This document shows, one piece after another, positions 1 through 64,000 of a stretch of DNA of 64,000 nucleotides. Positions within the stretch are counted from its first letter, which is position 1, and each line of letters begins with the position of its first letter. A model generated the notes under the pieces. It was given only the letters and a program-made list of their open reading frames with translations. It made no database searches and was not told where the DNA came from. The stretch lies in the IMG/VR virus record IMGVR_UViG_2693429713_000009. One strand, given 5' to 3'. The translations under genes and the position numbers were made by a program. Source of the stretch: a virus (taxonomy: Duplodnaviria; Heunggongvirae; Uroviricota; Caudoviricetes).

Positions 1-359
1 TCCTCGCGGCGCGCGCGGCGAAAGCTATCACTCTTCTCGAACCACCTGTTTCTGACGTCAATGATGTTGATGATGAACAGCTGGACAAAGAGGCAAGGGA
101 GTTTGCAACGCTTCAGGCTAACCATCCGCAATGGCTGGCAGAGCGCCGGGCGGATGTGGCAACCATTGTTGAAGAATTGGGGTGCGGAGATTACGACCGC
201 AATGGCGAGCGTAAAGCTGGAGAATTCGAGGCCAACGACGAAGAGCTGGATATTGACCCTTCGGCAACGGCTGAAATTTACGGTGATTATGATGCATCTG
301 ATGCAGGGTATGACGCCGGAGATGATGATATCGCGATAGAACCGCCGGAGGATGATTAA
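1..359 (+). CDS. putative terminase small subunit (PacA-like), 3' portion; start upstream of window
   Basis: Frame open from window edge to TAA 357-359; acidic C-terminal tail (DYDASDAGYDAGDDD); stop overlaps ATG of downstream large-terminase gene. Confidence 0.4.
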   Translation, partial: LAARAAKAITLLEPPVSDVNDVDDEQLDKEAREFATLQANHPQWLAERRADVATIVEELGCGDYDRNGERKAGEFEANDEELDIDPSATAEIYGDYDASDAGYDAGDDDIAIEPPEDD

Positions 360-1867
360 TGGCTGGCGGGCGCAAGATTAAATGCGTCACCAGCGATCCA
401 CGCTGGCGCGATATGGTAATCAAATACCGCTACAACTTTACCCAGGCTGTTGTCGATATTTTTGGGATGTTCCCCTCCCACCAGCAGCAGCAGATCATTC
501 AGTCAGTGCAGGAAACGGGGAGTAGGACGACCGTCACGTCCGGACACGGAACGGGGAAGTCGTCCCTTACCGCGATGTTGCTGTTGATTTTTATGATCCT
601 GTTCCCCGATGCCCGTGTCATCATTGTTGCTAACAAGATAGGCCAGGTAAAAACAGGCGTATTCAAATACGTTAAACAGTATTGGGCGAATGCAGTTAAG
701 CGTCATGGGTGGTTGCAGACCTATTTTGTCCTCTCTGACACCATGTTTTATGAGCGCTCCCGTAAGGGGATTTGGGAAGTTCTCTGCAAAGGTTATCGAC
801 TCGGCAACGAAGAAGCGCTGGCGGGGGAACATGCGGCACATTTGCTTCTAATTCTGGATGAAGCATCTGGTATATCTGATAAGGCGATCGGCGTAATGAC
901 CGGTGCTCTTACTGAAGAAGATAACCGGATGTTGATGCTATCCCAGCCAACAAGGCCAAGTGGTTATTTCTACGATTCGCACCATTCTCAAGCAAAAACC
1001 CCAGACAACCCGAAAGGGATCTGGACAGCAATTGTTCTTAACTCGGAAGAATCACCGTTCGTCACACCACAATTCATCAAGCAGAAGCTTCTGGAATATG
1101 GCGGGCGCGATTCTATTGAGTACATGGTCAAGGTGCTTGGTCAGTTCCCACGAGAAATTAACGGCTATTTGCTTGGTCGTGATGAATGCGATCGCGCAGC
1201 TCGCCGCAAGGTGTTGTTGGAGAAAAACTGGGGATGGGTGGCAACGGCTGACGTTGGTAATGGGCGAGATAAGTCGGTCCTCAACATCTGCAAGGTATCT
1301 GGTCACAGGGATAAGCGGCGCGTTGTTAACTTTAAGGTAATGGAGATGCCTGGCACTATGGACCCATTGGCCTTTGCTGACTTCATATATAACGAATGTA
1401 CGCCGGAAAAATACCCGAATATAACAATCGCGGTTGATGCCGATGGTTTTGGTTCTGATACGTGTGCGCAGTTGGTGCGTCGTGGTGCGAACCCGGTACG
1501 TATTCGGTGGGGAAAACCCATGTTTGCGAACAAAGACAGGGAGCGATTTGTTAATCAGCGTGCCTACGCAAATATTATGGCGCGTGATGCCATAAAGTCA
1601 GGGCGTATGCGGATAGACAGTGACCCTAAAACGGCAGAGCAAGCGTCAAAAATCCCCTTTTTACTGAATGAGGAAGGGAAAATGGCGATGATGCGCAAAG
1701 AGCACATGCGGCAAAAGCTAAACATCAAATCGCCTGACCGATGGGATACCTACTGCTTCACTATGCTGGTGGACTATGTGCCTGCTAATGAAGATATTGG
1801 TGCCGAAATGGCAACTTTCCGAGATCAGGTTCTGGCGGATATCGAAATGCCAGATCTGGATATATAA
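359..1867 (+). CDS. terminase large subunit (PacB-like ATPase/nuclease)
   Basis: 502 aa; N-terminal Walker A GHGTGKSS; TAATG coupling to upstream gene; size and layout typical of large terminases. Confidence 0.7.
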   Translation: MAGGRKIKCVTSDPRWRDMVIKYRYNFTQAVVDIFGMFPSHQQQQIIQSVQETGSRTTVTSGHGTGKSSLTAMLLLIFMILFPDARVIIVANKIGQVKTGVFKYVKQYWANAVKRHGWLQTYFVLSDTMFYERSRKGIWEVLCKGYRLGNEEALAGEHAAHLLLILDEASGISDKAIGVMTGALTEEDNRMLMLSQPTRPSGYFYDSHHSQAKTPDNPKGIWTAIVLNSEESPFVTPQFIKQKLLEYGGRDSIEYMVKVLGQFPREINGYLLGRDECDRAARRKVLLEKNWGWVATADVGNGRDKSVLNICKVSGHRDKRRVVNFKVMEMPGTMDPLAFADFIYNECTPEKYPNITIAVDADGFGSDTCAQLVRRGANPVRIRWGKPMFANKDRERFVNQRAYANIMARDAIKSGRMRIDSDPKTAEQASKIPFLLNEEGKMAMMRKEHMRQKLNIKSPDRWDTYCFTMLVDYVPANEDIGAEMATFRDQVLADIEMPDLDI

Positions 1868-1888
1868 AGCCCCGCGATGCGGGGCCAG
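1868..1888. terminator. stem-loop between convergent genes (GCCCCGC-GAT-GCGGGGC)
   Basis: Perfect 7-bp stem directly after pacB-like stop; A/T-rich run on the side facing the minus-strand gene. Confidence 0.45.
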
Positions 1889-1894
1889 TTGTGA

Positions 1895-2932
1895 TTACCA
1901 GAGCTTCGCGGCGTACTGCGTTTGGGGGAATGTGTATCCGTAACGTTCTTCGATTGCTTTGCCGTATTTTTTACGAGCTTCATTCAGTTTAATGCCGGTC
2001 AGGTCGTCTCCAGAGGCCATCATTACGTCTAACAATTCCAGATCCATTTTATCCAGCCTTGCCATTGCTTCACGTGATGTACGTATCTTACGCTCAATGA
2101 TATGGCGAATAGCCGGATCGGCATCCTCCAGCATCTTAGCGGATTTCTGCTTAAGGCTTTCATTGCGAATATCGATGTTCCTTAAGATGTACGACTTCGC
2201 AACGTAGCTTGGCTGGTGTTTTTCCAGGTCACGAACACGATATAAGTTAAAATCGCCGAGAAGGCTGCAAGGTACCGATTCGACGCCAGAATAAATTGTA
2301 ATGCTCCGGCGTTCACCAACATTATTGACAACGGGGATCGTTGTCTTCGGTAGTCTTGCGAAAACCAATGCGCCATGTGCGCCAACTCTAAAGCGAGAAA
2401 GGGCATTGCTGCCTTCGATGTTTGTTGTCAGCACAACATCTGTATATGCCTCTTTACGCGCCCGGTAGATCTCGCCTTCAGGCTCAGCTTCAAAGAAGCG
2501 CTGTTCTTCTTCAAGAGCACCTACGATTTGAGAAAAAACCCTATTTTTCAGGCTTTTCTTTATGATTTTGTCGTATTTTTTGAGCAATTGTTCACGTGTA
2601 AATGTACGTGTTGTTGTAGCGCTTTGCACAACAACATGCGTGCTTTGATTGGTGTCCTCAATGATGAATGGGATCGGAGAATATACAGACTCAACAATGT
2701 TCGACGCTTTGCCGTCGGCATCGCGACACATGTCAACGAAGGCTTTCCATTCAGCAAGACATTTTTCAGCTTCTTCTAATATGTTTTGGTCATGCGTTAA
2801 TGCAACATGGCGGAATTCCTCGCCAGCATAACTGGTATCATGGAAAACAGAGTTTGCGACCACCAGCTCTTTCCACCGTTCAGCGGTTTGCAGGAACCGT
2901 TTGTACTCTTTCTCGATCGACTTCTTACTCAT
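1895..2932 (-). CDS. hypothetical protein; candidate C1-type primary immunity repressor (by position and adjacent operator)
   Basis: 345 aa ORF with AGGA SD; occupies the c1 position between pac genes and lox-cre as I recall it in P1; 17-bp operator-like motif 13 bp upstream of its start; no sequence similarity to P1 C1 recognised. Confidence 0.4.
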   Translation of the reverse strand: MSKKSIEKEYKRFLQTAERWKELVVANSVFHDTSYAGEEFRHVALTHDQNILEEAEKCLAEWKAFVDMCRDADGKASNIVESVYSPIPFIIEDTNQSTHVVVQSATTTRTFTREQLLKKYDKIIKKSLKNRVFSQIVGALEEEQRFFEAEPEGEIYRARKEAYTDVVLTTNIEGSNALSRFRVGAHGALVFARLPKTTIPVVNNVGERRSITIYSGVESVPCSLLGDFNLYRVRDLEKHQPSYVAKSYILRNIDIRNESLKQKSAKMLEDADPAIRHIIERKIRTSREAMARLDKMDLELLDVMMASGDDLTGIKLNEARKKYGKAIEERYGYTFPQTQYAAKLW

Positions 2933-2944
2933 TATTCCTACTCG

Positions 2945-2961
2945 ATTTAGTTTTCTAACAT
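2945..2961 (-). promoter_or_regulatory. operator-like 17-bp motif, site A (ATGTTAGAAAACTAAAT on minus strand)
   Basis: Member of a dispersed motif family (consensus about TGTGTTAGAAAAYTAAA) found in at least 7 intergenic regions. Confidence 0.4.
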
Positions 2962-3142
2962 AAAATTACTATGACAAATTTATGTCGAATAACAGAGTGA
3001 GTAAAGGATCGAACTGTGATTTTTTGTCATCAATTTTAGAAAACCAACTGTATAAACCACACTTCGCAAATTAAAGACCATGAAGGCAACGTGTTACTGG
3101 TCAGAATCAATCTGTGATGGATTAAAAAAAATCGCCATTTTA

Positions 3143-3174
3143 TAACTTTAAATAATTGGCATTATTTAAAGTTA
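3143..3174. other. lox-like recombination site candidate (inverted arms around an asymmetric core)
   Basis: TAACTTTAAATA-ATTGGCAT-TATTTAAAGTTA: 12-bp perfect inverted arms flanking an 8-bp asymmetric spacer, about 150 bp upstream of the Cre-like gene. Confidence 0.4.
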
Positions 3175-3326
3175 GGCTATAATCATGTGTAGATGAACAG
3201 TGTTGACATCACTGAAAATACGTGCCTCGAATCAAAGGCTTGTATTTTGAAAATTAACTTATAGCTACCCTGTCATTTTTATATTTTTCGCGTAGCGTCA
3301 TCTGTATATAGAGGTCAAATAGTTTC

Positions 3327-4355
3327 ATGAGTGAATTAATTATCTCTGGCAGTTCCGGTGGTTTTCTGCGCAACATTGGCAAAGAGTACCAGGAAGCCGC
3401 AGAAAACTTTATGCGGTTCATGAATGACCAGGGGGCTTATGCGCCGAATACTCTGCGCGACCTCCGTTTGGTGTTTCATTCCTGGGCGCGCTGGTGTCAC
3501 GCTCGCCAGCTTGCCTGGTTTCCGATCTCACCAGAAATGGCCCGCGAGTATTTTCTTCAGCTGCATGATGCCGATCTGGCTTCGACCACCATTGATAAGC
3601 ACTACGCCATGCTGAACATGCTGCTTTCGCATTGTGGCCTTCCGCCACTTTCGGATGATAAAAGTGTTTCTCTGGCTATGCGGCGCATCCGGCGCGAAGC
3701 GGCAACTGAAAAAGGCGAACGAACAGGCCAGGCTATACCGCTGCGGTGGGACGATCTGAAACTGCTCGACGTCCTGTTGTCCAGGTCAGAACGGCTGGTG
3801 GACCTGCGCAACCGGGCTTTTCTCTTTGTTGCATACAATACGCTGATGCGTATGTCGGAAATATCGCGTATTCGTGTAGGTGATCTGGACCAAACAGGTG
3901 ACACTGTCACGCTACATATTTCACACACGAAGACAATAACGACCGCCGCCGGGCTTGATAAGGTGCTTTCCCGTCGCACTACCGCTGTGCTGAATGACTG
4001 GCTGGATGTTTCCGGGCTTCGCGAACACCCTGACGCAGTGCTGTTCCCGCCGATACACCGTAGCAATAAGGCCAGGATCACGACAACGCCACTTACTGCA
4101 CCTGCAATGGAGAAAATATTCAGCGACGCCTGGGTGTTGCTGAATAAAAGAGATGCTACGCCAAACAAAGGAAGATACCGGACGTGGACCGGGCATAGTG
4201 CACGCGTCGGGGCCGCTATTGATATGGCTGAAAAGCAGGTGTCTATGGTGGAGATCATGCAGGAAGGAACCTGGAAGAAACCGGAAACACTTATGCGGTA
4301 TCTCCGCCGTGGCGGCGTGTCTGTGGGGGCTAATAGCCGCCTGATGGATTCGTAA
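3327..4355 (+). CDS. cre: Cre-like tyrosine site-specific recombinase
   Basis: 342 aa; alignable by eye with P1 Cre (…SVSLAMRRIRRE…, AYNTLMRMSEISRIRV, TGHSARVGAA, LMRYLRR with catalytic Tyr); R-K-H-R-W-Y positions conserved. Confidence 0.85.
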   Translation: MSELIISGSSGGFLRNIGKEYQEAAENFMRFMNDQGAYAPNTLRDLRLVFHSWARWCHARQLAWFPISPEMAREYFLQLHDADLASTTIDKHYAMLNMLLSHCGLPPLSDDKSVSLAMRRIRREAATEKGERTGQAIPLRWDDLKLLDVLLSRSERLVDLRNRAFLFVAYNTLMRMSEISRIRVGDLDQTGDTVTLHISHTKTITTAAGLDKVLSRRTTAVLNDWLDVSGLREHPDAVLFPPIHRSNKARITTTPLTAPAMEKIFSDAWVLLNKRDATPNKGRYRTWTGHSARVGAAIDMAEKQVSMVEIMQEGTWKKPETLMRYLRRGGVSVGANSRLMDS

Positions 4356-4356
4356 A

Positions 4357-4372
4357 TTAAATTTCTAACACA
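4357..4372 (-). promoter_or_regulatory. operator-like motif, site B (TGTGTTAGAAATTTAA on minus strand)
   Basis: Same motif family as site A; lies immediately after cre stop and upstream of the next operon. Confidence 0.35.
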
Positions 4373-4428
4373 TCTTTTTAGATTAACATCTTTGCTGTAA
4401 AGTACCCTCGCCTACTTAGGAGGGTGCT

Positions 4429-4773
4429 TTGCAGAGTCAAATCACGGAATCAAGACGCTTCAAGGTGGATGGTTACACCGTAACCTTCGCCGCTGGTGTT
4501 AAGAACAGTCATGCTGTCGTTGTGTTCGGCATCATGACCGGGCTTGAGGCCGTCCCTGTGTTTACCCTCGAAAAAAACTGGCGAAATCTGGCGGAAGCAG
4601 AAAGCTACGTCCGGAAAGTAACCATCATTGCCGCCGAAAAACTCCTGGCCCACTATCAGGAAAATTATCGCACTATGGTCGAGAAGATTAATCTCGCTTT
4701 CACTCGCCCCACTACCGGCTTTATTGCACCGGATACTAATGCAGGTCGATATCCTGCAAGGGGGCGTCGGTGA
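4429..4773 (+). CDS. hypothetical protein (TTG start)
   Basis: 114 aa ORF preceded by AGGAGG; ATGA overlap with next gene. Confidence 0.5.
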   Translation: MQSQITESRRFKVDGYTVTFAAGVKNSHAVVVFGIMTGLEAVPVFTLEKNWRNLAEAESYVRKVTIIAAEKLLAHYQENYRTMVEKINLAFTRPTTGFIAPDTNAGRYPARGRR

Positions 4774-5246
4774 AAACTTATTACCCATCTCTGAATTGTT
4801 ACCCATCTTCCTATCCAGAATTATCCGGGAAGCTGTTAGCTCTATTAGCTAAAGCACCTACGGAATGGTTTAAGCCAGTCGTTATCAATCCACACTTCCT
4901 GGATTACGGAACTGTTCGCACTCGTAACGAACTCAAAAACCTACTGGCGCATGGATTCATTCGACACCGTGCCGGGAAAGGCTATCAGTTAGCGATTGCG
5001 CCAGAAGAGGCCGTGCGGCTATTCGCATATCGTGACAGCCAGACAAAAGCTCGGGTAATAGCTCAAATACTTCATAACGGCAGCACCTATGCCCGCCAGT
5101 TTGGCGGCGACACGTCGCAGTTCTTGCGGGCGGTGCGATCGCTGGAGGAGCAAGGAGTTATTGAAAGTTCCTGTCTTCCTGTTCCTACCGTTCCACATAT
5201 CAAACGTCGGGTTTACACCTTCACGCAGAGAGCTAAAAAACAATGA
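4770..5246 (+). CDS. hypothetical protein
   Basis: 158 aa ORF translationally coupled on both sides (ATGA overlaps). Confidence 0.5.
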   Translation: MKTYYPSLNCYPSSYPELSGKLLALLAKAPTEWFKPVVINPHFLDYGTVRTRNELKNLLAHGFIRHRAGKGYQLAIAPEEAVRLFAYRDSQTKARVIAQILHNGSTYARQFGGDTSQFLRAVRSLEEQGVIESSCLPVPTVPHIKRRVYTFTQRAKKQ

Positions 5247-5737
5247 TTTACGTAAAAGTGAAACGCCTACATCCGGCAGCAAAACTTCCAGCTTATGCCA
5301 CCTCCGGATCGGCGGCGATGGATTTTGAGGCTGTTGAAATAAAACCATGCGTCGATAGCAATGGTGCAATTTCCTCAAGCTGGTGGGTGTACACCGGACT
5401 GGCTATGGAGATCCCGCCCGGCTGGTGTCTGAAACTCTATCCGCGCTCCGGATTGGGCTGCAAAAAACATACTCGCCTGGCTAACTGCGTAGGAATTATC
5501 GACTCCGATTATCGCGGTGAAATCATGGCAAAACTGATTACTGATCCAGGCGGGGAAGTCGTTCGTCTCAAGCCTGGAATGGCTGTCATGCAAGGCATTT
5601 TTGAGCGTGTTGAACAAGTCTCACTAGTCGAGGTTGAGGAACTCAACGAAACGGAACGTGGTGCTGGTGGCTTTGGTAGCACATCGGAAGACCACTTTGA
5701 AATCAAGCGCACACCGCTTCAGTACGCAAAGTTTTAA
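5243..5737 (+). CDS. dut: dUTP diphosphatase (dUTPase)
   Basis: 164 aa; hallmark dUTPase motifs (…YPRSGLG…, GIIDSDYRGE). Confidence 0.8.
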   Translation: MIYVKVKRLHPAAKLPAYATSGSAAMDFEAVEIKPCVDSNGAISSSWWVYTGLAMEIPPGWCLKLYPRSGLGCKKHTRLANCVGIIDSDYRGEIMAKLITDPGGEVVRLKPGMAVMQGIFERVEQVSLVEVEELNETERGAGGFGSTSEDHFEIKRTPLQYAKF

Positions 5738-5751
5738 GCAGAGGAAAGGCT

Positions 5752-6402
5752 ATGAATTACATGGCAACGAAAGAGCTTTTTAAGTTCCTTCCCAAATACA
5801 AAGCTCACAAAAACGTTAGTGCATCGAAAATCAAAAATGTTGTTATTTTCGGAGTAACTGATGCCCCACTTTGGGGCTGCATTGAACTCGTTGAACCAAA
5901 AGGGGCAACAGTTTGTGTTGACGCAATATTTTTACAAAAACACCGACCAAAAACTGGCGGGTATCTGATCGTTTATGAAAACGGTTATCTGTTCTATGCC
6001 CCGGAGAAACCATTTGAGGAATGCTATGGCCTGGTTAACGACGCCTCCGAAAATGGAACCACGGTCATCATTACGGATGACAACGGCGTGATGATTAATA
6101 TTACCGGGAGCGTAACTATTTCTGCTGGTGGTACCACTACCCAGCAAGAGGAAATCGACCTTGAAGCAGCCGACTTTTCTGATGCGCTAATGTGGCTGAA
6201 AGAAGGAAAAAATGTAGCTCGACGCGAGTGGAAAGGCGAAAAGCAATTCTGCTGGTTAGTTCTCGCTGGGAGCGTCAATTTACACGACATTCAGGTTCCT
6301 TATGGTGACCATTTCGTATTGAAAGATGCACAAAATATGGACAGCGTTTGGTTGCCGTCTGTTGATGATTTACTGGCTTGTGACTGGTTTGTAGTGGAGT
6401 GA
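5752..6402 (+). CDS. hypothetical phage protein with C-terminal DUF2829-like motif
   Basis: 216 aa; C-terminal ALMWLKEGKNVARREWKG…W pattern recalled from a phage DUF family (from memory). Confidence 0.45.
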   Translation: MNYMATKELFKFLPKYKAHKNVSASKIKNVVIFGVTDAPLWGCIELVEPKGATVCVDAIFLQKHRPKTGGYLIVYENGYLFYAPEKPFEECYGLVNDASENGTTVIITDDNGVMINITGSVTISAGGTTTQQEEIDLEAADFSDALMWLKEGKNVARREWKGEKQFCWLVLAGSVNLHDIQVPYGDHFVLKDAQNMDSVWLPSVDDLLACDWFVVE

Positions 6403-6408
6403 TTTGAC

Positions 6409-7176
6409 ATGGAAAGCACCAAAACAATTCAATACCGCTTGCGTAATGGCCTGCTGGTGGCTGTTAACGCCGACATGTCACTGCCGTTTGACACGATTGA
6501 ACGCACTATCATGACGTATCTCGGCTTTAATGAAGAGCTGAATGAAGAGCATGGCGTAGCTATATGGAGTGATGCAGACAGCGGCGTTCGTCGTTACATC
6601 ACCGCCAGGGGCAAAGACTACTCTCTGGAAGAACTGTTTGCCCTTGCGCAGTCTTTCGAATGTGTAGCATTAGACCTGTTTAATGATCCTGCTATAGCGC
6701 AACGACTTATACGCGAGCTTGGGCTATCCGTTACACCAATTATCTTTAAAAATGGCAGCCTGACTGGCACATGGCGCGTAGAACGCATCTCAAACTACCT
6801 TCCATATAACCGACAGTTAAATGGAGTAATCTCCGGCGTTAATCAGCCCGTAGCGTGTGAAAATGTAAACCTGGTTGTCGCTGTTTTGGCAACCGCATGT
6901 CGTGTTATCGGTTTGGCTAAACAGGCATTTATTCATTTCCCAAATGGTGCAGAAGGTAGCGCAGAGATTATCGCGTGTGATTTCGAATTTACCTGGATGC
7001 TACGCGAATATCTGGACCAAACAGTGTTCCGCGCCGAAGAACTGGATATGTATATCACGTCAACGATTCCTGATGATGTGCGTGCTGAAGCAATCGCTAC
7101 AGCAAGGGCCAAATGCCGTGCGGCGATTGCAGAGCAGGCCAAAGAAGAAGTTAAGGAAGTGGCAGATGGCGACTAA
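6409..7176 (+). CDS. hypothetical protein, upstream partner of terminase-like paralog
   Basis: 255 aa ORF; 11-nt overlap with downstream terminase-like gene; same small-then-large arrangement as the pac genes. Confidence 0.45.
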   Translation: MESTKTIQYRLRNGLLVAVNADMSLPFDTIERTIMTYLGFNEELNEEHGVAIWSDADSGVRRYITARGKDYSLEELFALAQSFECVALDLFNDPAIAQRLIRELGLSVTPIIFKNGSLTGTWRVERISNYLPYNRQLNGVISGVNQPVACENVNLVVAVLATACRVIGLAKQAFIHFPNGAEGSAEIIACDFEFTWMLREYLDQTVFRAEELDMYITSTIPDDVRAEAIATARAKCRAAIAEQAKEEVKEVADGD

Positions 7177-8260
7177 GAGCAATATTTATAAAGATCCGCG
7201 CTGGCTGTCGCTGGTGGAGAAATATAAAGACAATTGGGTTCTGGCAGCAAAAGAATTGTTTGATATTGATTTAAGCCACCAGCAACAACAAATTGTTGAA
7301 GCTATACAGCCCAATAATGCAAAAGCTACTGTCACCACTCCGCATGGGATCGGACGACCGCAAGTGCTTGCTGTTATTAGTACCCTTTATACGATTATGT
7401 ATCCTGATTCCCGGACAGTAATTGTTTATCCAAAATCAAATGCTTGCAAAAAAGGAATTGTTGCATATGTGTGGCAATGTTGGGAGGCATTACTGAAAAA
7501 ACAACCTTTTATCATTGAGTATTTTAAGGTCGGTGATAGCGGTCTGATGTTCAATGAATTTTGGGGAATGTGCTTTTGTAACTACCGCCTTAACTATGAA
7601 GATAGCATTGCAGGTCACTACGCCGACCATCTGTTATTCATTATTGTGGATTCCGCACATATAAGCGATCGGGCATACAGTATTGTGTGGGCAAGCATGA
7701 CTAGTGGTGATTCACGCATATTGCTCACTTCAATTCCGTCACCAGAGGAAATAGGATTTTTTTATGATTCTCATCATGGGCGTGCTTTAGCTGAAGATAA
7801 TCCGAGTGGTGTCTATAAAGCCATTAAGCTGAGTGCTGAGGATTCACCATTTATTACCCAAGAATATCTTGATCATTTTGCCGAAAGGTATGGCGGGCGA
7901 AATAGTGATGACTACCGTCGTATGATTCTTGGTGAGTTCCCTGGTATTAGGGAGGCTGTTCTTGAATCAGATATGCCGAAAACAATGCGTTTTTCAATGC
8001 CTGATGGCAGTGAATGGACAATGCCATTACGAGTGATAGCCAAGCATCATGCACAGCACCACGCCAAAAAACATGGCGTTACAACATTAGAGTGGTTGAA
8101 ATCGCACACCATTCCACTCTTCACTGCAGATCACAATGCTATCGTTGAGTGGGCAAAAACAATTCCGTGGGGGAATGTCGCTGAATACGCCCACATGCTA
8201 AAACCGCCGAAAGACAGGCAAGAAATTAGCTGGCTGACAGCAGAAAAAATCATTGAGTGA
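7166..8260 (+). CDS. terminase-large-subunit-like paralog with degenerate Walker A
   Basis: 364 aa; shares DPRW, HQQQQI, FYDSHH, EDSPF, YGGR(D/N)S, LG(Q/E)FP blocks with the 359-1867 terminase, but P-loop is PHGIGRPQ instead of GHGTGKS and the C-terminus is unrelated. Confidence 0.55.
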   Translation: MATKSNIYKDPRWLSLVEKYKDNWVLAAKELFDIDLSHQQQQIVEAIQPNNAKATVTTPHGIGRPQVLAVISTLYTIMYPDSRTVIVYPKSNACKKGIVAYVWQCWEALLKKQPFIIEYFKVGDSGLMFNEFWGMCFCNYRLNYEDSIAGHYADHLLFIIVDSAHISDRAYSIVWASMTSGDSRILLTSIPSPEEIGFFYDSHHGRALAEDNPSGVYKAIKLSAEDSPFITQEYLDHFAERYGGRNSDDYRRMILGEFPGIREAVLESDMPKTMRFSMPDGSEWTMPLRVIAKHHAQHHAKKHGVTTLEWLKSHTIPLFTADHNAIVEWAKTIPWGNVAEYAHMLKPPKDRQEISWLTAEKIIE

Positions 8261-8267
8261 TAGTAGA

Positions 8268-8297
8268 AAGCCCGCCTGGTTGAGCGGGCTTCTTTTC
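8268..8297. terminator. intrinsic terminator hairpin between convergent genes
   Basis: AAGCCCGC-ctggttga-GCGGGCTT followed by CTTTTC. Confidence 0.55.
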
Positions 8298-8676
8298 AAA
8301 TATTGGAACCATATAGTTCACGTAGTTTTTCCGCTACTGAAGATACGGGGATTTCACCAGTTGCAGCCCCCACCGCAAGTTCCACCAGCACGGGAGAATC
8401 ATATACCTGTATACCGTTACGGCGTAGAAATAGCAGCGCACTGTTTAGCGCGGTACGCTTATTGGCATCATTGAATATATGCCCTCTCGCTGTAGCCACC
8501 AGGTAGGTGGCGGAGACTTCGAAAAGGTCGGTGATCTCTTCGTAGGCAACTCTGGCCTGAACTCTCCCGATAATGGCCTCTGCCCTACCCGGATCTGACA
8601 TTCCCGGCAGGCCGCCGTAGCGGTTTATATTCGCATCATGAAGCGCAATAAGTTCTTCCGGTGATATATGCCTCAT
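8296..8676 (-). CDS. doc: Doc toxin (Fic-fold kinase) of the phd-doc addiction module
   Basis: 126 aa; N-terminus [17 protein letters not shown]…; nearly identical to P1 Doc as I recall it. Confidence 0.9.
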
Positions 8677-8897
8677 TATCGGTTAACCAGTTCCTTGTTG
8701 GTGGAGTCCAGGGTGTCAAACAGGGATGCAAATTCAGCATCCAGCGCCGCTTTTTTGTAGGCTTCGAAAGTAGCCTTGCTGACAATTACTGCTGGCTCAC
8801 GGCCTCTGCGGGTGATTTCAACCTCTTCCCCGGCTTCAACATTGTTGAGCACTTCAGAAAGGTTGCCGCGCGCGGTACGGAAGTTAATGGATTGCAT
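8676..8897 (-). CDS. phd: Phd antitoxin
   Basis: 73 aa from ATG at 8897 ([17 protein letters not shown]…); stop overlaps doc start. Confidence 0.9.
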
Positions 8898-8906
8898 AAA
8901 CACCTC

Positions 8907-8927
8907 GTGTACTCGTTATGTGTACAC
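8907..8927. promoter_or_regulatory. phd-doc operator candidate (GTGTAC…GTGTACAC palindromic elements)
   Basis: GTGTACtcgttatGTGTACAC lies about 10 bp upstream of the phd start codon. Confidence 0.4.
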
Positions 8928-8969
8928 AATTATAAACCTCACAGGCATAAAGCACCAGACCTTTGCAGC

Positions 8970-9359
8970 TTAAATAACCGGACAATCATCAAACTCCCCA
9001 CTTCGGGCATCATTGATGACATGAGTGATCACACCAAAAACAGCATTACTCCCCGTGCATCCATCGTCATCCACTGGTAACGCCTCTTTCTTCCCAGTGC
9101 TTAAATCCTCCAGGTGCTGGCGCGGATACTTCCGGTATCTCTTTATGCGATATTCACCCTCCATAGCGCAGACAAGTAGCGAACCATCAACCGGAGTAAG
9201 TGAGGAATCGACCACCAGCAAAGCACCCTGCAATATTCCCTCACGGTGATGGCTATCAGCTGCCCGCATGAAGTAGGTTGCTGATGGATGCCTGATTAGT
9301 TGCTGATCAAGAGAAATTCGGCTTTCAACATAATCCGCCGCAGGAGAAGGGAAGCCCAT
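8970..9359 (-). CDS. humD: UmuD'-like protein (HumD-like)
   Basis: 129 aa; UmuD-like core (…PSPAADYVE…HPSATYF…) lacking the cleavable N-terminal arm. Confidence 0.75.
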   Translation of the reverse strand: MGFPSPAADYVESRISLDQQLIRHPSATYFMRAADSHHREGILQGALLVVDSSLTPVDGSLLVCAMEGEYRIKRYRKYPRQHLEDLSTGKKEALPVDDDGCTGSNAVFGVITHVINDARSGEFDDCPVI

Positions 9360-9378
9360 AGCGTTTTCACCTTAATGA

Positions 9379-9398
9379 TACTGTTCATTTATACAGTA
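9379..9398. promoter_or_regulatory. LexA (SOS) box
   Basis: TACTGTTCATTTATACAGTA matches CTGT-N8-ACAG, 20 bp upstream of humD start. Confidence 0.6.
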
Positions 9399-9624
9399 TA
9401 CATTAAAGGGACACCTTTGGTGCAAACGCGTTACGTACATCAACCACCGCTGATGATTTTGTGCTCTTTGCTACTATTCATCACCAACGGATCAGCGTAA
9501 CCAAGCCCAGCATGAAGTAGTTCTGAACCGGATTAGAGAAATGCAAAACGATAATAGAGGCTAAATCGAGGTAGAAAACACATTGTTTAAGGCCACTAAT
9601 TGTGGCCTCAAAGGGGAGAGATGC

Positions 9625-10149
9625 TTATTGGCTATGGCTAAAAATCAAATGAGACACTTCATGTGGTTGTAGCTCGTCAAGATCCGGGGCCACAAAACCT
9701 TTTCCGAAAGACTTCACAAGTAATTCACCAGCCGCATCATTGTCACCTATTACACGAAAGTCATACGGCAGCATCGCAAGTTGACGGCGTAATCCTGCGG
9801 AGAAAGTCGAACCTAACAGCGCCCACGAATTGCCGCCCGCGTTGTGTACAGCTGCGCTCTTAAAAATAGACTCAGTTATCCATATTGGGCCATCTTTTAA
9901 AGGAAGATAGGTTCCCCAAAGTAACTGTCTGCCGTGTGATCGCGTGAAATACCGGGCCATCTTCGGATTGCTATGCTGCTTAGGTGCACCTGGTCTATAT
10001 GTCTGATACCCAGCCAACATCCCATCAAACCTGTAGAGAGGGAATGTAACTACTCCTTCGCTTTCATCGATCCACTGTCTATATGGGTGTATATCATGGC
10101 GGTAGTTGCGAGTTAGCAAATGAGCTTCCAGCTTTCCAAATTTTGTCAT
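9625..10149 (-). CDS. hypothetical protein with Toprim-like motif
   Basis: 174 aa from ATG 10149 (ATGA overlap with upstream gene); …WITESIF…VIGDNDAAG resembles Toprim E…DxD. Confidence 0.35.
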   Translation of the reverse strand: MTKFGKLEAHLLTRNYRHDIHPYRQWIDESEGVVTFPLYRFDGMLAGYQTYRPGAPKQHSNPKMARYFTRSHGRQLLWGTYLPLKDGPIWITESIFKSAAVHNAGGNSWALLGSTFSAGLRRQLAMLPYDFRVIGDNDAAGELLVKSFGKGFVAPDLDELQPHEVSHLIFSHSQ

Positions 10150-10451
10150 ATTCCGTTCTTCCTGCATACTGGGCATGTGTTCTCTGTGAAATATGGGAAA
10201 CTATTATCCAGCTCATCTACCCACTGTTTATGGTCGAAGCAGAAAAATATCTCCCACGGCATTCCATATTCTTCCATCCATAGGCGGATCTGCATTTCTA
10301 TTGGAATCGGCGGTATTGCAGACACCATATCAACAGGATAACAGTTCAGACGACGTTCCAGTTCTTCTACTCTCTTCTGGAGATGAAATATCCGATCCAG
10401 ATGCACACGCCGCTCCCGTGCCATTTTAAAATAAAGCTCGCCGGTCATCAT
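10146..10451 (-). CDS. small Cys/His-rich protein, paralog 1
   Basis: 101 aa; C-terminus FFCFDHKQWVDELDNSFPYFTENTCPVCRK. Confidence 0.5.
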   Translation of the reverse strand: MMTGELYFKMARERRVHLDRIFHLQKRVEELERRLNCYPVDMVSAIPPIPIEMQIRLWMEEYGMPWEIFFCFDHKQWVDELDNSFPYFTENTCPVCRKNGI

Positions 10452-10735
10452 TAACGCCTACATTCAGGGCAAGAGTTCCCTTCTGCAAAATAGGGGAAAC
10501 TGCTATCAAGCTCATCACACCATCCGCGATGGTCGTAGCACCAAAACGCCTCCCACGGCGCACGGAAATACTTCATCCACCAGGACACTCGATCTGGTAT
10601 ATCTGCTGGTGGCAGCTCTTCTGGCAATAATTTGCCTGATAATTCCCTTTCCGCCCGTGCCAGCATTCCTTTTAGACTCGCGTTTTCTTTTTCAAGAATC
10701 TCTACGCGAGCCTGTAACTCAGCTTTCGTTGGCAT
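10451..10735 (-). CDS. small Cys/His-rich protein, paralog 2
   Basis: 95 aa from ATG 10735; coiled-coil segment then FWCYDHRGWCDELDSSFPYFAEGNSCPECRR, clearly paralogous to 10146-10451. Confidence 0.5.
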   Translation of the reverse strand: MPTKAELQARVEILEKENASLKGMLARAERELSGKLLPEELPPADIPDRVSWWMKYFRAPWEAFWCYDHRGWCDELDSSFPYFAEGNSCPECRR

Positions 10736-11483
10736 GGCCCGCCTCATGTTTATCAGCCACCAGCGGCAATAAAGCCTTAGCCATTTCATGAACCAACATG
10801 GCATCAATAACGCCTAGCGTATGGCCTGGCTTAATCTTTAATGCGGCCTCAAGATAGCCTCTTTCCAGAGTGGTTTTTACGCTTTTCCTGGGCGCTTGTT
10901 GGGAACTATCCGGAAGAACCGGATGGTTCCCAGCCTCATAGGCTACCCGCAACCAGTGCATGAATGTTTCCGCAGACACACAGCCGCAGTCCACATCGAT
11001 TTCCCCGCGTTGCTGCTCCAGCCATTGCTCAAAATCTAACTTGTAAGCCTTACTTTCAGGTTCATCACCATTGAACTCGACTTTCTGCGACGCTATGAGA
11101 GCGGCTTCGTACTGTTCGCGAGTGACAACCGATGTAAACGCACTGCGATCAAGGTCACTGATATCGCAAATAATGCCATCAATGGAATAATTCTTTGATG
11201 ATTGGTAATTTTTATGGTGCGTACCAAAAAGAACCATAGCGCGACTACTACCTGGCATCGTAATGGATAGATGGCAAAAATCTTTTCCATCAGGCCATCC
11301 ACGCCCCTTAGATAATTCCTTCACTAACAAGTCAATCAGTGTCATAGCGTTACCATCCTTGCAAGGCGCTAAAGCTATTTTGGCAAGCTCCAATACTTCA
11401 TCTGCTGCGTATCCAGCACTGTGACCATACATTTCGATGCTGGTGATAATCTCTGATATGCGTTTTTTAGTGATTCTTGTCAT
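10719..11483 (-). CDS. hypothetical protein
   Basis: 254 aa from ATG 11483 (ATGA overlap with upstream gene). Confidence 0.5.
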   Translation of the reverse strand: MTRITKKRISEIITSIEMYGHSAGYAADEVLELAKIALAPCKDGNAMTLIDLLVKELSKGRGWPDGKDFCHLSITMPGSSRAMVLFGTHHKNYQSSKNYSIDGIICDISDLDRSAFTSVVTREQYEAALIASQKVEFNGDEPESKAYKLDFEQWLEQQRGEIDVDCGCVSAETFMHWLRVAYEAGNHPVLPDSSQQAPRKSVKTTLERGYLEAALKIKPGHTLGVIDAMLVHEMAKALLPLVADKHEAGHANES

Positions 11484-11689
11484 AGTTTTATTTCCTTGCA
11501 TGGTTCGCCTTTACGGCAAACAGCTACACGGTCATTTCTTACATTAACCACAGTCACCGTTCCGTCATCGCATTGAATAACGATGAAAGGGTGTTCATTC
11601 TCTTTTGTGCAATGTTGCTGTTCTCCAGCCATTGCAGCCGGAGGAGCAAATAGCGCCAGAACAAATGCCAGCCTTAAAAAATGCTTCAT
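11480..11689 (-). CDS. small secreted Cys-containing protein
   Basis: 69 aa; N-terminal signal peptide (…LALFAPPAAMA), 4 Cys in mature part. Confidence 0.45.
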   Translation of the reverse strand: MKHFLRLAFVLALFAPPAAMAGEQQHCTKENEHPFIVIQCDDGTVTVVNVRNDRVAVCRKGEPCKEIKL

Positions 11690-11695
11690 TTGGCC

Positions 11696-11750
11696 TTATC
11701 CGTTATCAAAATTGGAATATCCGTTATCACGAGAGTGATATCCGTTATGA
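11696..11750. repeat. three direct repeats ATCCGTTAT(C/G) at about 22-bp spacing
   Basis: Copies at about 11696, 11718 and 11741, just upstream (minus sense) of the 11689 gene start. Confidence 0.45.
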
Positions 11751-11771
11751 AGTGGGGAATAAGACCACTTA

Positions 11772-11945
11772 TCAATACCCTCCGCCTGACTCAAAGTTGG
11801 CGATAAGCCAGGCTGCGAAAAGAGTAACCCCACTCCAAAAACCACACCCCACCGTACCCCATTTAACACCACCAGCTAATAAAACAAATAAACCGCAAAG
11901 GCATACAAACAAAAAAGTAATCCAAAATTTCTTTCTGTTTTTCAT
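11772..11945 (-). CDS. small hydrophobic membrane protein (57 aa), absent from the ORF track
   Basis: MKNRKKFWITFLFVCLCGLFVLLAGG…; start overlaps stop of upstream gene as TAATG. Confidence 0.35.
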   Translation of the reverse strand: MKNRKKFWITFLFVCLCGLFVLLAGGVKWGTVGCGFWSGVTLFAAWLIANFESGGGY

Positions 11946-12238
11946 TATGGTTGACTCCAGTTATCTTCAATAGCAATGCTCAATCTTTGTAACCATTCTG
12001 CTAATTTCAGCATTGCTTCTCTTTCGCTTAAACCACGCGGAAAATCATCAAGCGCTATTGTTGGCTTGAAGTTCCCAAAATTATCCATTTCAACGGTCAG
12101 ATTTTGCTCCAGCACGGTATTTCTTACGCGACTATTGTGCCGAAGCAAATATACTGAACGTGATTTATTGGTTTTGTGGTCGAACGTATATTCGGTAAGT
12201 ATCATCTGACTTCCGCCATGATTATTACCGCGCCACAT
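11945..12238 (-). CDS. hypothetical protein
   Basis: 97 aa ORF in operon context. Confidence 0.4.
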   Translation of the reverse strand: MWRGNNHGGSQMILTEYTFDHKTNKSRSVYLLRHNSRVRNTVLEQNLTVEMDNFGNFKPTIALDDFPRGLSEREAMLKLAEWLQRLSIAIEDNWSQP

Positions 12239-12261
12239 AATTACTCCGTGTTAATTGAAAT

Positions 12262-12543
12262 TTAGCTATTAATCTTCACTTTTATCGCGAACACCTTTAC
12301 CGGTTTATCACCGAAGTGTGGATGTGTGATTGTTTTTATTTCATATCCGTTATACGGGACGTCAATTCTGCGACTGAAGTCGTCGCGCTTCGGATATCCC
12401 TTTGTGATAATCAGGCGGTCATATTCCCGGAACATGATTCGCTTATTCCAGTAGTCATTACACAGGCGATACTCTTCCGTTTTATCTCCGCGAATCATGG
12501 CATCGAAGTATTCACCTTTGACGGCAAGTTGCAGGTTAGCCAT
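12262..12543 (-). CDS. ASCH/DUF3850-like small protein
   Basis: 93 aa from ATG 12543 (TAATG overlap); …GEYFDAMIRGDKTEEYRL… pattern (from memory). Confidence 0.45.
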   Translation of the reverse strand: MANLQLAVKGEYFDAMIRGDKTEEYRLCNDYWNKRIMFREYDRLIITKGYPKRDDFSRRIDVPYNGYEIKTITHPHFGDKPVKVFAIKVKINS

Positions 12544-12803
12544 TACCGCTCCTCCAGTCTCCATACTGCCTGACCAATCCGGCTGGCATGTTTATCTTTA
12601 GATACTGTTCCGTCTTTAGCAATCTCCATAAGAATTTTGCGCAAATCTGCCGAACGCCATTCTTCATCAGGAAATTCCTTCTCCATTGCCAACCGCAGAT
12701 TCCAGGTTGCTATCGTGAATGGATATTCCCCGCCGAGAGCTTTCTCTTGCAGGGCAGCACGGGAACGTATCACCTGCAATACCTTCTCTTTTACATCCAT
12801 CAT
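12543..12803 (-). CDS. hypothetical protein
   Basis: 86 aa ORF, coupled to neighbours. Confidence 0.5.
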   Translation of the reverse strand: MMDVKEKVLQVIRSRAALQEKALGGEYPFTIATWNLRLAMEKEFPDEEWRSADLRKILMEIAKDGTVSKDKHASRIGQAVWRLEER

Positions 12804-13267
12804 TTTGTCTCCTGCGGCGGTTCTGGTAGCGGCATCCAGTGAGTTGCTTGCTCAATACCATTACCCGGCTTAATCGTTGCATCTCCGCGCCGAAAGGTGC
12901 TTCCGGTATAGCGTGCGGAGCATATTAGCGGTTCAACCAGAGAGCTATCGAAATTCACCGAAATAAGCACGTTCTGGCCCTTTTCAGGCATTCGCTCACT
13001 ACAGCTTATCCAACCATCCGGAGTTACCGAAACTGGCGACGCGGCATATAGTGGTTTAGGCGATATCTCCGCGCGTTTTGCGTATGCTTCAACTGTGTCA
13101 GGGTTAAACAGGATTATGTTTTCACCGCATTCCCACGCTATCGGTTCTGCTTCCAGCGAGGCTAACGCTATTTCATAAGCACGGCGCTCAATATTGTCTC
13201 TCACGTCCAGGCTACCTATGCGCTCTTTGATTTCTTTAATCAGTTCTTTGTCGGTGAAAGTTGTCAT
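12800..13267 (-). CDS. hypothetical protein with DUF551-like C-terminus
   Basis: 155 aa; N-terminal IALASLEAEPIAW shared with 13560-14009; C-terminal …ATHWMPLPEPP. Confidence 0.5.
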   Translation of the reverse strand: MTTFTDKELIKEIKERIGSLDVRDNIERRAYEIALASLEAEPIAWECGENIILFNPDTVEAYAKRAEISPKPLYAASPVSVTPDGWISCSERMPEKGQNVLISVNFDSSLVEPLICSARYTGSTFRRGDATIKPGNGIEQATHWMPLPEPPQETK

Positions 13268-13270
13268 GTG

Positions 13271-13579
13271 TTAGTCCTCATCCACTTCAACGCCATCTTT
13301 CAGCGTGATGCCGTGCCAATCATCAGCCCAACTGGTTAGCCCTGGCGCATCAATGCTAGGCATATAAACGCTTGCAGTGTGGTAGCCCTTATCGTTATCA
13401 ATGCTGGCAACGTGCTCGCCGTTGTATGCGCTCAGCGTGTCCAGGACGCTATAAAACTTTCCTCCGGCTGCCCTGAAATCCTTTACAGCCTTCACAAGGC
13501 GATTCCACGCTTTTTCCTGTTCTGGCGTCAGGTCGATTAATTCCTGCAAAGTTGCCATATCACTCTCCTTTGATGTCAA
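13271..13579 (-). CDS. hypothetical protein (start may be ATG at 13558)
   Basis: 102 aa ORF; 5' end overlaps upstream gene by 20 nt if the first ATG is used. Confidence 0.45.
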   Translation of the reverse strand: MTSKESDMATLQELIDLTPEQEKAWNRLVKAVKDFRAAGGKFYSVLDTLSAYNGEHVASIDNDKGYHTASVYMPSIDAPGLTSWADDWHGITLKDGVEVDED

Positions 13580-14009
13580 TGTTTACAGCTTGGCAAGCCT
13601 CTTTGAGCACCCAGTCAACAGCGTCTTTCCATGCTCCGGTTTCGACTGGCGGATTTTCACGCTTAACCTGTTCATAGAAGCGCACTGCTTTAACCAGTCC
13701 TTCTGATGTCACCGGGACTGGCGGGGCAGTGAATAAGGCCTGAATCTCATAGCTCGGCCTGTCGTTGCAATCCTCTTTTGTCGGTACATATTTCCAGTCA
13801 CCAACCCACGAATCCCCCTGAGAGTCCGTAACACCTTTTTTCACGTAGCGATATCGCCACGCGACTGGCTCTGCTTCCAACGATGCCAGTGCGATACGAA
13901 ACACATTGGCAAGCAGACTGCTTGAAGATTGGTTATCGTGCGCCGGGTCGCTCAGGAAACCAGTGATGAATGATTTAATTTCCGCGTTTTCTCTGGTAAT
14001 AGTGGTCAT
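13560..14009 (-). CDS. hypothetical protein, N-terminal paralog of 12800-13267
   Basis: 149 aa; shares RIALASLEAEPVAW block. Confidence 0.5.
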   Translation of the reverse strand: MTTITRENAEIKSFITGFLSDPAHDNQSSSSLLANVFRIALASLEAEPVAWRYRYVKKGVTDSQGDSWVGDWKYVPTKEDCNDRPSYEIQALFTAPPVPVTSEGLVKAVRFYEQVKRENPPVETGAWKDAVDWVLKEACQAVNIDIKGE

Positions 14010-14266
14010 TTATTAATCCTCAAAACTTTATGCCCGGGCGCAAAAGCACGTGTTTTGTCTTTGCTTATTCGCCAGCCATCCTTGCGCGCCTCTTTTGCAC
14101 AGCCAGCCCATGACGTACCGATATACTCACCGAAGTCTGGCGTTTGATATTTACCATTTGTACACTGGCGACAATCACAGTAGAGATGCATGGTGTAACT
14201 TGCAGCGATAGCCACATCACTCTCCTTTAGTACGCAAGTGGTTTTTCCAGCGGTTTTGCGCCGCAC
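14006..14266 (-). CDS. hypothetical Cys-rich small protein
   Basis: 86 aa; ATGA overlap with upstream gene; start uncertain. Confidence 0.4.
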   Translation of the reverse strand: MRRKTAGKTTCVLKESDVAIAASYTMHLYCDCRQCTNGKYQTPDFGEYIGTSWAGCAKEARKDGWRISKDKTRAFAPGHKVLRINK

Positions 14267-14409
14267 TGGGCTTTTTGCAACAACTGTGACCCATCACCCC
14301 GCAACACCCCGCCAACCTCACTCGTCTGTTACTAATCCTCAACCAGCGCCAGATCCCAACACCGTTTCTGCGAGCTAACAGAATTTTTGCTTTACGGTTT
14401 TTCATCGCT

Positions 14410-15192
14410 TTACTCTTCTTCCTCACGCCCAAGATATGAAAGAGATGTGACTGCTGTTGCATGGAAACCACAAACCTTGCTAAGTGCGCTTTTAAACTCT
14501 TCAAGGTCGGATTGCGATTTGATTCTGAAAGGTGACTGCGCAATCCCGGACATGGTAATGCCACTAACATTGCTCACTGCGTTGTAGTGATATACGTGCC
14601 TATTAGCTGATTGAGTCACGCGTTCCTGTTGGCTGTTTATATTGGCATCCTGCCCTGTGGTGGTCTTCTCCAACTCTTCGATACGTTCAGCCATCGCAGC
14701 ACACTCTTCAAAATTGCTTAATGCTTTCCGCTCCCATTCAGCGCATTGTTTTTTCAGTTCTGCAATGCGCTTCTCTGCGGATTCCAGCGCCGCAACCAAT
14801 TCGTCTACAGTTCCGGAAGCTTGCAGTGCGTAATCGGTAATAGCCATCTCATGATCAATTTCAGTACCGTTCTCATTCGTTGAGGTGATAGCAAAATAAT
14901 CAGAGTCGATTTCGTTATCAGCTAAGTGGCGTAGCGTATCGGCAACAAGCCGGCCGTTTTCGATTAGCAGCTTCCCTACCGTTAGCGCAATATCCTCGTT
15001 CTCCTGGTCACGGCGTTTGATGTATTGCTGGTTCCTTTCCCGTTCTTCCAGAAGCGCCAGCACAATATGTGGCGTTATCAAGGACTTAAATTCGGCAACA
15101 GCTTGCTCGCCTCGCTTGTAATTCTTAATCCCACCTAAATTTTTCGCGTTCTGTGCCGCCTCACGCAGTGCCTGGTAATTAATTTCGCTCAC
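14410..15192 (-). CDS. Ea22/ead-like family protein
   Basis: 260 aa; N-terminus MSEINYQALREAAQNA typical of the family (from memory); coiled-coil middle. Confidence 0.6.
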   Translation of the reverse strand: MSEINYQALREAAQNAKNLGGIKNYKRGEQAVAEFKSLITPHIVLALLEERERNQQYIKRRDQENEDIALTVGKLLIENGRLVADTLRHLADNEIDSDYFAITSTNENGTEIDHEMAITDYALQASGTVDELVAALESAEKRIAELKKQCAEWERKALSNFEECAAMAERIEELEKTTTGQDANINSQQERVTQSANRHVYHYNAVSNVSGITMSGIAQSPFRIKSQSDLEEFKSALSKVCGFHATAVTSLSYLGREEEE

Positions 15193-15637
15193 TGGTTGCC
15201 TCCTTATTAATCAGTTTATACAGGTGCACCACAGTCACAGAGAGTGCATCCATCGCTCGTTTATCCAGGCGCGGGGCCAGAGCAACCAGTTCATTTATTG
15301 CAATCTGAATACGCTGCTCCGCCGCCAGCGTCGCGCGATTGCTCTCCAGTTCTGCAATTCGGCACATGGCATCAATATTTGTGTCTTCCAGGCGCTTAAT
15401 TTCGCCCAGGAGTGCCAGCGCAACTTTTGGTGGGATAGCCGCGATATAACGGGCATTAGCACCAGCATTCCTTTGTCCATCAATGCCAGGCCAGTCAATA
15501 AAGTATCCGCAATGCCTACCTTCAGACGTGCGCGCAGGATAAATGCCGTTATGACCCGGCAAAATATATGCTACCCATTCATCTTGCGTTGCCTGTTCCG
15601 CCGCCTCGCGCAGTTCTTGATAGTTAATTTTGCTCAC
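15179..15637 (-). CDS. Ea22/ead-like family protein
   Basis: 152 aa; MSKINYQELREAAEQATQDEW N-terminus. Confidence 0.6.
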   Translation of the reverse strand: MSKINYQELREAAEQATQDEWVAYILPGHNGIYPARTSEGRHCGYFIDWPGIDGQRNAGANARYIAAIPPKVALALLGEIKRLEDTNIDAMCRIAELESNRATLAAEQRIQIAINELVALAPRLDKRAMDALSVTVVHLYKLINKEATSERN

Positions 15638-15923
15638 TGGTTGCCTCCGCTTCCCACGTTTTCAGACTTTCACCACAGAATGGGCAAAATGAAACTCGAA
15701 TAGGCGATTTAGAAAATTCACCAGACCGCAGCATGATCAGGTCCTGTGAATGAATTAATTCATGGTTATAGACTTTGTATTTCAGCAGGCCTTTTCGCGT
15801 CGTGTATTCAGCATCCTGCTCCAGAGATTGTGCCAGCGCCGCGCACGGTTCTATTTTTCTGCCATTAATCAAACAAGTGGAGATTCTGCACTTTGCAGCT
15901 CCGTCACCGTTACCTTGACTCAT
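15624..15923 (-). CDS. hypothetical protein with C-terminal CPFCG zinc-ribbon-like motif
   Basis: 99 aa ORF. Confidence 0.45.
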   Translation of the reverse strand: MSQGNGDGAAKCRISTCLINGRKIEPCAALAQSLEQDAEYTTRKGLLKYKVYNHELIHSQDLIMLRSGEFSKSPIRVSFCPFCGESLKTWEAEATSEQN

Positions 15924-15936
15924 TGCGTTGTTCCCA

Positions 15937-16932
15937 TCAGTTATTGAACGTGATCACTCCGCGCTCGATGGCGAAGTCGAAAAGCTGGTTAGCGGCTACA
16001 TAAAGGCGTATGCCATGTGCTTTTTCCCATGCCCGGACATCGTTTTCTGCGCTTCTGGCGCAGTCATCGCAAAGAGGAACAGCCCAGCGGTCGTGTTCGT
16101 TTAACGAGCGGGCACGGTACATGAACGGGTGATTAACCTTGCCACCGCAGCCTACACACGGACGAGACACCACAAACCGGAGATAAGCCTGGCTTTTTCC
16201 GAGTAAGGTTTTTGGACGGCGCATATATAGGAGGCCAGAATCCTCATCGACGGACAGATTGACGATCTGCTCTGCGGAAATATCCACCAGCTCGCGGGTA
16301 CTATGCTCCCAGGTAATATCCGACTCTTTCAGAGTGCCGGTAGGGATTTCAGTTTTTGGCTGACAAAATGCAATGCGACCAGCTTCATCAGGCAGTTCGT
16401 CTTTAAGATTCCGGCGAATGGCCCAAAAGGTGAGTTCAACCATGCTCAGATCGCGATCTGGCGGAAGTTTTAACTCGCTGGCAGCCCAGTTCATAATCCA
16501 GTTGGCGCGATTCCGTGACAGTTGGTCTTCCAGCTTGCCGTATCCCTTCATCATGTATTCCGCATCATGCTTCCAGCACAGGCGAACGGCAGAACCGTTA
16601 TAGAAATGGGTGGTTAGCTGGTGGCTGCAATCGCGCTTATCATGCGCCTGGCAATCGTGAATGTTGGTGCTAACCCAGTGAACGAGAGAATCCTCACCAC
16701 CTAACGCGTTAAATACGCGCTCACTTTGAAAAAAGGGTGCCAGTGACTGGTTGGCAACCAGTGAATAATTCAGGTCAACGACACCATCAGGGGTTTTTTC
16801 AGCCTGTTCACGCGGTAATGGGGATATAAGAAAACGGCGTCCTGCGCCGATGTAATTGCTGGTGGGCTTATCTACAGGAAAGACAGCCACACCAGTTTCA
16901 TTTACGACATATGGGGTGATTATTGCACTCAT
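15937..16932 (-). CDS. DUF968-like phage protein with C-terminal CxxC…H…CxxC motif
   Basis: 331 aa; …CVGCGGKVNHPFMYRARSLNEHDRWAVPLCDDCAR… resembles HNH-type zinc motif; family name from memory. Confidence 0.45.
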   Translation of the reverse strand: MSAIITPYVVNETGVAVFPVDKPTSNYIGAGRRFLISPLPREQAEKTPDGVVDLNYSLVANQSLAPFFQSERVFNALGGEDSLVHWVSTNIHDCQAHDKRDCSHQLTTHFYNGSAVRLCWKHDAEYMMKGYGKLEDQLSRNRANWIMNWAASELKLPPDRDLSMVELTFWAIRRNLKDELPDEAGRIAFCQPKTEIPTGTLKESDITWEHSTRELVDISAEQIVNLSVDEDSGLLYMRRPKTLLGKSQAYLRFVVSRPCVGCGGKVNHPFMYRARSLNEHDRWAVPLCDDCARSAENDVRAWEKAHGIRLYVAANQLFDFAIERGVITFNN

Positions 16933-16973
16933 AATGCATACCGACTCTGTTTTGTTCCGATCGGTAAAATAAT

Positions 16974-16990
16974 ATGTTAGAAAACTAAAA
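16974..16990 (+). promoter_or_regulatory. operator-like motif, site C (ATGTTAGAAAACTAAAA)
   Basis: Intergenic, upstream of the 16932 gene start. Confidence 0.4.
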
Positions 16991-17030
16991 TCAATGTTCT
17001 AACGTGATTTTGAGTGCGTAAATGATTTGA

Positions 17031-17723
17031 TCAGACTTTAAGCTGCCCTCCCTTCACCTGCATTAGCGTCAGATTTCCGCAAAAAACCGCGCCCGTGTCT
17101 ATGTAGTGCTGATTCCAGTATGCTTTTGGTCTTCGTACCGGTGTGTGCCCAAAGATAAAGCGATCTGCGCCTGTGATTTCTCCACCAATGCCATCTATCG
17201 AATCACCGACGCGACTGCGCGACCAGACAACATCAAAAAGCGACACATCCTTACCGAACTGGTACTCTCCACCTGGATAGTCGGCATGGGCTATAACGAT
17301 AGTTTCATGCCCGGTGTTCAACTCAATGATATAGGGCAGACGTCTTACCAGCTCCACCAGCGCCCTGGCTAATATTTCCTGATCAGCGTCCAGCATGAAG
17401 AACCATTGTCCGCCATTCATTAGCCAGTTATTCACGTTGCCATCAGGACTTAACGCATCGATCATTAATCGCTCGTGGTTTCCCATAACCGACCGAAACC
17501 AGGGCATCTGCAATAGCTCCAGGCATTCAACATTTTCGGTGCCGCGATCGATAAGGTCGCCAACCGATATCAGTAAATCCTGCGCCGGGTCAAAATCCAC
17601 ACGATGGAGTTCGGACATCAGTCTGGTGTAGCAACCATGCAGATCACCAACAACCCATATGTTTCTGTAGCCAGAACCATCAATACGGCTATATAAATTC
17701 ACTTCATGCATAGCCTGGATCAT
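17031..17723 (-). CDS. Ser/Thr protein phosphatase, lambda PPase family
   Basis: 230 aa from ATG 17723; metallophosphatase motifs GDLHGC, GDLIDRG, GNHE; alignable with lambda PPase. Confidence 0.8.
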
Positions 17724-18031
17724 GCGGCAACCTTCTCCCGCAGCCAGATACAAACTGGACCATCTTCAGTGTCATGGATAGAGCCAACAAACCAGCCTTC
17801 ACCCTCTGGTCGCTCCGGTTCCCAGGCGGCAATATCGGGTCCAGCTGCGTCCAGATCAAAATCATCTTCATCCATACTGCGAATAGTCCACTGAAGATTA
17901 TTTTCCTTCATCCAGGCGTCAAATTCCTCAGTGGAAATATATTCACGACCTGCGCAAAACTTCTCATACTCCGGATGTGTCCAGCAGCCATATTCATCAC
18001 GTTCTACCGGCATTTCTTTAATGATGCTCAC
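17720..18031 (-). CDS. hypothetical protein
   Basis: 103 aa; ATGA coupling. Confidence 0.5.
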
Positions 18032-18252
18032 TCTTCATCCTCCAAGTCGGCAACGGCCTCCATCACATCAGAACCGCGAATAACCTCAAAAGCACGGCAG
18101 GCCATTTCAAACACCTGTTGTTCTTGCGGATGCGGTGACTCCCAATACTTAAAACCAGGTCGATGCTCGTAACCCATCATGGAATAAAAATCGCCAGCAA
18201 GTTCAATCGCGGCATCAACAAGTTCGCGATTTGTCATCGTCTGTTCTGTCAT
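18028..18252 (-). CDS. hypothetical protein
   Basis: 74 aa; overlapping start/stop with neighbours. Confidence 0.45.
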   Translation of the reverse strand: MTEQTMTNRELVDAAIELAGDFYSMMGYEHRPGFKYWESPHPQEQQVFEMACRAFEVIRGSDVMEAVADLEDEE

Positions 18253-18524
18253 TTGGTTTTCTCCTGTCTGAACATCACTATCATCAGGTCGCCTTTTGTC
18301 GCTATTCTGGCTGTTGTGCCTGGTTCAATGCGGCTAAGCTCAAATGCGTCATAGAACGCTTCTAATGCCTTCTGGCGTAGTTCCTGTTTGCGCCGTTTTT
18401 TCCACTCTTTTAGGAAAATGGACCCCAGCCATCGCCAGGTACGGGACATGATGTAAAGCCAACCGAAAAGTGCCAGACCGGTATTTAGGGCCGTATCGAT
18501 TGTTATCGTGGTGTCGATATTCAC
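18249..18524 (-). CDS. hypothetical small membrane-associated protein
   Basis: 91 aa; hydrophobic segment LALFGWLYIMSRTW. Confidence 0.45.
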   Translation of the reverse strand: MNIDTTITIDTALNTGLALFGWLYIMSRTWRWLGSIFLKEWKKRRKQELRQKALEAFYDAFELSRIEPGTTARIATKGDLMIVMFRQEKTK

Positions 18525-18769
18525 TGTGGTGGCTCCTGCTTTTCTGCCTTCAATACCATGCGAGAACCATCATCCAGCTCCCAATTAATTTCACCGCCTT
18601 CTGCCATGACCAGATGCCAGACGAGTTGAGCGGCCTCGTTGGTTACATCACGACCGCGATCATTGCCAACACGACGTTTTGTTCCATCCCCTAAGTCACG
18701 CATTTTTGCCAACACGATGGTTTTTGATAGCGGTGAAAAACCAAGCTGTAGTCGTGCGGTATTACTCAC
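18521..18769 (-). CDS. hypothetical protein
   Basis: 82 aa; coupled. Confidence 0.45.
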   Translation of the reverse strand: MSNTARLQLGFSPLSKTIVLAKMRDLGDGTKRRVGNDRGRDVTNEAAQLVWHLVMAEGGEINWELDDGSRMVLKAEKQEPPQ

Positions 18770-19563
18770 TGTTTACCTCCTTTTCGAAGCTGTTCGGCGA
18801 TATCTTCGAGAACGCCATCAGAGAATGAACGGTCAAAATCGCCTTCCCGCGCATTAGCCATAAACTCAGTAGAGGTAAGAATCATCCGGGCAATATCCGC
18901 GGCGTTCTTCGCAGTATCATCAATAAAACCAGCTTCCCAAGCAGCCAGCATCCTGTTCGCCACAAAGTAAGCGCCCTCCTTGCGTGCTTCAGTCTTCACT
19001 TCATCCAGGAAAGTGTCGGTCGCAGGAGTGGTTTTTTGTGGTGATAGGGCGATACGAATTGTTTCAAGCGCTGGATCTATTTCCACTGTTGGCACCTTGA
19101 TAAAACCAAGCTGCACGCCATTCATAATGAACGTGCGGCGATCCTCACATATCGCCTTCAGTCTCGCATTCTCCGCAGCCAGCGCCGCGCGATTACCCTC
19201 CAGCTCTGCAATGCGCTGTTTTGCGGTATCAAGTTCAATCGATAATTTTTCCAACTGCTCTTTATGCTTCTTGTATTCCTGATATGCGTGCCAGGACTGA
19301 CCTTTGCGCACACTATCAGTAATATCAGTAATCTGTTCTGGTGTTAGCGTAGTCAGTGGCTGTGCTGGGAAAATCAGCACTTTCCCGGAATCCCAATCAA
19401 AACCAGCGTGAATTGACTGAACCTCAACTGAGGGTGTTGAACCAATGCTGCCAGGCGAATGAACAACGATCGTTACATCCATATCGCGACGATGGCTGTG
19501 GTTGTTGGACAAAATACGATTCACCAACTCAGAAAATTTGGAGAATTTCATGCGGAGCCTCAA
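18766..19563 (-). CDS. Ea22-like protein (C-terminal domain paralog)
   Basis: 265 aa; coiled coil plus C-terminal …PATDTFLDEVKTEARKEG… shared with 19967-20455. Confidence 0.5.
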   Translation of the reverse strand: MRLRMKFSKFSELVNRILSNNHSHRRDMDVTIVVHSPGSIGSTPSVEVQSIHAGFDWDSGKVLIFPAQPLTTLTPEQITDITDSVRKGQSWHAYQEYKKHKEQLEKLSIELDTAKQRIAELEGNRAALAAENARLKAICEDRRTFIMNGVQLGFIKVPTVEIDPALETIRIALSPQKTTPATDTFLDEVKTEARKEGAYFVANRMLAAWEAGFIDDTAKNAADIARMILTSTEFMANAREGDFDRSFSDGVLEDIAEQLRKGGKQ

Positions 19564-19961
19564 TATGCAAAATAGACCGTTGCCACGCCGTTATAGTGAT
19601 CAAACGATACGGCGTTTACTTCATAGCTGGCAGGGAGCTTCGAGCCGAGAACATATCCGGGCCACGTTTTCCATGGAATTTCTCTACTCTCACTATCCCC
19701 ATATACCGTACATCCAAGTGAACCTACAGCCTCGTCAGAACGTTTGCCGCATGTTATGAAACCTATATTTTTCTTGCCGGTCTTAATGGCGATTGGGTGA
19801 ACACTGGCTGATGCATTGGCAGCACGCTGTGACTGTTGGTTTGCGATATTCGCAGAGTTCGCAGCAGCTACAGCAGCCGTGGTCGCGGCGGTAGATGCCA
19901 CAATAACTGCTGAAGCCTGCGCCTGTTGGGTAATGGTCAGCAATGCCGCCACAAAAATCAT
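19560..19961 (-). CDS. secreted protein of unknown function
   Basis: 134 aa from ATG 19961; signal peptide MIFVAALLTITQQAQASA. Confidence 0.5.
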   Translation of the reverse strand: MIFVAALLTITQQAQASAVIVASTAATTAAVAAANSANIANQQSQRAANASASVHPIAIKTGKKNIGFITCGKRSDEAVGSLGCTVYGDSESREIPWKTWPGYVLGSKLPASYEVNAVSFDHYNGVATVYFAY

Positions 19962-19966
19962 CCTCT

Positions 19967-20455
19967 TCACTTGCCAGCTCCTTTGCGAATCTGTTCCGCC
20001 CATTCTTCAAGGGATTTCTCCGCATATTCACCAGACAGGCCATCAATCGGATGCGCTTCATTAGCCAACTCTTCTTTCGCTGACAAAATCATGCGTGTAA
20101 CGTCGAAAACTTCACGCAAAGACTTATTGATAAATCCGTGATTGAACGCAGCAGCAAGACGGCTGGCGGTATAGTTAATCCCCTCGTTGCGTGCTTCCGC
20201 ACGTACTTCAGCCAGGAAAGCATCGGTGGCTGGAGTTTCGCTGTGGTGCAGGGCATCGTTGATAATCATTGCAGCAACTCCGGCCTGCCCTGCATCCGTG
20301 ACCGACACATGCTCAAGAGTTACAGCCATTGCATGTTTCAGCCCAGCATTCTCCGCCGCTAGCGCAGCACACGCTTTCTCAAGTCGGGAAATTTCCGTTA
20401 CATACTCAGCGTTACGCTCTGCCAGTTGTGCGGGCGTTAAACCTTCAGACTTCAT
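19967..20455 (-). CDS. Ea22-like protein (C-terminal domain paralog)
   Basis: 162 aa; …PATDAFLAEVRAEARNEG… block. Confidence 0.5.
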   Translation of the reverse strand: MKSEGLTPAQLAERNAEYVTEISRLEKACAALAAENAGLKHAMAVTLEHVSVTDAGQAGVAAMIINDALHHSETPATDAFLAEVRAEARNEGINYTASRLAAAFNHGFINKSLREVFDVTRMILSAKEELANEAHPIDGLSGEYAEKSLEEWAEQIRKGAGK

Positions 20456-20762
20456 ACACTCTCCTTTCGAAATAAACGTACTGATTAATCATGCCCAGGG
20501 GCATTTCGAGTTTTTCCGCGATCTCACGGCGGGGAACACCACACTGATGAAGCTGCCGTGCCAGTTCTATATCGCTCTGCCGGTATTTGGCTGACGGATG
20601 AAAGTCTCCTTTCAGAATCATGCTGATCCCCAACTCCCGCGCTTTAGTCCTGACGGCATCACCGGTACGACCGATCAGCTTCCCAATACTCTCGACCGTC
20701 ATAGTTCCGGCGCACTGGCGGAGTATCATGATTTCTGCCCTTCCCCATCCCCGCCAGCTCAC
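20445..20762 (-). CDS. putative HTH DNA-binding protein
   Basis: 105 aa; helix-turn-helix-like segment TVESIGKLIGRTGDAVRTKAREL. Confidence 0.4.
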   Translation of the reverse strand: MSWRGWGRAEIMILRQCAGTMTVESIGKLIGRTGDAVRTKARELGISMILKGDFHPSAKYRQSDIELARQLHQCGVPRREIAEKLEMPLGMINQYVYFERRVYEV

Positions 20763-21370
20763 GCAGAACTCCTTCTAACCAAAAGAACGCCATCTTCAGA
20801 AACAACGTTGCAGGACTTCAGGTAATTCATTGCCTCTTTCGGTAATGGATTCTTTGGATCGGCGTTTGCCAGGGATTTCGATAACCTCATGATAAATTTG
20901 ATCATTACCTTCTGGCGGAGCTTGTGCTCATGAGATAAAGAAAGGTAATAGGAAATGGTATGGGCTAAACGCTCACGAAGCTGTTCTGTGCCGTGATATA
21001 CAGCAGCGATATCACGCAGTGCATTGACCAGTTCCCGGTAAATATGTGGAGCAACCTGGCATTCAATGTTGGTTGGTGACTCATAAATTACAGTCAGCCC
21101 CAGCTTTTCAGCCAGCGCGTGCTCTGCACGAGCACCAACCGATTCTTCCCATCGATTGAGCAAATAGATCGCATCAGCAGAACGCACCATTGCCAGGCAA
21201 ATATCCATGTATTCACTCTGGCAAAGGCCACCAGGTAACACCGCTGGATTCAGAACGATATGCCCTTCAGCCATCAGCTCGATCGCTTTCGCATTAAACG
21301 CCGCACGGTTGTAATCTGGATAACCAGTCATCGGCCCCGCGATGTAAATTTTCAAAACACGTTTCACCAT
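20759..21370 (-). CDS. DUF4406-like (nucleoside deoxyribosyltransferase-like) protein
   Basis: 203 aa from ATG 21370; IYIAGPMTG…LNP motif (from memory). Confidence 0.45.
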   Translation of the reverse strand: MVKRVLKIYIAGPMTGYPDYNRAAFNAKAIELMAEGHIVLNPAVLPGGLCQSEYMDICLAMVRSADAIYLLNRWEESVGARAEHALAEKLGLTVIYESPTNIECQVAPHIYRELVNALRDIAAVYHGTEQLRERLAHTISYYLSLSHEHKLRQKVMIKFIMRLSKSLANADPKNPLPKEAMNYLKSCNVVSEDGVLLVRRSSA

Positions 21371-21525
21371 CAAAATTTCCCCAAAATCGTGACGCAAAAC
21401 ATAAGCACTGCGAAAAGCTCAATACCAAGTTCAAGTAGCGCCAACGCCCCGAAAAACAACACATAGAACAGGCCAATCTCATTCACAGATGGCTGGTGGA
21501 TCGCACTTAAAGCTATAAGCATCAT
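21370..21525 (-). CDS. small hydrophobic membrane protein (51 aa), first gene of the leftward operon; absent from the ORF track
   Basis: GGAGGA SD then MMLIALSAIHQPSVNEIGLFYVLFFGALALLELGIELFAVLMFCVTILGKF; TGATG overlap with next gene. Confidence 0.35.
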   Translation of the reverse strand: MMLIALSAIHQPSVNEIGLFYVLFFGALALLELGIELFAVLMFCVTILGKF

Positions 21526-21562
21526 GTCCTCCAAACAGTTATCAGGAATGATATTAATGTTT

Positions 21563-21579
21563 TGTGTTAGAAAATCTAT
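21563..21579 (+). promoter_or_regulatory. operator-like motif, site D (TGTGTTAGAAAATCTAT)
   Basis: About 65 bp upstream of the ref-like gene, in the divergent promoter region. Confidence 0.4.
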
Positions 21580-21642
21580 TTTGAATATCTAACCATTTTG
21601 ATCAATCATAGAAAAATCGCTGAAAAGTAAGAGGCTGCCATC

Positions 21643-22221
21643 ATGCAGAAACAGAGCTATTGGGAGAAACAGAGGCAAAAAGCCATGCAAAAATTGGCTG
21701 ACCCGGCCTGGCGAGAGGAACAAAGGGCAAAGCGCCTTCAACAAGCTCAACGCCAGCAGCAGCGAGCGAGAGAAAAAGCCGCATCGCCTGAATATCGGCA
21801 AAAAAAAATTGAAAAAGCAAAGCAATATGACCAGCGGAGAAAAGAGAAAGCTGTATCCGCTCCGTCCAAAAAAACACGCACGTCACGCGGCCTGAAGGGC
21901 AGATCACTCACAGCCGATGAACGCCGGATACAGACCGCTATCGGTACTCTCCCCTGCATTGCCTGCCATATTCACGGGAAACATAGCCCAGTGGTATCCC
22001 TGCACCATATCTTCGGGAGAACGGCAGAGAACGCACATAAATATGTCCTCCCTTTGTGTAAATGGCACCACCAGTACGCAGCGCCAGCCGAGGTCCGAGA
22101 ACAATATCCCTGGCTGGTCCCTGTTCATGCTGATGGAAAAATAGGCGGAAAAGCAGATTTCATACGGCACAATGCCGATGAAATGGCGTTGTATCAGATG
22201 GCGATTGAATTGATAAATTAG
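21643..22221 (+). CDS. ref: Ref-like HNH endonuclease (recombination enhancement function)
   Basis: 192 aa; Arg/Lys/Gln-rich N-terminus then HNH-type motif CIACHIHG…SLHH…PLCKWHH. Confidence 0.7.
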   Translation: MQKQSYWEKQRQKAMQKLADPAWREEQRAKRLQQAQRQQQRAREKAASPEYRQKKIEKAKQYDQRRKEKAVSAPSKKTRTSRGLKGRSLTADERRIQTAIGTLPCIACHIHGKHSPVVSLHHIFGRTAENAHKYVLPLCKWHHQYAAPAEVREQYPWLVPVHADGKIGGKADFIRHNADEMALYQMAIELIN

Positions 22222-22232
22222 TTTTCTAACAT
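22216..22232 (-). promoter_or_regulatory. operator-like motif, site E (ATGTTAGAAAACTAATT on minus strand)
   Basis: Overlaps the ref stop codon. Confidence 0.35.
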
Positions 22233-22788
22233 TTTAAGTTGAATTGTGAATTTCCCCGATGTACATTCACTACCGATTGGTACACCGGTCAACTTTTTGA
22301 GACAAACTGTTTAGTTTTTCGTATTATTGCCGCCGCCATACCTATGGCGGTGCAATATAGGTGGCTGAAAAGCCCCCGTTGACTCACGGTGTTCCAGCCT
22401 TTATTGCGCCGCCACCAGACCGTGGAACAGTCGATGGCGGCTCCGAAAGCAAGGAGTCACTACACTATGAACAACTACAGTCTTTTCCCATCACTCGTCG
22501 TCCACCACTCACGCGATAATCTGCATTCTTTACTCGCGCCGGGGGTGTCAAAATGACTGTTCGCTACCTCAACTTTCAAATCAAGAACATTACTGGCGGT
22601 TGCTATGACTGGTTTGTCACTCTCGGAAAAGAAGTGATTACTGGTAAACTGGATGAAGTGAAAGCTAAAGCAATGGCCTACGCCTGCAAGCAAACCAGGA
22701 AGAAATCAACCAAGCATAAAGCCTGAAGGTGTAGGGTTACCCGGGGTCGTCGGGGCTTTAACTACTAAATAACCGGATTCTCCGCACG

Positions 22789-23100
22789 ATGAAGAAAATA
22801 GATTTCACTTACTCTGCTGCCACAATCCAGCGACGTTTCAGTCTCATAAGGGAAGTAGAACTATCAAAAAACTGTTATCAAATTCTACTGGATGAAGAGT
22901 TTTCGCTGATGATAATGGCAGAAAAATTGGCTATGCCGAATGACCGGCACAAAGTCATTGCCAGCCTGGATCTGGTGACAAATAGATACAGGGAAACAGA
23001 GGAACTACGTGAAGCGGGAGCAATGCGTGACCTGATGGATAATTCCGTTCCCCGTCGTTATCGTACGGGGAACGACATCTCCGTGATTAAAGGGGCTTAA
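22789..23100 (+). CDS. hypothetical protein
   Basis: 103 aa ORF. Confidence 0.4.
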   Translation: MKKIDFTYSAATIQRRFSLIREVELSKNCYQILLDEEFSLMIMAEKLAMPNDRHKVIASLDLVTNRYRETEELREAGAMRDLMDNSVPRRYRTGNDISVIKGA

Positions 23101-23489
23101 AGCTCACCTGTGCGCTGTTTTTCAAGCACAGATTTAACATTTGGCGCTTTCCCTTTAAAAGAATGGAAAGTGCCACATTTTTCTGTTTTAACCTCGCGCA
23201 GAGCTTCTCCATCGGCGTTCTGCCATTGATGGGATAATGTCATATCACCGCGAGAAGGAACATCCAGCGAGTACAGCGTATAAGTTCCCCCCATCTCCGC
23301 ATACTCCTGGAACACATAGCTCATTACGTCAGATTCAGTTTTTCGGTGTGCGTTATCAACCTTATTCCCATTCAGAAATATGGCATCCGGATAGATTTTT
23401 ATATCAAACCGACCGCACTTAACTTGTAAATTTCCGGCGCTCGCGATCAAAGGGAAAGACGCCAGTAAAGCAATAGCCAATCTTTTCAA
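23097..23489 (-). CDS. secreted/periplasmic protein of unknown function
   Basis: 130 aa; signal peptide MKRLAIALLASFPLIASA. Confidence 0.5.
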   Translation of the reverse strand: MKRLAIALLASFPLIASAGNLQVKCGRFDIKIYPDAIFLNGNKVDNAHRKTESDVMSYVFQEYAEMGGTYTLYSLDVPSRGDMTLSHQWQNADGEALREVKTEKCGTFHSFKGKAPNVKSVLEKQRTGEL

Positions 23490-23509
23490 TTCTGCCTCCG
23501 CTGCGTAAC

Positions 23510-24133
23510 TTATTGCCCGTATTTTTTACACCATTGCTCTGCCATTTGTTTGGCTAAAGGCCCGGCTACTGCACTGTATTCTGCTGTTTTACTTTGCACA
23601 CATGAAGCAGATGGTTTTTTATTTCGCTGCTCGGTTAGTTTGCGCTCATAAGCCATCATGCTATCGAACCCGGCAATATCACTTTGGCGAAGCATTCCCT
23701 TTTTAACCAAAAATTGCTGCCCCTCGGGCACCAATGCAAGCATAAAAAGTGGTTGCAATAACTCACCTAATCCTTGCTGGCGATACACTTCGAATTGCTG
23801 CCATCCCTGACTTAATCTGGAAAGAGTATCTTTGGTTGAGTAACCTGTTTTTGTTATAGCTTTGTCCGTCAGATATGCTGTATATGCAAAAACGCAAAAG
23901 TCAGTTTTACCAATAAACTGAGTTCCAACAGGCCGTAATGGAATGCCCTCCCTCTTGCAAAAGTCCATAATGGCCGCTTGTGAATGATCCCCACCAGCGT
24001 TATTCATAACCTGCTGCCCTGCCCTGAATTGTGCAGGTAACGCAGTTGCATTGGCAGTATTAGCAGATACGCATCCCAACATAGCCGCGAGCGCGGCCCC
24101 TAAAACCCTTAACTTCACTACACCATCCTTCAT
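23510..24133 (-). CDS. putative lipoprotein or secreted protein
   Basis: 207 aa; signal peptide ending …AMLGCVSA (lipobox-like). Confidence 0.5.
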   Translation of the reverse strand: MKDGVVKLRVLGAALAAMLGCVSANTANATALPAQFRAGQQVMNNAGGDHSQAAIMDFCKREGIPLRPVGTQFIGKTDFCVFAYTAYLTDKAITKTGYSTKDTLSRLSQGWQQFEVYRQQGLGELLQPLFMLALVPEGQQFLVKKGMLRQSDIAGFDSMMAYERKLTEQRNKKPSASCVQSKTAEYSAVAGPLAKQMAEQWCKKYGQ

Positions 24134-24350
24134 GTAAACAAAATGAAGTTTTATGTTATAAAAACAATTAACTACATCAACATGATTTAGGCCAAATTTC
24201 GGTCAAAAAATAAAATCCACAAAAAGTGGTTGACACTATTTTGGAAATCACAAACTGCACATAATCCATCGCGCTAACGGCTCCCGTTGAAGGTTCTTTT
24301 GACGATTAACTTTCAGCCGAAGCGCGGTAGGGAGTCATAACGCCAAAGCA

Positions 24351-24374
24351 GGCCGCCATGTGCGGCCTTTTTTT
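24351..24374 (+). terminator. intrinsic terminator 28 bp upstream of the next start codon
   Basis: GGCCGC-catgt-GCGGCC followed by TTTTTTT; no plus-strand gene ends nearby. Confidence 0.5.
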
Positions 24375-24401
24375 GTATCCGTCATCCGTGGAGGAAGGAC
24401 A

Positions 24402-25055
24402 ATGGAAAAGATCGCAATATTCAGCCTGACCACCAGCAAGCCTCAAATGCTCACTGCAATACTGAAAGACGGTGCTCTCATTATTAACGAAGTAAAACCC
24501 CTTCCCGCGTCAGCATTGGAGCAAAAGCAAAAAATTCCTCCAGCTATAGCAGCCCTGCGGAAAAGCAAATTCAAGGTTCTAGTAGACGAAATTACGCCAA
24601 CGATCTCCGCTGGCACCGGAGCAAGCCAGGTGACTCTCAAGACCCGTCATGCCGATGGTAGAGCAGCAATCATCGTCGGGATGGAAAGATACAGAGAGTT
24701 AAAACTCCAGAAACTATTATCCCTGCCGCAAAATAACAAAGGTGCTTTCGAAATCCCCGACTCTATCGTTGATACCGAATACAACGGTAACGGAGAAGAA
24801 GTCTACAGGGTGAACTGGCAGGATATCAGGCCGGAGCATATTCTGATGATCCTGTGTTGCTACGCGACCGTATACCACAACGTTGCCAGTGCAGATTACG
24901 TAGAGCAGATGACCGGTACAGTCGAGAAAGAGCAAAAAACAGGCATACTCGCTTCGTTCCTGTCCATTATTGGGCATGAAAAAGTTAAAGCAGGCACCTC
25001 CCAGCCAAAGTCACTGGCTGGGAAAGAAGTTGATGAAGATACCGTGATACTTTGA
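24402..25055 (+). CDS. hypothetical protein
   Basis: 217 aa from ATG 24402 with GGAGGAAGG SD. Confidence 0.5.
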   Translation: MEKIAIFSLTTSKPQMLTAILKDGALIINEVKPLPASALEQKQKIPPAIAALRKSKFKVLVDEITPTISAGTGASQVTLKTRHADGRAAIIVGMERYRELKLQKLLSLPQNNKGAFEIPDSIVDTEYNGNGEEVYRVNWQDIRPEHILMILCCYATVYHNVASADYVEQMTGTVEKEQKTGILASFLSIIGHEKVKAGTSQPKSLAGKEVDEDTVIL

Positions 25056-25190
25056 TCACATTAGTAGCTTTGTTAACTCCCTCAATACCAGGTAGAAGAG
25101 TAACAAAAATATTGACGCGAGTATTTGAGTGGTCAATGAAGCGTTCATAAACAGATCAATTAGCATTAATAATTCGAAGATAACATCCAT
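25056..25190 (-). CDS. small hydrophobic peptide (44 aa) candidate, absent from the ORF track
   Basis: GGAG SD then MDVIFELLMLIDLFMNASLTTQILASIFLLLFYLVLRELTKLLM; convergent with and abutting the upstream gene. Confidence 0.25.
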   Translation of the reverse strand: MDVIFELLMLIDLFMNASLTTQILASIFLLLFYLVLRELTKLLM

Positions 25191-25383
25191 GTCATTCACT
25201 CCGTTTAATTTTTAATCTAATGCCAGCAAATGAAGCTGGCCCCCGCATAAAGATTAATGAAAGTCACTTGTCACCAGTGAGGGGATTTATGAACCACATC
25301 CCCCTGAACTGGTGGCCTGTCTGTTTCTCGCATTTCACACCCTGCATACAGTTTCCCCCAGGTTATGACTGAGAGGCTTTGTT

Positions 25384-25713
25384 ATGGGCTATAGCAGACT
25401 CGACGATAGGTACATTGAAGACGATATTTTTCGTGCGCTGTTTCACCAGGAAATGATTAAGCGGGTATCGGAGTATCACTCTGATAATTTCCAGTACACG
25501 ATAAAGATTGATGAAGTATATCGTTCAGACCTTGCAGCCTACAGGGCGTATGGCAATGCAGATTTGCGCTGGGTATTCCGGGTGCTGGTGGGCCATGAGT
25601 CAGAAATGGAAGAAATGCCCGCCGGGACCACGTTAACTCTTCCTGATGTGGCATGGCTGAGGAACAAGATCCGTGATTACGCGAGCGCGGAACCGGAGAT
25701 AGAAAATGCCTGA
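25384..25713 (+). CDS. hypothetical protein
   Basis: 109 aa; 8-nt overlap with downstream gene. Confidence 0.5.
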   Translation: MGYSRLDDRYIEDDIFRALFHQEMIKRVSEYHSDNFQYTIKIDEVYRSDLAAYRAYGNADLRWVFRVLVGHESEMEEMPAGTTLTLPDVAWLRNKIRDYASAEPEIENA

Positions 25714-26902
25714 TTTCCTGAAAAACCAGGACGGGCGCTATATCACTGACGGCCTGTCCTCTAAGGACTTCACGCGTTTATTCGACCTTATCAGGAAAGA
25801 ACAAACCCGTAAGCGCCGACAAGCTCACCGGACGCTGACGCCAGGTAGACTGAGGAACAAATCCGCCGAAGATATTCTCAAGTTAGGGAAGAAAAAAGGC
25901 GGCACGTTCTTCACGCGAGACGACCTGAAAGGTTTCGAAAAGCTACGGAGTAAAACACGCGAAAAATATGACAGCAAGACGGCTGGCATCACATACGCCC
26001 AGCTGGTGGCATCCAGCCAAGCAATCGATATTAAGCGTGCAAATAACGCCGTGGATGACGGATCTGGTATCAAAAGAGCTACACCCGTATCTCTTCGCCA
26101 CAACGTGATTAATATCCGCGTAGAAGCATCGGATATATCCGTCCACCAGCACCATATCGTCCGGATACGCTTTGAAGAATGGGATCAGATGGTCGATGAC
26201 ATCGCAGAAGACGATAAATCAGCCCTGAAAATCACTAAATCACTGTGCGCCGGGCGGGTGTCTTTCGATTGTGACTGTGGTCGTCATCAATACTGGTATC
26301 GTTACATCGCTACTGCGGGTAACTTTGCCCTGGCCCCGCCAAAAGAATACGCCTATCCAAAAGTTCGTAACCCTAAGCTACAAGGCGTCGCCTGTAAACA
26401 CGTGATCCACTCAATGACGCGGTTACAGTCCGCTAGTTGGCAAATGAGTATTGCTCGTGCGTTACAAAAGGCCGCAACGCAAATTGCATTTGGTGACGAT
26501 CGCCGCCGTACAACCAAACACTTCTCAAAAGAAGACGAGAGGGAGTTTAATCGCAATCGCAACAGTAAAACAAACGTTGACGTTGCCAAGCGCGAATGGA
26601 GGCTCTATCAGAAGCGCCAGGCCGCTTTAAGCACAAAACTGGCAAAGGACAACGGCAAAATTGACAAGCTACGTGACCAATTGACCAAAGCCAGAAAGTT
26701 GTCAGACGCACAGAAAAAACGGGCGGCAGCAAAAGAAGCGGCCTTGCAACGTGAGAAACAGAAAAACAAGGAGCTTCAGCAACGCCTTGCCGATCAGTTC
26801 GCACTGAAGAAGCAGGCGTTCATTGATGCGCTTGTCATGGCAGGAACGTCACCTGAGCAAGCTGAAAAAATGTTTATGGAGTATGTGAAGAAAGGTTCTT
26901 AA
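25706..26902 (+). CDS. SWIM-type zinc-finger protein with basic coiled-coil C-terminus
   Basis: 398 aa; CxCx(n)CxH pattern (FDCDCGRHQYWY…GVACKHVIH); Lys/Arg/Gln-rich C-terminal third. Confidence 0.5.
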   Translation: MPDFLKNQDGRYITDGLSSKDFTRLFDLIRKEQTRKRRQAHRTLTPGRLRNKSAEDILKLGKKKGGTFFTRDDLKGFEKLRSKTREKYDSKTAGITYAQLVASSQAIDIKRANNAVDDGSGIKRATPVSLRHNVINIRVEASDISVHQHHIVRIRFEEWDQMVDDIAEDDKSALKITKSLCAGRVSFDCDCGRHQYWYRYIATAGNFALAPPKEYAYPKVRNPKLQGVACKHVIHSMTRLQSASWQMSIARALQKAATQIAFGDDRRRTTKHFSKEDEREFNRNRNSKTNVDVAKREWRLYQKRQAALSTKLAKDNGKIDKLRDQLTKARKLSDAQKKRAAAKEAALQREKQKNKELQQRLADQFALKKQAFIDALVMAGTSPEQAEKMFMEYVKKGS

Positions 26903-26935
26903 TTTACAACAAAGGCGGTTATCCCGCCTTTTATA

Positions 26936-27685
26936 TTACTTGTCCTTTGATGTCGATTGAGACTCATATATTGTCTCCACGTCATCTATTAATTTATTAA
27001 TACCCCACAATCCAGTGTCTTTATAAAAATCACTTTCTTCAATTGCTTTTAATAAATCGGCAAAATCTTCTTTGGTGGAAATCCTTTTATCTTTTGCTTT
27101 ATATATATCAACAATTACTTTTATACCGTGATACAGAGCCACTCTGGCACTCTCAATCTCTCTCTTCTTTTCTTCGATTGTATTCAGTATTTTTTGTTGA
27201 CCTTCTATTTGTTCCTCTAATTTTAAAAGCTCTTCCTCTTTTTTCTTTAGGTTTCTCAGTAACGCCTTTACTCTTGCTTTCTCTTCTGAGTCAAATTCAT
27301 GGTCAATGTATCTTATTTGCGCATAATTTCTACCAGTTAGTTTTGATATACGCATAGTAATATAAGGCATTACTATGGACGCAATAGTGCCATATATAAA
27401 CGGCATCACAAAGTGAGCTAAAAACGGAGATACAATGAAGGTTCCAAAATAAGGGATTTGATATTTATCCCCTACCCATACTATAGACAGTGTTGTGTAT
27501 ATATCATATTTAGATTTAAACAAAATTAGTATTTCTTGCCAATTAACGACAAAAAATGAAACCACCACATATGCAAATAATTTATTAAATAATTTATCTT
27601 TTATGGCTTCATCCATTGTGCCCTTGATTGAGTCAATTGTAGATGTGTTTTCTGTTGATGAATTTTTGCTCATACAAGCTATCAA
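26936..27685 (-). CDS. membrane protein with C-terminal coiled coil; candidate exclusion/abortive-infection cargo
   Basis: 249 aa; strongly AT-rich relative to flanks; two predicted TM helices then coiled coil. Confidence 0.45.
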   Translation of the reverse strand: MIACMSKNSSTENTSTIDSIKGTMDEAIKDKLFNKLFAYVVVSFFVVNWQEILILFKSKYDIYTTLSIVWVGDKYQIPYFGTFIVSPFLAHFVMPFIYGTIASIVMPYITMRISKLTGRNYAQIRYIDHEFDSEEKARVKALLRNLKKKEEELLKLEEQIEGQQKILNTIEEKKREIESARVALYHGIKVIVDIYKAKDKRISTKEDFADLLKAIEESDFYKDTGLWGINKLIDDVETIYESQSTSKDK

Positions 27686-27735
27686 ACCTTCTAATTTTTA
27701 TTTTAGATAAAAAGCGGTCCTCCAGACCGCCAAAC

Positions 27736-28095
27736 TTAAACACCAACCAGACTTTCCAGTGGAATACCAAACTGGGCATGTAAACGACGAATCATAGGTA
27801 ACGTCAAATTTCGTGTCCCATTAAGCACTTCGTAAACACGGTTTGACTTACCAATTGCCGGTTCCAGATCCTTCACGGTCAGCCCTTGCTGTTCCATACG
27901 GAATTTAATGGCCTCAATAGGTGATGGTGGCTCAATTGGGTAATGTTTTTTCTCGTACTCCTCAATGAGAAGACACATAACCTCAAAGAAATCGCCTTCC
28001 GGTGTGTTCATTTCCGGTTCATTATCGAACATCGGTTCGACCGCACGCAGTGCGGCCTCATAATCTTGTTCTGTACGGATAGGTTTAATGTTCAT
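27736..28095 (-). CDS. higA: HigA-family antitoxin (HTH-XRE)
   Basis: 119 aa; C-terminal HTH (…GLTVKDLEPAIGKSNRVYEVLNGTRNLTL…); downstream of toxin gene as in higBA. Confidence 0.65.
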   Translation of the reverse strand: MNIKPIRTEQDYEAALRAVEPMFDNEPEMNTPEGDFFEVMCLLIEEYEKKHYPIEPPSPIEAIKFRMEQQGLTVKDLEPAIGKSNRVYEVLNGTRNLTLPMIRRLHAQFGIPLESLVGV

Positions 28096-28098
28096 GAT

Positions 28099-28401
28099 TT
28101 ACTCCAGTTCTATTGTATCCGCTTCAATGGCATCGTATTCCTTATGTGTTCCAATAAACTTAACGAACATCCATCCTCGCTGATAAGCAATTGCGACAAT
28201 TAACCTGTAATCATTTCCCTTAATATTGAACACCACGCGCCTGTTTTTAAGGATGCTGGCTGTCCGGTACTGTTCTTTGATCTCAGCCGGATTTTTCCAG
28301 TCAGCCTTTGTTGCTTCATCAACCCATGCCTTTAATGGCTGTTCTGCATCGGGATTCTTCGCCCAGAAATCCCTTAGTGTTTTTACCGAAATTATTTTCA
28401 T
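28099..28401 (-). CDS. higB: HigB-family toxin (RelE/ParE fold mRNA interferase)
   Basis: 100 aa from ATG 28401 (MKIISVKTLRDFW…VKFIGTHKEYD); GAAGGAA SD; toxin-first gene order. Confidence 0.65.
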   Translation of the reverse strand: MKIISVKTLRDFWAKNPDAEQPLKAWVDEATKADWKNPAEIKEQYRTASILKNRRVVFNIKGNDYRLIVAIAYQRGWMFVKFIGTHKEYDAIEADTIELE

Positions 28402-28431
28402 CACAGATTCCTTCTCTCTGAAAGTATAGTA

Positions 28432-28477
28432 GTCCCAATATGGGACAATGTAAAGCACTTTAGTCCCATGCTGGGAT
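28432..28477. promoter_or_regulatory. higBA operator candidates (two palindromes)
   Basis: GTCCCAATATGGGAC (28432-28446) and GTCCCATGCTGGGA (28463-28476) just upstream of higB start. Confidence 0.5.
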
Positions 28478-28546
28478 ATGAATTGAAATCACAATCTCCA
28501 GACAATGCACCCTCGATACCTGATAAATCGACCTTTGAGGATGCTT

Positions 28547-29338
28547 ATGGGCCGTTTTGACGAATGGTTTGCTGACGATGCAAACCTGGCAAGTAAGAAG
28601 TCAGAACATGACAGCACGCAGAGAGAAACGCCAGCGCCGATTGAAGCGAATGCAGGAGGCACGCCGGAACATGGCAATACCGGTTCGGATTCATTCAGCA
28701 TTCTGGAAGAGCAACCCGCCGCCAAAGCTGATAGCCATGATAATTTTGCTGATAGCAACGGTGGCCTTACTCCGGATGCTGGCGAATCAGATATAGCCAT
28801 ACTTCCACCTTCCCTGGCTGGCAGAGAACCAACTCCACAGCTAAAAGCACGCTATAACGGGCATAAAGCCTTTAACGACCAAATCCGCGCAGACTGGATG
28901 CTGATTATTGAATCCAGCCCAGACGCGTTTCAGGCTCTCTTATATCGACCAGATGTTGGCACATATGGGGTAGTCAGCGACGAAACAGGAGAAGAGTCAT
29001 TCACTGAACTGGATAACAACCAACGCGAACTGACTTACCAGGAACCTGAAATCGTTTATGTGCTGGATAACCCGGACGGGCGTGACTCTTTCCATGCGAT
29101 TGACGCAGACGGTGAGCAGGATGGTTTAACCGATGATGTTCTGATTCTGCGTATTGCAGCAAATAACGTCCCCGTCGGATCAATTCTTGAATGGAATGAA
29201 GAGATGGTAAACGGCGTAGCCCGCCGCTGGTGGTACGTGCACCGTATTTTTAGCTACGGCACACAGCATGTTGGTTCGCTTTACTACTGCATACCTGCCA
29301 GAAATTTTGATACGACTCAAAACGGAGTGATCGAATGA
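28547..29338 (+). CDS. hypothetical phage protein (start uncertain)
   Basis: 263 aa from ATG 28547; acidic N-terminal half. Confidence 0.45.
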   Translation: MGRFDEWFADDANLASKKSEHDSTQRETPAPIEANAGGTPEHGNTGSDSFSILEEQPAAKADSHDNFADSNGGLTPDAGESDIAILPPSLAGREPTPQLKARYNGHKAFNDQIRADWMLIIESSPDAFQALLYRPDVGTYGVVSDETGEESFTELDNNQRELTYQEPEIVYVLDNPDGRDSFHAIDADGEQDGLTDDVLILRIAANNVPVGSILEWNEEMVNGVARRWWYVHRIFSYGTQHVGSLYYCIPARNFDTTQNGVIE

Positions 29339-30102
29339 CTTCAAATAAAACCCTCCTGGCGCGAACAGGTGAATGGCAAACATCACGCACAGGAAAATTC
29401 CAGACCACGGGCTTTGAAAACGTGGATAACGCGTTTGCTACGCTAATCAGCAATATCTTTTCTGATATCTTACTGGTGGCCCCCGCGCCGGAAGAAAAAC
29501 GCTTTGCGTCATTCCTGAATCGTCCACCAGCAGAGCGTGTCTATGTGGCCCGTTTTGACAATGCGATCGAGTTTCTTAAAGCAGTTCGTCGCGCAAATGC
29601 CGGGCAAGGGAGAAAACCTGAAAACCAGAACATTAACCGGGATGCTCTCCCCCTAGTCAATATCTCACGCACTATGGATATCAATTATATCAACGATGAT
29701 CAGCAGATTGACCGCAAAAAAGTAGCCAGTTTTTGCGAACCAGATACCGGAATGCCTTTAGCAGAACTGGAATACACCCAGGCCATTCTGACGTATGACG
29801 TTACGTTAATGGCAACTGATAAAGCGACCATGAGTCTGATGTGTAATTCGCTGGGCGCACGGCTTCGCCTGATGACAGGTACACAATTTGAAGCAACCAC
29901 TCACCTTGTTCGTGTCCCGGTCCCGCTGATTTGCTCGATACAGGATGCCAAAGAAGTCGGCTTTACGGATGTTTCAGCACCAATTGGAGAAGAGCGTATT
30001 TATGCCACACAAGCGCCGATAAGTGTGATTGCAGACGTGATCACAGCATGGGAGTTGGACGCAAAACGTATTATTACCGAAACCTCGATATCTATGGGGT
30101 GA
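29335..30102 (+). CDS. hypothetical phage protein (probable tail/baseplate operon member)
   Basis: 255 aa; ATGA overlap with upstream gene. Confidence 0.5.
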   Translation: MTSNKTLLARTGEWQTSRTGKFQTTGFENVDNAFATLISNIFSDILLVAPAPEEKRFASFLNRPPAERVYVARFDNAIEFLKAVRRANAGQGRKPENQNINRDALPLVNISRTMDINYINDDQQIDRKKVASFCEPDTGMPLAELEYTQAILTYDVTLMATDKATMSLMCNSLGARLRLMTGTQFEATTHLVRVPVPLICSIQDAKEVGFTDVSAPIGEERIYATQAPISVIADVITAWELDAKRIITETSISMG

Positions 30103-30105
30103 TAA

Positions 30106-31086
30106 GTGGCCCAGGAGTTACAACAATATTTTCTACAGTCAGTGCTCATTAACGATAACAAAGTGCCACGAGACTGGATTTTTACCGCAGTATATGTAGA
30201 AAAAACCAGCCTCAAAGCCCCTTTGCTAAAACTGGAAATTCATGACGCTACCGGCACCGTAATTGATGACTGGAAAGCCAAATACGGTGCATCGCTGGTG
30301 GCTGAAATGGGCGATCCAAACGGTAATGCAGGCACTTTTAAAACAGATTTCTTTGTTACGTCTGCAATGCTGGCTGGTGATGTTGTTACCGTTATTGCTG
30401 TCAGTGAAGACGTGCGTAGGTTTAAGATCCCCTCCCCGCGCACAAATTTACATACCAACAAAACACCAGACGCTATATTCAAGGCATATTCCGGCAAGCT
30501 TAAAATTACCAGCAGCGTGCTAAAACGCGCAGTTACATATCATCTGAATGCCGGTGACAAACCGTCAAAAATGCTTTCGGAGATAGCGCGAGACAAAGGT
30601 GCATTATGTTGGGTATGCCGGGGGGAATTTAACTTTTACACCCTGGCTGATCTGATGAAGCAAACGCCATCATTTACCTACGAGGGGAATAACCCTAAAG
30701 CAGAATACACTTTGTCCAAAATGCGCCTACTCCAACAGGAACATGCGACAACAGCAAAGAATCAATATCGTTTTGTTGGGTATTCCATGACCGATGGCTA
30801 CGTCGAATATGGCGATAGCTCACTCCCAGTGCGTTATATATCCGACTCTGATATGGAAACTCTTCGCAATATGCAGCTGTCTCTCGTCCCCAAAATGGAT
30901 ATAGAAGTCGCAGGCAATCCTGATATAAAACCGGGGATGGTGATAGAGATTATCGTATACCGCTATGACCAGGAAAACCGCATTGATGAATCAATGCCCC
31001 GTAAGCTAATAGTAAAAAATGTTGCGCACTTTGAAGACCGCGTAGGCTACACAACACGAATGATATTGGGAGTGCCGAACAAATGA
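30106..31086 (+). CDS. putative tail/baseplate protein
   Basis: 326 aa; coupled to the V-like spike gene downstream. Confidence 0.45.
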   Translation: MAQELQQYFLQSVLINDNKVPRDWIFTAVYVEKTSLKAPLLKLEIHDATGTVIDDWKAKYGASLVAEMGDPNGNAGTFKTDFFVTSAMLAGDVVTVIAVSEDVRRFKIPSPRTNLHTNKTPDAIFKAYSGKLKITSSVLKRAVTYHLNAGDKPSKMLSEIARDKGALCWVCRGEFNFYTLADLMKQTPSFTYEGNNPKAEYTLSKMRLLQQEHATTAKNQYRFVGYSMTDGYVEYGDSSLPVRYISDSDMETLRNMQLSLVPKMDIEVAGNPDIKPGMVIEIIVYRYDQENRIDESMPRKLIVKNVAHFEDRVGYTTRMILGVPNK

Positions 31087-31736
31087 AGCGTAGAGCGCAA
31101 ATTGTTGGAACTGTGCACCCGGCAGGGCTTATGCGTGCTCAAGTCCGTGTTTTACCTGACTGGAATGGCGTTCCTGATGACGATCTACCCTGGGCGGAAT
31201 ACCTGTTACCCATCGGTAACGCTTTTGTACCCACAGTCAAAGGTGACCTGGTCTGGGTAGAGTTTCCTTATTTAGATGTTAACGGTCGAATAGACACCAG
31301 ACGCCCAATGATAGTTGGTGCCGCTCAGGATGCACCGGGAGGAATTCCAAACGTTGCACCAGAAGCATCTGGCAAAGGCAACGGCTGGACGCCGCCGGAA
31401 GTAGATGGAGCACCTCCCCGCCCCCAAATCTCAGCAACGAAAGACTTCGTTATTCACCGCAACAATATTCTTGAAGTACGAACTGCTGGTGGCGGCTATG
31501 AAATTGCCAATACGGCAGCAGGCTCAAGGATTGGCATGAATGAGTCCGGGCAGATATATATCATTGGTCCGGCTGATGTAATCGTGAATGCAGGAGGGAG
31601 TGTTAACGTCAAATCAGCCAACAACATCAATGTTAAAGGGGAAAATATTGCTGTCACCGCTAACGGAGACATAGCTTTCAAGGCAGGAGGAACCTTTCAG
31701 GCCACTGCTAGCAACTTCGATTTCAAGAAAGGATAG
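31083..31736 (+). CDS. putative baseplate spike protein (gpV/Mu gp45-like)
   Basis: 217 aa; N-terminal OB-like region (GTVHPAGLMRAQVRV…GDLVWVEFP) and C-terminal repetitive beta-helix-like segment. Confidence 0.45.
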   Translation: MKRRAQIVGTVHPAGLMRAQVRVLPDWNGVPDDDLPWAEYLLPIGNAFVPTVKGDLVWVEFPYLDVNGRIDTRRPMIVGAAQDAPGGIPNVAPEASGKGNGWTPPEVDGAPPRPQISATKDFVIHRNNILEVRTAGGGYEIANTAAGSRIGMNESGQIYIIGPADVIVNAGGSVNVKSANNINVKGENIAVTANGDIAFKAGGTFQATASNFDFKKG

Positions 31737-31750
31737 AAAATGCACCCATT

Positions 31751-31784
31751 TATGTTAGATAATTAACATGCATTTTCTAACACA
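31751..31784. promoter_or_regulatory. pair of operator-like motifs in opposite orientation (sites H and F)
   Basis: TATGTTAGATAATTAACA (plus) and TGTGTTAGAAAATG (minus strand) immediately upstream of the rdgC-like start at 31796. Confidence 0.4.
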
Positions 31785-31795
31785 AATGGTGAGAC

Positions 31796-32701
31796 ATGAG
31801 ATCAGTCGCTTTCAAAAATATCTTCATCTATCGTCTTTCACGCGAAGTTAGCTGGGATACTGCAGAAGTAAATGCAGCCCTTAGCAAGTTTGTGTTTACC
31901 CCATGCGGTTCTCAGGATATGGCTAAAGCTGGTTGGACCCCCGTTCTTGGCGACAACCTCACCCATGAATACCAGGGTTTTCTTCTGATACAGCATAAAC
32001 GAGAGGAAAAAATCCTACCCTCTCAAGTGCTCAAAGAAGAGTTACAGAAAAAAATCCTGACACTTGAAGAAGAGCAAGACAGAAAGCTGAAGAAGACTGA
32101 AAAAGATTCGCTGAAGGATGAAGTGCTTCACTCTCTGCTTCCTCGTGCTTTCACGAGAAAATCAGTCGCTAAAATCCTGATAGACCGAAGCAATCATCTG
32201 GTTTTTGTCGAGGCCAGCAGTGCTAAAAAAGCAGAGGATCAGCTGGCTTTGTTACGGAAATCGCTTGGCAGCTTGCCCGTTGTCCCCTTCTCTCCGAAAG
32301 ACCCATTAGAACTGACCATCACTGGCTGGATTAAAAATGGCTTCCCGAACGGTTTCCGTGCCGGTGAGGAAGCGACCTTAAAAGCATTGCTTGATGATGG
32401 CGGCGCGGTCCGCTGCAAAAAAGTGGACCTGCTATCCGACGAGATCATGAGTCATATAGAAGCTGGTAAGGTTGCAACCACAGTTGCGGTTAACTGGCAA
32501 GACCGTGCATTTTTCAGACTGAATGACGATATGAGTATCAAGGCTTTGTCGTTCAGCGACGAATTGTACGACCAGAACGACGATATTGATCGAGAGGATG
32601 TTGCGCAACGATTTGACGCTGACTTTATCCTGTTTACTGCTGAATTATCCGCGATGTTCACTTCGCTGGTGGAGGCCGTTGGTGGTGAAGCAGAACGTTA
32701 A
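31796..32701 (+). CDS. rdgC: RdgC-like recombination-associated protein (P1 hrdC-like)
   Basis: 301 aa; alignable along its length with E. coli RdgC (…[11 protein letters not shown]…KKTEKDSL(K/R)[12 protein letters not shown]…[17 protein letters not shown]…). Confidence 0.85.
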
Positions 32702-32714
32702 CAATAGACCTCTG

Positions 32715-33365
32715 ATGGTGAGTCTTTGTGATTTCACGGGGAAAATGGTCGCCCCCTGGCTGGAGCATGGTATAGATGCTGTTATCGTCGATCCACAACA
32801 CGCAGAGACCAGAGATGAGCTGATGCAATCAGGCGCAGTTCTGACACGTATCAGTGCGATTATCGATAGTGATGAAGTTTATGCTTTTCTCCGAAATAAT
32901 TTACAACGTATTGTGTTTTTAGCTGGTTTTCCGCCGTGCACGGACCTTGCTGTTTCCGGTGCGCGCTGGTTTGCGCATAAGGCTGACAAAGATCCGTTTT
33001 TCCAGTTCAAAGCGATGCAGGTCGTCTGGCAGTGTTACGATATTGCAAAGATGATTGGTTGCCCGTACATGATTGAAAACCCGGTCAGCCAAATATCGAC
33101 ATTCTGGCGTAAACCTGATCACATCTTCCATCCTTACCACTTCACTGCATATTGCAAGGAAGACAATTACACCAAAAAAACATGCCTCTGGAGCGGGCAA
33201 GGCTTTGTCATGCCTGATGCCCTAATGGACGAATCATTAGGCAAGCCAGATAACAGAATCCATACCGCGCCACCTGGACCTGAAAGGGCTAATTTTCGAA
33301 GTGCTACTCCGCATGGATTCGCAAAGGCAGTTTTCGAAGCGAATAAGGGGGTGCTCTATGAGTAA
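32715..33365 (+). CDS. short C5-cytosine methyltransferase-like protein (catalytic motifs only)
   Basis: 216 aa; motif IV-like GFPPCTDLAVSG and motif VI-like MIENPV; too short for a canonical C5-MTase. Confidence 0.45.
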   Translation: MVSLCDFTGKMVAPWLEHGIDAVIVDPQHAETRDELMQSGAVLTRISAIIDSDEVYAFLRNNLQRIVFLAGFPPCTDLAVSGARWFAHKADKDPFFQFKAMQVVWQCYDIAKMIGCPYMIENPVSQISTFWRKPDHIFHPYHFTAYCKEDNYTKKTCLWSGQGFVMPDALMDESLGKPDNRIHTAPPGPERANFRSATPHGFAKAVFEANKGVLYE

Positions 33366-34263
33366 ATCTATAGCAAGCATAGCCATAGAAAAACAGGATA
33401 CGATGGCTGAAATTAGCTATATGCGCACCATTCGGACTCAGGATGAATATGAGCGCCCGATCTTCAAATGGGTAGGCGGTAAATTCTCAGAGTTGCCTAC
33501 AGTGCTTGAGCATCTACCACACGGCAAGCGGTTAATAGAACCATTCGTTGGTGGCGGTTCCGTATTTACAAATGCAGGATTTCGCCACAACCTGCTTAAT
33601 GATATTAACGGTGACCTGATTAACTTCTATCAGACATTGCAGCGAGAAGGACATTCGCTCGTCACGCTGTCATATAGTTTTTTCCAAAATTACAACAACG
33701 CTGACGCTTACCTAGAAGTGCGTGAGGCATTTAACAGAGGAAAGTATGACCAGCTACATCATGCTGCCGCCTTTTTGTACCTTAATCGGCACTGTTTTAA
33801 TGGCGTAACGCGGTACAACCAAAATGGCGAGTTCAACGTGGGGTATGGCAAATACAAAGCGCCCTACTTCCCACATGCAGAGATGGAGGCATTTTTGGCT
33901 GATGACGTACTCAAAAACACGTCCTTTGTATCAGGTGACTTTGCTGGCGTCATCGAGGCGGCTGGTGAAGGCGATGTGATTTTTTGCGATCCGCCGTATG
34001 AACCGCTGCCGGATACAGAAGGGTTTACCAGTTATTCAGGAAATAGCTTCCGTTTCGACGAACAGAAACGGCTGGTATCTCTATTGGTGGAAGCCCACCA
34101 GCGCGGCGCTAAGGTAGTGATAACAAATAGTGGTGCGCCAAACATCCGTGAACTATATGAAGGAAACGGGTTTAAAGTACATCATATGGCAGCCAGACGG
34201 TCGGTGTCCTGCAAGGCGTCAACACGTGTAGTTGCTAACGATATAATTGCAATAATGAAGTAA
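33358..34263 (+). CDS. Dam-like N6-adenine DNA methyltransferase
   Basis: 301 aa from ATG 33358; FKWVGGKF…EPFVGGGSVF…DPPY motifs; 8-nt overlap with upstream ORF in a different frame. Confidence 0.7.
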   Translation: MSKSIASIAIEKQDTMAEISYMRTIRTQDEYERPIFKWVGGKFSELPTVLEHLPHGKRLIEPFVGGGSVFTNAGFRHNLLNDINGDLINFYQTLQREGHSLVTLSYSFFQNYNNADAYLEVREAFNRGKYDQLHHAAAFLYLNRHCFNGVTRYNQNGEFNVGYGKYKAPYFPHAEMEAFLADDVLKNTSFVSGDFAGVIEAAGEGDVIFCDPPYEPLPDTEGFTSYSGNSFRFDEQKRLVSLLVEAHQRGAKVVITNSGAPNIRELYEGNGFKVHHMAARRSVSCKASTRVVANDIIAIMK

Positions 34264-34296
34264 AAAACGCCGCAGTAGCGGCGTTTACTTTTTTAT
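34264..34296. terminator. bidirectional intrinsic terminator between convergent MTase gene and glnS
   Basis: AACGCCGC-agta-GCGGCGTT flanked by A-run and T-run. Confidence 0.6.
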
Positions 34297-34311
34297 GTGG
34301 CGAAATACCTA

Positions 34312-35973
34312 TTAACCTAACTTCGCCCAGGTATCACGCAGCCCAACGGTGCGGTTAAATACCGGTTTTTCCGCCGTAGAATGGCGGCTGTCGAGGCAGA
34401 AATAACCTTCACGCTCAAACTGGAATGCTTTACCCGCTACCGCTTCTTTCAGCGACGGTTCAGCAAAACCCTGTTTGATCACCAGCGATTCCGGGTTAAT
34501 CACCGACAGGAAATCATCCGCAGCACCTGGGTTCGGCACGCTGAACAGACGATCGTACAGGCGGATTTCAACCGGCAGCGCATGTGCCGCGCTCACCCAG
34601 TGAATAACGCCTTTCACTTTACGACCATCTGCCGGATCTTTGCTTAAGGTGTCGGCGTCATAAGTACAGAAGATGGTGGTGATATTGCCTTCGGCATCTT
34701 TCTCCACGCGTTCAGCCTTAATGACGTAAGCATTACGCAGACGCACTTCTTTACCCAGCACCAGACGTTTGTACTGCTTGTTAGCTTCTTCGCGGAAATC
34801 GGCGCGGTCGATCCAAATCTCACCGCTAAACGGCACCTGACGGCTACCCATTTCCGGTTTGTTTGGATGGTTCGGCATGGTGACCATTTCGCCTTCGCCC
34901 TGGTAGTTTTCGATAACCAGTTTCACCGGATCGATAACCGCCATTGCGCGCGGCGCATTTTCGTTGAGATCTTCACGGATGCAGGATTCCAGCGACGCCA
35001 TCTCAATGGTGTTGTCCTGCTTGGTCACGCCGATGCGTTTGCAGAACTCACGAATAGAAGCCGCAGTGTAACCACGACGACGCAGACCGGAAATGGTCGG
35101 CATACGCGGGTCATCCCAGCCTTCAACGTGCTTGTCGGTCACCAGCAGGTTCAGCTTACGCTTGGACATCACAGTGTATTCCAGATTCAGGCGCGAGAAT
35201 TCGTACTGGCGCGGGTGAACAGGAATGGTGATGTTGTCCAGTACCCAGTCATACAGACGACGGTTGTCCTGGAACTCAAGCGTACACAGAGAGTGCGTAA
35301 TACCTTCCAGCGCATCGCTGATGCAGTGGGTGAAGTCGTACATCGGGTAGATGCACCACTTATTGCCAGTCTGGTGGTGTTCAGCAAACTTAATGCGGTA
35401 CAGCACCGGGTCGCGCATCACGATAAACGGCGAAACCATGTCGATTTTCGCACGCAGGCAGGCTTTACCTTCTTCAAAACCACCGGCACGCATTTTTTCG
35501 AACAGCGCCAGGTTCTCTTCAACGCTGCGGTCGCGGTACGGGCTGTTTTTACCCGGCTGCGTCAGGGTGCCGCGGTATTCGCGGATCTGTTCCGGCGTCA
35601 GTTCGTCAACATACGCCAGGCCTTTGTTGATCAGTTCAACAGCATAGGCATGGAGTTTGTCAAAATAATCGGAGGAGTAACGGATGTTGCCAGACCAGTG
35701 AAAACCTAACCATTCAACGTCGTTTTTAATCGACTCGACGTACTCGATATCTTCTTTTACCGGGTTAGTGTCGTCGAAACGCAGGTTGCACTGGCCTTTA
35801 TAGTCCTGGGCGATCCCGAAGTTCAGGCAGATAGATTTCGCATGACCAATATGCAGATAGCCATTCGGTTCCGGCGGGAAACGGGTATGTACTGTGGTGT
35901 GCTTACCACTGGCCAGATCTTCATTGATGATCTGACGAATAAAGTTAGTCGGGCGGGCTTCTGCCTCACTCAT
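34312..35973 (-). CDS. glnS: glutaminyl-tRNA synthetase, host (enterobacterial) type
   Basis: 553 aa; class I HIGH motif ([11 protein letters not shown]), VMSKRK; N-terminus [16 protein letters not shown]… recognised as E. coli/Salmonella-type GlnS. Confidence 0.9.
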
Positions 35974-36163
35974 TGTGGATTCCTCAAAGCGTAAACAACG
36001 TATAACAGCGTATGATCTTATAAGCCGAATAGGCTGACAACCACTAGTTGATTAGAAATTGCTTTCTATCGTTATTTCAATAATGAGCTTTTTCATGAAG
36101 CCCACTTTTGCGCATAAGTAAATTAATGACAAATGGTACACAATTGGAACCAAAAAGGATGTA

Positions 36164-36200
36164 AAGGTGCACCAAATTAGTGGTGTATTGGTGCACCTTT
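36164..36200. repeat. perfect 13-bp inverted repeat AAAGGTGCACCAA…TTGGTGCACCTTT
   Basis: Downstream of the par operon, near the right edge of the glnS insertion; word AAAAGGATGTAAA precedes it and recurs at 40134. Confidence 0.5.
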
Positions 36201-36241
36201 GGTTCAAGACTTTTTAAGTTCTAAAACCAACCTGAAAGACT

Positions 36242-36529
36242 TTATTTTGCTTCCTCAGACTCCGCTAACATGAGGATAGCATGGCGGATCATATTCAATT
36301 TGCTGCGATTATGCTTTTTACTTAACGCATCAAGTACTTGGTACTCGTATTCATTGAAACCAACACGAATAGATTTAAAATCACGTGGAGCGTCCTTATC
36401 GAGCACTTTGTTGTCTTCTGGTTGCTCACCCGGCACCAAATCAGCCTTACTGGCAAAATCCTCAATTCGGCGTTCAAGATCGGGGTCTTTTACTTCGGGG
36501 GCTTTTACCGATTTACGAGGCTTAATCAC
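36242..36529 (-). CDS. ParG-like ribbon-helix-helix centromere-binding protein
   Basis: 95 aa; immediately downstream of and overlapping the parA-type ATPase gene; basic N-terminus and RHH-like C-terminus. Confidence 0.5.
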   Translation of the reverse strand: MIKPRKSVKAPEVKDPDLERRIEDFASKADLVPGEQPEDNKVLDKDAPRDFKSIRVGFNEYEYQVLDALSKKHNRSKLNMIRHAILMLAESEEAK

Positions 36530-37163
36530 TTAATAACTCCTTAACCAACATCTGGATTTCACCTTTAGCTTTCCCGTTGTCCATCTCAACAACGCCCTTC
36601 CCTTCAGCCATGCAATCGCGGTAAACCTTACGATCACGAATGATGGTTTTCAGCAACTTCAGTTGCGGATATTCAGCCAGGTACTCTTTGGCCTCATTGG
36701 TTTCATTCACAACCGGATTGGATGGGGCCATTGTTAAGACTGCGAACGCCTTAATGCTAGGATTAGGCATCAGGTCCAAAGCCTCTTCAAACACTTCAAC
36801 AAAGTGTGCCAGCGTGTCTAAATCTGGTTGAGATGGTCTGAATGGGACCAACACAATATCTGCAGCGGTTATGCCTGTACGCATCTCTTTGCTATCGCGC
36901 CCGGCTGTATCAACAACTACAAATTCATAACGCTTATCCAGATCGAGAAGTGTTTCTCGAATATTACCAAACTTCTGGACACAATGAATTACAGGAGAAA
37001 CCTCTGCCGTGTTACGGTCAGCTGCCCAGCGGGCAGCTGTTCCTTGCTTGTCTGCATCTAGTAACACTACATCCTTATTTGCGCGGGCAAGCTCCGCACA
37101 GATGTTTACGCTTGTGGTTGATTTTCCACAGCCACCTTTTTGGCTGACTACCAATATAATCAT
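36522..37163 (-). CDS. parA: ParA/ParF-type partition ATPase (type Ib)
   Basis: 213 aa from ATG 37163; deviant Walker A KGGCGKST; GAGGAA SD. Confidence 0.75.
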   Translation of the reverse strand: MIILVVSQKGGCGKSTTSVNICAELARANKDVVLLDADKQGTAARWAADRNTAEVSPVIHCVQKFGNIRETLLDLDKRYEFVVVDTAGRDSKEMRTGITAADIVLVPFRPSQPDLDTLAHFVEVFEEALDLMPNPSIKAFAVLTMAPSNPVVNETNEAKEYLAEYPQLKLLKTIIRDRKVYRDCMAEGKGVVEMDNGKAKGEIQMLVKELLSD

Positions 37164-37450
37164 ATCCGTTCCTCGGTGTGATTTTGGTATCAAAACGGTT
37201 CCAGATAAGAGCCTTTTTGATGCGGGACAGGCTCTATAATGGAGTCATTAATGTTTGGCAAAGTATAACATCAATCAGACCAAATACACCTTATATTGCA
37301 TCCTATTTAACACGAAATCAGCCCAAAATTGGAACCAGATACAAAATAACTCCATAGCAGCACCTAAGTGGTACCAAATTAACACCAATTAGACACCATT
37401 AAGGCATAAAAAAGGCTGCAATTTGCAGCCTTAAACCAGCACATCTTCTG

Positions 37451-37795
37451 TCAATCAGGTAGAGAGTCAGCTAGATTGCGCGCCGACGCGCTTTTGGCAA
37501 CAAATTGCTCCTTCACTGGCTCAATGGAGGCAGGGCGCTCCTCAACCGCAGCTGGTAGTTCCAGGAAGGATGCCAGCATTTTTCGGATCAGCTCCGGGTT
37601 ATTGTCTTCGGTCAGCAGGGAAGCCAGTAATCCTGGAAGCCTGCTATCGACTTCTCCCAGCGCAAGCCCTGCCAACAATGCAGTTCTTGCCATATCGCTA
37701 TGTTTTTTTATCTTCTCGCTCGCCGCCTTTTCATTGGCATAAGCCTCTGGGCGAAGATAAATCATCACTTTCTTACGTTCCTGAGACATGGACAT
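37451..37795 (-). CDS. parR: ParR-like centromere-binding protein (type II partition)
   Basis: 114 aa; RTALLAGLAL block resembles R1 ParR; directly downstream of parM. Confidence 0.55.
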   Translation of the reverse strand: MSMSQERKKVMIYLRPEAYANEKAASEKIKKHSDMARTALLAGLALGEVDSRLPGLLASLLTEDNNPELIRKMLASFLELPAAVEERPASIEPVKEQFVAKSASARNLADSLPD

Positions 37796-37801
37796 ACCTC
37801 G

Positions 37802-38758
37802 TTAACCGATTGCTTTCAGGCCATGAACAAGAGCAAGTTGCGGGTCATCCGCCACGAAGAAACGGTCATCACGAATATTAACTTGCTCGCGAATTGCATC
37901 TGCCACCAGCGGTGCGCCACCACCGATCACCATGACATGCGTATATCCTTTAAAGTCGCCAATCACATCAAGAACGCGGGTACGCAGACGGTCAATGCTT
38001 GCGGCAATGGCCTTTTTCACATCACCAATCGCTGATGGGTCATTGATATTGTCGTTCAGATAATCTTCATCGTGGCGGTTAATAATGAGCTGATCAACAT
38101 TGTAATTTGACGTTTCGGTATTGGCCCTTGCAAGTGCTTGCCTTACTTCCCTGGTGACCAGTGATACACCAAGATTCGAATCGCCAAAAACACGGGAAAC
38201 TGCCGTCATTTGTCCAGCGACCATTGAAACATCAAGGGTAGTTCCACCCAAATCGACGATAAGAACAGAGTGGGCAGGGTTCAGATTGTCGCACAGGCTA
38301 ATTCCCGCCGGGATAGACTCCGGGCGTACCGTAACTTTCTTAATAGTGAATACATTGCCTTTATTCAGCGTGACGGGGCGCATAAGACTGGCTTTCTTGC
38401 GCTCGATGTTATCGAGATTGTATTGCGCGTCGTCGTCGTAAAACTCTGCCAGAGGCAGCGTGACCACAATTTCTACTTCCTGCGGCTCAATACCGCTTGT
38501 CAGCAGGGCATGGTGAACAGCCAGGACGTTAAGCGGGCTGTATTGCCATTCCACATTATTCGTCGGCAGAACATCTGGCGATATCAAGTCGTATGAATAC
38601 TTTTCGTCGTCAATGACATAGTTAAACGGCTTGCCCGCACCAAATGTTGCTGACCATCCGCGCTTAAAGCTGTTAGGGCTGATGTGAGTGCGAGTTTCCC
38701 CGTCGTGCTCCCACAGCATTTTGATATTGGTTGAACCATCATCGATAAAAATGCGCAT
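37802..38758 (-). CDS. parM: ParM/StbA actin-like partition ATPase (type II)
   Basis: 318 aa from ATG 38758; MRIFIDDGSTNIK…, AVHHALLTSG, DLGGTTLD, HVMVIGGGA alignable with R1 ParM. Confidence 0.8.
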   Translation of the reverse strand: MRIFIDDGSTNIKMLWEHDGETRTHISPNSFKRGWSATFGAGKPFNYVIDDEKYSYDLISPDVLPTNNVEWQYSPLNVLAVHHALLTSGIEPQEVEIVVTLPLAEFYDDDAQYNLDNIERKKASLMRPVTLNKGNVFTIKKVTVRPESIPAGISLCDNLNPAHSVLIVDLGGTTLDVSMVAGQMTAVSRVFGDSNLGVSLVTREVRQALARANTETSNYNVDQLIINRHDEDYLNDNINDPSAIGDVKKAIAASIDRLRTRVLDVIGDFKGYTHVMVIGGGAPLVADAIREQVNIRDDRFFVADDPQLALVHGLKAIG

Positions 38759-38783
38759 CTTCTTGCTCCACTTCTGAGACACA

Positions 38784-38940
38784 TTTGAGAATTAAAATGT
38801 AATTTTAAAAGAGAAGCACCCAAAAATCCACACCAAACGAGATAAAAAAGAGCGCTTGTTGAGTTTATTTTGAGAATATCTTAATCACCCACTGAATGAT
38901 GGTCTGATAGTGAGATTTATTTGAGAATGAATTGAGAATA
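38784..38940. repeat. parC-like centromere/promoter repeats (TTTGAGAAT iterated)
   Basis: Copies at about 38784, 38868, 38920 and 38932 upstream of parM. Confidence 0.4.
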
Positions 38941-39024
38941 CAAAAATATTCCGAAATTTAACTCTCCGTTTGAATGACGAAATAACAAAGTGATGACAAT
39001 AGGAGGATAACCAGGAGGTGAAGA

Positions 39025-39309
39025 ATGAGCGCAATAGCCACCAGCGACACCCTTTGTTCTGGTCACGGAGGATTTCCGCCGCGACTGGTAGCAGAAACCG
39101 TTCCCTGGTTCACCGTTAACGGTAAGCCAGTTGTTGTAGATGGTGCCATGTTTCCCAGTCACACTGACGGTAACAGTGCACATCCAGGGGCAGCTGTATC
39201 GACGCGAGTATGGTTTTCGATAGGTGGAAAGGGAGTTGTCTGTGTAGGCGATCCGCTTTCTTGTGGTTCTGTTATCGCCAACGGCGAGGATATTTTTCAG
39301 GTTGCATAA
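39025..39309 (+). CDS. PAAR-like small protein (possible spike-tip protein)
   Basis: 94 aa; …CSGHGG…VNGKPVVVDGA…SIGGKGVVCVGDPLSCGSV… resembles PAAR repeats; AGGAGG SD. Confidence 0.35.
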   Translation: MSAIATSDTLCSGHGGFPPRLVAETVPWFTVNGKPVVVDGAMFPSHTDGNSAHPGAAVSTRVWFSIGGKGVVCVGDPLSCGSVIANGEDIFQVA

Positions 39310-40115
39310 TGCTTGATTCAATAGGTGAAGTTAAAGCCTTCAAAATTCTGTCAGATGCCGGTATCTCTACACCAGAATCTATAACCATAAGCCGGGCAGC
39401 TTCTGTAAAAGCCTCATCACTCGCCAGCGCCATACAGGGAATAGTTCACGCCGATAAAACCTATCCTGATTCTGTTTCGGCCTGGACTACTCAATTGCTT
39501 GGCTTTTCTGAACAGCTCAATGAGGCCAGCAAAGCGTCTTCATTACTGGCTGATTCTCTTTCCCCATACACCAAGCCATCAGAGCTGTTACAGATGAAGA
39601 TTGGCTGGGAATGCTACGCAAAAGGTAACGAACTGACCCCCATACCTGCTTTCGCCCTTGTTGAGGGAATGGGGAATGTTTCCATTCCGCAATCTCTAAC
39701 GGACGCATTGACGGCGCTAAAACTTGATGCTCTGAAAACCGCCATGAACGCCATTAACGCAAAAATTGAAGCTGCCGGAAGTGCTGGTGGTGGTGAAAGC
39801 AATGGTGGACAGGGTGGTGCTGGGGGCGCTCAGGCTCCAGTCATTACTCAGGATGAAATTGATGCTTTACGGGAAGCAGTGACAGCCGCCGAAGTTTTAC
39901 TCTCCGAAATTAACTCAGCAAGTGAGGGTGTCGTAGCCCTTACAGGTCGCATTAAAACGTCAACCACTCAGGCAACCAAAGGTTTAGAGAACGCTGTCGC
40001 CATCACGTTAACTGGTTCTCTACTGGATGATGCAGTAATGAGTCCGGCAATCAGTTTAATCATGCCACAAGGCGTTATCGATGCGCTCCAAAAGAACACC
40101 AAAAAGGAACCATAG
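39309..40115 (+). CDS. hypothetical protein (Ala/Ser/Thr-rich with Gly-rich linker)
   Basis: 268 aa from ATG 39309 (TAATG overlap with PAAR-like gene). Confidence 0.5.
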   Translation: MLDSIGEVKAFKILSDAGISTPESITISRAASVKASSLASAIQGIVHADKTYPDSVSAWTTQLLGFSEQLNEASKASSLLADSLSPYTKPSELLQMKIGWECYAKGNELTPIPAFALVEGMGNVSIPQSLTDALTALKLDALKTAMNAINAKIEAAGSAGGGESNGGQGGAGGAQAPVITQDEIDALREAVTAAEVLLSEINSASEGVVALTGRIKTSTTQATKGLENAVAITLTGSLLDDAVMSPAISLIMPQGVIDALQKNTKKEP

Positions 40116-40170
40116 AAACACCACTTAGGCACACAAAAGGATGTAAATTGGTACATGTTTAACACCAAAA

Positions 40171-40644
40171 ATGAACCTGAAGAGGATGGTTTTGAAAAAG
40201 ATAATTTTGATTGTTATTGCGCTTTTAGCCATTTCTGGAATTTACCGAACAACAACGGCAGTTATCGAACACATCAGGTATGTCCGATCGCTTGAAGACT
40301 CAAAATCACAACTGGAAAGCACGAACAACACGCTTTCTACCGCATTACAGTTAAGTGAGAACGCTCGCTCAGCCATGCTGACCGAAAACGAAAGAATTAA
40401 AGCACTGGAAAAGGAGTACCAGCGCAAAACAGCAGAACTGAATGCCAACCTAATCAAACAACGAGAGGAAAGCCAGAATGAAATCACTCGCCTTGAAAAT
40501 GCGTTACGCCGTGCTGGGATTAACGATGTGCGTGTGCCTGATGACGTTATCAGGATGCAGCGGGAACGGGCAAAAGCCATCAACCAGCGTGCCAGTGAAA
40601 ATTACCGTAGAAGCCACCAGCAAGCCGCAGGCAAATCTGATTGA
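40171..40644 (+). CDS. Rz-like inner-membrane spanin candidate
   Basis: 157 aa; N-terminal TM helix (KIILIVIALLAISGIY) then coiled coil; a lipoprotein ORF is nested in the +1 frame. Confidence 0.5.
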   Translation: MNLKRMVLKKIILIVIALLAISGIYRTTTAVIEHIRYVRSLEDSKSQLESTNNTLSTALQLSENARSAMLTENERIKALEKEYQRKTAELNANLIKQREESQNEITRLENALRRAGINDVRVPDDVIRMQRERAKAINQRASENYRRSHQQAAGKSD

Positions 40645-40810
40645 TTACTCCCCTTGTTTAGTGCCAGAGGACACGCCAGTGCTGTTAAACAAGTATCCGA
40701 CATACGCTGAACAGTTATTCAGCACGATCGACGAATGCAACCAACGAAACGCACTGAATAACCAAAGAAACAGGGAGATTTGGGAAGGGAAGGGGGATCA
40801 AGGCTCCTGA
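40478..40810 (+). CDS. Rz1-like outer-membrane lipoprotein spanin candidate (overlapped architecture)
   Basis: 110 aa in alternate frame starting inside the Rz-like gene; signal peptide with lipobox LSGC; Pro-containing mature part. Confidence 0.45.
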   Translation: MKSLALKMRYAVLGLTMCVCLMTLSGCSGNGQKPSTSVPVKITVEATSKPQANLIDYSPCLVPEDTPVLLNKYPTYAEQLFSTIDECNQRNALNNQRNREIWEGKGDQGS

Positions 40811-41256
40811 AGCCAGATGTCCTGGCTGTCAGCTTCTTCGAAACCGTGACAGACGTTAAAGTCACTCAAGCGATACTGACGCTGACGGCCTCTATTTCGC
40901 TCATGCCAATGCATATATCCACCAGCAAATGCCAGCGGACAATCACTATAGTCTATGTAACCAATACCATTCCCCAAACGTGCTTCGCGCGCACCGGCTT
41001 TCCAGGACAGTAGAAAAGAGTCACGATCCGCCAGCATAACAACAAAATCGTCCGGATCTCCGATACAGTGAAGAATACCTGCCTTACATAACTGCTTGAG
41101 CGCTTTGGACTGGCTCAGGATGTCTTCTCCGTAATACTGAAAACAATCATCAACAACAGCGGGATAGCCTGCCGGGGGATTCAGGCTGGTTGGTATAGCT
41201 GACGCGATCGCCAGCATTAAGCGATATTGTGTTTTTGATGGGTTAACGTGACTCAT
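40798..41256 (-). CDS. hypothetical protein
   Basis: 152 aa ORF. Confidence 0.45.
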   Translation of the reverse strand: MSHVNPSKTQYRLMLAIASAIPTSLNPPAGYPAVVDDCFQYYGEDILSQSKALKQLCKAGILHCIGDPDDFVVMLADRDSFLLSWKAGAREARLGNGIGYIDYSDCPLAFAGGYMHWHERNRGRQRQYRLSDFNVCHGFEEADSQDIWLQEP

Positions 41257-41272
41257 TTTGTCCCTTGTTTAC

Positions 41273-41665
41273 TCATTGTCGCCATGCATTTTTTAACTCA
41301 GGAATATCTGCCATTTCAATTAACTTGCGAAGTCCAGCACTGACTTTCCCATTGCCAACCATAGCAAGCCAATCTCTTACAGCTTTCGGCATGTAGAGCG
41401 TTGCAGTTACCGGCTCTTCAACCCTGGCAGGACATCCGCATACAGGCCATTTAATTGATTCCATAACTTCGGATGCCGGGGTGAGGGCGGGGACATTGAG
41501 TATATCTCTACCAGAAAACTGGATAACGATCCGTTCAGCGAGCGAGAGTATCTCACTTTCGGCAAGAATTGATGCCAACTGCGCCTCAACAAGAAAGCGA
41601 CTTGTTGTGTTCAGAGAGTGGCTCTTAGCGCCATTTTTATACGAAACAAAGATTCGATACGCCAT
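41273..41665 (-). CDS. hypothetical protein
   Basis: 130 aa ORF; operator-like site G lies 14 bp upstream of its start. Confidence 0.45.
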   Translation of the reverse strand: MAYRIFVSYKNGAKSHSLNTTSRFLVEAQLASILAESEILSLAERIVIQFSGRDILNVPALTPASEVMESIKWPVCGCPARVEEPVTATLYMPKAVRDWLAMVGNGKVSAGLRKLIEMADIPELKNAWRQ

Positions 41666-41678
41666 AACTCTAATGATT

Positions 41679-41697
41679 TGTGTTAGAAAACTAAAAT
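41679..41697 (+). promoter_or_regulatory. operator-like motif, site G (TGTGTTAGAAAACTAAAAT)
   Basis: Divergent region between the 41665 operon and the putative head gene. Confidence 0.4.
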
Positions 41698-41823
41698 TAA
41701 ATCACATAACAACATGCATGTTAATAGATTTTATTTTACTAAACCTATTGACTAAATCACAAAGTAGGTATTGTTAGCCCGTCAAAAGAACCTTCACGCC
41801 GCGCCCGAATTTAGGGCTTAACC

Positions 41824-43521
41824 GTGAATAAAAACATTCAGCCAGCTCGTGATCGCGAGCGCGAGATTATGAATCGGGCGGCAAGCGTCATGGCTATGAC
41901 CGTCGATCCGACCACCGATGCAGCAGGCAACATGATTGCTGACCAGGCAGTAATGATGGAAAACCTGGATAAAGCAATCCAGAAAGTGCCTATGTTTGAA
42001 GGCGTAAATCCAGAGGTCGCTCGTCAGATCACTGGTGGGTGGGCTATGTCTCTGCATGAGTATAAACGTCAACATGGTCATTACCCGGCAAGTGACATCC
42101 TGGCGAACGCACACATGGCTCTTGAACGCCTGATGACTGAATGTGCCAGTGATACCCATGAAGGCACGGGTAAGGCAATGTTTGAGTCTGTCGCGCAATC
42201 AATGCGTAGCTCTGACGGCGTAATGAAAGTTGCTCAATATGCTGCTCTAATTCTGCCTGCCTCTCTGGGCGCTGCTACCAGTGATGCCTGTACTTTTGTT
42301 CCTTGTGATCGTGACGAGTCAAATATTTATGAACTGGTCAACGTAGCAGGCACAAAATTCGGCACCTTCAAACAAGGTGACGAACTGAATATGCAGTCAG
42401 CTGGTGTTTATTCTCAAATGAAGCGCCTGTATACCCTTTCCACTAAAGGGGATGGCAGCACCAAAACCTTCCAGTTCGACATCCAAAATTTTGAGGGACA
42501 ATCCTGCCCGCTTCGCGCTGGTTATAACAAACTGCTGATCAACCGCAAACCGTCCAAAGTTGACGACGGCGATGGCAACCTTTATTTCAATGCTAAAGAC
42601 AGCAAAGGTAATGCTTTCTCAGCGACTGCCAAAGTTGCCTATGACACTGGTGTCATTGACATTACATTTACCCAGGCTCCGCCAGAAGGTACTGAAATTG
42701 CTGTTCAGGTCGAAATTAACATCGAGCGCAATCCAAGCCTGATTCCGGTGATCAACCAGGCTATGCGTAAGTACGAAGTTCGTCCGTCCCAGTACGTAAT
42801 TGCCTCCGAACACACGGTAATGTCCGCATCCGATTTAAGCCGTGAGCACGGCCTTGAATTAGCGGCACTTCAGTTCTCCGCGATGCGTAACTGGATCTCC
42901 CATGAAACCGACATCATGCGTCTGCGCACCCTGGTATTCCATACCGTTTATGGTCGTGAATTTGATGTGGCTCTGCCGGAAGCTCAAAACTATGAGTCCT
43001 GGGTCGGCCTCCTGCGTCACGTAGTAAACGCTCTGTCTCAGGAAATGGCAAATCGTACCCTGACAACGGGTATTCGTGGCGGCTTTGCTGGTGGTGACGC
43101 CGCGAACTTCCTGCGCTCTCTGCCTCCACAGCACTTCCAGATCGCACCAGGTTACGTTCAGTCGCCGTATGTACAGTACATCGGCACCCTGTTTGGCACG
43201 ATTCGTATTTACGAAGTGCCGCAACCTGTCTGTGAGCAATTCCAGGCACAAGGATATGACTTCGGGCTGGATGACATCTTCTTCTATGGGCGTGGCGAAG
43301 GCATCGGTAAAGCCGGTCTGATTGCTGGTGATGCAGTCCCTGCAATCCCTTACGTGCACGAAACCAATCCGTCTCTCGTTAACCGTACCACTCTCTGGGG
43401 CAGTGCCATCAACGAAGTACATCCTCGCAACGGTGAAAACTACTTCACCCGCCTGCGTCTGACTCGTGCCAAAGAAGGTGCTATCGACATGCTGTCAGGC
43501 AAGGTTAACGAAAAAAAGTGA
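41824..43521 (+). CDS. putative major head protein (P1 gp23-like by size/position); start uncertain (GTG 41824 or ATG 41869)
   Basis: 565 aa, about 62 kDa; first gene of a long rightward structural operon; followed by a hairpin and Ig-like small gene. Confidence 0.4.
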   Translation: MNKNIQPARDREREIMNRAASVMAMTVDPTTDAAGNMIADQAVMMENLDKAIQKVPMFEGVNPEVARQITGGWAMSLHEYKRQHGHYPASDILANAHMALERLMTECASDTHEGTGKAMFESVAQSMRSSDGVMKVAQYAALILPASLGAATSDACTFVPCDRDESNIYELVNVAGTKFGTFKQGDELNMQSAGVYSQMKRLYTLSTKGDGSTKTFQFDIQNFEGQSCPLRAGYNKLLINRKPSKVDDGDGNLYFNAKDSKGNAFSATAKVAYDTGVIDITFTQAPPEGTEIAVQVEINIERNPSLIPVINQAMRKYEVRPSQYVIASEHTVMSASDLSREHGLELAALQFSAMRNWISHETDIMRLRTLVFHTVYGREFDVALPEAQNYESWVGLLRHVVNALSQEMANRTLTTGIRGGFAGGDAANFLRSLPPQHFQIAPGYVQSPYVQYIGTLFGTIRIYEVPQPVCEQFQAQGYDFGLDDIFFYGRGEGIGKAGLIAGDAVPAIPYVHETNPSLVNRTTLWGSAINEVHPRNGENYFTRLRLTRAKEGAIDMLSGKVNEKK

Positions 43522-43668
43522 TGGTGGCGAACGTGTCGGTATCACCAACGTCACTTGACGTAGATGAAGGTGAAACTATCGCCGCGAACACTTCAAAGGC
43601 ACAGAAAAAAACAAAGCAGAAGTAAGGCAAAAACACGCCCCTGAATAAGGGGTGTTCAGGAGAAAAGA

Positions 43669-43947
43669 ATGGCAAACATTCAAGTAACTATCTCGCCATC
43701 TGACGCAACAGACAAATCTTTCACTGTTGAGTCCGATCACCCTGAAATTGTCCAGGTTGATGGCACTACATGTACCGCTCTTAAGGCAGGGCAGGCAGTG
43801 CTGACAATCAAAACTAATGACGGCAATAAAACCGCACAGTGCACGGTCACTGTTAGGGAGGCACCTAAAAGCGTAAGCGCCGTCAGTGTTGAACCAACTA
43901 CGAAAGAAGTAACCGTAGGCGACAACTTCACGGTAAGCGAATCCTGA
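43669..43947 (+). CDS. Ig-like (Big_2-type) domain protein, possible decoration protein
   Basis: 92 aa; Ser/Thr/Val-rich beta pattern; AGGAGA SD. Confidence 0.5.
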   Translation: MANIQVTISPSDATDKSFTVESDHPEIVQVDGTTCTALKAGQAVLTIKTNDGNKTAQCTVTVREAPKSVSAVSVEPTTKEVTVGDNFTVSES

Positions 43948-44015
43948 TCAGAGGCTACCCATTAACCGTGGGTAGCCTTGCCTCGTTCTCTCGCTTTAGA
44001 GGATAAGAACACAGC

Positions 44016-45674
44016 ATGAATAAGATTAGTTTTTCGGTAGGGCAGGCAGCTGGCGTTGCTGTAATGGCGGTAAATGCTGACGCTACCCTCACCAATACCA
44101 GCGGTGGCGCATCCGTCTTTGCTGGGCTTGTAATATCGCGTCGTGGCGCACCGGGTAAGGTACTGAAAGTTGACGATACGACTTATCAAAGCGTATTAGG
44201 TTCACCGATTCACCCTCGTCTGGGAGCGGCATTTGAACCATACCGCCACGTGGAGCGTGCAGTAAAAGGCGGCTCCGGATATGTCGTTCGAGTTTGCGCT
44301 AAAGACATGAAGGTGCCGGGTATTTCTGTTTCCGTTGTGGGCAAAGCAAAAGCGGCAAAGGCGAGCAAAGAACTTTCCGTTGAACCTACTGAAACCACAG
44401 TAAATCCAGGTGACACATTAAGCGTTGGTGTTGCTTCAACTGCAACTACTCAATCAGTGACCTTCACACCCAAAGAGACGCCCCAGATTAAAGGTGAAGA
44501 GAAGGCATTATTCTTCATCAAAGATGGTGATGCATCTCAAAATCGCACGTTATCACTAACTCGCGATGATGAAGAAAGCGAACTCTTTACGCTGACGCTG
44601 AAAGAAAAACAAACCGATGGGTCCATTGAAGTGCTGGAAAGCCACCAAGTGTCCTTCAATCCAGAAGGCACTAACGACATGGGCCAACCAGCATGGATTC
44701 CGACACTGCTTGAAAGCCAGTCCACTCGCATTGGTGCCGTGCTGGCAGATAATGCAGAAGCATCCGCTGCTCAACTCATTTTTGAGGATGTAGCTTTTGA
44801 AGGTGGTACTGATGGCGATCTGTCCGAAATTGACACTGAGGACTACCTGGAAGCATTAAAGGTTCTCGAAGCTTCAGAGGTTAATTACACCGCATTGCTG
44901 TCACTGGGCTGTTATGACGCATCCGCCTTAGCCGCAATCAAAAAGCTGGCTGAAGACGTTCGCGTAGACATGTTCTATGACCTGAAGGGCAACCAGACAC
45001 CTGAAAACGCTATTTCAGAAGCGAAAAGCCATAGTTTTGGCGGCTCACATCAACCAAGCCGTTACTACTTCCCGCTCTCCTGCCGAGATACCTTCACTGG
45101 GATGAATGTCGTCTATGGCATTAGTTGCGACGCATTCGTAGCAAAAGCAAAAGGGGTAGCGCTGGTACCGGATGTTGGTGGTTGGCATTACGCACCGGCA
45201 GGTATATCACGCGCGATTATTGATCGACAGAACATTGCCCGAATTCCAAATATCGGTGCAGTTGATCGTGAAGCGTTCGTTCTTGCGCGCATTAATCCGG
45301 TTTCAGTTGCTGCTGATGGGTCCGTTTACATTGACGACTCTTTAACAACTTACAGCAAAAACAACTATCTGCGATTCCAGCATGTGTCTTCCTTGATGAA
45401 CGCCATCGCCAGAGATTTCTATGAAGTAGCTCAGGCGATTAAGCACGAACCGGATGGCATTACCAAAGAAACGCTAATGAAAGCAATGACTGAATTGCTT
45501 GACCGTTACGTTGCAGCCGGTGCGCTGGTTACTCCACGTGACAAGTCCCAGGGCGAAGATCCATATGTTGTTCAGGTTGTCCAAAAGGACATCGATCTGT
45601 GGGAAGTGTCCTGGTCTGTTTGTCCGACCGGTACAGCTCGCCGAATCGTCGGTAAGCCAATTCTGATGCGCTGA
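44016..45674 (+). CDS. putative tail sheath protein (P1 gp22-like by size/position) with N-terminal Ig-like insertion
   Basis: 552 aa; N-terminal Ig-like segment then large globular region; adjacent to putative head gene as 23-22 are in P1 (recalled). Confidence 0.35.
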   Translation: MNKISFSVGQAAGVAVMAVNADATLTNTSGGASVFAGLVISRRGAPGKVLKVDDTTYQSVLGSPIHPRLGAAFEPYRHVERAVKGGSGYVVRVCAKDMKVPGISVSVVGKAKAAKASKELSVEPTETTVNPGDTLSVGVASTATTQSVTFTPKETPQIKGEEKALFFIKDGDASQNRTLSLTRDDEESELFTLTLKEKQTDGSIEVLESHQVSFNPEGTNDMGQPAWIPTLLESQSTRIGAVLADNAEASAAQLIFEDVAFEGGTDGDLSEIDTEDYLEALKVLEASEVNYTALLSLGCYDASALAAIKKLAEDVRVDMFYDLKGNQTPENAISEAKSHSFGGSHQPSRYYFPLSCRDTFTGMNVVYGISCDAFVAKAKGVALVPDVGGWHYAPAGISRAIIDRQNIARIPNIGAVDREAFVLARINPVSVAADGSVYIDDSLTTYSKNNYLRFQHVSSLMNAIARDFYEVAQAIKHEPDGITKETLMKAMTELLDRYVAAGALVTPRDKSQGEDPYVVQVVQKDIDLWEVSWSVCPTGTARRIVGKPILMR

Positions 45675-45718
45675 TTTATAACCCCCCGCTAAATGATGTG
45701 GGGGAGAGAGGTTTGAAT

Positions 45719-46453
45719 ATGAAAAATTATACTGCTGATCCTTTTATGCGTGCGATTTTCGGTTCTGGCTGCTTTGAAAGCGGTGATAAATCCACGCAGG
45801 ACAATAATGATAACGCCATGCTGGAAAGCGCAGGACAGAAAGGAAAGGACACTCAACCAAAGCCCAAAGACGACATTGAAACCGCGATGATGGAAGCGGT
45901 TGAATCCCGTGCACAAGGTGATATGCGCAGCCTGGCAGCGTCCATGCTTGCTGGTTGGGTTGAAGATGGTGATCCGGAGGCTGACTCATTTGATGCATTA
46001 GCAATCACTATGGCTGGCCTGGCTGATATCGATGAAGACACCGATTTCACCGATGAGCAAATCGATGCTTATAACGATGCTCTCGCAGCTCTTGCTGATG
46101 CAGCTGTCGCGCTTGGCGCTGATCAGGACGATGTAACCGAAATGATCGACGATGAAGATGACTCAGCTGCCGAACGTGTTTATGACGCTCTTTCCGAAAG
46201 CGACACCGACATGATGGAAACAGCTATTGCCATTTACACCGTTGCTGGTGGTGATAGCGCAATGCTGGAAGCGGTACGTAAAAAAGTGGTTCGTGATGGC
46301 AAGGTTACCATCATCCGTAAACGCCCGCGTCCTCGCCGCATGACGTCATTGCAAAAACAGGCGCTGAAAAAAGCACGCCGCAAAGCACATACATCCGTAG
46401 CGAATATCAACCGCAAAAAATCAATGCGCATTCGCAAAAAACGCGGTTTGTAA
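45719..46453 (+). CDS. acidic protein with basic C-terminal tail
   Basis: 244 aa from ATG 45719; Asp/Glu-rich body, C-terminal RKRPRPRR…RKKRGL. Confidence 0.45.
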   Translation: MKNYTADPFMRAIFGSGCFESGDKSTQDNNDNAMLESAGQKGKDTQPKPKDDIETAMMEAVESRAQGDMRSLAASMLAGWVEDGDPEADSFDALAITMAGLADIDEDTDFTDEQIDAYNDALAALADAAVALGADQDDVTEMIDDEDDSAAERVYDALSESDTDMMETAIAIYTVAGGDSAMLEAVRKKVVRDGKVTIIRKRPRPRRMTSLQKQALKKARRKAHTSVANINRKKSMRIRKKRGL

Positions 46454-46520
46454 GTGACATAGGCCGCCTGCAAAGGTGGCCTCTACCTAGGAGAAATAGC
46501 GTTTGATTTGCGGCGCGATA

Positions 46521-47093
46521 ATGCCAGACGGAATAAGTCCGTTAATGAAGGTTTATATCCTCTCTTCAGAGGATATGGTCGTCGGTTATATCGGTGAAGG
46601 ATCTACCGCAGAACTGTCATCAATGTGGCAATCACCATTTGAAAACCAGTCAGTAGGAGGTTTACTTGGCGGTATTAGCGCTGCGGCTGGCTCTCTTGCA
46701 GATACACTTCAGACCGCAACCGGCGTAACAACAAAAACCCTCTTCAACTCAATGCTTGTTTGGGAAGGTCAGCAACCGCCTGAATTTAATCTGGTAATTG
46801 ATTTCATGGCGACAACGAACGCGCAACTTGAAGTGAACGCAGCCATTACAGCATTGCTGAAGATGGAATCGCCGGAACTGAACAATGTAGCGCCATTCGG
46901 TCGTCGCCCGGAGACAGTAACGTTAAACATAGGTAGGAACATAGCCCTTACCGACGTTGTTATCAAAAGCGTGAGTTACCAACTGGACGCCCCGCGCACA
47001 CCGGAAGGCTATTTCACTCATAACACGGTAACCCTGCAATGCAGCGGTAATACATCGATCAACCGTAGCAATATCTCATCTGTTTTTGTGTAG
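46521..47093 (+). CDS. virion structural protein candidate (start uncertain)
   Basis: 190 aa; in structural operon. Confidence 0.4.
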   Translation: MPDGISPLMKVYILSSEDMVVGYIGEGSTAELSSMWQSPFENQSVGGLLGGISAAAGSLADTLQTATGVTTKTLFNSMLVWEGQQPPEFNLVIDFMATTNAQLEVNAAITALLKMESPELNNVAPFGRRPETVTLNIGRNIALTDVVIKSVSYQLDAPRTPEGYFTHNTVTLQCSGNTSINRSNISSVFV

Positions 47094-47101
47094 GAGTATT
47101 T

Positions 47102-47593
47102 ATGTCCGGTTTTGCAAATACAAAAGCCGATATGGCCTTTCTAAAATCCCGGTTTAATAAAAACCTGGCTGCAGGCGAAAAACTTATTGGTTCTGAATAT
47201 TGGATGACCATTAAGGGTTACGAACATCTGTCTGTACTAGTTCGTACAGCTCAGTTACCAGAAATGACACGCGAAGATGTGGAGGATTACGCCCCTGGTG
47301 GCATGAAATTCAACCAGCACGGACCATTACGCAACTCTGGTGAATTTCAGGTCACATGCGCGGAAACTATCGAAGGCGCAGTTCTCGCCGCTGTAAAACA
47401 GATGGTATACGGAAAAGAATATCTGGAAATTACCTTACAGGCGGCGGCTGAATCGAATAGCGGTAACCATAAAGGTCTGATCCGCACATATTCTCATTGC
47501 AAAGTGTATTCCGACGCCGTGGACTTCTCATCCGAAGACGTAACGGCGGTCGTTAAACCTTCCCTGCGCATTGTTTACAACTGGGCGGAATAA
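47102..47593 (+). CDS. virion structural protein candidate (possible tail tube)
   Basis: 163 aa; position after sheath-like gene. Confidence 0.35.
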   Translation: MSGFANTKADMAFLKSRFNKNLAAGEKLIGSEYWMTIKGYEHLSVLVRTAQLPEMTREDVEDYAPGGMKFNQHGPLRNSGEFQVTCAETIEGAVLAAVKQMVYGKEYLEITLQAAAESNSGNHKGLIRTYSHCKVYSDAVDFSSEDVTAVVKPSLRIVYNWAE

Positions 47594-47647
47594 TCCCTAT
47601 CCCGCCCTTGTGGCGGGAACATCCTTGTTATTGAGTTGTAGGCAACG

Positions 47648-48199
47648 ATGACACCAATTGAATTATTAGAAAGCGTTAAAGAGCGATTTAATCCACTACT
47701 TGTGCGTGAAGAAGAAACGTTGAAAGCCTTCCTGATCAAAGCTCTGACCACGTATCAGGACAGGGCAGGGGTAGTGAAAACGTTAAAACTTGAAAAAGCT
47801 GGTGGTACTGCAATCCCGTTGCCAGAAGATTATCTCTCTCTGGTTCATGTTACCGACAACAACGGCTTGTTGGTCTATTCGGATGAATTATCCGGATTTA
47901 TTGAATTAGAGCTAACAGGTTCAGAACGCTGGCCTTTTCGAATGCTGTATCTGGTTAATCTACGCGACAGAAAGCTGGATGAATGGCAAGTGCCTCCTGC
48001 AATCATTGGAATGCTAGAGGAATATCTGGAGGCGCTTATCAATGTAAGAAATGTCGCCCGGCAACGTAGAGCATCCATCGACGGGAAATTTGACTACTCC
48101 GATCTGCCCGATGAAGCCACGCTATATGCCCGCGTGCAGGAGATTGAGGAAAAAATGTCCTCAAACCGGGCCATTATTCCGGGGGCTACCATTTTTTAA
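47648..48199 (+). CDS. hypothetical structural-operon protein
   Basis: 183 aa ORF. Confidence 0.45.
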   Translation: MTPIELLESVKERFNPLLVREEETLKAFLIKALTTYQDRAGVVKTLKLEKAGGTAIPLPEDYLSLVHVTDNNGLLVYSDELSGFIELELTGSERWPFRMLYLVNLRDRKLDEWQVPPAIIGMLEEYLEALINVRNVARQRRASIDGKFDYSDLPDEATLYARVQEIEEKMSSNRAIIPGATIF

Positions 48200-48214
48200 C
48201 GCTGGAGGCGCAGA

Positions 48215-48922
48215 GTGAGTATTTTCAGCAGCGTTGGTAGAACGTTGACCACCGCATTGTCATTTAACACGAAATCATTCACCAGCAACCTCATTAGCGA
48301 CATTCTTGATAAAGCCATATCAGGCGGCGGGGTAAGCGGGAATTACAGTAGCGATATTGCCTACGGGAAAAATATTGTTGCTGCCGCTATGCGTATCCGT
48401 TACGCCCAGGGGTGGCAGTGGACCGTTGAAGTGGATGGCCTGAACGGCTTCGATATGTTCGTGAAGGATATCACCTACAGCAGTGGAAACATTGAGACAG
48501 AAAGCAAGGTGATCGGCAGCGTAGAATTCAGCAAGCCAACCTATGTTAGCGCCGGACCGGTCACTATGACCGTGAGGGATACCGAAGATGGCAAGATCAT
48601 GGACTGGTTCAAAGAGCGTCGTTCTCGTGTAACAAACCCTGATGGAACAATAAACCTTCCTCCTGAATATCTGATGAAAATCCGTGTCTACCGGGTGACT
48701 CAGGACGGCGGAAAAGAACTGGAAGAAGAAATGCGCGTATTTCCTACACAACTTGGGGAAATCACTCGCTCACGTGATCAGGTGTCAGAGTTCTTGTCAT
48801 ACCCAATCACTTTCCAGAAATACACATCCGCAGGCTCAGGTGTTTCTGCTTTGGTCAACGGTGCCGCAGGCATGGCTACAAGTGCGTTAAAGGGAGCTGT
48901 GAGTGGAGTGATTAAATTCTGA
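48215..48922 (+). CDS. hypothetical structural-operon protein
   Basis: 235 aa ORF. Confidence 0.45.
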   Translation: MSIFSSVGRTLTTALSFNTKSFTSNLISDILDKAISGGGVSGNYSSDIAYGKNIVAAAMRIRYAQGWQWTVEVDGLNGFDMFVKDITYSSGNIETESKVIGSVEFSKPTYVSAGPVTMTVRDTEDGKIMDWFKERRSRVTNPDGTINLPPEYLMKIRVYRVTQDGGKELEEEMRVFPTQLGEITRSRDQVSEFLSYPITFQKYTSAGSGVSALVNGAAGMATSALKGAVSGVIKF

Positions 48923-49013
48923 AGCGCTTTAATTATGTGTGCTGGAGGGTTGCTCATTTCCCGTCAGCACCCACGCCCTCAACGATAGCGGGTAGGGAAG
49001 GTAGCGCAATTTT

Positions 49014-49305
49014 GAGGGCATTTTTTACATCATCAATTCATCTGTAATGAAGGCATTCTTTACACATTTCAATAATATCAATCAGTTAACACAGTGAATG
49101 ATAATAAAAAAGCGCAATAAGAATGCACGATACGCACGATATTGGTTGAGGGTGATTTTTACATAATCCTTACATATCAATACGTTATATAAAAACACAA
49201 CTTGCTAATAACAAGATACATGCAATTAAGATGTAAAAATTGCCCTCAATTGCCGATCGTTAAGGGCAAATTCTACACCTTGAGAAGGGTGTAAAAATTG
49301 CCCTT
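49014..49305. repeat. iteron cluster downstream of repA (incA-like copy-control locus), about 5 copies in both orientations
   Basis: GAGGGCATTTTTTACATC (49014), GAGGGTGATTTTTACAT (49148), inverted copy (49229-49246), AAGGGCAAATTCTACACC (49262), inverted copy (49288-49305). Confidence 0.6.
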
Positions 49306-50059
49306 AAGACTGCTGATAGGTAAATTTTATCCTGGTAACTTTTCCGCCTTCCGTCACCTCTGAGAAGACTATTTTCATTTTTGTATTTTTTTCAATCTCT
49401 GCTACAGCCTTCGTTAAAAAACTTCTCTTAAATTCGGCATACCGCTGATAGCTTTTTGGTAACCCATAACGCTCCCGCATCCATTCGACGCCAAGTATGG
49501 CAAAGCCGCTTCCATCATCCTTCCTGTACTGGCATAAGGACTCATAAAGCCGCATAGAATAAGGATTTGTAAGGCGAGATACTTCGGTAAAATTCAGCCT
49601 CGTGAATCTCTTATCAAGCAGAGTAAAAAACGGCATGAGATATGGATTAAGATGAATAATGTAAGTCCCGCGCCGTGGTGAATAGGCATCCTTAATCATC
49701 CAAGGATAAGACTCATAACTGTCTTCTGATTCGGTCGATTCATCAGGGTTATATATCGTAACTTTCTTCTCGCTAAGCCCTGAAATGGCCTTACGAATAT
49801 CCTTGCTGGCTTCAGCAGAGGGCAAATTATACATCTCTGCATATTCGTTGACCGTCAACTCACAGGCACCTGAACCAAGAACGCCATCCTTAGAAGCATA
49901 GCGAAGTCTTCCCACCACAATAAACAACAGTCGCTTTTGGTCGCGAGTCAGGTGATAAGCAGCCTCCGTGATCTCATTGGCTTGTGCCAAACTACGACTA
50001 ATAGGTGTCGCTGACTCAATCAGGCTGACGGCTTTTGCTGTTAATTCCGCTCTGTTCAT
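49304..50059 (-). CDS. repA: iteron-binding plasmid replication initiator (RepA-like)
   Basis: 251 aa from ATG 50059 (ORF track extends to TTG 50092); flanked on both sides by 18-19-bp iterons. Confidence 0.6.
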   Translation of the reverse strand: MNRAELTAKAVSLIESATPISRSLAQANEITEAAYHLTRDQKRLLFIVVGRLRYASKDGVLGSGACELTVNEYAEMYNLPSAEASKDIRKAISGLSEKKVTIYNPDESTESEDSYESYPWMIKDAYSPRRGTYIIHLNPYLMPFFTLLDKRFTRLNFTEVSRLTNPYSMRLYESLCQYRKDDGSGFAILGVEWMRERYGLPKSYQRYAEFKRSFLTKAVAEIEKNTKMKIVFSEVTEGGKVTRIKFTYQQS

Positions 50060-50084
50060 AACCCTGTGTGATCCTTCGAATGGT

Positions 50085-50201
50085 GAGGGCAATTTTTACA
50101 TCACTTTGAGGGCAATTACTACACCTTTTGAGGGCAAATCTTACACCTTTTGAGGGCAAATCTTACACCGATCGTATTTAATTGAGGGCAATTCTTACAC
50201 C
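50085..50201 (+). repeat. origin iterons: five direct repeats GAGGGCAA(A/T)T(C/T)TTACACC at 22-23 bp spacing
   Basis: Copies at 50085, 50108, 50130, 50152, 50184, immediately upstream of repA; one more inverted copy at 50324-50341. Confidence 0.7.
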
Positions 50202-50297
50202 AGCCTCCTCTACAGCCCGCGCCACTACTGGCTCCAGCGACGCCTAAAAAGGATCTAAAAAGGATTAAAAATGGAAAAAGGTTTATAAAAATACTCT

Positions 50298-50306
50298 GTG
50301 GATATG
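50298..50306. other. DnaA-box-like site (TGTGGATAT) within AT-rich origin region
   Basis: 8/9 match to TGTGGATAA; neighbouring A-rich run 50240-50290 with GATC. Confidence 0.4.
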
Positions 50307-50447
50307 TGAGTAGCGTCACTTAAGGTGTAAAAATCACCCTCAATAATCGCTTCTCGACCGGCAAAGATCTTCATTCAATCCCCATCGCAAATCACACACT
50401 CCCTATCCTCTGGAAAATGAACAGATACCTGCTTTTCGGAGGAATAA

Positions 50448-51269
50448 TTGAACATTCCAAAATTCCCATTGCCTTCCCGTCCTGAGACAGAAATTCAGTT
50501 CCACGCCCCTACCGTGAAGGATGCGCTGAAATATTCTGACCTGAACCCGGCAGAAGATGAGGCAACTACTACAGAGTACCTTAACTCTATGCAGGATGGT
50601 GAAATTAACGACAGTGCTAACTGGACAGTTCAGGATCGCAGAACTGCTCTTTGGTGGATATTTGTTAATTCGCGCCCCGATGCAGTAATGACCTACTCCT
50701 ATGAGTGCAGTCACTGCGGTAATACGCATCATGCAGATATTAACCTGAGCGACCTGGCCCAAACAGTAGAAATACTCACTGTACCTCCTTACGTGAAAAC
50801 CAACGTACCAGTAAATGGAGTACCAACTGACTGGATACTTAAACCATTAACCGGGAAAGGCGCGGAACTCCTTGAACGAATGCGAGCGTCACTTCCTGAT
50901 ATGAAAAGCCCCGAATACAGTGCTGGCGTGGCACGGATGCGAATTGCTGAACTCGCTTTATGCACGGCGCTTGAAGACGATCCGGAGGACTTCACGCAGG
51001 CCGCTAACCGACGCTTTGACATCATTGAAAGCATGGCGCTTGAAACCGAATTTACTCCGCTTGTGGCTCGCATACAGCTTATGCAAAAAGACCTACGCCA
51101 CGGCCTGAAAATGTCTATTGAGAGAGGCTCAAGCCGACTGATCCTGCCTCAGCAACATTGCAAAAACGCTAAGGAGGGTGCAGATGTGACAACCACACTG
51201 TACGTCCCCTTTCTCAATAGAGAGTTTATCCCATCAATTAGATCTGAATGGATGGCTAACCATTATTAA
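50448..51269 (+). CDS. hypothetical protein (contains CSHCGNTHH)
   Basis: 273 aa ORF between origin and tape-measure-like gene. Confidence 0.45.
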   Translation: MNIPKFPLPSRPETEIQFHAPTVKDALKYSDLNPAEDEATTTEYLNSMQDGEINDSANWTVQDRRTALWWIFVNSRPDAVMTYSYECSHCGNTHHADINLSDLAQTVEILTVPPYVKTNVPVNGVPTDWILKPLTGKGAELLERMRASLPDMKSPEYSAGVARMRIAELALCTALEDDPEDFTQAANRRFDIIESMALETEFTPLVARIQLMQKDLRHGLKMSIERGSSRLILPQQHCKNAKEGADVTTTLYVPFLNREFIPSIRSEWMANHY

Positions 51270-51283
51270 CAACCTGACTCTAT

Positions 51284-54200
51284 ATGGATATCAGCCCGTT
51301 AGCGACGTTGAACAATTACCGCAATGGCGAGCACTCCATATGTCAAAAGCCCTGGAAGAAAAATACAAAGCTCAAGCCGGGAAACGTTGATCGCGCTGGT
51401 AAAAGAGAGGTTATTTTGAAAGAGAATAAAGACCGTATCGCAATAATTGACGCTATTCAGGAAGCGAGCACAAACGAACTTAAAGCTCTTGCTGAGGTAA
51501 AAGACGCCATTCTTTCTGGGGCAAGCACCATAACTCAACAGGACGAAAGGCAAGGCAGAGTTAGCAACAGACTATCACGCAGGCGTAAAGAGTACGAGCA
51601 AAGTACATCTGATAGCGTTAGAGATGTCCAAACTAACCCATATAAAAAACGTCTCCCTGCTAAAAAGGAAAGGGCACCGATAAACCAAACCGTGGACCGC
51701 GCTATCGTTGCAACGAACACACCAGAAAGTGTTCGCTCCGTGCAATCACGTCAGACCATCCGAAAATCGGAAGGTTTTATACCGGTAGCTGCTAATTCAG
51801 CCCCTCTTGAACCACAACCCCCCCAAAGTCTAAAAGGCCCGCTGCGGGATAGTAATGGACGTTTTGTATCCCAGAAAAGTAATGAGGATGTAGCCAGAAA
51901 AAAAGAATTGCAGAACGCACGTAAAGCCGACGCAAAATTACAAGCTGGCTTTCTCAGAAAGCTAGGTTCCATTATGGGGGTAGATGGCAATCAGTCTTCC
52001 AGTGAAGAGTCTTTAACAAATGCAGCTGGTGTCGGTGCTGGTGGGCCGTTATGGATGGCGGCTCGTGGCATGTACGACATAACTAAAGAGATCACAGGTA
52101 AAGCAGAATCTCTTAAAGAATGGGTAGAAAAGGGGAAAAAAGAAACATCAACCTCGAAAGCGATATCACCAGTAATTACTTATCCGGCGGCGGTGAATTC
52201 TCAAAAAGCAACATCTGCAAAAGCGTTCAATAACGCTGTTGAGACAAAATCCGCACAAGCAGTAGAAGAGCAAACCAAAATCCTTCAGACCAATGACAAC
52301 AAAATAATTGATGGTCTGGAAAATGTTTCTGACGAGATAGTTAAGCTTCGGAAATCAGTGTCTTCTGGAAATAAGTTCGGCTTAAGTGATCTCTGGAAAA
52401 ATCGAGCAAGCAGAAGAAATAAAATCAATATTGGTGATCAGACGGGAAAAAATAAACGGAACAAATCGAAAAGGAAAGGACGCAATCTTGGGAAAAAAGC
52501 ACTCTCCGCTGGCGAAAAAGTTGCTGCCGGTAGCGCTGCGGCTGGCACTGGTGTCGGAGCAGCAAAAGTAGTTAAAAATAAGATCAGCAAACCCAAAGAT
52601 GTAAGCACTATCAGCGATACATCAAAGGGGATTGCAAAGGAAACAAAAAATACTGCTAAGGCCGTGAAGTCAGCTGGTGTTGTGGCTGAAGATGCCACCA
52701 TTAAAACCGGCGAAGCCATTGCAAAGAAAAAAACTGAATCTGTAGCCCTCAAAAGTGCTGCAAAAATAGGTGTTAAATCAGCAGCATCCACAGCGGCAAG
52801 AGCGGTCCCTATCATCGGTTCGCTGGCAATGGCTGGATATGACGCCATAGATGGTTACACAGATACAGAGGCGCAAAAGGCAGCCTTTGGTTTAAGTGAC
52901 GATGATGCTGTATCCGAACAGCAAAAAACGGCTTACGCAACAGCTAATGTGCTCGATATGGGGGGCTTGGTGTCGGGCGCAACGAACTTGATAGGGAAAG
53001 GAATTTCTGCGCTAGGATTTGAAAGAGCAGGTGAAAAACTTCAGAATTTTGATACCGGAGATATTGCTCGTGGTGTTAACGGCGCGGTAGATATCACCAA
53101 ATCTGTTTTTGGTAGCCTTAAGGATACATTTTTATCCACTGACGAAAACACGAAACAAGTAAAAAAAGCTGTTGAAGACGGCACCAAAAAAACTGTCGAT
53201 GCGATTCATTCTCTAGGTGAACAATTACAAGGTGGGCGTAATGGCGAGGATGGAGTTGGTGAGCACGGGTATACTTCTCCAACTGAATTTAGTGCACCTG
53301 CCAACAACACCATTGCAGCGGATCTGAATATTGGCGGCAGCAACGCTAAAAACCGCAATTACCGAAATAATAATCTCGGCAATCTTGTTTTTGCCAACCA
53401 GGAAGGGGCGACGCTGGAATCGCCAAATGCAAAAGGTGAACAACGTTTTGCGCGATTTAACACACCTGAAGAAGGGATCAGGGCACTGGCAAACCAAGTT
53501 TCCAGCTATTACAACGGCACCAGTGCCGCAGCGGGATATCAGAAGTTACAGACGGTATCCAGCATCATTTCAAAATGGGCACCGCCAAATGAGAACAATA
53601 CCAACCAATATATTGATAACGTCAGTAAATATCTTGGTGTATCGCCTAATGAAAAAATAGATGTCAGTAACCCAGAGGTTATGACGCAATTAGTTCGTGC
53701 AATTGCGACGAAAGAAGGCGGAAATCCGGCAGTTAATAATGAGTTCATTAAGAATGCACTTGGAGCATTTAACACTAACACTGGTCGATGGGAGGGACAA
53801 TTCTCTGACGAAACATTGGCGCGGATTAATAAAATTCAGAAAGAAAATGGTGGTCAGCTAATTGCCCGCGATTCGCAATATAGTGTTGGTCGCAAGGTAA
53901 AATATGCTAATGGAAAATCTCCAGCTCAACCAGTTTTGAATGCCGTTCCGACAGCAACACAACAGCCAATTGAGGTTGCACAACATGCCCAGGCAGTCAA
54001 AAAGCCACAAAAAACAGGCAATCAATCGCAACCGATTAATCCAGAGAATGTTGATGTTAATACTGGCTCGCCATCAAGAATGCTTGAGAGATTAATCGCT
54101 ATAAATGACAGCGGGGTAGGTAATTTATTTGGAGGTGCGGCTACCAGCCTTGCTGGTACAAGCCTTGGCCTGATTAAGGATTTTGCTTCGGCGACTTCGT

Positions 54201-55066
54201 TTGGTTCTATATCTTCGCTTTCCGAAAAAGCGAAAGGAATGGATCAGGCTCTTACTGAAAAGATATCCAGCTTAACCGGTAAATCTTTTGGATTTCAAAA
54301 AGCAAGCCAGGTAACTGATATAAGAGACGCTTTACAAAAAAGACCAAAAGCTGAACGCGATATGCCTTCAGTGGATCTTCTCTCCGGTGTTTCTTCGGCA
54401 AGTGAGAGTGAAAAAATCTCTGTAAACTCAAGGGGGATTCCTGTTTATGACAATGGATACAAGGTAATTGATGGTGAAGATAAGGGGGTGCTTGGCTCTT
54501 TGTTTGACTCGTCATTAACAGGTCTGAAACGTATTAGCTCTGCTGTGTTACCTGCAATTGGCGATAACGTTTCACAACTTATTGGTGGGGTAGATGGCAC
54601 AGGCATTGTTAATGATTTGGTTTATCAGGCTACTGGGCAGAACTCAACAATTGCCAGGGCTATTAGCCCGCTTACCAAGAGCGCCGGTAGTTGGTTGAAT
54701 AATGGTATTCAACAAACCGCAGATAGCATTAGAGGTATATCAAACGAAGCCAATAATGCCATATTTGGCTCTGCGTCAGCCGTGCAAGAACCTTTTCTTG
54801 CTTTGCCACCACAGCTTCCTACTGTAACAGATCTCGCACGAAGCGGAATAAGACAACCATTAACTACTGACACTATAAATAACGATCCTGCTATGTTGAA
54901 GGCGCTGGATAATATCTGCTCTATCCTGAACGATCTTCTGAATGTGAACAAGAACAATACAAAAGGCGATCCGGATAAGGTTGTCAAAACATCGCAGCCG
55001 CAACCGCGACCACGTGCTAGCACAACTATTAATGACCCGTCGCTGGATGCTCTGCTTGAGGATTAA
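51284..55066 (+). CDS. tail tape-measure-like protein (P1 Sit-like by size/position)
   Basis: 1260 aa; Ala/Gly/Lys-rich low-complexity segments; immediately upstream of baseplate genes. Confidence 0.55.
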   Translation: MDISPLATLNNYRNGEHSICQKPWKKNTKLKPGNVDRAGKREVILKENKDRIAIIDAIQEASTNELKALAEVKDAILSGASTITQQDERQGRVSNRLSRRRKEYEQSTSDSVRDVQTNPYKKRLPAKKERAPINQTVDRAIVATNTPESVRSVQSRQTIRKSEGFIPVAANSAPLEPQPPQSLKGPLRDSNGRFVSQKSNEDVARKKELQNARKADAKLQAGFLRKLGSIMGVDGNQSSSEESLTNAAGVGAGGPLWMAARGMYDITKEITGKAESLKEWVEKGKKETSTSKAISPVITYPAAVNSQKATSAKAFNNAVETKSAQAVEEQTKILQTNDNKIIDGLENVSDEIVKLRKSVSSGNKFGLSDLWKNRASRRNKINIGDQTGKNKRNKSKRKGRNLGKKALSAGEKVAAGSAAAGTGVGAAKVVKNKISKPKDVSTISDTSKGIAKETKNTAKAVKSAGVVAEDATIKTGEAIAKKKTESVALKSAAKIGVKSAASTAARAVPIIGSLAMAGYDAIDGYTDTEAQKAAFGLSDDDAVSEQQKTAYATANVLDMGGLVSGATNLIGKGISALGFERAGEKLQNFDTGDIARGVNGAVDITKSVFGSLKDTFLSTDENTKQVKKAVEDGTKKTVDAIHSLGEQLQGGRNGEDGVGEHGYTSPTEFSAPANNTIAADLNIGGSNAKNRNYRNNNLGNLVFANQEGATLESPNAKGEQRFARFNTPEEGIRALANQVSSYYNGTSAAAGYQKLQTVSSIISKWAPPNENNTNQYIDNVSKYLGVSPNEKIDVSNPEVMTQLVRAIATKEGGNPAVNNEFIKNALGAFNTNTGRWEGQFSDETLARINKIQKENGGQLIARDSQYSVGRKVKYANGKSPAQPVLNAVPTATQQPIEVAQHAQAVKKPQKTGNQSQPINPENVDVNTGSPSRMLERLIAINDSGVGNLFGGAATSLAGTSLGLIKDFASATSFGSISSLSEKAKGMDQALTEKISSLTGKSFGFQKASQVTDIRDALQKRPKAERDMPSVDLLSGVSSASESEKISVNSRGIPVYDNGYKVIDGEDKGVLGSLFDSSLTGLKRISSAVLPAIGDNVSQLIGGVDGTGIVNDLVYQATGQNSTIARAISPLTKSAGSWLNNGIQQTADSIRGISNEANNAIFGSASAVQEPFLALPPQLPTVTDLARSGIRQPLTTDTINNDPAMLKALDNICSILNDLLNVNKNNTKGDPDKVVKTSQPQPRPRASTTINDPSLDALLED

Positions 55067-55071
55067 TACAG

Positions 55072-55446
55072 ATGCTTTATGAAATAGACGCAAGACTTCA
55101 AACGAATGAGAGCGGTGTCATTATTGCAGAAGGAAGTACCGCAGCATGGATGGCCCGACTTGACGAGTGGCTACGAACCCCTGAAGGGAGTGTTTATGGT
55201 TTACCCTCTTGGGGGAATCCAATGGAAGAATTTAAGCATGAACCATTCGGCTCTGAAACTTCGCACATAGTTGAAGTGGCTATTGAAGGGAGAATGATGA
55301 AAAAACTACGACAAGATTTGCCAGGTTTGGATGTGCAGGGGATTCGTTGCACATCAATTTCTGAAGATTCTTTATTAATTAGTTTTTATGCGAAAGGTGG
55401 GAGCATGGATATTGTTATGCAGAAATCAAGTGGGGTGGGCGCGTGA
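55072..55446 (+). CDS. small baseplate protein candidate (gp25/W-like)
   Basis: 124 aa; precedes J-like gene with ATGA-type overlap. Confidence 0.35.
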   Translation: MLYEIDARLQTNESGVIIAEGSTAAWMARLDEWLRTPEGSVYGLPSWGNPMEEFKHEPFGSETSHIVEVAIEGRMMKKLRQDLPGLDVQGIRCTSISEDSLLISFYAKGGSMDIVMQKSSGVGA

Positions 55447-56873
55447 CGATTACAGAATTACTGGACAAATTTAATGCCAAGTTAAATGAAAATACATGGT
55501 GGTCACGATTTGTAAATAGTCAGTTTGTGCAGATGCACGCTATATTCGGATCACAGCTTATTTATATTGCCCGTACATTTGCAAGCCGCGGCCTCACTGA
55601 GGGACTTATTTCAACGGCTACGCGCCGCTCAAGTATTTTAGCGGTTGCTGAAGACCGTAGCTACGTAGGGCGATTTGTTAGTGCTTCATACGGAACAACG
55701 TCTATAACCAATAAAACTGATCGGGATATTACGTTACCAGCCGGGGCTGAATTGCTTGCCAATGACCAAACACCTTTGGCAATTATTAACAGTGTTGTAA
55801 TTCCTGCTGGAGGAACTGTTTCTGGCGTAGAAACTAAACAGCATGAAGCTGTTAGCGTTACATTTGATATTGAGAAGGAAACTTTATTTCTGACATTGTT
55901 GCTTTCCAGAGAGTTAACAAAAGAAGTCTCTAGCCTGGATGTTTATGTTATTACAGATGGCGTAGAAGAAAAATGGACATATAACCCATTATTTAGAATG
56001 TCCAGAGACAAGAGTAAGCACTATTCATTGGCATATAAACCTACAGAACAACTTGGAGTCAAGTTTGGTGATGGTTCTATGGGTATGATGCCTCCAGCAG
56101 GCTGTCAGGTTCGAATAGATGTTATGGCTAGCCTTGGCGACTATACTTTGGCTGAAGGACAAAAGTTAGAACCGGCTGGAAATATCGCTCAATATGTGGA
56201 GTCACTAGAGTTTAAAACTGATTCGATCATTACCGGTGGTAGTGGTATGGAAACTACAGAAGAAACTCGAAATCGTGCTCAGTATTATGTTGCATACGAT
56301 GAACAAGTGGTATGGGGCGGTGATTATCGCCAATTCATTCAGAATGTTGTTCATGGAACTTCATGGTTGAACGTTTGGGGCGAAGCGTTACAAGAGAAAA
56401 TAACTGGGTTTGACGTTCGAAACATCAACAAAATTTTCTTTTGCGGACATAAGCCGGGTGTAAGCCAGGCTCAGCTAAAATCAGAAATACTGAAAGCTCT
56501 AGAGAATGTTCCAAATGAGTTGAACAAGCGGTTCGAGTATGTAGATACAAATGAACAGCCATTTACTATAAATTTTATAGGTATTGCACGTAAAAATGTT
56601 CTGATAGACGATGCTCAAAATGCTATTAAAGCAGCGTTGGAAGATAATTTTGGCCGTGATTCGTCATCATTCAGTTTATTACTACAGAGTGATGATGATT
56701 CCCAGCAATGTTATGCACAGGTAAAAGTTAAAGATATTTGGCGAGTAATAGAGTCTCTGGATATGTTTCTGTCTTACGACATAACAATACAAAATATGAA
56801 AGATGCTGTTTACTTTAATGACTTCATTTATCTTGACGTGAAATCTTCAACGTTCAGCATTTCTTACCCGTAA
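55443..56873 (+). CDS. baseplate J-like protein candidate
   Basis: 476 aa; size and operon position typical of baseplate J family. Confidence 0.4.
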   Translation: MTITELLDKFNAKLNENTWWSRFVNSQFVQMHAIFGSQLIYIARTFASRGLTEGLISTATRRSSILAVAEDRSYVGRFVSASYGTTSITNKTDRDITLPAGAELLANDQTPLAIINSVVIPAGGTVSGVETKQHEAVSVTFDIEKETLFLTLLLSRELTKEVSSLDVYVITDGVEEKWTYNPLFRMSRDKSKHYSLAYKPTEQLGVKFGDGSMGMMPPAGCQVRIDVMASLGDYTLAEGQKLEPAGNIAQYVESLEFKTDSIITGGSGMETTEETRNRAQYYVAYDEQVVWGGDYRQFIQNVVHGTSWLNVWGEALQEKITGFDVRNINKIFFCGHKPGVSQAQLKSEILKALENVPNELNKRFEYVDTNEQPFTINFIGIARKNVLIDDAQNAIKAALEDNFGRDSSSFSLLLQSDDDSQQCYAQVKVKDIWRVIESLDMFLSYDITIQNMKDAVYFNDFIYLDVKSSTFSISYP

Positions 56874-56883
56874 TGAGGTTAGC

Positions 56884-57729
56884 ATGAAAGATAATTGGCT
56901 TAAGGAACGATTAACTAAAGTAAAACAGGATTCCCATCTCTGGAGTGCCTTTATAGACGCTTTGCAAGATGTCTGGAATGAGGCAGTAGAACCAATATTA
57001 ACAAGAATAAGTAACAGAAAATCCTTCTTCACTATGGACAGTGAGGATATGGATGCCCGCATTGCTGAATACGGGCGTTTTTTCGTTATCACTGAAAAAG
57101 ATAAGGCCCGTAGGCCAATGCTGCTGGCGCAACGTTTAGATGAAGTGCACTTTAAAGGCACTATCTTGCCTATTGAACAGACATTCTGGCGTGAATTCGG
57201 TTGTATTCCTGTTAGTTGGGAACCGCTATATGCACCTGTAAATATAGAAAAACACCCCTATGGTTCATATTTTGCGACCGAAATAGAAATACCTACGGCA
57301 CAGGCTCAATTCGGTGAGTTCTTCCTGACATCAAGGGGGCTGGTCGTTGTTGATCAGAACAAGCTATATCGCTCATATGGAGAGCAGGATAAAGAAGCCG
57401 CTGTGCAGAAATTGTTATCTGACTTCGAAACAGTAATAGCCCCTTTGTTGCCATTGCATATTGTTTTTGATGGCGTCTCGTTTCGGCTTAGTGCTGTATT
57501 CCCTGAAGTGGCAGAAATACTAAATTGCTTGTCTACGGATGTTTCGGTAATTGAAGGTGTTTATGTTACTGAGAGTATGGCTGATATGCTATCCCGTAGT
57601 GATACCTCCTGCCAAGTAGACAATATTTCTCTTAACGCCATACCGAACAGAACGGCAGAAAAGCAATTACATCTTGATGTAACCCCACTCGATGCGTGGC
57701 CTTTGGATTACCACCTTCAACCTGTTTAA
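56884..57729 (+). CDS. baseplate/tail protein candidate (gpI-like)
   Basis: 281 aa; follows J-like gene. Confidence 0.35.
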   Translation: MKDNWLKERLTKVKQDSHLWSAFIDALQDVWNEAVEPILTRISNRKSFFTMDSEDMDARIAEYGRFFVITEKDKARRPMLLAQRLDEVHFKGTILPIEQTFWREFGCIPVSWEPLYAPVNIEKHPYGSYFATEIEIPTAQAQFGEFFLTSRGLVVVDQNKLYRSYGEQDKEAAVQKLLSDFETVIAPLLPLHIVFDGVSFRLSAVFPEVAEILNCLSTDVSVIEGVYVTESMADMLSRSDTSCQVDNISLNAIPNRTAEKQLHLDVTPLDAWPLDYHLQPV

Positions 57730-57823
57730 TAATTCTTCCCCCGCATTTGGGGGAAGAACAACGGAAATCACAAACTGAGCATACTCTCCTTTGGTTCATT
57801 GCTTATGAAGGGGCTATGTTCGT

Positions 57824-58270
57824 ATGGCTGAAAATTTAAAGGCAAGAGATGGTAACCGCCTGTATAAGGCGCAATTGCTTTCCTACTATTATTCACGCCG
57901 CGCTGAGTCGGCGATCGGTAAAGGTGCGCGTTTTGTTATCTCTAAGGCGTATTGGTGCAAATCTAGTCTGGTAACTGCTAATGGTGCAGGAGGCTGGAAT
58001 ATAGCGGACATTCCACTCGATTTTAAATTGAGTAACGCTCAACAGTTTGCTGTGTCCGATCTGATATTGTCCAGTGTGGATGGGATTATCACTATCAATG
58101 CAGCCTTCCCTCAAGAAAGAATGCCGGATAACACGCCTTACGACTTTAACACGCTTGTGCTTGTTGATGCTGAGGAACAGGCTTTTGGTGTGCTTTGCAC
58201 CCAGCAAGATACCCTCTATAAAGGTAAACGTTACAGTATTCTCATGACAATCGAGCAAGTTGAGGGTTGA
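57824..58270 (+). CDS. tail-fibre-associated protein (R-like, by position)
   Basis: 148 aa; ATGA overlap with the tail-fibre gene. Confidence 0.4.
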   Translation: MAENLKARDGNRLYKAQLLSYYYSRRAESAIGKGARFVISKAYWCKSSLVTANGAGGWNIADIPLDFKLSNAQQFAVSDLILSSVDGIITINAAFPQERMPDNTPYDFNTLVLVDAEEQAFGVLCTQQDTLYKGKRYSILMTIEQVEG

Positions 58271-61269
58271 TTATGGGGGCTGATAAAACGAACAACATAA
58301 TGACACTATCCTCTGGTGTCTCACAGCCGTTGCTTGCTGATGTTCAATATTTCGAACTCTATAGTAGTTCGGCTCTTAACAGAAAACTTAAAAATATTGT
58401 TTTGCCTGGCTTTTACTGTGGATTTGAACCAGTTCCCGGCACAGGGTTGAGTGTTCGTATAACTTCTGAAAACTCAGAAGGTAAAGGGGCTGCTTCAGTA
58501 GATGTAAATAATGTTCAGATATCCGTTCAGCAAATAGAAGATGTGACTGTCTCGGTAAAGGCTGGGGCTACCAACATTATTGTGCTGGAAGCCAATTTTG
58601 AACATGGTGTAAAAACGACACAGGTAGATAGCGCATCTTCTGTCAGTGCTGCAAGAATTTACGTGCGTACGGACAATACTATTGGGCAGAATCAAATTGA
58701 ATTATGTCGAGTTATCGTGCCTAACGGCGCAACGGCTGTGACTAAAGAAATGATTGTGCTTAAATACCGGGTTAACCGTGCTGTTGGTGTCGAATTTTCT
58801 AATGAAATAAGCAGTACAGAAGAAAGAAAAGCGGCTACACCTCTGGCTGTCAAAACTCTCCATGATTTGGTTGATACAAAAGCTCCGCTCGATAGTCCGC
58901 ATCTGTCAGGTACGCCGACTTCGCCTACACCTGAACCCGGTACAAACAACACACAGATCGCAAATGCGGCCTTTGTCTATGCTGCTATAAATGCGCTTAT
59001 CAATGGTGCTCCGGGAACGATGGACACGCTGAAAGAAATAGCGGCTGCGATCAATAACGACCCGAATTTCAGCACAACTATCAACAATGCCCTGGCTCTT
59101 AAAGCTCCTTTGGCAAGCCCGGCATTCACAGGTACGCCGACAGCACCTACGGCCTCACAAGGCACAAATAGCACGCAGATTGCAAATACAGCCTTTGTTA
59201 AGGCAGCTATAACGGCACTTATCAACGGTGCACCTGGCACATTGGATACGCTGAAAGAAATAGCGGCTGCGATCAATAATGACCCGAATTTCAGCACAAC
59301 TATCAACAATGCCTTGGCTCTCAAAGCGCCTTTGGCAAGCCCTGCATTAACGGGTGTCCCTACTGCGCCGACCGCCGCACAGGGCACAAATAATACGCAG
59401 ATAGCTACGACCGCTTATGTAAGAGCTGCCATATCCGCATTGGTTGGTTCATCACCAGAAGCTCTTGATACCCTGAATGAGCTTGCCGCAGCACTTGGCA
59501 ATGACCCGAACTTTGCGACAACAATGACAAATGCGCTGGCAGGCAAACAGCCTCTGGATGCAACTTTAACCGCGTTTGCTGCCCTTGCGACTGGTGCAAA
59601 CAAACTGCCTTATTTCACCGGTAAGGATACGGTAGCGCAGACTGATTTAACGTCAGTCGGTCGCGATATTCTGGCTAAAACAAGCACACTGGCCGTTATC
59701 CAATACCTTGGTTTAAGAGAACTCGGAACAAGCGGTGAAAAGATCCCCCTGTTGAGCACGGCTAACACATGGAGTGCACGCCAGACTTTCAACGGCGGGA
59801 TCACCGGGGCGCTGACAGGGAATGCCGACACCGCGACGAAATTGAAAACAGCCATAAACATTAATGGCGTCAGGTTCGATGGTTCTACGAACATTTCGAT
59901 ACCAACAATTACGTCTAGAGGACGCGTTACTGCGCTTACCGGTACAACGCAAGGTGCTGCTACTGGATTGCAGATGTATGAGGCATACAACAATGGTTAT
60001 CCAACGACTTACGGGAATGTACTTCACCTAAAGGGAGCAGCATCCACTGGTGAAGGTGAGTTGCTCATTGGCTGGAGTGGCACAAATGGCGCTCATGCAC
60101 CTGCTTTCATTCGATCCAAAAGAGATAGCACTGCTGCGGCATGGTCCGAATGGGCACAGATCTATACGTCAAAAGATTCAGTTCCCGGCGTCAATGCTAA
60201 AGGGAATCAGGACACCTCTGGTAATGCGGCTACAGCGACCAAATTGCAGATAGCACGTACCATTAACGGTGTCTCGTTTGATGGTTCTAAAAATATTGAG
60301 TTAACGGCGGAAGATTTAAATCTTGAGCAAACTGTAGAATTAGCCGCAGGGGCATTACAGAAAAACCAGAACGGCGCAGATATTCCAGGAAAAGATACTT
60401 TCACAAAAAATATTGGTGCATGTCGCGCTTTTCACGGTGCTATTAGTACAGGTGCAGGGAACTGGACAACAGCACAATTGATTGAATGGCTGGATTCTCA
60501 AGGGGCATTCAATCACCCATACTGGATGTGCAAATGTTCATGGTCATACGGCAATAATAAAATTATTACCGATACTGGCTGTGGAACTATTCATCTTGCA
60601 GGTTGCGTTATTGAGGTTATGGGTAATAAAGGTGCCATGACCATCCGTGTAACAACACCAAGCACTTCCACCGGAGGCGGCACCACTAACGCTCAATTCA
60701 CTTATATTAATCATGGTGATGCTTATGCTCCTGGCTGGCGAAGAGACTACAACACGAAAAACCAGCAGCCTGCATTTGCTTTAGGGCAAACAGGAAGCAG
60801 GGTTGCAAATGATAAAGCTGTTGGCTGGAACTGGAATAGCGGCGTTTATGATGCAGATATCAGTGGCGCATCGACATTAATCCTCCACTTTAATATGAAT
60901 GCGGGGAGTTGCCCTGCTGTACAGTTCCGCGTGAATTATAAAAACGGCGGTATCTTTTATCGTTCAGCGCGTGATGGTTATGGCTTTGAAGCTAACTGGT
61001 CAGAGTTTTACACCACAACCCGCAAACCCTCTGCGGGGGATGTTGGTGCATATACGCAGGCAGAATGTAACTCAAGGTTTATTACAGGTATTCGCCTGGG
61101 CGGTCTGTCATCTGTTCAGACATGGAATGGTCCCGGCTGGTCTGACAGGTCAGGTTATGTCGTTACAGGTTCAGTTAACGGAAACCGTGATGAATTAATT
61201 GATACAACACAGGCAAGGCCAATTCAGTATTGCATTAATGGAACGTGGTATAACGCGGGGAGTATTTAA
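58267..61269 (+). CDS. tail fibre protein S (constant N-terminal part plus variable C-terminal part Sv)
   Basis: 1000 aa; three 74-aa tandem repeats; gix-like site in frame at 59696-59721; segment after it is homologous to inverted Sv' at window end. Confidence 0.75.
58879..59544 (+). repeat. three tandem 222-bp (74-aa) repeats inside the tail-fibre gene
   Basis: Repeated coding blocks …[15 protein letters not shown]…[49 protein letters not shown]…. Confidence 0.7.
59696..59721. other. gix/cix-like DNA-invertase crossover site
   Basis: TTATCCAATACCTTGGTTTAAGAGAA: 26 bp with imperfect dyad (TTATCCAATACC / GGTTTAAGAGAA) closely resembling Gin/Cin/Hin sites as recalled. Confidence 0.55.
59931..60405. 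repeat. left arm of inverted repeat; right arm is 63525-64000 on the opposite strand
   Basis: 59931-59980 is identical to the reverse complement of 63951-64000; encoded proteins stay alignable for about 150 aa. Confidence 0.7.
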
Positions 61270-61271
61270 TC

Positions 61272-61805
61272 ATGATGCACTTAAAAAACATTACTGCTGG
61301 CAATCCTAAAACGAAAGAACAATACCAGCTAACAAAGCAATTTAACATCAAATGGCTTTATTCAGATGATGGAAAAAACTGGTATGAGGAACAAAAGAAC
61401 TTTCAGCCTGATACGTTGAAAATGGTCTATGACCGTAACGGCGTTATTATTTGTATTGAAAAGGATGTTTCAGCAATTAATCCAGAAGGCGCAAGCGTCG
61501 TTGAGGTTCCTGATATTACAGCAAATCGCCGGGCTGATATTTCGGGTAAATGGATGTTCAAAGATGGCGTAGTGGTAAAGCGAACTTATACCGAGGAAGA
61601 GCAGAGGCAGCAGGCGGAAAATGAAAAGCAAAGCCTGCTACAGCTCGTCAGGGATAAAACCCAGCTATGGGACTCACAGCTACGGCTGGGCATCATTTCC
61701 GACGAGAATAAACAAAAATTAACCGAGTGGATGCTCTATGCTCAGAAAGTCGAATCTACAGACACTTCCAGCCTGCCAGTAACGTTTCCCGAACAACCAG
61801 AATGA
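61272..61805 (+). CDS. tail fibre assembly protein (U/Tfa-like)
   Basis: 177 aa; paralogous to inverted gene 61833-62360. Confidence 0.7.
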
Positions 61806-61806
61806 G

Positions 61807-61834
61807 GCAAGGCCCGCTATCGGGCCTTAATTTT
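61807..61834. terminator. hairpin between convergent U and U' genes
   Basis: AAGGCCCG-ctat-CGGGCCTT followed by AATTTT. Confidence 0.5.
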
Positions 61835-62360
61835 ACTCTGGTTTTTGTGGCCATTCTGGCTTTGCCGTATCCACACGGCTGACCAGAACACTGTAGCGTT
61901 CCCATGCTTCCAGTCGTGTGCGCTCCTCGTCTGTTGCCATATTCAGCCTGACAGCGCGTTCCAGCGGCTGGATGACTGATTCAGCTTCGGAAAGCAATGC
62001 GGCCTTTTGTAATTCGGCCTGTTGTTGCTGTTCGTCTGCCGTATAAATCCGTTTAACTACAGCTCCATCCTTAAACATCCACTTACCGGAATCATCAGCG
62101 CGGCGGTTGGCTGTAATATCGGGAACCTCAACGACGCTAAAACCTTCAGGGTTAAGCGTGGAGGCATCTTTAGTGATGGCGACAATAATATTATTTGCAT
62201 CGTAAACAATCTTTATTGTGTCTGGCTGAAAGTTTTTCACTTCCTCATACCAGTTTTTTTCGTCCTCAGAGTAAAGCCAGATGACTCCGTGCTTCTTTGT
62301 TAACTCATACTGTTCCAGTGTTTTAGCGTTACCCGCTTTTATGTTCTTTAAGTGCATCAT
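61833..62360 (-). CDS. alternative tail fibre assembly protein (U'-like)
   Basis: 175 aa; same MMHLKNI…[10 protein letters not shown]…GKWMFKDG blocks as U. Confidence 0.7.
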
Positions 62361-62361
62361 A

Positions 62362-64000
62362 TTAAACGCTCGCTACATTATACCAGGTGCCATTTATATA
62401 CTTTTGAACGGGTCTGTAATAAACGCCCGCTATATTATCGGCAGAATTGGACCCTGTATCCTGAACATTAATACCAGACAATACATGACCTGACGGGCAC
62501 TGGAAATTCCATGTTTGCCAGTTGTTCACTCCATAATATTGCTGTGAACCAAGTCGAATATCTTTCACATATCGGGAATCAATGTTACCCCAGTTGCTTG
62601 GTTGTATCTGACCGTTTACAGCAAATGTCACCGAGTTATCTGTATTTCGCTGACTATAGAAATGCCAGCCTGAATCATCACCAAGCTCTGCAACAGTTGG
62701 TCTTGACGAATTTCCCCACAAGTTAAATGATGCATTACGGGCAGCTGTATTTGAGCTTGAAAGTGTGAATAACTTACTTTCCCCAGTCTGAATACCCTTT
62801 AATGATATTGCTGAACCATTTCTAAAGCGGAATACATGCACACCATTAGCATAAGCATCCAGCACCCCATCACCATTTTGTTTAAACCCGGTATCGTTAT
62901 CTCCTAAAACTATTGAATTGCCACCCAGGGCATTAGCCGTTCCAATCCCCAGATTTCCGCTAAAAATGGCATTAATACCGAATATTGAGTGAGAACAATA
63001 AAACCCTCGCCCATTGTTAAAATCAAGAATAGCTTGTGCGTTCGTGCTTTCTGTCGCGGGATTAGTTGCTCCCCACTTATATGTTGTTTGACCGACGGTA
63101 TAATCCTGAGTTGGAACAATAACCGTTAGCCCTTCTTCAGCAGAAACCCGCACAGGAAAAGCCCTGCCTTCAACGTAAAAAACGCTGCATACATCATCTT
63201 CTTTAAGGCTTGTTACAATGGAATGGATTGCGCGCTCATTAGTCTGATACGTCGAAAAATAACCTGCCGCATATGAACCACGATCAGTCCAGCCACCAGG
63301 CATTACCATTCCATTGAATTCGCAGTTATTCATTTCGTAATTACCACCGGCAGATGTGGTCGTTATAATCACTCTGGAAGCCAGCTCGCCAGTGCTGCCT
63401 GTGGAACGCCGGAAAATAACTGGATACCACTTTCCACCAACTGCATTAGACGGCGCATTAAATGCGTACTGCCGCATTCCTTTTTTCTTATCCACTTCGC
63501 CTTTGCTGTAAACATTAATGTTACTCAGGAAGCGATCTTTATCAGGAATATCCGCGCCGTTCTGGTTTTTTTGCAATGATCCAGCGGCTAATTCTACGGT
63601 TTGCTCAAGATTTAAATCTTCCGCCGTTAGCTCAATGTTTTTAGAACCATCAAACGAGACACCGTTAATAGTGCGCGCCGTCTGCAATCTGGTCGCCGTA
63701 GCAGCATTGCCGGAGGTATCCTGATCCCCTTTGGCATTGACGCCGGGAATTGAATCTTTTGACGTATAGACCTGCGCCCATTCAGACCAGTTGGCAGAAT
63801 CAGTATCCCGCCGCGAACGGATATGTACGGGCGCATGGGCACCGCTCGTGCCACTCCAGCCAATGAATAACTCACCTTCGCCAGCAGCGGTGGCACCTTT
63901 AAGGTGAAGCACATTGCCATAGGGGGAAGGGTAGCCATTGTTGTATGCCTCATACATCTGCAATCCAGTAGCAGCACCTTGCGTTGTACCGGTAAGCGCA
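62362..64000 (-). CDS. alternative tail-fibre variable C-terminal segment (Sv'-like); 5' end beyond window
   Basis: Frame open to window edge; N-terminal 150 aa homologous to the post-gix part of S; distinct C-terminal receptor-binding part. Confidence 0.65.

What the first reader, a model, noticed from the sequence alone, without database searches (positions are those of the whole stretch)
1895..4372. Dispersed 17-bp operator family suggests a C1-type multi-operator immunity regulon
A motif close to TGTGTTAGAAAA(C/T)TAAA recurs in intergenic regions at 2945-2961, 4357-4372, 16974-16990, 21563-21579, 22216-22232, 31751-31784 (two copies, opposed) and 41679-41697, with weaker copies near 3035-3049. 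One copy sits 13 bp upstream of the 345-aa minus-strand gene at the c1 position (between pac genes and lox-cre as I recall P1), and another upstream of the ref-like gene, which I recall as C1-controlled in P1. Asymmetric 17-bp operators scattered over the genome are the recalled hallmark of P1 C1 control, though this sequence differs from the P1 consensus I remember (ATTGCTCTAATAAATTT). That would make the 345-aa protein a diverged C1-like repressor.
Basis: partly seen in the sequence, partly recalled or inferred. Interest (0 to 1): 0.6.

Follow-up and report, generated by a model that had tools for sequence, protein, structure and literature searches.

The report
Repressor binding sites of a D6-like phage-plasmid
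The repeated motif is real and is most likely the set of DNA sites through which this P1-related plasmid-prophage's master repressor keeps its lytic genes silent; this is expected for such a phage, though the repressor's predicted shape unexpectedly resembles the bacterial replication-terminator protein Tus.

Summary
The window is a D6-like, P1-related phage-plasmid. It is 86-99% identical to phage D6 in blocks and about 99.9% identical over window 14000-34000 to a Salmonella Concord plasmid. The motif is confirmed. Its core is TGTTAGAAAA inside a roughly 17-bp site. Twelve half-sites lie at nine loci, and all lie in non-coding DNA apart from a short overlap with the ref stop codon. The motif stays enriched against an intergenic-only background (8 hits against 0.19 expected) and with a matrix trained outside the window (9 against 0.58).

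The sites occupy the same relative positions as annotated P1 C1 operators. In the window these are upstream of c1, upstream of ref, on the ref stop codon ahead of a C4-like antisense RNA, and upstream of hrdC-dmt. In the rest of D6 they are upstream of lpa, upstream of repL, and ahead of c4-icd-ant.

The core persists at the same positions in four relatives whose repressors are only 44-51% identical. A separate motif, AAATCACAAA plus a -10 element, marks the late genes, so the activator-box rival fails.

The 345-aa protein is 100% identical to D6 C1 and is a remote P1 C1 homologue (21% identity).

This is a new member of a known kind, with a different specificity from P1 and a different paired-site geometry. 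Protein binding is inferred and was not shown.

Side lead: the C1 model matches only Tus among solved structures.

The parts
1895..2932 (-). c1 gene: 345-aa D6-type C1 prophage repressor, lying between pacB and the rox/dre recombination module
   Evidence: 100% identical to D6 C1. Annotated 'prophage repressor, similar to P1 C1'. BLASTP against P1 C1 gives 21% identity over 240 aa, E 2e-8. NCBIfam phage_rep_C1 gives E 8.9e-6. Relatives carry PF27008 Phage_P7_repressor_C1.
2946..2962 (-). c1-proximal operator TATGTTAGAAAACTAAA, ending 13 nt before the c1 ATG and reading toward c1 (putative autoregulation)
   Evidence: The same position and orientation are conserved in L005, L006, L012 and L013. 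It overlaps the weak sigma-70-like pair TTGTCA-17-AAAACT.
3032..3048 (+). c1-distal operator AATTTTAGAAAACCAAC (weaker), inverted relative to the proximal one, with cores 82 bp apart
   Evidence: Scores 13-15 bits. Relatives have a full-core copy at the same place, inverted, 83-95 bp from the proximal site.
4356..4372 (-). Operator directly after the dre stop codon and upstream of the orf117-orf116-dut operon (next ORF starts at 4429)
   Evidence: Conserved directly after the recombinase gene in L005, L006 and L012.
16973..17006 (.). Paired (34-bp) operator between the ppp-like gene and the DUF968/pdcB-like gene (15937-16932, minus strand). The half-sites are 16973-16989(+) and 16990-17006(-).
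   Evidence: second half matches the core 8/10. DUF968 assignment. L006 has a 26-bit site upstream of its DUF968 gene. The sigma-70-like pair TTGATT-17-TATTTT overlaps the operator.
21563..21596 (.). Paired operator in the divergent region between ref (21643-22221, plus strand) and the orf88/DUF4406 operon (minus strand). This is the positional counterpart of P1 Oref.
   Evidence: second half matches the core 7/10. P1 Oref lies 99-115 bp upstream of ref.
22217..22233 (-). Operator overlapping the ref stop codon and about 110 bp upstream of the C4-like RNA. It is the counterpart of P1 Omat (formerly Op2b) by position and of Oc4 by what lies downstream.
   Evidence: P1 Omat 2628-2645 overlaps the ref stop at 2637. 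P1 has the order Oc4 then c4.
22340..22419 (+). C4-type antisense RNA gene (immunity I component) downstream of the operator at 22217
   Evidence: Rfam RF01695: 40.2 bits (gathering score 45), E 5.4e-6, full model 1-87. Not reported at the gathering threshold. In D6 outside the window, an operator is followed by c4-a1b1 (55.9 bits), C4 (69.6 bits), icd and ant.
24152..24168 (+). Weak candidate operator TATGTTATAAAAACAAT in the divergent simB-like/mat intergenic region
   Evidence: Scores 14-15 bits. Conserved in D6 at 72197-72213. The core has one mismatch. Uncertain.
31751..31784 (.). Paired operator (two full half-sites) ending 11 nt before the hrdC/rdgC ATG (31796). This is the positional counterpart of P1 Odmt (uhr-hrdC-dmt).
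   Evidence: core matches 9/10 and 10/10. P1 Odmt. rdgC annotation.
41679..41695 (+). Operator 13 nt upstream of the orf52-like gene (41273-41665, minus strand), in the divergent region shared with the capsid gene. The capsid gene has its own late-type box at 41754.

Best explanation
The motif family is the operator set of the D6-type C1 repressor, the 345-aa protein encoded at 1895-2932. Each site has the core TGTTAGAAAA inside a footprint of about 17 bp.

Proposed mechanism: in the plasmid-prophage state, C1 binds single asymmetric sites and 34-bp inverted pairs placed at or next to the promoters of:
- its own gene (two sites, about 82 bp apart);
- an early operon after dre;
- the DUF968/pdcB operon;
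- ref and the divergent orf88 operon;
- the C4-RNA immunity-I leader;
- hrdC-dmt;
- an orf52 operon.
Outside the window it would also control lpa, repL, c4-icd-ant and pmgS. Occupancy blocks transcription, which silences lytic replication, the late-gene activator and the antirepressor. Loss of C1 activity derepresses all of them together.

Shown here: the sites, their enrichment, their conservation, their positional match to P1 operators, and the homology of the protein to P1 C1.

Inferred: that this protein binds these sites, that it binds as a monomer per half-site, and that it represses by promoter occlusion.
For: Enrichment.

Independent prediction: a matrix trained on the window finds 5 sites of at least 19 bits (null expectation 0.01) in the 33 kb of D6 that the window lacks. 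They lie 77 bp upstream of lpa, upstream of repL, ahead of a1b1-C4-icd-ant, and around pmgS. The near-identical plasmid NZ_CP028198.1 shows the same set.

Positional match to annotated P1 operators Oc1, Oref, Omat, Odmt, Olpa, OrepL, Orlf/Oc4 and OpmgR.

Operator type follows repressor type. There are no P1-consensus sites (up to 3 mismatches) in the window or in D6, and no D6-type sites in the 81 kb of P1 scanned. The flanking genes are nevertheless homologous.

The core is conserved at the same positions in four elements whose C1 is 44-51% identical.

Sites occur in both orientations and as inverted pairs, which fits an operator rather than a directional promoter element.

C1 homology.

P1 precedent: 22 dispersed asymmetric 17-bp operators (PMC8546580).
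Against: There are no binding or expression data.

Sigma-70-like hexamers near the sites are weak, at 8-9 of 12 matches, and none was found for the site at 4356. Promoter overlap is therefore not established.

The homology to P1 C1 is remote, and the NCBIfam score is far below its cut-off.

No Coi gene lies upstream of c1, and the ORF at the lxc position in D6 shows no similarity to P1 Lxc. The accessory circuitry may therefore differ from P1.

Some sites lie beside genes that P1 labels morphogenetic (pmgS, pmgM), although P1 itself has C1 operators there.

The two D6 papers could not be read.
Confidence: 0.85

Rival explanations
1. The sites are real regulatory sites but are bound by another protein, not the 345-aa C1 homologue. 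Candidates are a second phage regulator, such as the 103-aa product of 22789-23100 that PGAP calls 'transcriptional regulator', or a host factor.
For: No binding data exist. Several uncharacterised small proteins are encoded nearby, and Pfam finds nothing for them.
Against: The sites track the C1 type rather than the backbone. Orthologous positions carry the P1 consensus in P1 and the D6 motif in D6-type elements. Two sites flank the c1 promoter region in all six elements examined. The 22789-23100 region falls in the gap of the window-to-D6 map, while D6 keeps the motif at the same loci.
Confidence: 0.08
2. The motif is an activator box or late-promoter element recognised with Lpa, not a repressor operator.
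For: A few copies lie next to genes named 'morphogenetic' in P1 (pmgS, pmgM).
Against: Late genes (mat, the capsid gene 23, tail genes) carry a different and more enriched box, AAATCACAAA followed after 6-7 nt by a -10 element. This resembles the P1 late box AAGTGACTT. The GTTAGAAAA sites sit at c1, lpa itself, repL, c4 and ref, in both orientations and as palindromic pairs. P1 also has true C1 operators at pmgR, pmgT and gene 26.
Confidence: 0.02
3. The motif is a chance or compositional recurrence of an A/T-rich word in intergenic DNA.
For: Intergenic DNA here is AT-rich and the motif is A/T-rich.
Against: Intergenic-only null: 8 observed against 0.185 expected, maximum 3 in 200 simulations. 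The core is conserved at orthologous positions in four distant relatives whose flanks cannot be aligned. New sites were predicted in unseen D6 sequence.
Confidence: 0.01
4. The sites act mainly as plasmid-maintenance elements, or as Ter-like polar replication barriers bound by a Tus-like protein, with transcriptional repression secondary.
For: The C1 model's only whole-domain structural match is Tus bound to Ter DNA. The c1-proximal site resembles TerB.
Against: The sites are dispersed at gene starts and match P1 operator positions. They occur in both orientations without the two-cluster polarity of a fork trap, and three are palindromic pairs. The Ter core GTTGTAAC occurs only twice in the window, at 8078 and 30117, away from any motif site. 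P1 C1 is an established transcriptional repressor (PMC8546580).
Confidence: 0.03

Closest known systems
Phage P1/P7 C1 repressor and its dispersed asymmetric 17-bp operators (immC plus immI tripartite immunity)
   Same: The repressor gene has the same genomic position, between pacB and the lox/rox-recombinase module. The protein is homologous over about 240 residues. Many single sites and some paired sites are scattered over a plasmid-prophage of about 90 kb. The sites are at the same genes (c1, ref, the ref stop codon, hrdC-dmt, lpa, repL, c4-icd-ant, the pmgR/S region). A C4 antisense RNA lies downstream of one operator.
   Different: The operator sequence differs: core TGTTAGAAAA against ATTGCTCTAATAAATTT, with no cross-matches in either genome. 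Paired sites are two abutting 17-mers (34 bp, cores 21 bp apart), not two 17-mers overlapping by 6 bp (28 bp). The repressor is 345 aa against 283 aa, with a helical C-terminal extension of about 100 aa. No coi, imcA or imcB lies upstream of c1. No detectable Lxc homologue sits at the lxc position in D6.
Phage D6 (MF356679 / AY753669) immC region
   Same: Window 1-3158 is 99.2% identical to D6 and C1 is 100% identical. Every window site has a D6 counterpart.
   Different: The window is not D6 but a mosaic relative, closest to Salmonella Concord plasmid pGMI14-002_2. After its C4-like RNA it lacks the second D6 icd-ant module. Neither D6 GenBank record annotates any operator.
E. coli Tus / Ter replication-termination system
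   Different: There is no convincing sequence homology: hhalign probability is 0.2-9% and no family member hits Pfam Tus. TM-scores are low (0.29-0.33). The Ter core GTTGTAAC is absent from the sites. The function here is transcriptional repression at many promoters, not fork arrest.

Membership tests
P1/P7-type C1 repressor protein family | Detectable sequence homology to P1/P7 C1 | tested here: met
   BLASTP gives 21% identity over 240 colinear residues, E 2e-8. NCBIfam NF041318 gives E 8.9e-6 over residues 7-240. The precomputed Pfam assignment for its cluster and relatives is PF27008 Phage_P7_repressor_C1. An HMM search finds 83 family clusters that share the N-terminal 245-residue core.
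P1/P7-type C1 repressor protein family | Equivalog-level match (NCBIfam curated cut-off of 500 bits), meaning the same specificity as P1 C1 | tested here: not met
   25.4 bits against a 500-bit cut-off. tblastn against 50,697 phage records finds only D6. It is a distant subfamily, not a P1 C1 equivalog.
P1/P7-type C1 repressor protein family | Gene located between pacB and the site-specific recombination module | tested here: met
   pacB 359-1867, c1 1895-2932(-), rox 3143-3174, dre 3327-4355. The same order holds in L005, L006, L012 and L013.
P1/P7-type C1 repressor protein family | Binds its operators as a monomer and represses transcription | not testable with these tools
   Requires EMSA, footprinting or stoichiometry measurements. 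The only indirect hints are the asymmetric single sites and a Tus-like predicted fold.
P1-type C1 operator regulon | Many asymmetric sites dispersed over the genome in non-coding DNA | tested here: met
   12 half-sites at 9 loci in the window and at least 15 strong half-sites in the complete sister plasmid. 10 of 11 core copies are non-coding.
P1-type C1 operator regulon | Sites match the P1 consensus ATTGCTCTAATAAATTT | tested here: not met
   0 matches with up to 3 mismatches in the window and in D6. P1 has 13 such matches in the 65 kb scanned with the consensus. The element would be expected to be heteroimmune with P1.
P1-type C1 operator regulon | Sites at c1, lpa, repL, c4-icd-ant, ref, dmt and similar genes | tested here: met
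   Site-by-site positional comparison with the P1 annotation (searches compared with 29, 61, 68, 72).
P1-type C1 operator regulon | Operators overlap sigma-70 promoters | tested here: inconclusive
   Only weak hexamer pairs (8-9 of 12) lie next to most sites, and none was found for the site at 4356. No transcription start data are available.
P1-type C1 operator regulon | Bivalent operators formed by two 17-mers overlapping by 6 bp (28 bp) | tested here: not met
   Here the paired sites are two abutting 17-mers spanning 34 bp with cores 21 bp apart. The same 21-bp spacing is seen in L013. P1 Oc1ab and Obanab span 28 bp.
P1-type late promoters (Lpa-dependent) | A conserved box centred near -22 plus a -10 element, upstream of late morphogenetic and lysis genes | tested here: not met
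   A different motif, AAATCACAAA followed after 6-7 nt by a -10 element, fills this role at mat, gene 23 and the tail genes. The GTTAGAAAA motif is not at those positions.
Tus (PF05472) replication terminator family | Sequence membership in PF05472 | tested here: not met
   No Pfam hit for any of 75 family members. hhalign probability is 0.2-8.8%.
Tus (PF05472) replication terminator family | Tus fold | tested here: inconclusive
   [not shown]

The most novel reading that the evidence does not exclude
The C1 immunity repressors of P1/D6-type phage-plasmids and the replication-terminator protein Tus share a fold, and possibly an ancestor. Both would be monomeric proteins that clamp long asymmetric sites, each autoregulated by a site 10-13 nt upstream of its own start codon. 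The D6-type site (TATGTTAGAAAACTAAA) still resembles TerB (TATGTTGTAACTAAA). If this is right, the Tus/Ter fork trap, already proposed to have been domesticated from a plasmid gene (PMC6549158), would descend from, or be a sister of, a phage-plasmid repressor/operator system. It would also explain why C1 operators are asymmetric.
Probability: 0.3. Interest if true: 0.75.

Novelty: new member of a known kind. Interest (0 to 1): 0.42.

Why it matters
D6-like phage-plasmids are common in Escherichia and Salmonella: 936 plasmid records match a 20-kb stretch of this window. In the closest RefSeq plasmid the master repressor is still labelled 'hypothetical protein', and no operator is annotated in either D6 record.

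A defined operator consensus and site map has three practical uses:
- It predicts which genes are silenced in the prophage.
- It predicts immunity groups; this element should be heteroimmune with P1.
- It supplies parts orthogonal to P1 C1 for engineering, alongside the already widely used Dre/rox system from the same locus.

The comparison with P1 is also a clean natural example of a repressor and about 20 operators changing specificity together while keeping their positions.

The side observation of a Tus-like fold, if confirmed, would bear on the open question of where Tus/Ter came from.

Tried and rejected
- The local Pfam copy gives no hit for the 345-aa protein, and PHROGs gives only an 'unknown function' family.
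- tblastn against phages reaches only D6, not P1.
- Rfam at gathering thresholds finds nothing in the whole window. The C4 RNA appeared only in an E-value search of 1 kb.
- The three papers most likely to describe D6 or P1 operators are not held, so prior description of the D6 motif could not be checked. They are Sauer & McDermott 2004 (PMC534624), Gilcrease & Casjens 2018 (PMC5800970) and Lobocka 2004 (PMC523184).
- Full-text searches for the motif words found only unrelated papers.
- Sigma-70 consensus scans near the operators gave only weak matches, so I do not claim promoter overlap as shown.
- A search for an Lxc corepressor homologue at the syntenic D6 ORF was negative.
- Profile searches did not connect C1 to Tus by sequence. 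A profile of close Tus homologues added nothing because the retrieved Tus set was at least 81% identical.
- Aligning the D6 motif to the P1 consensus through a shared TCTAA gives about 9-10 matches by eye. I treat this as unproven.
- I considered the late-promoter, chance and alternative-binder readings and rejected or down-weighted them (see rival explanations).
Full report
**Identity of the window**

Megablast places window 1-3158 on phage D6 (MF356679) at 99.2% identity. The window runs backwards through the D6 origin. A full comparison shows a mosaic of blocks at 86-99% identity with several replacements. The closest record found is Salmonella enterica serovar Concord plasmid pGMI14-002_2 (NZ_CP028198.1, 92,366 bp), at 99.9% over window 14000-34000.

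The locus has the P1 layout:
- pacB, 359-1867;
- a 345-aa ORF on the minus strand, 1895-2932;
- the rox site, 3143-3174;
- the Dre recombinase gene, 3327-4355.

The 345-aa protein is 100% identical to the D6 protein annotated 'prophage repressor, similar to P1 C1'. In the near-identical RefSeq plasmid it is labelled 'hypothetical protein'.

**The observation**

All listed copies exist within 0-3 bp of the stated coordinates. A position matrix adds the weak copy at 3032-3048 and another at 24152-24168.

Three loci are inverted pairs of abutting 17-mers, with GTTAGAA and TTCTAAC cores 21 bp apart centre to centre: 16973-17006, 21563-21596 and 31751-31784.

I applied four controls.
- A matrix trained only on sites outside the window finds 9 hits of at least 14 bits in the window, against 0.58 expected.
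- Restricted to 5153 bp of intergenic DNA, with each region simulated from its own composition, it finds 8 against 0.185 expected, with a maximum of 3.
- An unbiased count of 7-mers in intergenic DNA ranks the words of this motif among the six most enriched, after AAATCAC.
- Ten of the 11 copies of the core with at most 1 mismatch are non-coding, although non-coding DNA is about 8% of the window.

Information content shows a 10-bp core, TGTTAGAAAA, flanked by weaker lineage-specific positions.

**Independent prediction**

The window-trained matrix was run on the 33 kb of D6 that the window does not contain. It finds 5 sites of at least 19 bits, against a null expectation of 0.01. They lie:
- 77 bp upstream of lpa;
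- upstream of repL;
- between repL and icd-ant;
- on both sides of pmgS.

The site after repL is followed, in order, by Rfam c4-a1b1 (55.9 bits), the C4 antisense RNA (69.6 bits), icd and an antirepressor gene. This is the P1 immunity-I layout of Oc4, a1b1, c4, icd and ant. The complete sister plasmid shows the same set of sites.

**Comparison with P1**

The P1 RefSeq record annotates its C1 operators: Oref, Omat, Ossb, Oc4, OrepL, Orlf, Odmt, Obanab, O26, Oppp, OpmgRa/b, OpmgT, Olpa and Oc1a-e. The D6-type sites occupy corresponding places.

| D6-type site | P1 counterpart |
|---|---|
| Two sites upstream of c1 | Oc1 |
| Pair upstream of ref | Oref |
| Site overlapping the ref stop codon | Omat (formerly Op2b), which overlaps the P1 ref stop codon |
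| Pair upstream of hrdC-dmt | Odmt |
| D6 site upstream of lpa | Olpa |
| D6 site upstream of repL | OrepL |
| D6 site after repL | Orlf / Oc4 |
| D6 pmgR/S region | OpmgR |

In the window, the site on the ref stop codon is followed about 110 bp later by a full-length C4-type RNA match at 22340-22419. It scores 40.2 bits, just under the Rfam gathering score of 45, with E 5.4e-6.

The two operator vocabularies do not overlap. No match to the P1 consensus (up to 3 mismatches) occurs in the window or in D6. No D6-type site occurs in the 81 kb of P1 scanned. The operator type therefore switches together with the repressor type at orthologous positions, while the neighbouring genes remain homologous. 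I regard this as the strongest sequence-level argument that C1 is the cognate binder.

**Conservation in distant relatives**

The repressor has few relatives in the 5.8-billion-protein set: 11 clusters, with identity down to 44%. I read contigs for four of them: L005 (51%), L006 (44%), L012 (48%) and L013 (48%). They keep the pacB-c1-recombinase layout. They also keep the TGTTAGAAAA core at the following positions:
- just upstream of c1;
- as an inverted copy 83-95 bp further upstream;
- after the recombinase gene (directly after the stop in L012, about 70-130 bp beyond it in L006 and L005);
- 79-100 bp upstream of lpa (in L013 as a pair with the same 21-bp spacing);
- upstream of a DUF968/pdcB-like gene.

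The flanking intergenic sequence in these relatives is otherwise unalignable.

**The activator-box rival**

The most enriched intergenic word, AAATCAC (12 copies against 1.6 expected), belongs to a different motif. That motif is AAATCACAAA followed after 6-7 nt by a -10-like hexamer. It is found upstream of mat, the capsid gene and tail genes. It resembles the P1 late-promoter box, AACAAGTGACTT followed after 4 nt by TAnAAT, read from the annotated P1 late promoters.

The GTTAGAAAA sites are not at those positions. They occur in both orientations relative to the downstream gene and as palindromic pairs. This does not fit a directional promoter element.

**The protein**

Evidence for homology to P1 C1:
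- BLASTP against P1 C1 gives a colinear alignment of 21% identity over 240 residues, E 2e-8.
- NCBIfam phage_rep_C1 matches residues 7-240 at E 8.9e-6, far below the equivalog cut-off.
- The precomputed Pfam label for the relatives is PF27008 Phage_P7_repressor_C1.
- A profile search of 1.84 billion representatives finds 83 clusters. Most are 250-290 aa and match only profile positions about 5-245. The conserved family core is therefore the N-terminal 245 residues, and the D6-type proteins carry an extra helical C-terminal region of about 100 residues.

It is thus a member of the C1 family in the broad sense and not a P1 C1 equivalog.

**Mechanism**

By analogy with P1, C1 is the master repressor and binds 22 dispersed asymmetric 17-bp operators (PMC8546580). 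From the site positions, I propose that C1 occupies single sites and 34-bp pairs at promoters of its own gene and of early, replication, antirepressor and late-activator genes.

Promoter overlap is only inferred. Consensus scans give weak hexamer pairs (8-9 of 12) next to most sites, and none for the site at 4356.

The accessory circuitry may differ from P1. No coi, imcA or imcB lies between c1 and rox. The ORF at the lxc position in D6 has no similarity to P1 Lxc.

**An unexpected side result: resemblance to Tus**

I built an AlphaFold model of the repressor (pLDDT 79; N-terminal 244 residues modelled separately, pLDDT 82, pTM 0.63).

Structural evidence:
- With Foldseek against the PDB, the only significant matches are four entries of E. 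coli Tus bound to Ter DNA. E-values run from 4.5e-7 to 1.6e-5, with probability 1.00 and about 306 aligned columns, but TM-scores of only 0.29-0.33.

Sequence evidence is negative or marginal:
- hhalign gives probability 0.2% with the narrow profile and 8.5-8.8% (E 0.004, 110 colinear columns) with a 75-sequence family profile.
- No family member hits Pfam Tus.

Site evidence:
- TerB, read from E. coli MG1655, ends 10 nt before the tus ATG and reads toward tus. Tus autoregulates through it (PMC8707476).
- The c1-proximal site ends 13 nt before the c1 ATG and reads toward c1.
- TATGTTAGAAAACTAAA aligns to TATGTT-G-TAACTAAA with 14 identities and two 1-bp gaps. The empirical P is 0.0016 against random 17-mers from the window and 0.019 against shuffles of the site. 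The similarity is weaker for the family consensus, which begins TGTG.

Tus has been proposed to derive from a plasmid gene (PMC6549158). I found no paper in the held library that links C1 and Tus. I treat this as a lead and not as a result.

**Novelty and verdict**

The kind of system is well known from P1, and the D6 repressor gene is annotated. What I could not find described is the operator set itself: neither D6 GenBank record annotates an operator, and the motif words appear in no relevant paper in the held literature. The two D6 papers could not be read, however.

I file this as a new member of a known kind. It differs from P1 in operator sequence, in the geometry of paired sites and in the C-terminal extension of the repressor. 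The main residual uncertainty is the absence of any binding data.

Noticed in passing
[not shown]
   Followed up: partly
window 24245, 28486, 32734(-), 41754, 50389, 57765 and others: A second dispersed motif, AAATCACAAA followed after 6-7 nt by a -10-like hexamer, lies upstream of mat, the capsid gene and tail genes. It is probably the Lpa-dependent late-promoter box of D6-type phages. AAATCAC is the most enriched intergenic 7-mer, with 12 copies against 1.6 expected. A copy between the two c1 operators (3022, minus strand) is unexplained.
   Followed up: partly
window 22340-22419 (+): There is a full-length match to the C4 antisense RNA family (RF01695) just under the Rfam gathering score (40.2 against 45 bits). 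Unlike D6 and P1, the window has no icd-ant genes after it. The D6 module (orf83-82) is replaced by small ORFs and a 103-aa 'transcriptional regulator' (22789-23100) with no Pfam match.
   Followed up: partly
whole window: The Chi sequence GCTGGTGG is strongly over-represented, with 40 copies against 5.4 expected: 22 on the plus strand and 18 on the minus strand. It is the top 8-mer in the window. As far as I recall, P1 is also Chi-rich.
   Followed up: no
window 3143-3174 and 3156-3183: The rox site (TAACTTTAAATAATTGGCATTATTTAAAGTTA) contains the only strong sigma-70 consensus in 2800-4500, TTGGCA-16-TATAAT (11 of 12 matches), pointing toward dre. A promoter would therefore be split by Dre-mediated recombination.
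   Followed up: no
NZ_CP028198.1 7253-8290 (equivalent to window 1895-2932): In the near-identical RefSeq plasmid the master repressor is annotated 'hypothetical protein' (WP_000039384.1). The local Pfam copy also has no model for it, whereas the precomputed Pfam label for its relatives is PF27008 Phage_P7_repressor_C1.
   Followed up: yes
D6 (L001) 7850-9085 and 9068-9084, 8912-8928; sister plasmid 91594-91766: Two operator-like sites lie just downstream of pmgS, at the edge of a stretch of about 1.2 kb with no annotated gene next to the tRNA cluster. What they control is unknown. This region is outside the window.
   Followed up: no
D6 (L001) 11549-11809: The small ORF next to ulx, at the position where P1 encodes the C1 corepressor Lxc, has no detectable similarity to P1 Lxc. 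Whether D6-type C1 uses a corepressor is open.
   Followed up: partly

Follow-up and report, generated by a model that had tools for sequence, protein, structure and literature searches.

When a perfect palindrome lies immediately upstream of a tyrosine recombinase gene, the question arises whether it is the crossover site of the neighbouring enzyme and, if so, whether enzyme and site form a specificity of their own. We addressed this question for positions 3143–3174 of a 64,000-nucleotide stretch of DNA from a tailed virus (Caudoviricetes; IMG/VR record IMGVR_UViG_2693429713_000009), the whole of which is referred to here as the window. First-pass annotation, made from the sequence alone, had described this position as a lox-like target of the Cre-like recombinase encoded at 3327–4355, and had proposed that the two constitute a new Cre/lox specificity pair.

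Architecture of the palindrome

The sequence at 3143–3174 reads letter for letter as it had originally been quoted (Table 1), and a repeat finder resolved it into a perfect inverted repeat of 14+4+14 nucleotides. The first-pass annotation had divided the same site into 12+8+12, following the register of loxP. Site and register stand, but the perfect arms are 14 nt long and the asymmetry is limited to the central 4 bp, because the first two and last two bases of the 8-bp 'spacer' ATTGGCAT are complementary. From the end of the site to the ATG at 3327 the distance is 152 bp, in agreement with the initial estimate of about 150 bp.

The repeat is the only perfect one in the 64 kb when arms of at least 12 nt and gaps of at most 10 nt are considered, and any such repeat appeared in just 8 of 200 windows (4%) simulated with a first-order Markov model as a control for chance. 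Searched as a 32-mer, the site occurs once within three mismatches in the window, against an expectation of zero. Its 14-nt half-sites, with up to three mismatches allowed, are found at chance frequency (nine matches versus 9.25 expected), and two of these nine matches are the two arms of the site itself. Scans for tRNA genes and Rfam families gave no hits in the window.

Table 1. Coordinates of the crossover site, its parts and the genes around it in the window
Feature	Position	Strand	Remarks
rox, 32-bp Dre crossover site	3143–3174	+	TAACTTTAAATAATTGGCATTATTTAAAGTTA, dre-sense strand; 32/32 versus AY753669.1
Left 14-nt inverted-repeat arm	3143–3156		TAACTTTAAATAAT; 100% complementarity with 3161–3174
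Asymmetric 4-bp core TGGC	3157–3160	+	Gives the site its direction
Right 14-nt inverted-repeat arm	3161–3174		ATTATTTAAAGTTA; repeat finder
Sigma-70-type promoter-like element	3156–3183	+	−35 TTGGCA at 3156–3161, 16-nt spacer, −10 TATAAT at 3178–3183; toward dre
dre, Cre-family tyrosine recombinase, 342 aa	3327–4355	+	342/342 aa identical to D6 Dre
pacB, large terminase subunit	359–1867	+	Context; the window start lies inside pacA
c1 repressor gene	1895–2932	−	Divergent from dre; collinear with the c1 CDS at 3661–4698 of AY753669.1
dut	5243–5737	+	P1/D6 accessory gene
doc	8296–8676	−	P1/D6 accessory gene
phd	8676–8903	−	P1/D6 accessory gene
humD-like S24 peptidase	8970–9359	−	P1/D6 accessory gene

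Identity with the Dre/rox system of phage D6

When positions 2933–4400 were compared with phage records by megablast, Escherichia phage D6 was the sole match (97.1% identity), and the D6 features underlying it are annotated 'dre: tyrosine recombinase' and 'region of crossover (rox) site for Dre recombinase'. In the D6 record AY753669.1, rox is entered as a misc_recomb feature at 4909–4940 and dre at 5093–6121, preceded by pacA, pacB and then c1 on the opposite strand. Alignment to this record showed identity at all 32 positions of the site and the same distance to the start codon. Positions 3143–3174 are also the exact reverse complement of rox in its usual written form, TAACTTTAAATAATGCCAATTATTTAAAGTTA. 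The complete D6 genome records start in the middle of the core, the match running from window position 3159 to the record end, and their annotation at the core centre reads 'right half of rox site (lox in P1)'.

The protein tells the same story. The product of 3327–4355 is identical to Dre (AAV84949.1) over all 342 residues, and the 29 DNA differences from D6 dre are all synonymous. It matches the Pfam family Phage_integrase with 62.6 bits, above the cut-off, and retains the catalytic residues R175, K202, H290, R293, W316 and Y325, all of which except K202 are included in the catalytic list given for Dre in PMC4777119. The same source describes Dre as ~40% homologous to Cre. A PDB sequence search with Dre yielded Cre and its engineered variants as the best matches and no solved structure of Dre; homology to the Cre structures is full-length, covering Dre residues 22–341 (E = 5e-69). 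In alignment the protein is thus homologous to Cre yet clearly divergent, and it is not Cre itself.

The sequence and architecture of rox, an adjacent Dre gene, the catalytic residues and the pac–c1 location typical of a P1-related plasmid prophage were all found at this locus. That 3143–3174 is rox, the target of the Dre encoded 152 bp downstream at 3327–4355, and that the element is a D6-like phage-plasmid of the P1 family, we regard as practically certain, and none of the findings speaks against this identification. The initial reading of a lox-type target for the adjacent Cre-like tyrosine recombinase is therefore borne out, with a specificity that differs from that of Cre/loxP. The claim of a new specificity pair does not survive, because an exact rox site accompanied by an identical Dre belongs to a system already known and experimentally characterised. 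PMC4777119 and PMC4957104 credit the description of Dre/rox to Sauer and McDermott (2004); the system has been published and widely used in genome engineering since 2004, and the site in the window adds nothing new to it. The case does illustrate that a real recombinase target is recognisable from sequence alone.

The element and its single rox copy

The window begins with part of pacA, followed by pacB, c1, rox, dre, two small open reading frames, dut, phd/doc and the humD-like gene, and the order pacB, c1, site, recombinase is common to the window, D6 and P1. The window is also collinear with a plasmid of Salmonella enterica serovar Concord, NZ_CP028198.1 (window position 1 corresponding to 5359 and 63901 to 69261), to which its rox–dre region is 99.9% identical. 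This gene layout, the collinearity with NZ_CP028198.1 and the occurrence of rox–dre in plasmid records identify the window as a D6-like, P1-family phage-plasmid. The rox–dre region is present in 144 plasmid records (118 from Escherichia, 16 from Salmonella, nine from Shigella and one from Enterobacter), most of them non-mobilizable and about 90 kb in size. Exact Dre/rox is accordingly common in nature, with these records of E. coli, Salmonella, Shigella and Enterobacter complemented by 35 viral contigs.

The first-pass annotation had allowed for a better candidate site elsewhere in the element. Such a site was searched for with a relaxed two-arm scan (up to three mismatches per arm, spacers of 6–10 nt), and no second rox-like site was found in the window or in the rest of NZ_CP028198.1. 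As the plasmid outside the window holds no rox-like site, the element has a single rox copy.

Two further loci of the element were recorded in passing. The 364-aa product of the open reading frame at 7166–8260 (+) is a PacB paralogue, which aligns with the N-terminal half of PacB, the ATPase half, at 38% identity across 258 aa. Where PacB has the Walker A motif GHGTGKS, this protein has the degenerate form PHGIGRP; its counterpart in a related plasmid is annotated 'hypothetical protein', and it is possibly a terminase paralogue that has been inactivated. At or just past the position of the window end (near 63800–64000), NZ_CP028198.1 carries opposed tail-fibre assembly and tail-protein genes adjoined by a 'recombinase family protein', an arrangement which we take to be a candidate Cin-like invertible segment.

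Conservation and natural variants of rox

The conservation of rox was drawn from plasmid and viral collections rather than from a one-genome-per-species scan, in which the Dre protein retrieved no close Dre and only relatives of 41–47% identity. Across nine aligned c1–recombinase intergenic regions, whose recombinases are 89–100% identical, rox is near-invariant and the ~110 bp directly to its left are hypervariable and essentially unalignable. Among 33 distinct sequences, the majority fraction is 0.98 within rox, compared with 0.59 and 0.86 in the adjoining 60-bp stretches on its left and right, respectively. In the 35 viral contigs the site lies 151–153 bp before the recombinase start codon; it is exact in 21 of them, and in nine the A at left-arm position 9 is replaced by G.

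The remaining variation includes changes to the core. Single viral contigs carry the core GGGG, the core TAGC, or the core TGGA together with a change at the first base of the right arm, and a Shigella dysenteriae plasmid combines the core TAGT with one right-arm change. More distant are two contigs with recombinases 55–56% identical, in which a 13-6-13 site, TAACTTTATATAA-TGTCAG-TTATATAAAGTTA, has position 9 changed in both arms and keeps a perfect 13-nt palindrome. A paired arm change of this kind is as expected where a recombinase and its binding site evolve together. The variant-site loci are L102, L112, L116, L007 and L118/L119. The comparative evidence among these relatives argues that rox is under selection.

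Relatedness between elements also changes at the site. For the E. coli plasmid CP022228, identity to D6 falls from 99.6% in the 1200 bp on the left of rox to 85.8% in the 1200 bp on its right; for LT906557, identity to the window changes in the other direction, from 82.5% (left) to 96.0% (right). As a boundary between differently related DNA segments, rox suggests itself as a place of inter-element exchange in the wild. These lineage mosaic breakpoints, at or next to rox, would fit exchange there and could also stem from homologous recombination nearby. The mosaic-boundary region comprises window positions 3030–3174 with both flanks and was followed at loci L003 and L008.

Other readings of the palindrome

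Two explanations would deny the palindrome its role in recombination. It could be an operator, for instance of the C1 repressor, or a hairpin signal, its resemblance to lox being incidental, and its position in the divergent c1–dre intergenic region is indeed one where operators are expected. The operators known for P1-type C1 are 17-mers that are asymmetric and not palindromic, which counts against C1 in particular, and the discoverers of the system annotated the sequence as rox. An identical sequence, moreover, is experimentally sufficient for Dre recombination (PMC4777119, PMC12331466), and we consider the operator or signal reading very improbable. A terminator hairpin was likewise rejected: the palindrome is upstream of both flanking genes and cannot terminate either c1 or dre. 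The other explanation, that the palindrome arose by chance, draws on base composition, given that the intergenic region is AT-rich (31% G+C versus 47% for the window), which raises the odds of short palindromes. It is refuted by the identity with a published functional site, by the rarity of such repeats in the simulated windows and by conservation, since in more than 40 relatives the site is near-invariant and holds a fixed distance from the recombinase start while the neighbouring 60–110 bp are scrambled. The probability left to a chance origin is negligible.

A third proposal would add a function to the crossover role instead of replacing it. In this proposal rox is also part of the dre promoter, and rox-bound Dre would block RNA polymerase and thereby limit its own synthesis. 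The promoter-like element at the site (Table 1) agrees with the consensus at 11 of 12 positions and is the sole such match in 2880–4480, an interval in which chance alone would supply 2.1. Its −35 hexamer lies inside the rox core and its −10 hexamer 3 bp past the site, both directed toward dre. Conservation of the former is uninformative, because a hexamer inside rox would be conserved anyway. In the 33 distinct relatives the −10 hexamer reaches a majority fraction of 0.98, compared with 0.86 and 0.79 for the flanking bases, and is kept where its neighbours vary (GTATATAATAATGA, TCATATAATATTGA and GGTTATAATGTAGA); it is nevertheless lost in two relatives of ~79% identity (KX960110 and S. dysenteriae CP026808) and in the 55%-identity relatives. 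At 3203–3208 lies a second hexamer, the nearly invariant TTGACA, which could be part of the real dre promoter, and the annotated cre promoters of P1 all lie downstream of lox, none overlapping it. A literature search for a promoter or autoregulatory role of rox found nothing relevant. We rate a promoter function as doubtful, and autoregulation of dre through rox, read from these sequence features, as possible.

A related and equally tentative suggestion concerns the core variants. Rox may combine its crossover role with that of the dre promoter core, or the cores GGGG, TAGC, TGGA with its arm change and TAGT may represent naturally heterospecific classes; we hold this wider proposal to be somewhat unlikely. 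The part that concerns heterospecific classes is in line with the mosaic breakpoints at or next to rox. If true, such classes would govern which D6-like phage-plasmids exchange modules at rox, and the natural core variants could serve as ready-made heterospecific sites.

Mechanism and natural role

Our assignment of the locus to Dre/rox gives it a well-studied activity. Published work defines rox as 32 bp, with two 14-bp inverted repeats around a 4-bp spacer and no cross-reaction with Cre/lox (PMC4777119, PMC12331466). With this exact 32-bp sequence, excision by Dre has been demonstrated both in vitro and in E. coli (PMC4777119), action of Dre on rox in mammalian cells as well as in plasmid assays (PMC4957104), and activity of Dre/rox in B. 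subtilis, where it is orthogonal to Cre/lox (PMC12331466). Dre-dependent recombination between two 32-bp rox sites is thus established in the literature for sequences identical to those of the window, and the recombination assay put forward with the first-pass annotation has already been performed many times.

The course of the reaction can be outlined from the Cre/loxP paradigm and the published work on Dre. One Dre monomer would occupy each inverted arm, making two per rox, and the left arm (3143–3156) is presumed to be the binding site of one of them. Two Dre-bound rox sites would pair in a tetramer, in which Tyr325 would cleave the central region on one pair of strands, leading to a Holliday junction that the second strand exchange would resolve. 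The core TGGC would set the orientation of the site, and recombining partners would need matching cores. Functional crossover probably takes place within about 8 bp (3155–3162), as in loxP. This extent comes from mutational data and homology modelling, because the cleavage positions of Dre were unmapped as of PMC4777119; in the mutational data, compatibility is governed by two positions, 2 and 7, of the spacer equivalent to that of loxP.

By analogy with P1 Cre/lox, two natural roles may be inferred for the system. With a single rox copy per element, Dre would convert plasmid dimers to monomers and thereby favour the stable inheritance of a low-copy prophage, and terminally redundant virion DNA with rox at both ends would be circularised by Dre. 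For a D6-like Salmonella plasmid, this recombinase and its site are credited with multimer resolution on the basis of annotation rather than experiment (PMC6799933), and we came across no work that tests Dre directly for dimer resolution or cyclisation in D6 itself.

Comparison with known systems

The closest counterpart is Dre/rox of Escherichia/Salmonella phage D6 itself (AY753669, MF356679), which agrees with the window in the site, the 342-aa protein, the 152-bp spacing from site to ATG and the gene order pacA-pacB-c1-rox-dre-orf-orf-dut. The window nonetheless derives from a different isolate: 2933–4400 is 97.1% identical, and about half of 1–25000 aligns, at 95.3%.

Other Cre-like recombinases with lox-like palindromic sites are Panto/pox from Pantoea sp. 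and, more distantly, Vika/vox, VCre/VloxP, SCre/SloxP and Nigri/nox, all of which differ from Dre/rox in protein, site sequence and core. Panto recombines rox and Dre recombines pox, while recombination between rox and pox is absent (PMC4957104). The one-genome-per-species set contained 74 loci (L010–L083) in Pantoea, Mixta, Rahnella, Erwinia and related genera, many of them on large contigs or megaplasmids, with recombinases 41–47% identical to Dre; these loci probably belong to the Panto/pox group.

In P1, Cre/loxP resembles Dre/rox in having a two-arm site placed between c1 and a Cre-family recombinase gene, near pac, and neither system requires accessory sites or host factors (PMC4957104). 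The original statement that the site is unlike loxP was too strong: each 12-nt arm agrees with loxP at nine of 12 positions (TAACTT...ATA), and overall agreement is 20–21 of 32 depending on orientation. In the sense of the recombinase gene, the core is GCATACAT in P1 lox and ATTGGCAT in the rox of the window, with a common 3' CAT beside the recombinase-proximal arm, which indicates that rox and lox have the same orientation relative to the recombinase gene. The central sequences differ, however, and rox is a 32-bp site of 14-4-14, compared with the 34 bp and 13-8-13 of loxP; the site in the window does not have the latter arrangement, its 13th outer base pair being non-complementary (A versus G). 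The site-to-gene distance is 152 bp for rox and about 420 bp for P1 lox, where the cra open reading frame and three mapped promoters lie between lox and cre (the P1 record starts in the middle of lox, with cre at 436). Cre and Dre, finally, do not recombine each other's sites (PMC12331466). Dre/rox is a sister system of Cre/loxP, and the site at 3143–3174 is its rox, not a loxP.

Follow-up and report, generated by a model that had tools for sequence, protein, structure and literature searches.

A catalysis-free paralog of the large terminase ATPase domain coupled to isaA in P1-like phages

Introduction

Among the proteins of tailed phages, large terminases are conserved best, and they are a principal target of bacterial pattern-recognition immunity. 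In P1/D6-type phages, the large terminase PacB carries a Walker A Lys, a Walker B Asp-Glu pair and a nuclease domain, and its gene lies next to pacA in a late operon. The phage proteins T4 vs.8, Ksap1 and Ksap2 resemble the terminase ATPase domain and engage Avs2, and a possible anti-defence function has been proposed (PMC13601566). By description, these are extra terminase-ATPase-like proteins that are nuclease-free and lineage-restricted; in T4 vs.8 both Walker motifs, A and B, are conserved, and this protein activates EcAvs2 (PMC13601566). A relevant locus is the isaA-IS1-isaB region of P1, which is the variable region RD-2 in P1-like phage-plasmids. Its hypervariability is recognised (PMC6906374, PMC9603915), and P1 isaA was found dispensable by CRISPRi (PMC10695390).

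Herein, a locus within a 64,000-nucleotide stretch of DNA from a P1/D6-type phage-plasmid (the window; IMG/VR record IMGVR_UViG_2693429713_000009) is compared with these systems. It encodes a further extra, nuclease-free, lineage-restricted protein with a terminase-ATPase-like domain. Unlike T4 vs.8, it has lost both Walker motifs; it also bears an added C-terminal domain, and its gene is coupled to isaA. In the literature that could be searched, no account of such a dead paralog was found.

Results

The two open reading frames reported in the first-pass annotation, of 255 and 364 aa, were recovered as described. They overlap by 11 nt, and a Shine-Dalgarno sequence (AAGGAAG, 7153-7159) precedes the ATG of the second gene at 7166. 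The features of the locus are collected in Table 1.

Table 1 Features of the isaA-paralog locus and of the reference terminase in the window.
Feature	Coordinates	Strand	Remarks
Large terminase PacB	359..1867	+	502 aa; reference for the paralog; intact Walker A/B and nuclease domain
Sigma-70-like promoter, strong	3156..3183	+	TTGGCA-16-TATAAT, ahead of cre
isaA homologue	6409..7176	+	255 aa; acidic C-terminal tail
PacB-ATPase-domain paralog ("pseudo-terminase")	7166..8260	+	364 aa; dead ATPase-like N-domain and small C-terminal domain
N-terminal terminase-ATPase-like domain	7166..7945	+	aa 1-260; aligns with PacB residues 10-264
Degenerate Walker A	7340..7363	+	PHGIGRPQ; GHGTGKSS in PacB
Degenerate Walker B	7631..7654	+	LLFIIVDS; LLLILDEA in PacB
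C-terminal globular domain	7967..8257	+	about 95 aa, in place of the nuclease domain
GC-rich hairpin with T/A runs	8267..8297	.	between paralog stop and doc stop; putative shared terminator

The 364-aa product was compared with PacB by BLASTP, and 38% identity over 258 aa was obtained (E 4e-58). All of the shared blocks listed in the first-pass annotation were found, namely DPRW, HQQQQI, FYDSHH, EDSPF/EESPF, YGGRNS/YGGRDS and LGEFP/LGQFP. The resemblance covers the N-terminal block, the Q-motif region, FYDSHH and the hinge YGGRxS..Y..LGxFP, and it stops at residue 259, which corresponds to the hinge upstream of the nuclease domain. The paralog also matched the profiles phrog_5902 (E 2e-165) and phrog_2 (TerL; E 3e-9), and in tblastn it matched proteins annotated as TerL in phages of Clostridium, Bacillus and Xanthomonas (E 1e-9 to 1e-16). 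Among all proteins found, its nearest relative is PacB (33-38% identity), and six alleles of the paralog form one clade that is sister to all P1-supergroup PacBs. Pfam and NCBIfam searches gave no match for the paralog or for IsaA, and PDB sequence searches with the single proteins, an IsaA profile and a six-allele N-domain profile returned chance matches only. The ungapped 38% identity to PacB suggests that the fold of the N-domain is preserved.

The loss of the Lys and Ser from Walker A was confirmed, and Walker B was found to be lost as well. TPHGIGRPQ of the paralog faces SGHGTGKSS of PacB, and the Walker B core reads IIVDSA instead of ILDEAS. Across the six alleles, Walker A is changed from G to P, from T to I and from K to R, Q, H or E, and in Walker B the Asp is replaced by V, T, A, M or I and the Glu position holds D, E or N. 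All PacBs have GHGTGKS and DEASG at these sites. Seven PacBs and an outgroup TerL share 60 invariant positions. Every paralog allele retains 22 of these, and G62, T65, K67, D167, E168, Q196 and R199 are among those lost. The Lys-Ser/Thr P-loop, the hhhhDE Walker B and the RNase-H-like nuclease domain of a TerL are all missing. The gene is neither adjacent to a small terminase gene in a packaging or late module nor indispensable. With motifs and nuclease lost, a position away from pacA and the late operon, and a dispensable gene, the paralog cannot be a packaging enzyme. A sequencing error masking a canonical motif had also been considered; it is excluded, since the same degenerate motifs recur in six divergent alleles as well as in over 1,000 sequences from databases.

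The nuclease region had been described as replaced by an unrelated His-rich tail. The replacement is real, and the "tail" is a predicted folded domain (pLDDT 92.6) whose histidines vary across its family. The last 105 aa of the paralog belong to a small-domain family unrelated to PacB, which is widespread (about 200 clusters) and consists mostly of stand-alone phage proteins of about 100 aa. This is an undescribed small phage protein family. In other phages, members of the family are encoded in early regions, close to genes for DnaB, RecT, an exonuclease or SSB. The C-domain is the best-conserved part of the paralog, with an omega of 0.13-0.17 and 93-100% DNA identity across alleles. In the lineage L017/P0007 it has been deleted, and the N-domain alone is kept. 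With the C-domain alone as query, a word-indexed homologue search yielded nothing but fragments, and the surroundings of two stand-alone C-domain genes lay on short, uninformative contigs.

The upstream gene had been counted in a terminase-like pair that mimics the small-plus-large arrangement. Its product matches phrog_2326 (IsaA) over residues 1-252 with an E of 1e-133. The gene shows 97% DNA identity to D6 orf113, and the product is 48% identical in amino acids to P1-type IsaA. By these matches, 6409-7176 is identified as a P1-family isaA, specific to the P1 supergroup. A relation of IsaA to the true small terminase PacA was rejected (the best BLASTP match had an E of 0.36 over 29 aa; hhalign probability 0.2%), and neither an N-terminal helix-turn-helix nor a Pfam match was found in IsaA. 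Since isaA is unrelated to PacA, the pair contains one terminase-like gene, not two. The overlapping, coupled arrangement itself was confirmed. Like pacA-pacB, isaA and the paralog are overlapping and co-oriented, with an acidic tail in the upstream product and a PacB-like N-terminus in the downstream one; IsaA has no sequence or profile similarity to PacA/TerS.

The pair closes a tightly packed plus-strand array from 3327 to 8260, in the order cre, two ORFs, the dUTPase gene dut, a Tad2-like anti-Thoeris gene, isaA and the paralog, so that the Tad2-like gene lies directly upstream of the pair. The promoter ahead of cre probably starts a seven-gene operon comprising this whole array. The genuine pacA-pacB genes lie apart, from the window start to 1867. 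Convergence on the minus-strand doc-phd genes (8296-8903) was verified, and the hairpin between the two stops may serve as a shared, bidirectional terminator of the paralog and doc. The scan called a plus-strand stem at 8274-8289 with a T-run, and both the extension to 8267-8297 and the bidirectionality were read by eye. Allowing up to 3 mismatches, the P1 C1 operator consensus was not matched anywhere in the window, scans for tRNAs and Rfam families there returned nothing, and the PADLOC-DB HMMs of catalogued defence proteins gave no match for the paralog or IsaA at E <= 0.1.

Paralog-type sequences number more than 1,000 (clustered) in the databases. Among 754 PacB-bearing P1-like plasmids, 163 (about 22%) carry the paralog intact; D6, canonical P1 and about 78% of the P1-like plasmids lack it. 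In canonical P1, IS1 and the unrelated isaB fill its slot after isaA. The possibility that P1 isaB is a paralog remnant was rejected, since similarity is nil. In D6-type elements, isaA and the paralog stand in the cre operon. In IS1-free P1-type elements, the pair occupies exactly the P1 isaA-IS1-isaB site, between ssb and hxr and adjoining the dar anti-restriction operon. The window thus shares the isaA orthologue with the P1 locus and differs from it in that its pair ends the cre operon and converges on doc. As to the conservation of the pair, which the first-pass annotation had proposed to check by comparative genomics, the paralog always lies directly 3' of isaA with stop and start overlapping, in both contexts. 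The isaA gene itself occurs throughout the clade and is kept where the paralog is gone.

Presence or absence of the paralog varies among elements with 96-100% identical PacB, and deletion scars and repeated losses were seen. The paralog is an optional accessory gene. Where it is present, it is under purifying selection, with a dN/dS of 0.12-0.29 for the N-domain and 0.13-0.17 for the C-domain, dS being saturated between lineages. Six alleles, 41-76% identical to one another, have unbroken reading frames of 364-366 aa. Three N-domain alleles, 51-55% identical, lie between near-identical flanks. Compared with L005/L035, DNA identity is 50-65% from about 7140 to 7930 and 93-100% in the flanks, which points to an exchanged allele cassette that comprises the N-domain stretch and the last part of isaA, starting at about 7140. 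The IsaA tail variant is linked with the N-domain allele, a link trivially accounted for by physical adjacency. In elements with differing N-domain alleles, PacA is mostly 93-100% identical (73% in L039) and PacB 96-100% identical, and a search for co-variation between paralog alleles and either resident protein, PacA or PacB, found none.

These data strongly support the description of 7166-8260 as an ancient paralog of the PacB ATPase domain that selection has maintained, and we hold this part with high confidence. The first-pass interpretation as a whole is partly supported.

Discussion

As ATP hydrolysis and DNA cutting are implausible, the paralog would have to act by binding. A long-lived, selected, catalysis-free copy of a terminase ATPase suggests that the fold was recruited for a binding-only role outside packaging. 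Most plausibly it serves, without catalysis, as a terminase mimic within an accessory module related to conflict. The surfaces kept for binding may be the PacB-like ones, namely the N-terminal DPRW..KY block, FYDSHH and YGGRxS..Y..LGxFP. Produced ahead of the late genes, such a mimic would occupy or block factors that recognise the terminase ATPase domain. Possible targets are host sensors (Avs1-3 or Upx, for example) or parts of competing elements, and IsaA could be a partner through its acidic tail. The observations counted for this role are the Tad2-like neighbour, the hypervariable P1 locus, the dispensability of isaA, the presence/absence pattern, the allele exchange and the vs.8/Ksap precedent. 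We regard the conflict-related role as the likeliest mechanism, and a tentative one; the combined explanation, a selected dead paralog acting as a conflict-related mimic, is about evenly poised between right and wrong.

Several points temper the conflict-related role. Neither the paralog nor IsaA matched a catalogued defence protein in PADLOC. Avs2 and Avs3 touch the terminase-bound ATP and active-site features (PMC13601566), so a paralog without the P-loop Lys and the Walker B Asp may not bind them. IsaA and the paralog need not form an obligate complex, since IsaA is universal and persists alone. A signal of positive selection is absent (N-domain omega <0.3), simple mosaic recombination could account for the diversity of alleles, and the neighbourhood argument is one of guilt by association. 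A narrower version is that the pseudo-terminase is an ATP-blind counter-defence decoy which binds Avs1-3 or Upx of Escherichia/Salmonella, prevents their oligomerisation and shields PacB. In that version, the decoy would be made from an operon separate from the late pac genes, and the exchangeable N-domain alleles would reflect an arms race with sensor variants. Such a decoy is unlikely in this exact form.

The other explanations were weighed against the same data. In other terminases the TerL N-terminus binds TerS, as in lambda gpA-gpNu1, and the DPRW..LV.KY block and the lid/hinge blocks are conserved between the paralog and PacB. A packaging regulator that titrates PacA or caps PacB assemblies, and so postpones or adjusts pac cleavage and the headful packaging of the phage's own DNA, could be built on this. 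The isaA-paralog stop-start overlap resembles the pacA-pacB junction, and the P1-type pair, following ssb with its C1-controlled promoter, would precede the late pac operon. This regulator is doubtful, because the gene is missing from the viable phages P1 and D6 and from most P1-like plasmids, was lost repeatedly beside near-identical PacB, has highly divergent N-domain alleles next to near-invariant PacA and PacB, and lies outside the late packaging operon. The independence of allele diversity from the resident terminase and the patchy, accessory-like presence would fit a weapon against competitors, for superinfection exclusion or against satellites, in which a dominant-negative subunit from the plasmid prophage poisons TerS or the packaging motor when related phages or hijacking elements come in. 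The strong cre-operon promoter, with no P1-type C1 operator in the window, would permit expression in the lysogen. Expression of this kind is argued against by the P1-type pair lying 3' of the C1-repressed ssb promoter, PADLOC matches are none, and a dominant-negative protein that shares 33-38% identity with every PacB would endanger its own motor; we consider the weapon decidedly improbable.

Terminase ancestry might also be irrelevant, with the N-domain serving as a scaffold and the activity residing in the C-domain and/or IsaA, for example in early DNA metabolism or host takeover. The C-domain belongs to an independent, usually stand-alone family of early regions and is better conserved than the rest of the paralog. 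Against this stand the lineage that retains only the N-domain, the purifying selection on that domain and its 22 kept PacB-invariant positions, and the scaffold reading is improbable. A pseudogenising duplicate, as the first-pass annotation had allowed, or a sequencing artefact would agree with the missing catalytic motifs, the frequent deletion and the absence from P1 and D6. Decay is refuted by the selection analysis with its saturated dS, and the intact frames in six alleles and 163 plasmids, the same motif replacements in all alleles, and the conserved translational coupling, Shine-Dalgarno sequence and terminator leave decay or artefact scarcely credible.

The natural presence/absence variants and allele swaps of this one gene provide a handle on Avs/Upx mimicry versus packaging regulation. 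The C-domain further brings out a new small phage domain family. The paralog was overlooked in a well-studied phage family because canonical P1 has IS1 and an unrelated gene at its place, and because of mis-annotation. For automated phage annotation, caution is needed that the paralog is not counted as a second terminase. Annotation pipelines label it "hypothetical protein" or, wrongly, "terminase large subunit".

Homology to the large terminase

The paralog was aligned to residues 10-264 of the resident large terminase PacB with 38% identity and 62% similarity (E 4e-58). All the shared blocks listed by the first-pass annotation were present, so its proposal of paralogy holds. The alignment ends at the GEFP hinge, the start of the PacB nuclease domain. 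The Walker A segment reads TPHGIGRPQ in the paralog versus SGHGTGKSS in PacB, which verifies the reported degeneracy without Lys/Ser. The Walker B segment, absent from that annotation, reads IIVDSA versus ILDEAS.

A database search for the paralog returned only eight clusters, all from Escherichia phage-plasmid contigs of ~90 kb. Together with the related loci they gave six alleles, with N-domain identity of 41-76%. In a neighbour-joining tree with a Xanthomonas phage terminase as the outgroup, the alleles formed one clade, placed as sister to the whole set of P1-supergroup PacBs (54-81% identical among themselves). GHGTGKS and DEASG were found in every PacB of the tree set. The paralogs all read TTPxGIG with R, Q, H or E as the next residue, and the Asp-Glu of Walker B is replaced by V/T/A/M/I plus D/E/N. 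Across all paralogs, 22 of the 60 positions that never vary within the PacB set are retained; the lost ones include G62, T65, K67, D167, E168, Q196 (coupling-motif region) and R199. Because catalytic positions vary while the rest is conserved, the paralog reads as a pseudo-enzyme and not as an unusual active site. It is an unambiguous homologue of the large-terminase ATPase domain, and its alleles make up an ancient, coherent family in which the motifs are dead throughout.

The suggestion of a pseudogenising duplicate was rejected. Pairwise Nei-Gojobori omega was 0.12-0.29 in the N-domain and 0.13-0.17 in the C-domain; for isaA it was 0.06-0.27. Synonymous sites were saturated between lineages, and the full-length paralog was found in 163 of 754 PLSDB plasmids with a PacB-like gene. 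The paralog is under selection and is therefore not a decaying copy.

The C-terminal domain

The nuclease region is missing, as first described, but the "His-rich tail" in its place is a domain with relatives. When residues 255-364 were used in a full HMMER scan, 197 clusters were found at E < 1e-3, most of them stand-alone proteins of ~100 aa. The consensus is MPDGSxWxVP..IA..RA..YA...DT.PLF...EI.DWA.NNM.W.DV, and the histidines are confined to enterobacterial members. In Cronobacter phage JK004 the domain is its own gene directly behind a DnaB-type helicase; in Xanthomonas CP2-like phages it makes up the C-terminal part of a 471-aa protein adjoining recombinase, exonuclease and SSB genes; in one case it is fused to a Lar-like domain. 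The AF2 prediction has a pLDDT of 92.6, and neither a Pfam model nor a relative of solved structure was found for the family. The C-domain (window 7967-8257, plus strand; relatives P0025-P0172) is a widespread phage protein family without earlier description.

In our classification the paralog is a pseudo-terminase with a new small domain fused to it. The nearest described proteins are PacB and, by description, the T4 vs.8-type ATPase-like proteins, in which the Walker motifs are kept, whereas the paralog has lost them. The literature search found no paper on the paralog family. The paralog has none of the catalytic or contextual features of a large terminase, and it should not be labelled "terminase large subunit". 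In public records for this gene (window 6875-8260, plus strand; P0001), this label is carried by MH422554.1 (16006-17100) and by a MAG entry, which reaches 438 aa via a wrong upstream in-frame start overlapping isaA. Both calls are annotation artefacts.

Gene order and expression

The window belongs to a D6-type phage-plasmid of the P1 family, and its left end covers the packaging, immunity and recombination corner.

Features at the left end of the window
Feature	Position	Strand	Size
pacA, 3' end	to 359		
pacB	359-1867		502 aa
C1-type repressor	1895-2932	minus	345 aa
Sigma-70-like promoter ahead of cre	3156-3183		
Cre-like recombinase	3327-4355		
Two ORFs, no assigned product	between 3327-4355 and 5243-5737		
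dUTPase	5243-5737		
Tad2-like-domain protein	5752-6402	plus	216 aa
isaA	6409-7176	plus	255 aa
Paralog	7166-8260	plus	364 aa
Terminator-like hairpin, stem (scan)	8274-8289		
doc, phd, humD	beyond paralog, converging	minus	

The isaA-paralog region is 100% identical to Salmonella enterica plasmid NZ_CP028198.1 (92,366 bp); that record labels both genes "hypothetical protein". The first-pass annotation had described a terminase-like gene pair, which stands for the paralog and fails for its upstream partner. The partner matches phrog_2326 over its full length (E 1e-133) and D6 orf113, annotated "similar to P1 gene isaA", at 97% DNA identity; by sequence it is isaA and not a small terminase. Its product is 48% identical to IsaA of P1-type plasmids. 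P1 isaA is dispensable (PMC10695390).

The promoter ahead of cre is strong (11/12 consensus positions) and is followed by seven closely packed genes; the first convincing terminator sits after the paralog. AAGGAAG ends six bases before the paralog ATG. The gene overlap (11 nt) and the convergence on doc-phd were both confirmed. The hairpin facing the doc end is read as extending to ~8267-8297. A scan of the whole 64-kb window for the P1-type C1 operator consensus, allowing up to 3 mismatches, gave no match, so this D6-type lineage probably uses a different operator. Counterparts of the 345-aa repressor in related loci match Pfam Phage_P7_repressor_C1. In P1, the isaA locus lies downstream of C1-controlled ssb promoters. 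The paralog is outside the Lpa-dependent late pac operon in both D6-type and P1-type contexts.

Genomic positions and allele exchange

In D6-type elements the pair is always at the end of the cre operon. P1-type elements carry this pair (52% and 48% identical) between ssb and hxr, adjoining the dar anti-restriction operon, at the site of isaA-IS1-isaB in canonical P1. There (L003, NC_005856 21569-24132), isaA is intact and homology does not extend past it; next come IS1 and an isaB unrelated to the paralog. IS1-free P1-type plasmids (L002, L011-L016) carry isaA and the paralog instead; the laboratory phage is therefore unrepresentative at this locus, which is recognised as hypervariable among P1-like plasmids (PMC6906374, PMC9603915).

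Among IMG/VR elements with a PacB 96-100% identical to that of the window, the paralog was present in 13 and missing in about 10. D6 has isaA and then a pdcA-like gene, with no paralog. Another group of D6-like elements without it (L029, L031, L036) retains its final 37 nt (window 8224-8260) and the long-tail isaA, which shows a clean deletion from an allele of the P0004 protein type. In the L017 lineage, the C-domain alone was deleted.

Compared with loci L005, L007 and L035, the window shows sharp mosaic boundaries: identity is 96-100% through isaA to ~7140, 50-65% over the IsaA tail and entire N-domain, and 93-100% again from 7938. The high dS in the divergent stretch shows allele replacement rather than local acceleration. 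The alleles do not co-vary with PacA or PacB, which are 93-100% identical in nearly all compared elements (exception, PacA 73% in L039). IsaA tail type and N-domain allele always go together; this would fit contact between tail and N-domain, and plain adjacency explains it equally well.

Directly upstream of isaA, the last 75 aa of the 216-aa protein are a Tad2-like (anti-Thoeris sponge) domain (PF11195, E 1.2e-17; PDB Tad2/ModTad2, E 1e-9). The sequence of this gene ranges from 57% to 100% between D6-like elements that otherwise hardly differ, which makes it look like a further exchangeable cassette.

Possible functions

With these motifs, the paralog cannot reasonably be expected to hydrolyse ATP or cut DNA. 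As it is conserved with no plausible catalysis, it must act by binding. Among four readings, a conflict-related terminase mimic is ranked first, tentatively and at less than even likelihood. The paralog would then be a decoy or blocker of terminase-sensing receptors or of competing elements. Its accessory behaviour, its neighbours (the Tad2-like gene and the dar operon) and the swapping of alleles independently of the resident terminase speak for this, as does the precedent of vs.8, Ksap1 and Ksap2, ATPase-like proteins which engage Avs2 (PMC13601566). However, Avs2/Avs3 use terminase-bound ATP and active-site features, which are missing from the paralog.

A packaging regulator working via PacA or PacB is weakened by the dispensability of the paralog and by the lack of co-variation with either protein. 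Besides the mimic, there remain a dominant-negative exclusion factor and a function residing in the C-domain or IsaA, in which case the N-domain would serve as scaffold only.

Other features of the window

Two adjacent small minus-strand ORFs (10146-10451 and 10451-10807) share the motif W..F.C.DH..W.DELD.SFPYF....CP.CR at their C-termini and resemble tandem paralogs, possibly with a zinc-binding end. The segment 27001-28000 has a GC of 0.353 versus about 0.47 around it and may be a recently acquired cassette.

Follow-up and report, generated by a model that had tools for sequence, protein, structure and literature searches.

The segment between positions 25384 and 28477 of a 64,000-nucleotide stretch of viral DNA (the window; IMG/VR record IMGVR_UViG_2693429713_000009) raises the question of whether a phage-plasmid carries a single accessory patch for defence or exclusion there and, if it does not, which genes are accessory and what they may do. 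The window is a D6-like, P1-family phage-plasmid; it is 100% identical to Salmonella plasmid NZ_CP028198 over the region examined, 122 plasmid records were matched by that region, and zero relatives were found among the species-representative genomes scanned. An Rfam search of positions 24000-30000 gave no match, and a second large protein search with a wide alignment yielded nothing useful. A preliminary description had presented the segment as one AT-rich cargo patch between the immunity genes and the baseplate operon; its open reading frames are present where it placed them (Table 1), but genes 26 and 25 have a normal GC content (0.49), and the insert actually lies within the baseplate/tail operon.

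Table 1. Positions of features at the gene 25/gene 7 junction of the window
Feature	Position	Strand	Basis or detail
P1 gene 26 homologue, T4 gp53-like baseplate wedge subunit, 109 aa	25384..25713	+	phrog_1269 2.3e-36; D6 annotation "similar to P1 gene 26"
P1 gene 25 homologue ("tail stability"), 398 aa, basic coiled-coil tail	25706..26902	+	phrog_1722 5.2e-196
SWIM-like CxC...CxH motif of gp25 (C189, C191, C230, H232)	26270..26401	+	38-residue spacer (C191 to C230)
Terminator hairpin between convergent stops of gene 25 and orfX	26911..26931	.	terminator scan and sequence
orfX C-terminal domain, residues 121-245, predicted cytoplasmic coiled coil and helical end, hypervariable	26936..27313	-	allele comparison
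orfX N-terminal domain, residues 1-120, two hydrophobic segments, family-defining	27314..27673	-	hydropathy; allele comparison
Hairpin and T-run past higA stop, partial terminator before orfX	27713..27731	-	terminator scan
higA antitoxin / Xre-type HTH regulator, 119 aa	27736..28095	-	Pfam HTH_3
higB toxin, RelE-like mRNA interferase family, 100 aa	28099..28401	-	Pfam HigB_toxin 4.9e-34
higBA promoter TTTACA-17-TACTAT and two operator palindromes	28426..28477	-	promoter and palindrome scans
Gene 7 homologue of P1; operon 7-24-6-5 resumes	28547..29338	+	phrog_1906 3.6e-116; D6 annotation

Genes 26 and 25 (25384-26902) belong to the phage core and lie outside the cassette described below. The 398-aa protein is 57% identical to P1 gp25 and has 298 homologues, many of them on phage-plasmid-sized contigs of about 80-100 kb; the gene 26 product is 100% identical across D6-like loci. 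In P1, gp26 is a T4 gp53-like baseplate wedge that has been modelled in the baseplate cryo-EM structure, and gp25 has been detected in virions by LC-MS/MS. As conserved genes of Enterobacterales phage-plasmids and homologues of virion components, the two are therefore not cargo, contrary to their first reading, and the "SWIM protein", being P1 gp25, is not one to pursue as a defence candidate. That the whole of 25384-28477, SWIM-finger operon included, forms an accessory defence or exclusion hotspot is scarcely tenable: its SWIM-like motif is real and the adjoining cassette is variable, but genes 26 and 25 keep the order of P1, adjoining mat and 7-24-6-5, in every P1-family element examined, they are 97-100% conserved among D6-like loci, and both the normal GC content and the P1 virion and baseplate evidence speak against it.

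The motif of gp25 (C189-x-C191...C230-x-H232) is invariant in 6 divergent phages and 29 homologues and fits the CxCxnCxH signature of the SWIM zinc finger; ZSWIM8 (structure 9rwz) was the top structural match, and Foldseek returned no match. Canonical SWIM spacers measure about 6-25 residues, and that of gp25 is longer. Furthermore, the Pfam SWIM model (PF04434) did not match gp25 even at E <= 10, and a precomputed Pfam domain was absent from all 120 gp25 homologues listed. The proposed SWIM-type zinc finger is thus upheld in its invariant signature and not in a match to the family profile; the zinc-finger-like motif is nonetheless a useful clue to a P1 protein of unclear role.

The segment of about 1.6 kb at 26911-28485 is a reverse-strand accessory cassette set into the late tail/baseplate operon; it comprises three genes, higB, higA and a gene that we term orfX, on the strand opposite to that of the operon. 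In P1, Cronobacter JK004 and phage-plasmids of Leclercia and Yersinia ruckeri, 26-25-7-24-6-5 runs uninterrupted, gene 7 of P1 starting 3 nt past gene 25, whereas in every D6-clade locus examined a reverse-strand insert occupies precisely the junction of 25 and 7. No P1-type late promoter could be defined 5' of gene 7, where the promoter scan scored no better than chance. When the locus was compared across relatives, as had been proposed, gene content and alleles differed among near-identical backbones, so the locus is not invariant. The earlier view of a variable accessory spot holding higBA and an AT-rich membrane/coiled-coil gene is therefore retained, with genes 26 and 25, as P1 homologues, taken out of it.

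Judging from sequence matches, higB and higA are, as first described, a type II toxin-antitoxin pair of the kind seen in E. coli HigBA (structures 5ifg/5ycl). HigB scored 116.8 bits against PF09907 (cut-off 27) and matched HigB of these structures at 1.1e-7; HigA scored 24.1 bits against Pfam HTH_3 (cut-off 23) and matched the structural HigA at about 2.7e-8. With the higB start corrected to 28401, the toxin gene comes first and is followed by higA after a 3-nt gap. The sequence bears out both of the reported operator palindromes, at 28432-28446 (GTCCCA-N3-TGGGAC) and at 28463-28477 (GTCCCA-N3-TGGGAT). The window has no further copy of the pattern GTCCCANNNTGGGA, for which chance would give 0.02 matches, and the proximal palindrome is set between the -35 and -10 elements, giving the layout of an autoregulated promoter with palindromic operators. 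HigA would probably repress the promoter through these two operators, and the likely role of HigBA would be post-segregational killing, which would keep the phage-plasmid in the cell line; higA-higB has already been described as a killing system of D6-like plasmids (PMC6799933).

The third gene, orfX, is the most AT-rich 738-bp stretch of the entire 64 kb: the GC content of 26936-27673 is 0.317 against a window mean of 0.466 (z = -4.4), which bears out the AT-richness first noticed at 26936-27685, and all alleles of the gene have a GC content of 0.28-0.36, a foreign composition. The ATG at 27673 is the most likely start codon, so that the protein has 245 rather than 249 aa. Kyte-Doolittle hydropathy (19-residue window, >=1.6) identified hydrophobic segments at residues 32-52 and 79-102, and AF2 predicted a long helix spanning residues 83-193, so the membrane and coiled-coil character first proposed stands while the length does not. 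The protein would reside in the inner membrane, with a membrane domain of two segments and a C-domain that forms a cytoplasmic coiled coil. The AF2 model, built from 14 sequences, was poor (pLDDT 65.5, pTM 0.28), and Foldseek found nothing for it in the PDB at E <= 0.001. Searches of Pfam, PADLOC (E <= 0.01), NCBIfam and PDB sequences returned coiled-coil noise or nothing, and no homology to a known defence or exclusion protein was found in these four collections. A match to DUF6947 (E 0.005) was below threshold and was disregarded.

Variation within the cassette is modular, DNA homology to D6 being lost over 26895-27500, corresponding to the orfX C-domain, and over 28103-28485, corresponding to the toxin module. 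In D6, higB is replaced by a different toxin-antitoxin pair, and in D6-type loci higA persists, orphaned or truncated; in the L019 class the truncated gene retains its 5' part and has lost the HTH domain and the hairpin before orfX, a hairpin that most alleles keep. Between allele groups the N-domain of orfX, with its conserved motif KDKLFNK..FAY...NW, is 49-85% identical and the C-domain about 15-25%, as against 97-100% for the flanking proteins. These groups are separated by dS >= 1 with dN/dS of 0.08-0.34 (0.17-0.34, likewise at dS >= 1, for the C-domain), and the dN/dS test gave no sign of positive selection on orfX. As judged from these comparisons, the alleles are old, functional and exchanged by recombination rather than decaying, and their C-domains are mutually unrecognisable. 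At least 10 PLSDB plasmids are missing orfX altogether; the deletion spans the interval between the two hairpins that mark the edges of presence and absence (26911-26931 on the left, 27713-27731 on the right), leaving one hairpin in place of 26923-27709.

The gene orfX belongs to an unnamed family that includes D6 orf73 and corresponds to PHROG 8191 (orfX against phrog_8191, 1.4e-112); a profile of its N-domain found 79 clusters. D6 orf73 shares with the window gene both family and genomic position, between gene 25 and antitoxin genes, but is only 36.7% identical to it and has another toxin module upstream. Family members either follow differing toxin-antitoxin pairs or sit in the tail operons of other temperate myoviruses. 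In a P2-like prophage the homologue (pairwise E 5e-11 with D6 orf73) is a reverse-strand single gene between gpV and gpS; in a Citrobacter phage-plasmid it follows TacA-TacT in the baseplate/tail cluster. One member lies directly after a PD-T7-4-like defence gene, another shares an island with a methylase, DUF4942 and H-NS, and some of the distant members are found among ordinary chromosomal genes. A Klebsiella homologue matched the PADLOC CBASS "Effector 2TM" model weakly (E 7e-4); this was 1 of the 42 members scanned, the window protein had no match, and the CBASS identity was rejected on that account. A position beside a toxin-antitoxin pair or in a tail operon is equally to be expected of a neutral or selfish passenger in a recombination hotspot.

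The presence of orfX in the tail/baseplate clusters of three temperate myovirus lineages, in one of which (Citrobacter) it shares a strand with the tail genes, would be explained if it were an accessory of morphogenesis, injection or lysis, for example a membrane factor in tail assembly or lysis. We consider this very improbable, because P1, JK004 and the relatives from Leclercia and Yersinia have no orfX, at least 10 D6-like plasmids without it keep every tail gene, and in D6-like and P2-like elements it lies on the opposite strand behind terminator hairpins; moreover, it occurs on a non-phage Klebsiella plasmid and differs widely in GC content from the late genes.

The Klebsiella plasmid, an IncFIB plasmid of K. 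pneumoniae, carries a second version of the triad (HigB 25%, HigA 29% and orfX about 42% identical to those of the window), and an Enterobacter-type D6 relative has at the 25/7 site a triad that is 99/99/89% identical to the Klebsiella copy; by these identities, higB-higA-orfX moves as a unit between phage-plasmids and the Klebsiella plasmid. That two deeply diverged versions travel in this way is consistent with a single system of three obligatory parts, on the lines of PD-lambda-2 or CmdTAC, in which the toxin-antitoxin pair would act as trigger or regulator and orfX would be an accessory or effector required for the phenotype and without independent function. The placement of orfX always 3' of a toxin-antitoxin promoter and on the same strand points in the same direction, as do the persistence of a higA-like remnant between TacT and orfX in Citrobacter and the strong scores of HigB (1.9e-41) and HigA (6.9e-43) against the PADLOC models PD-Lambda-2_A and PD-Lambda-2_B. 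In PD-lambda-2 the third gene is required for defence and not for neutralisation (PMC9519451), a precedent for such an arrangement. We nevertheless regard an obligatory system as unlikely: orfX remains intact and under purifying selection in D6 and most D6-like loci, where higB is replaced and higA orphaned or truncated to 65 aa; homologues in the P2-like prophage and in K. grimontii have no toxin-antitoxin pair; higBA also occurs without orfX, in some plasmids and in JK004; and the partners of orfX (HigBA, RelE/ParE-HigA, TacAT) are mutually non-homologous.

Membership of PD-lambda-2 itself was ruled out. The window triad resembles that system in its HigB-like first gene, the HigA-like start of its second and the row of three genes of which the third is accessory. 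In PD-lambda-2, however, the second protein consists of a HigA-like HTH and a peptidase domain at its C terminus, and the third is a relative of a P4 phage antitoxin (Vassallo et al. 2022, PMC9519451). HigA of the window has 119 aa and extends over no more than positions 1-119 of the B model, which has 402 positions; it thus lacks the ImmA/IrrE peptidase domain, and the third gene of the window triad encodes a membrane/coiled-coil protein that is not P4-antitoxin-like and has no PADLOC match at E <= 0.01.

The description of higA-higB as a killing system of D6-like elements also accords with a looser arrangement, in which HigBA would stabilise the plasmid-prophage and orfX would have a different task in the lysogen (in envelope physiology or stress, in the timing of lysis, or in excluding plasmids rather than phages) or be a selfish passenger retained through its linkage to the toxin-antitoxin pair. 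The missing defence-family signal of orfX, its dispensability in at least 10 plasmids and the distant relatives among ordinary chromosomal genes are all compatible with this. The many ancient C-domain alleles on near-identical backbones suit frequency-dependent conflict better than housekeeping, and the family recurs in prophage tail operons and in mobile or defence-type islands; we therefore think a maintenance unit with a passenger rather improbable.

The reading that we favour, with a probability of about 0.4, is that orfX guards the lysogen from phages that compete with it; a role in phage exclusion or abortive infection is plausible, with indirect support from the membrane topology, the moron-like placement and the allele diversity. 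In this reading the exchangeable C-domain would recognise some component of a phage and so determine specificity, and the conserved membrane domain would be the effector, either by keeping DNA from entering (exclusion) or by harming the membrane (abortive infection). The cassette would probably be expressed from the plasmid-prophage during lysogeny, and we hold the account of the cassette as a whole with moderate confidence. No convincing orfX promoter was found, the scan performing no better than chance, and expression in lysogens is therefore assumed; a promoter preserved in the 3' part of higA was considered but dismissed, since it is the 5' part that truncated higA keeps in the L019 class. 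Transcription of orfX would probably occur by read-through of the weak hairpin from the toxin-antitoxin promoter, and the amount of orfX made may therefore track the derepression of this promoter. More doubtful is an extension of this reading, in which orfX would represent an undescribed family of modular anti-phage or exclusion proteins anchored in the membrane, with a conserved two-segment "executor" domain and freely exchangeable cytoplasmic coiled-coil "specificity" domains; if orfX was ancestrally wired behind the HigBA promoter, the toxin-antitoxin pair would gate its expression, the whole being a tripartite membrane effector, and D6-like, P2-like and Citrobacter elements would be carrying in their tail operons a gene of this kind that they trade with large plasmids.

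E. coli, Salmonella and Shigella commonly carry phage-plasmids of the P1/D6 group. An insertion site that is fixed within an essential tail operon offers a clean natural setting in which to study the carriage and exchange, by temperate phages, of genes of benefit to the lysogen. What is swapped at the 25/7 site between near-identical backbones is the toxin module and the putative specificity half of the membrane protein. If orfX proves to block or abort infection, and to do so with a range that depends on the allele, the catalogue of phage defence and exclusion would gain a new protein family, and the orfX alleles would offer a simple domain-swap handle on specificity.

Compared with E. coli HigB/HigA (5ifg, 5ycl), the window pair has the same toxin-first order, HigB_toxin domain, Xre-HTH antitoxin and paired operator palindromes overlapping the promoter, but it lies within the tail operon of a phage-plasmid and has a same-strand gene for a membrane protein after it. 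By description, orfX also resembles the morons of prophage tail operons, genes for inner-membrane superinfection-exclusion proteins such as HK97 gp15: both are small membrane protein genes in a temperate phage tail cluster, separated from the late genes by terminators and not needed for the virion, whereas the variable part of orfX is a predicted cytoplasmic domain and not a periplasmic loop.

Over positions 24000-30200 the window matched the Salmonella enterica plasmid NZ_CP028198 at 100% identity and Escherichia phage D6 at 96.6%, and the interval had matches in 122 plasmids of ~75-100 kb, mostly non-mobilizable, from E. coli, Salmonella and Shigella; these matches identify the window as a D6-like phage-plasmid of the P1 family. 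A preliminary description of 25384-28477 had recognized an AT-rich cargo patch, made up of a SWIM zinc-finger protein, a membrane coiled-coil protein and higBA. Every open reading frame that it named was present (table) and its observations were largely right, although the cargo interpretation held for 26911-28485 and not for 25384-26902.

Features of the patch and its reverse-strand insert
Feature	Coordinates	Strand	Length	Content or assignment
Gene 26 homologue	within 25384-26902		109 aa	D6 annotation "similar to P1 gene 26"; PHROG baseplate wedge family, 2e-36
Gene 25 homologue	within 25384-26902		398 aa	D6 annotation "similar to P1 gene 25"; PHROG tail protein family, 5e-196
Insert (cassette)	26911-28485	-	~1.6 kb	higB, higA, hairpin with T-run, orfX, terminator hairpin common to orfX and gene 25
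orfX	26936-27673	-	738 bp, 245 aa	Membrane/coiled-coil protein
higA	27736-28095	-		Pfam HTH_3 above threshold; solved E. coli HigBA structure match
higB	28099-28401	-	100 aa	Pfam HigB_toxin 4.9e-34; solved E. coli HigBA structure match

The 398-aa protein shares 57% identity with P1 gp25, the product of gene 25; in the P1 late operon, ordered 26-25-7-24-6-5, gene 7 starts 3 nt past gene 25. P1 gp26 is a T4 gp53-like wedge protein with a position in the cryo-EM model of the P1 baseplate, and gp25 and gp7 have been weakly detected in P1 virions. Many of the homologues of gp25 (n = 298) came from contigs of ~80-100 kb belonging to a wide range of Enterobacterales. Genes 26 and 25 have a normal GC content (0.49), and D6-like loci share them at 97-100% identity. 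An accessory role for 25384-26902 is refuted by this homology, conservation and base composition, the homologues being conserved baseplate and virion components in P1; genes 26 and 25 are core, not cargo. The SWIM-type zinc finger ascribed to the 398-aa protein stood in part: the most conserved stretch of gp25, C189-x-C191...C230-x-H232, was unchanged from D6-like elements through to Xanthomonas and Acinetobacter phages, but the Pfam SWIM profile did not match gp25 and Foldseek was negative. We treat the motif as SWIM-like and do not accept membership of the SWIM family.

The insert lies on the reverse strand, between the gene 25 stop and the gene 7 start (the 25/7 site). Its higB-higA pair was well supported by the Pfam and structure matches, with the higB start placed at 28401, a small correction. 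The proposed operator palindromes are real and unique in the window; GTCCCA-N3-TGGGA has just two occurrences, at 28432 and 28463, against 0.02 expected, and the proximal copy is located between the -35 and -10 of TTTACA-17-TACTAT. The published annotation of D6-like plasmids is in line with a predicted plasmid-addiction role for HigBA (PMC6799933). The terminator and the reverse-strand cassette separate gene 7 from the gene 26 promoter, so gene 7 would require a promoter of its own; a P1-type late promoter was sought in the spacer upstream of gene 7 (28402-28546) and none could be defined. Between HigB-type and D6-type spacers, homology resumes at a common TATGAAT (28477-28483) immediately next to the distal operator of higBA.

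The AT-rich gene of the patch, orfX, has the lowest GC content of all 738-bp stretches in the 64 kb (0.317 vs a window mean of 0.466; z = -4.4). Its likeliest start is the ATG at 27673, again a small correction. The product is predicted to form a long helix over residues 83-193 and has two hydrophobic segments, at residues 32-52 and 79-102, in agreement with the membrane/coiled-coil protein originally described; its structural model was too weak for use.

An insert was present at the 25/7 site in all D6-clade loci examined, whereas P1, Cronobacter phage JK004 and phage-plasmids of Leclercia and Yersinia ruckeri have none there. Comparison of 33 loci revealed strong modularity, with three independent kinds of change. 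D6 and most relatives carry a RelE/ParE toxin and a TIGR02607 HigA antitoxin in place of higB and its promoter (window 28103-28485), and the original higA stays as an orphan, either full-length or shortened to 65 aa. At least 10 PLSDB plasmids lack orfX, through a deletion spanning exactly hairpin to hairpin (26923-27709). Between allele groups of orfX, the N-domain (residues 1-120) is 49-85% identical and the C-domain (residues 121-245) only 15-25%; 4 of the 156 orfX-bearing PLSDB records were at least 90% identical to the window allele, and the GC content of all alleles lies at 0.28-0.36. Synonymous divergence between these groups is saturated (dS at least 1) against a backbone difference of ~3%, with dN/dS of 0.08-0.34, values which indicate old, functional alleles moved by recombination, neither fast-evolving nor decaying. 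Next to mat, 23097-24133 (-) may be another variable accessory locus; it holds two open reading frames of 130 aa and 207 aa with signal-peptide-like N-termini (PHROGs 13864 and 12786, function unknown), and phage D6 has a simB homologue at their position.

A profile search with orfX over 1.8 billion representatives returned 79 clusters at E <= 1e-3; the part common to them is the N-terminal membrane domain, and no Pfam domains were found in them beyond coiled-coil noise. A second, deeply diverged triad resides on a K. pneumoniae IncFIB plasmid (HigB 25%, HigA 29% with E 3e-13, orfX ~42% identity), and a D6 relative, its gp25 protein named from Enterobacter hormaechei, carries at the 25/7 site a triad matching the Klebsiella copy at 99/99/89%; the three genes therefore move together across replicon types. 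Such mobile triads are what the main rival reading, an obligatory three-part system linked to the toxin-antitoxin pair, has in its favour; orfX persists, however, where higB has been replaced and higA is decaying, and is also found without any toxin-antitoxin pair. In the Citrobacter freundii phage-plasmid NZ_CP145667 (97 kb; locus L053, 5787-7720), TacA-TacT, a higA-like remnant and an orfX homologue follow one another within a baseplate/tail cluster and share the strand of its genes; such an order points to repeated replacement of the toxin slot upstream of orfX. A remnant of a D6-like element in the Klebsiella grimontii chromosome (locus L009, 6001-8345) retains genes 26 and 25 (81% identity, with the end of gene 25 in a second tblastn piece) in convergent orientation to an orfX homologue that comes after umuDC and has no higBA; a Cap4 nuclease gene and hicAB lie nearby. 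A P2-like prophage carries its homologue (BLAST 5e-11 against orf73, the D6 counterpart) between gpV and gpS, as a single gene on the reverse strand. At locus L044 (4309-5732), a DUF4145 protein matching PD-T7-4 (E 4.8e-13), a single-gene defence system, is followed 12 bp downstream by a distant member of the orfX family, P0051, and both genes adjoin resolvase genes; another member shares its island with a methylase, DUF4942 and H-NS. In the P1-like Cronobacter phage JK004, a higB/HTH pair of the Klebsiella type (85% identity) is located upstream of mat, a site other than 25/7, with no orfX there (locus L004, 2528-3252).

Together these data show the architecture of an accessory cassette inserted into a core operon, in which canonical HigBA is combined with a membrane protein that varies. 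For orfX we tentatively favour protection of the lysogen from competing phages. This reading draws on the topology of the protein, the position of its gene, the contexts of its family and the pattern of old alleles open to exchange; no homology of orfX supporting a phage-protection role was found. The C-domain would set specificity and the membrane domain would act. PD-lambda-2 was ruled out as the identity of the cassette, because the HigA encoded here is without a peptidase domain and orfX is not P4-antitoxin-like, as the third protein of that system is (PMC9519451). The cassette is a variation on familiar kinds, a toxin-antitoxin pair and a prophage moron in a recombination hotspot, and contains in orfX an uncharacterised protein family.
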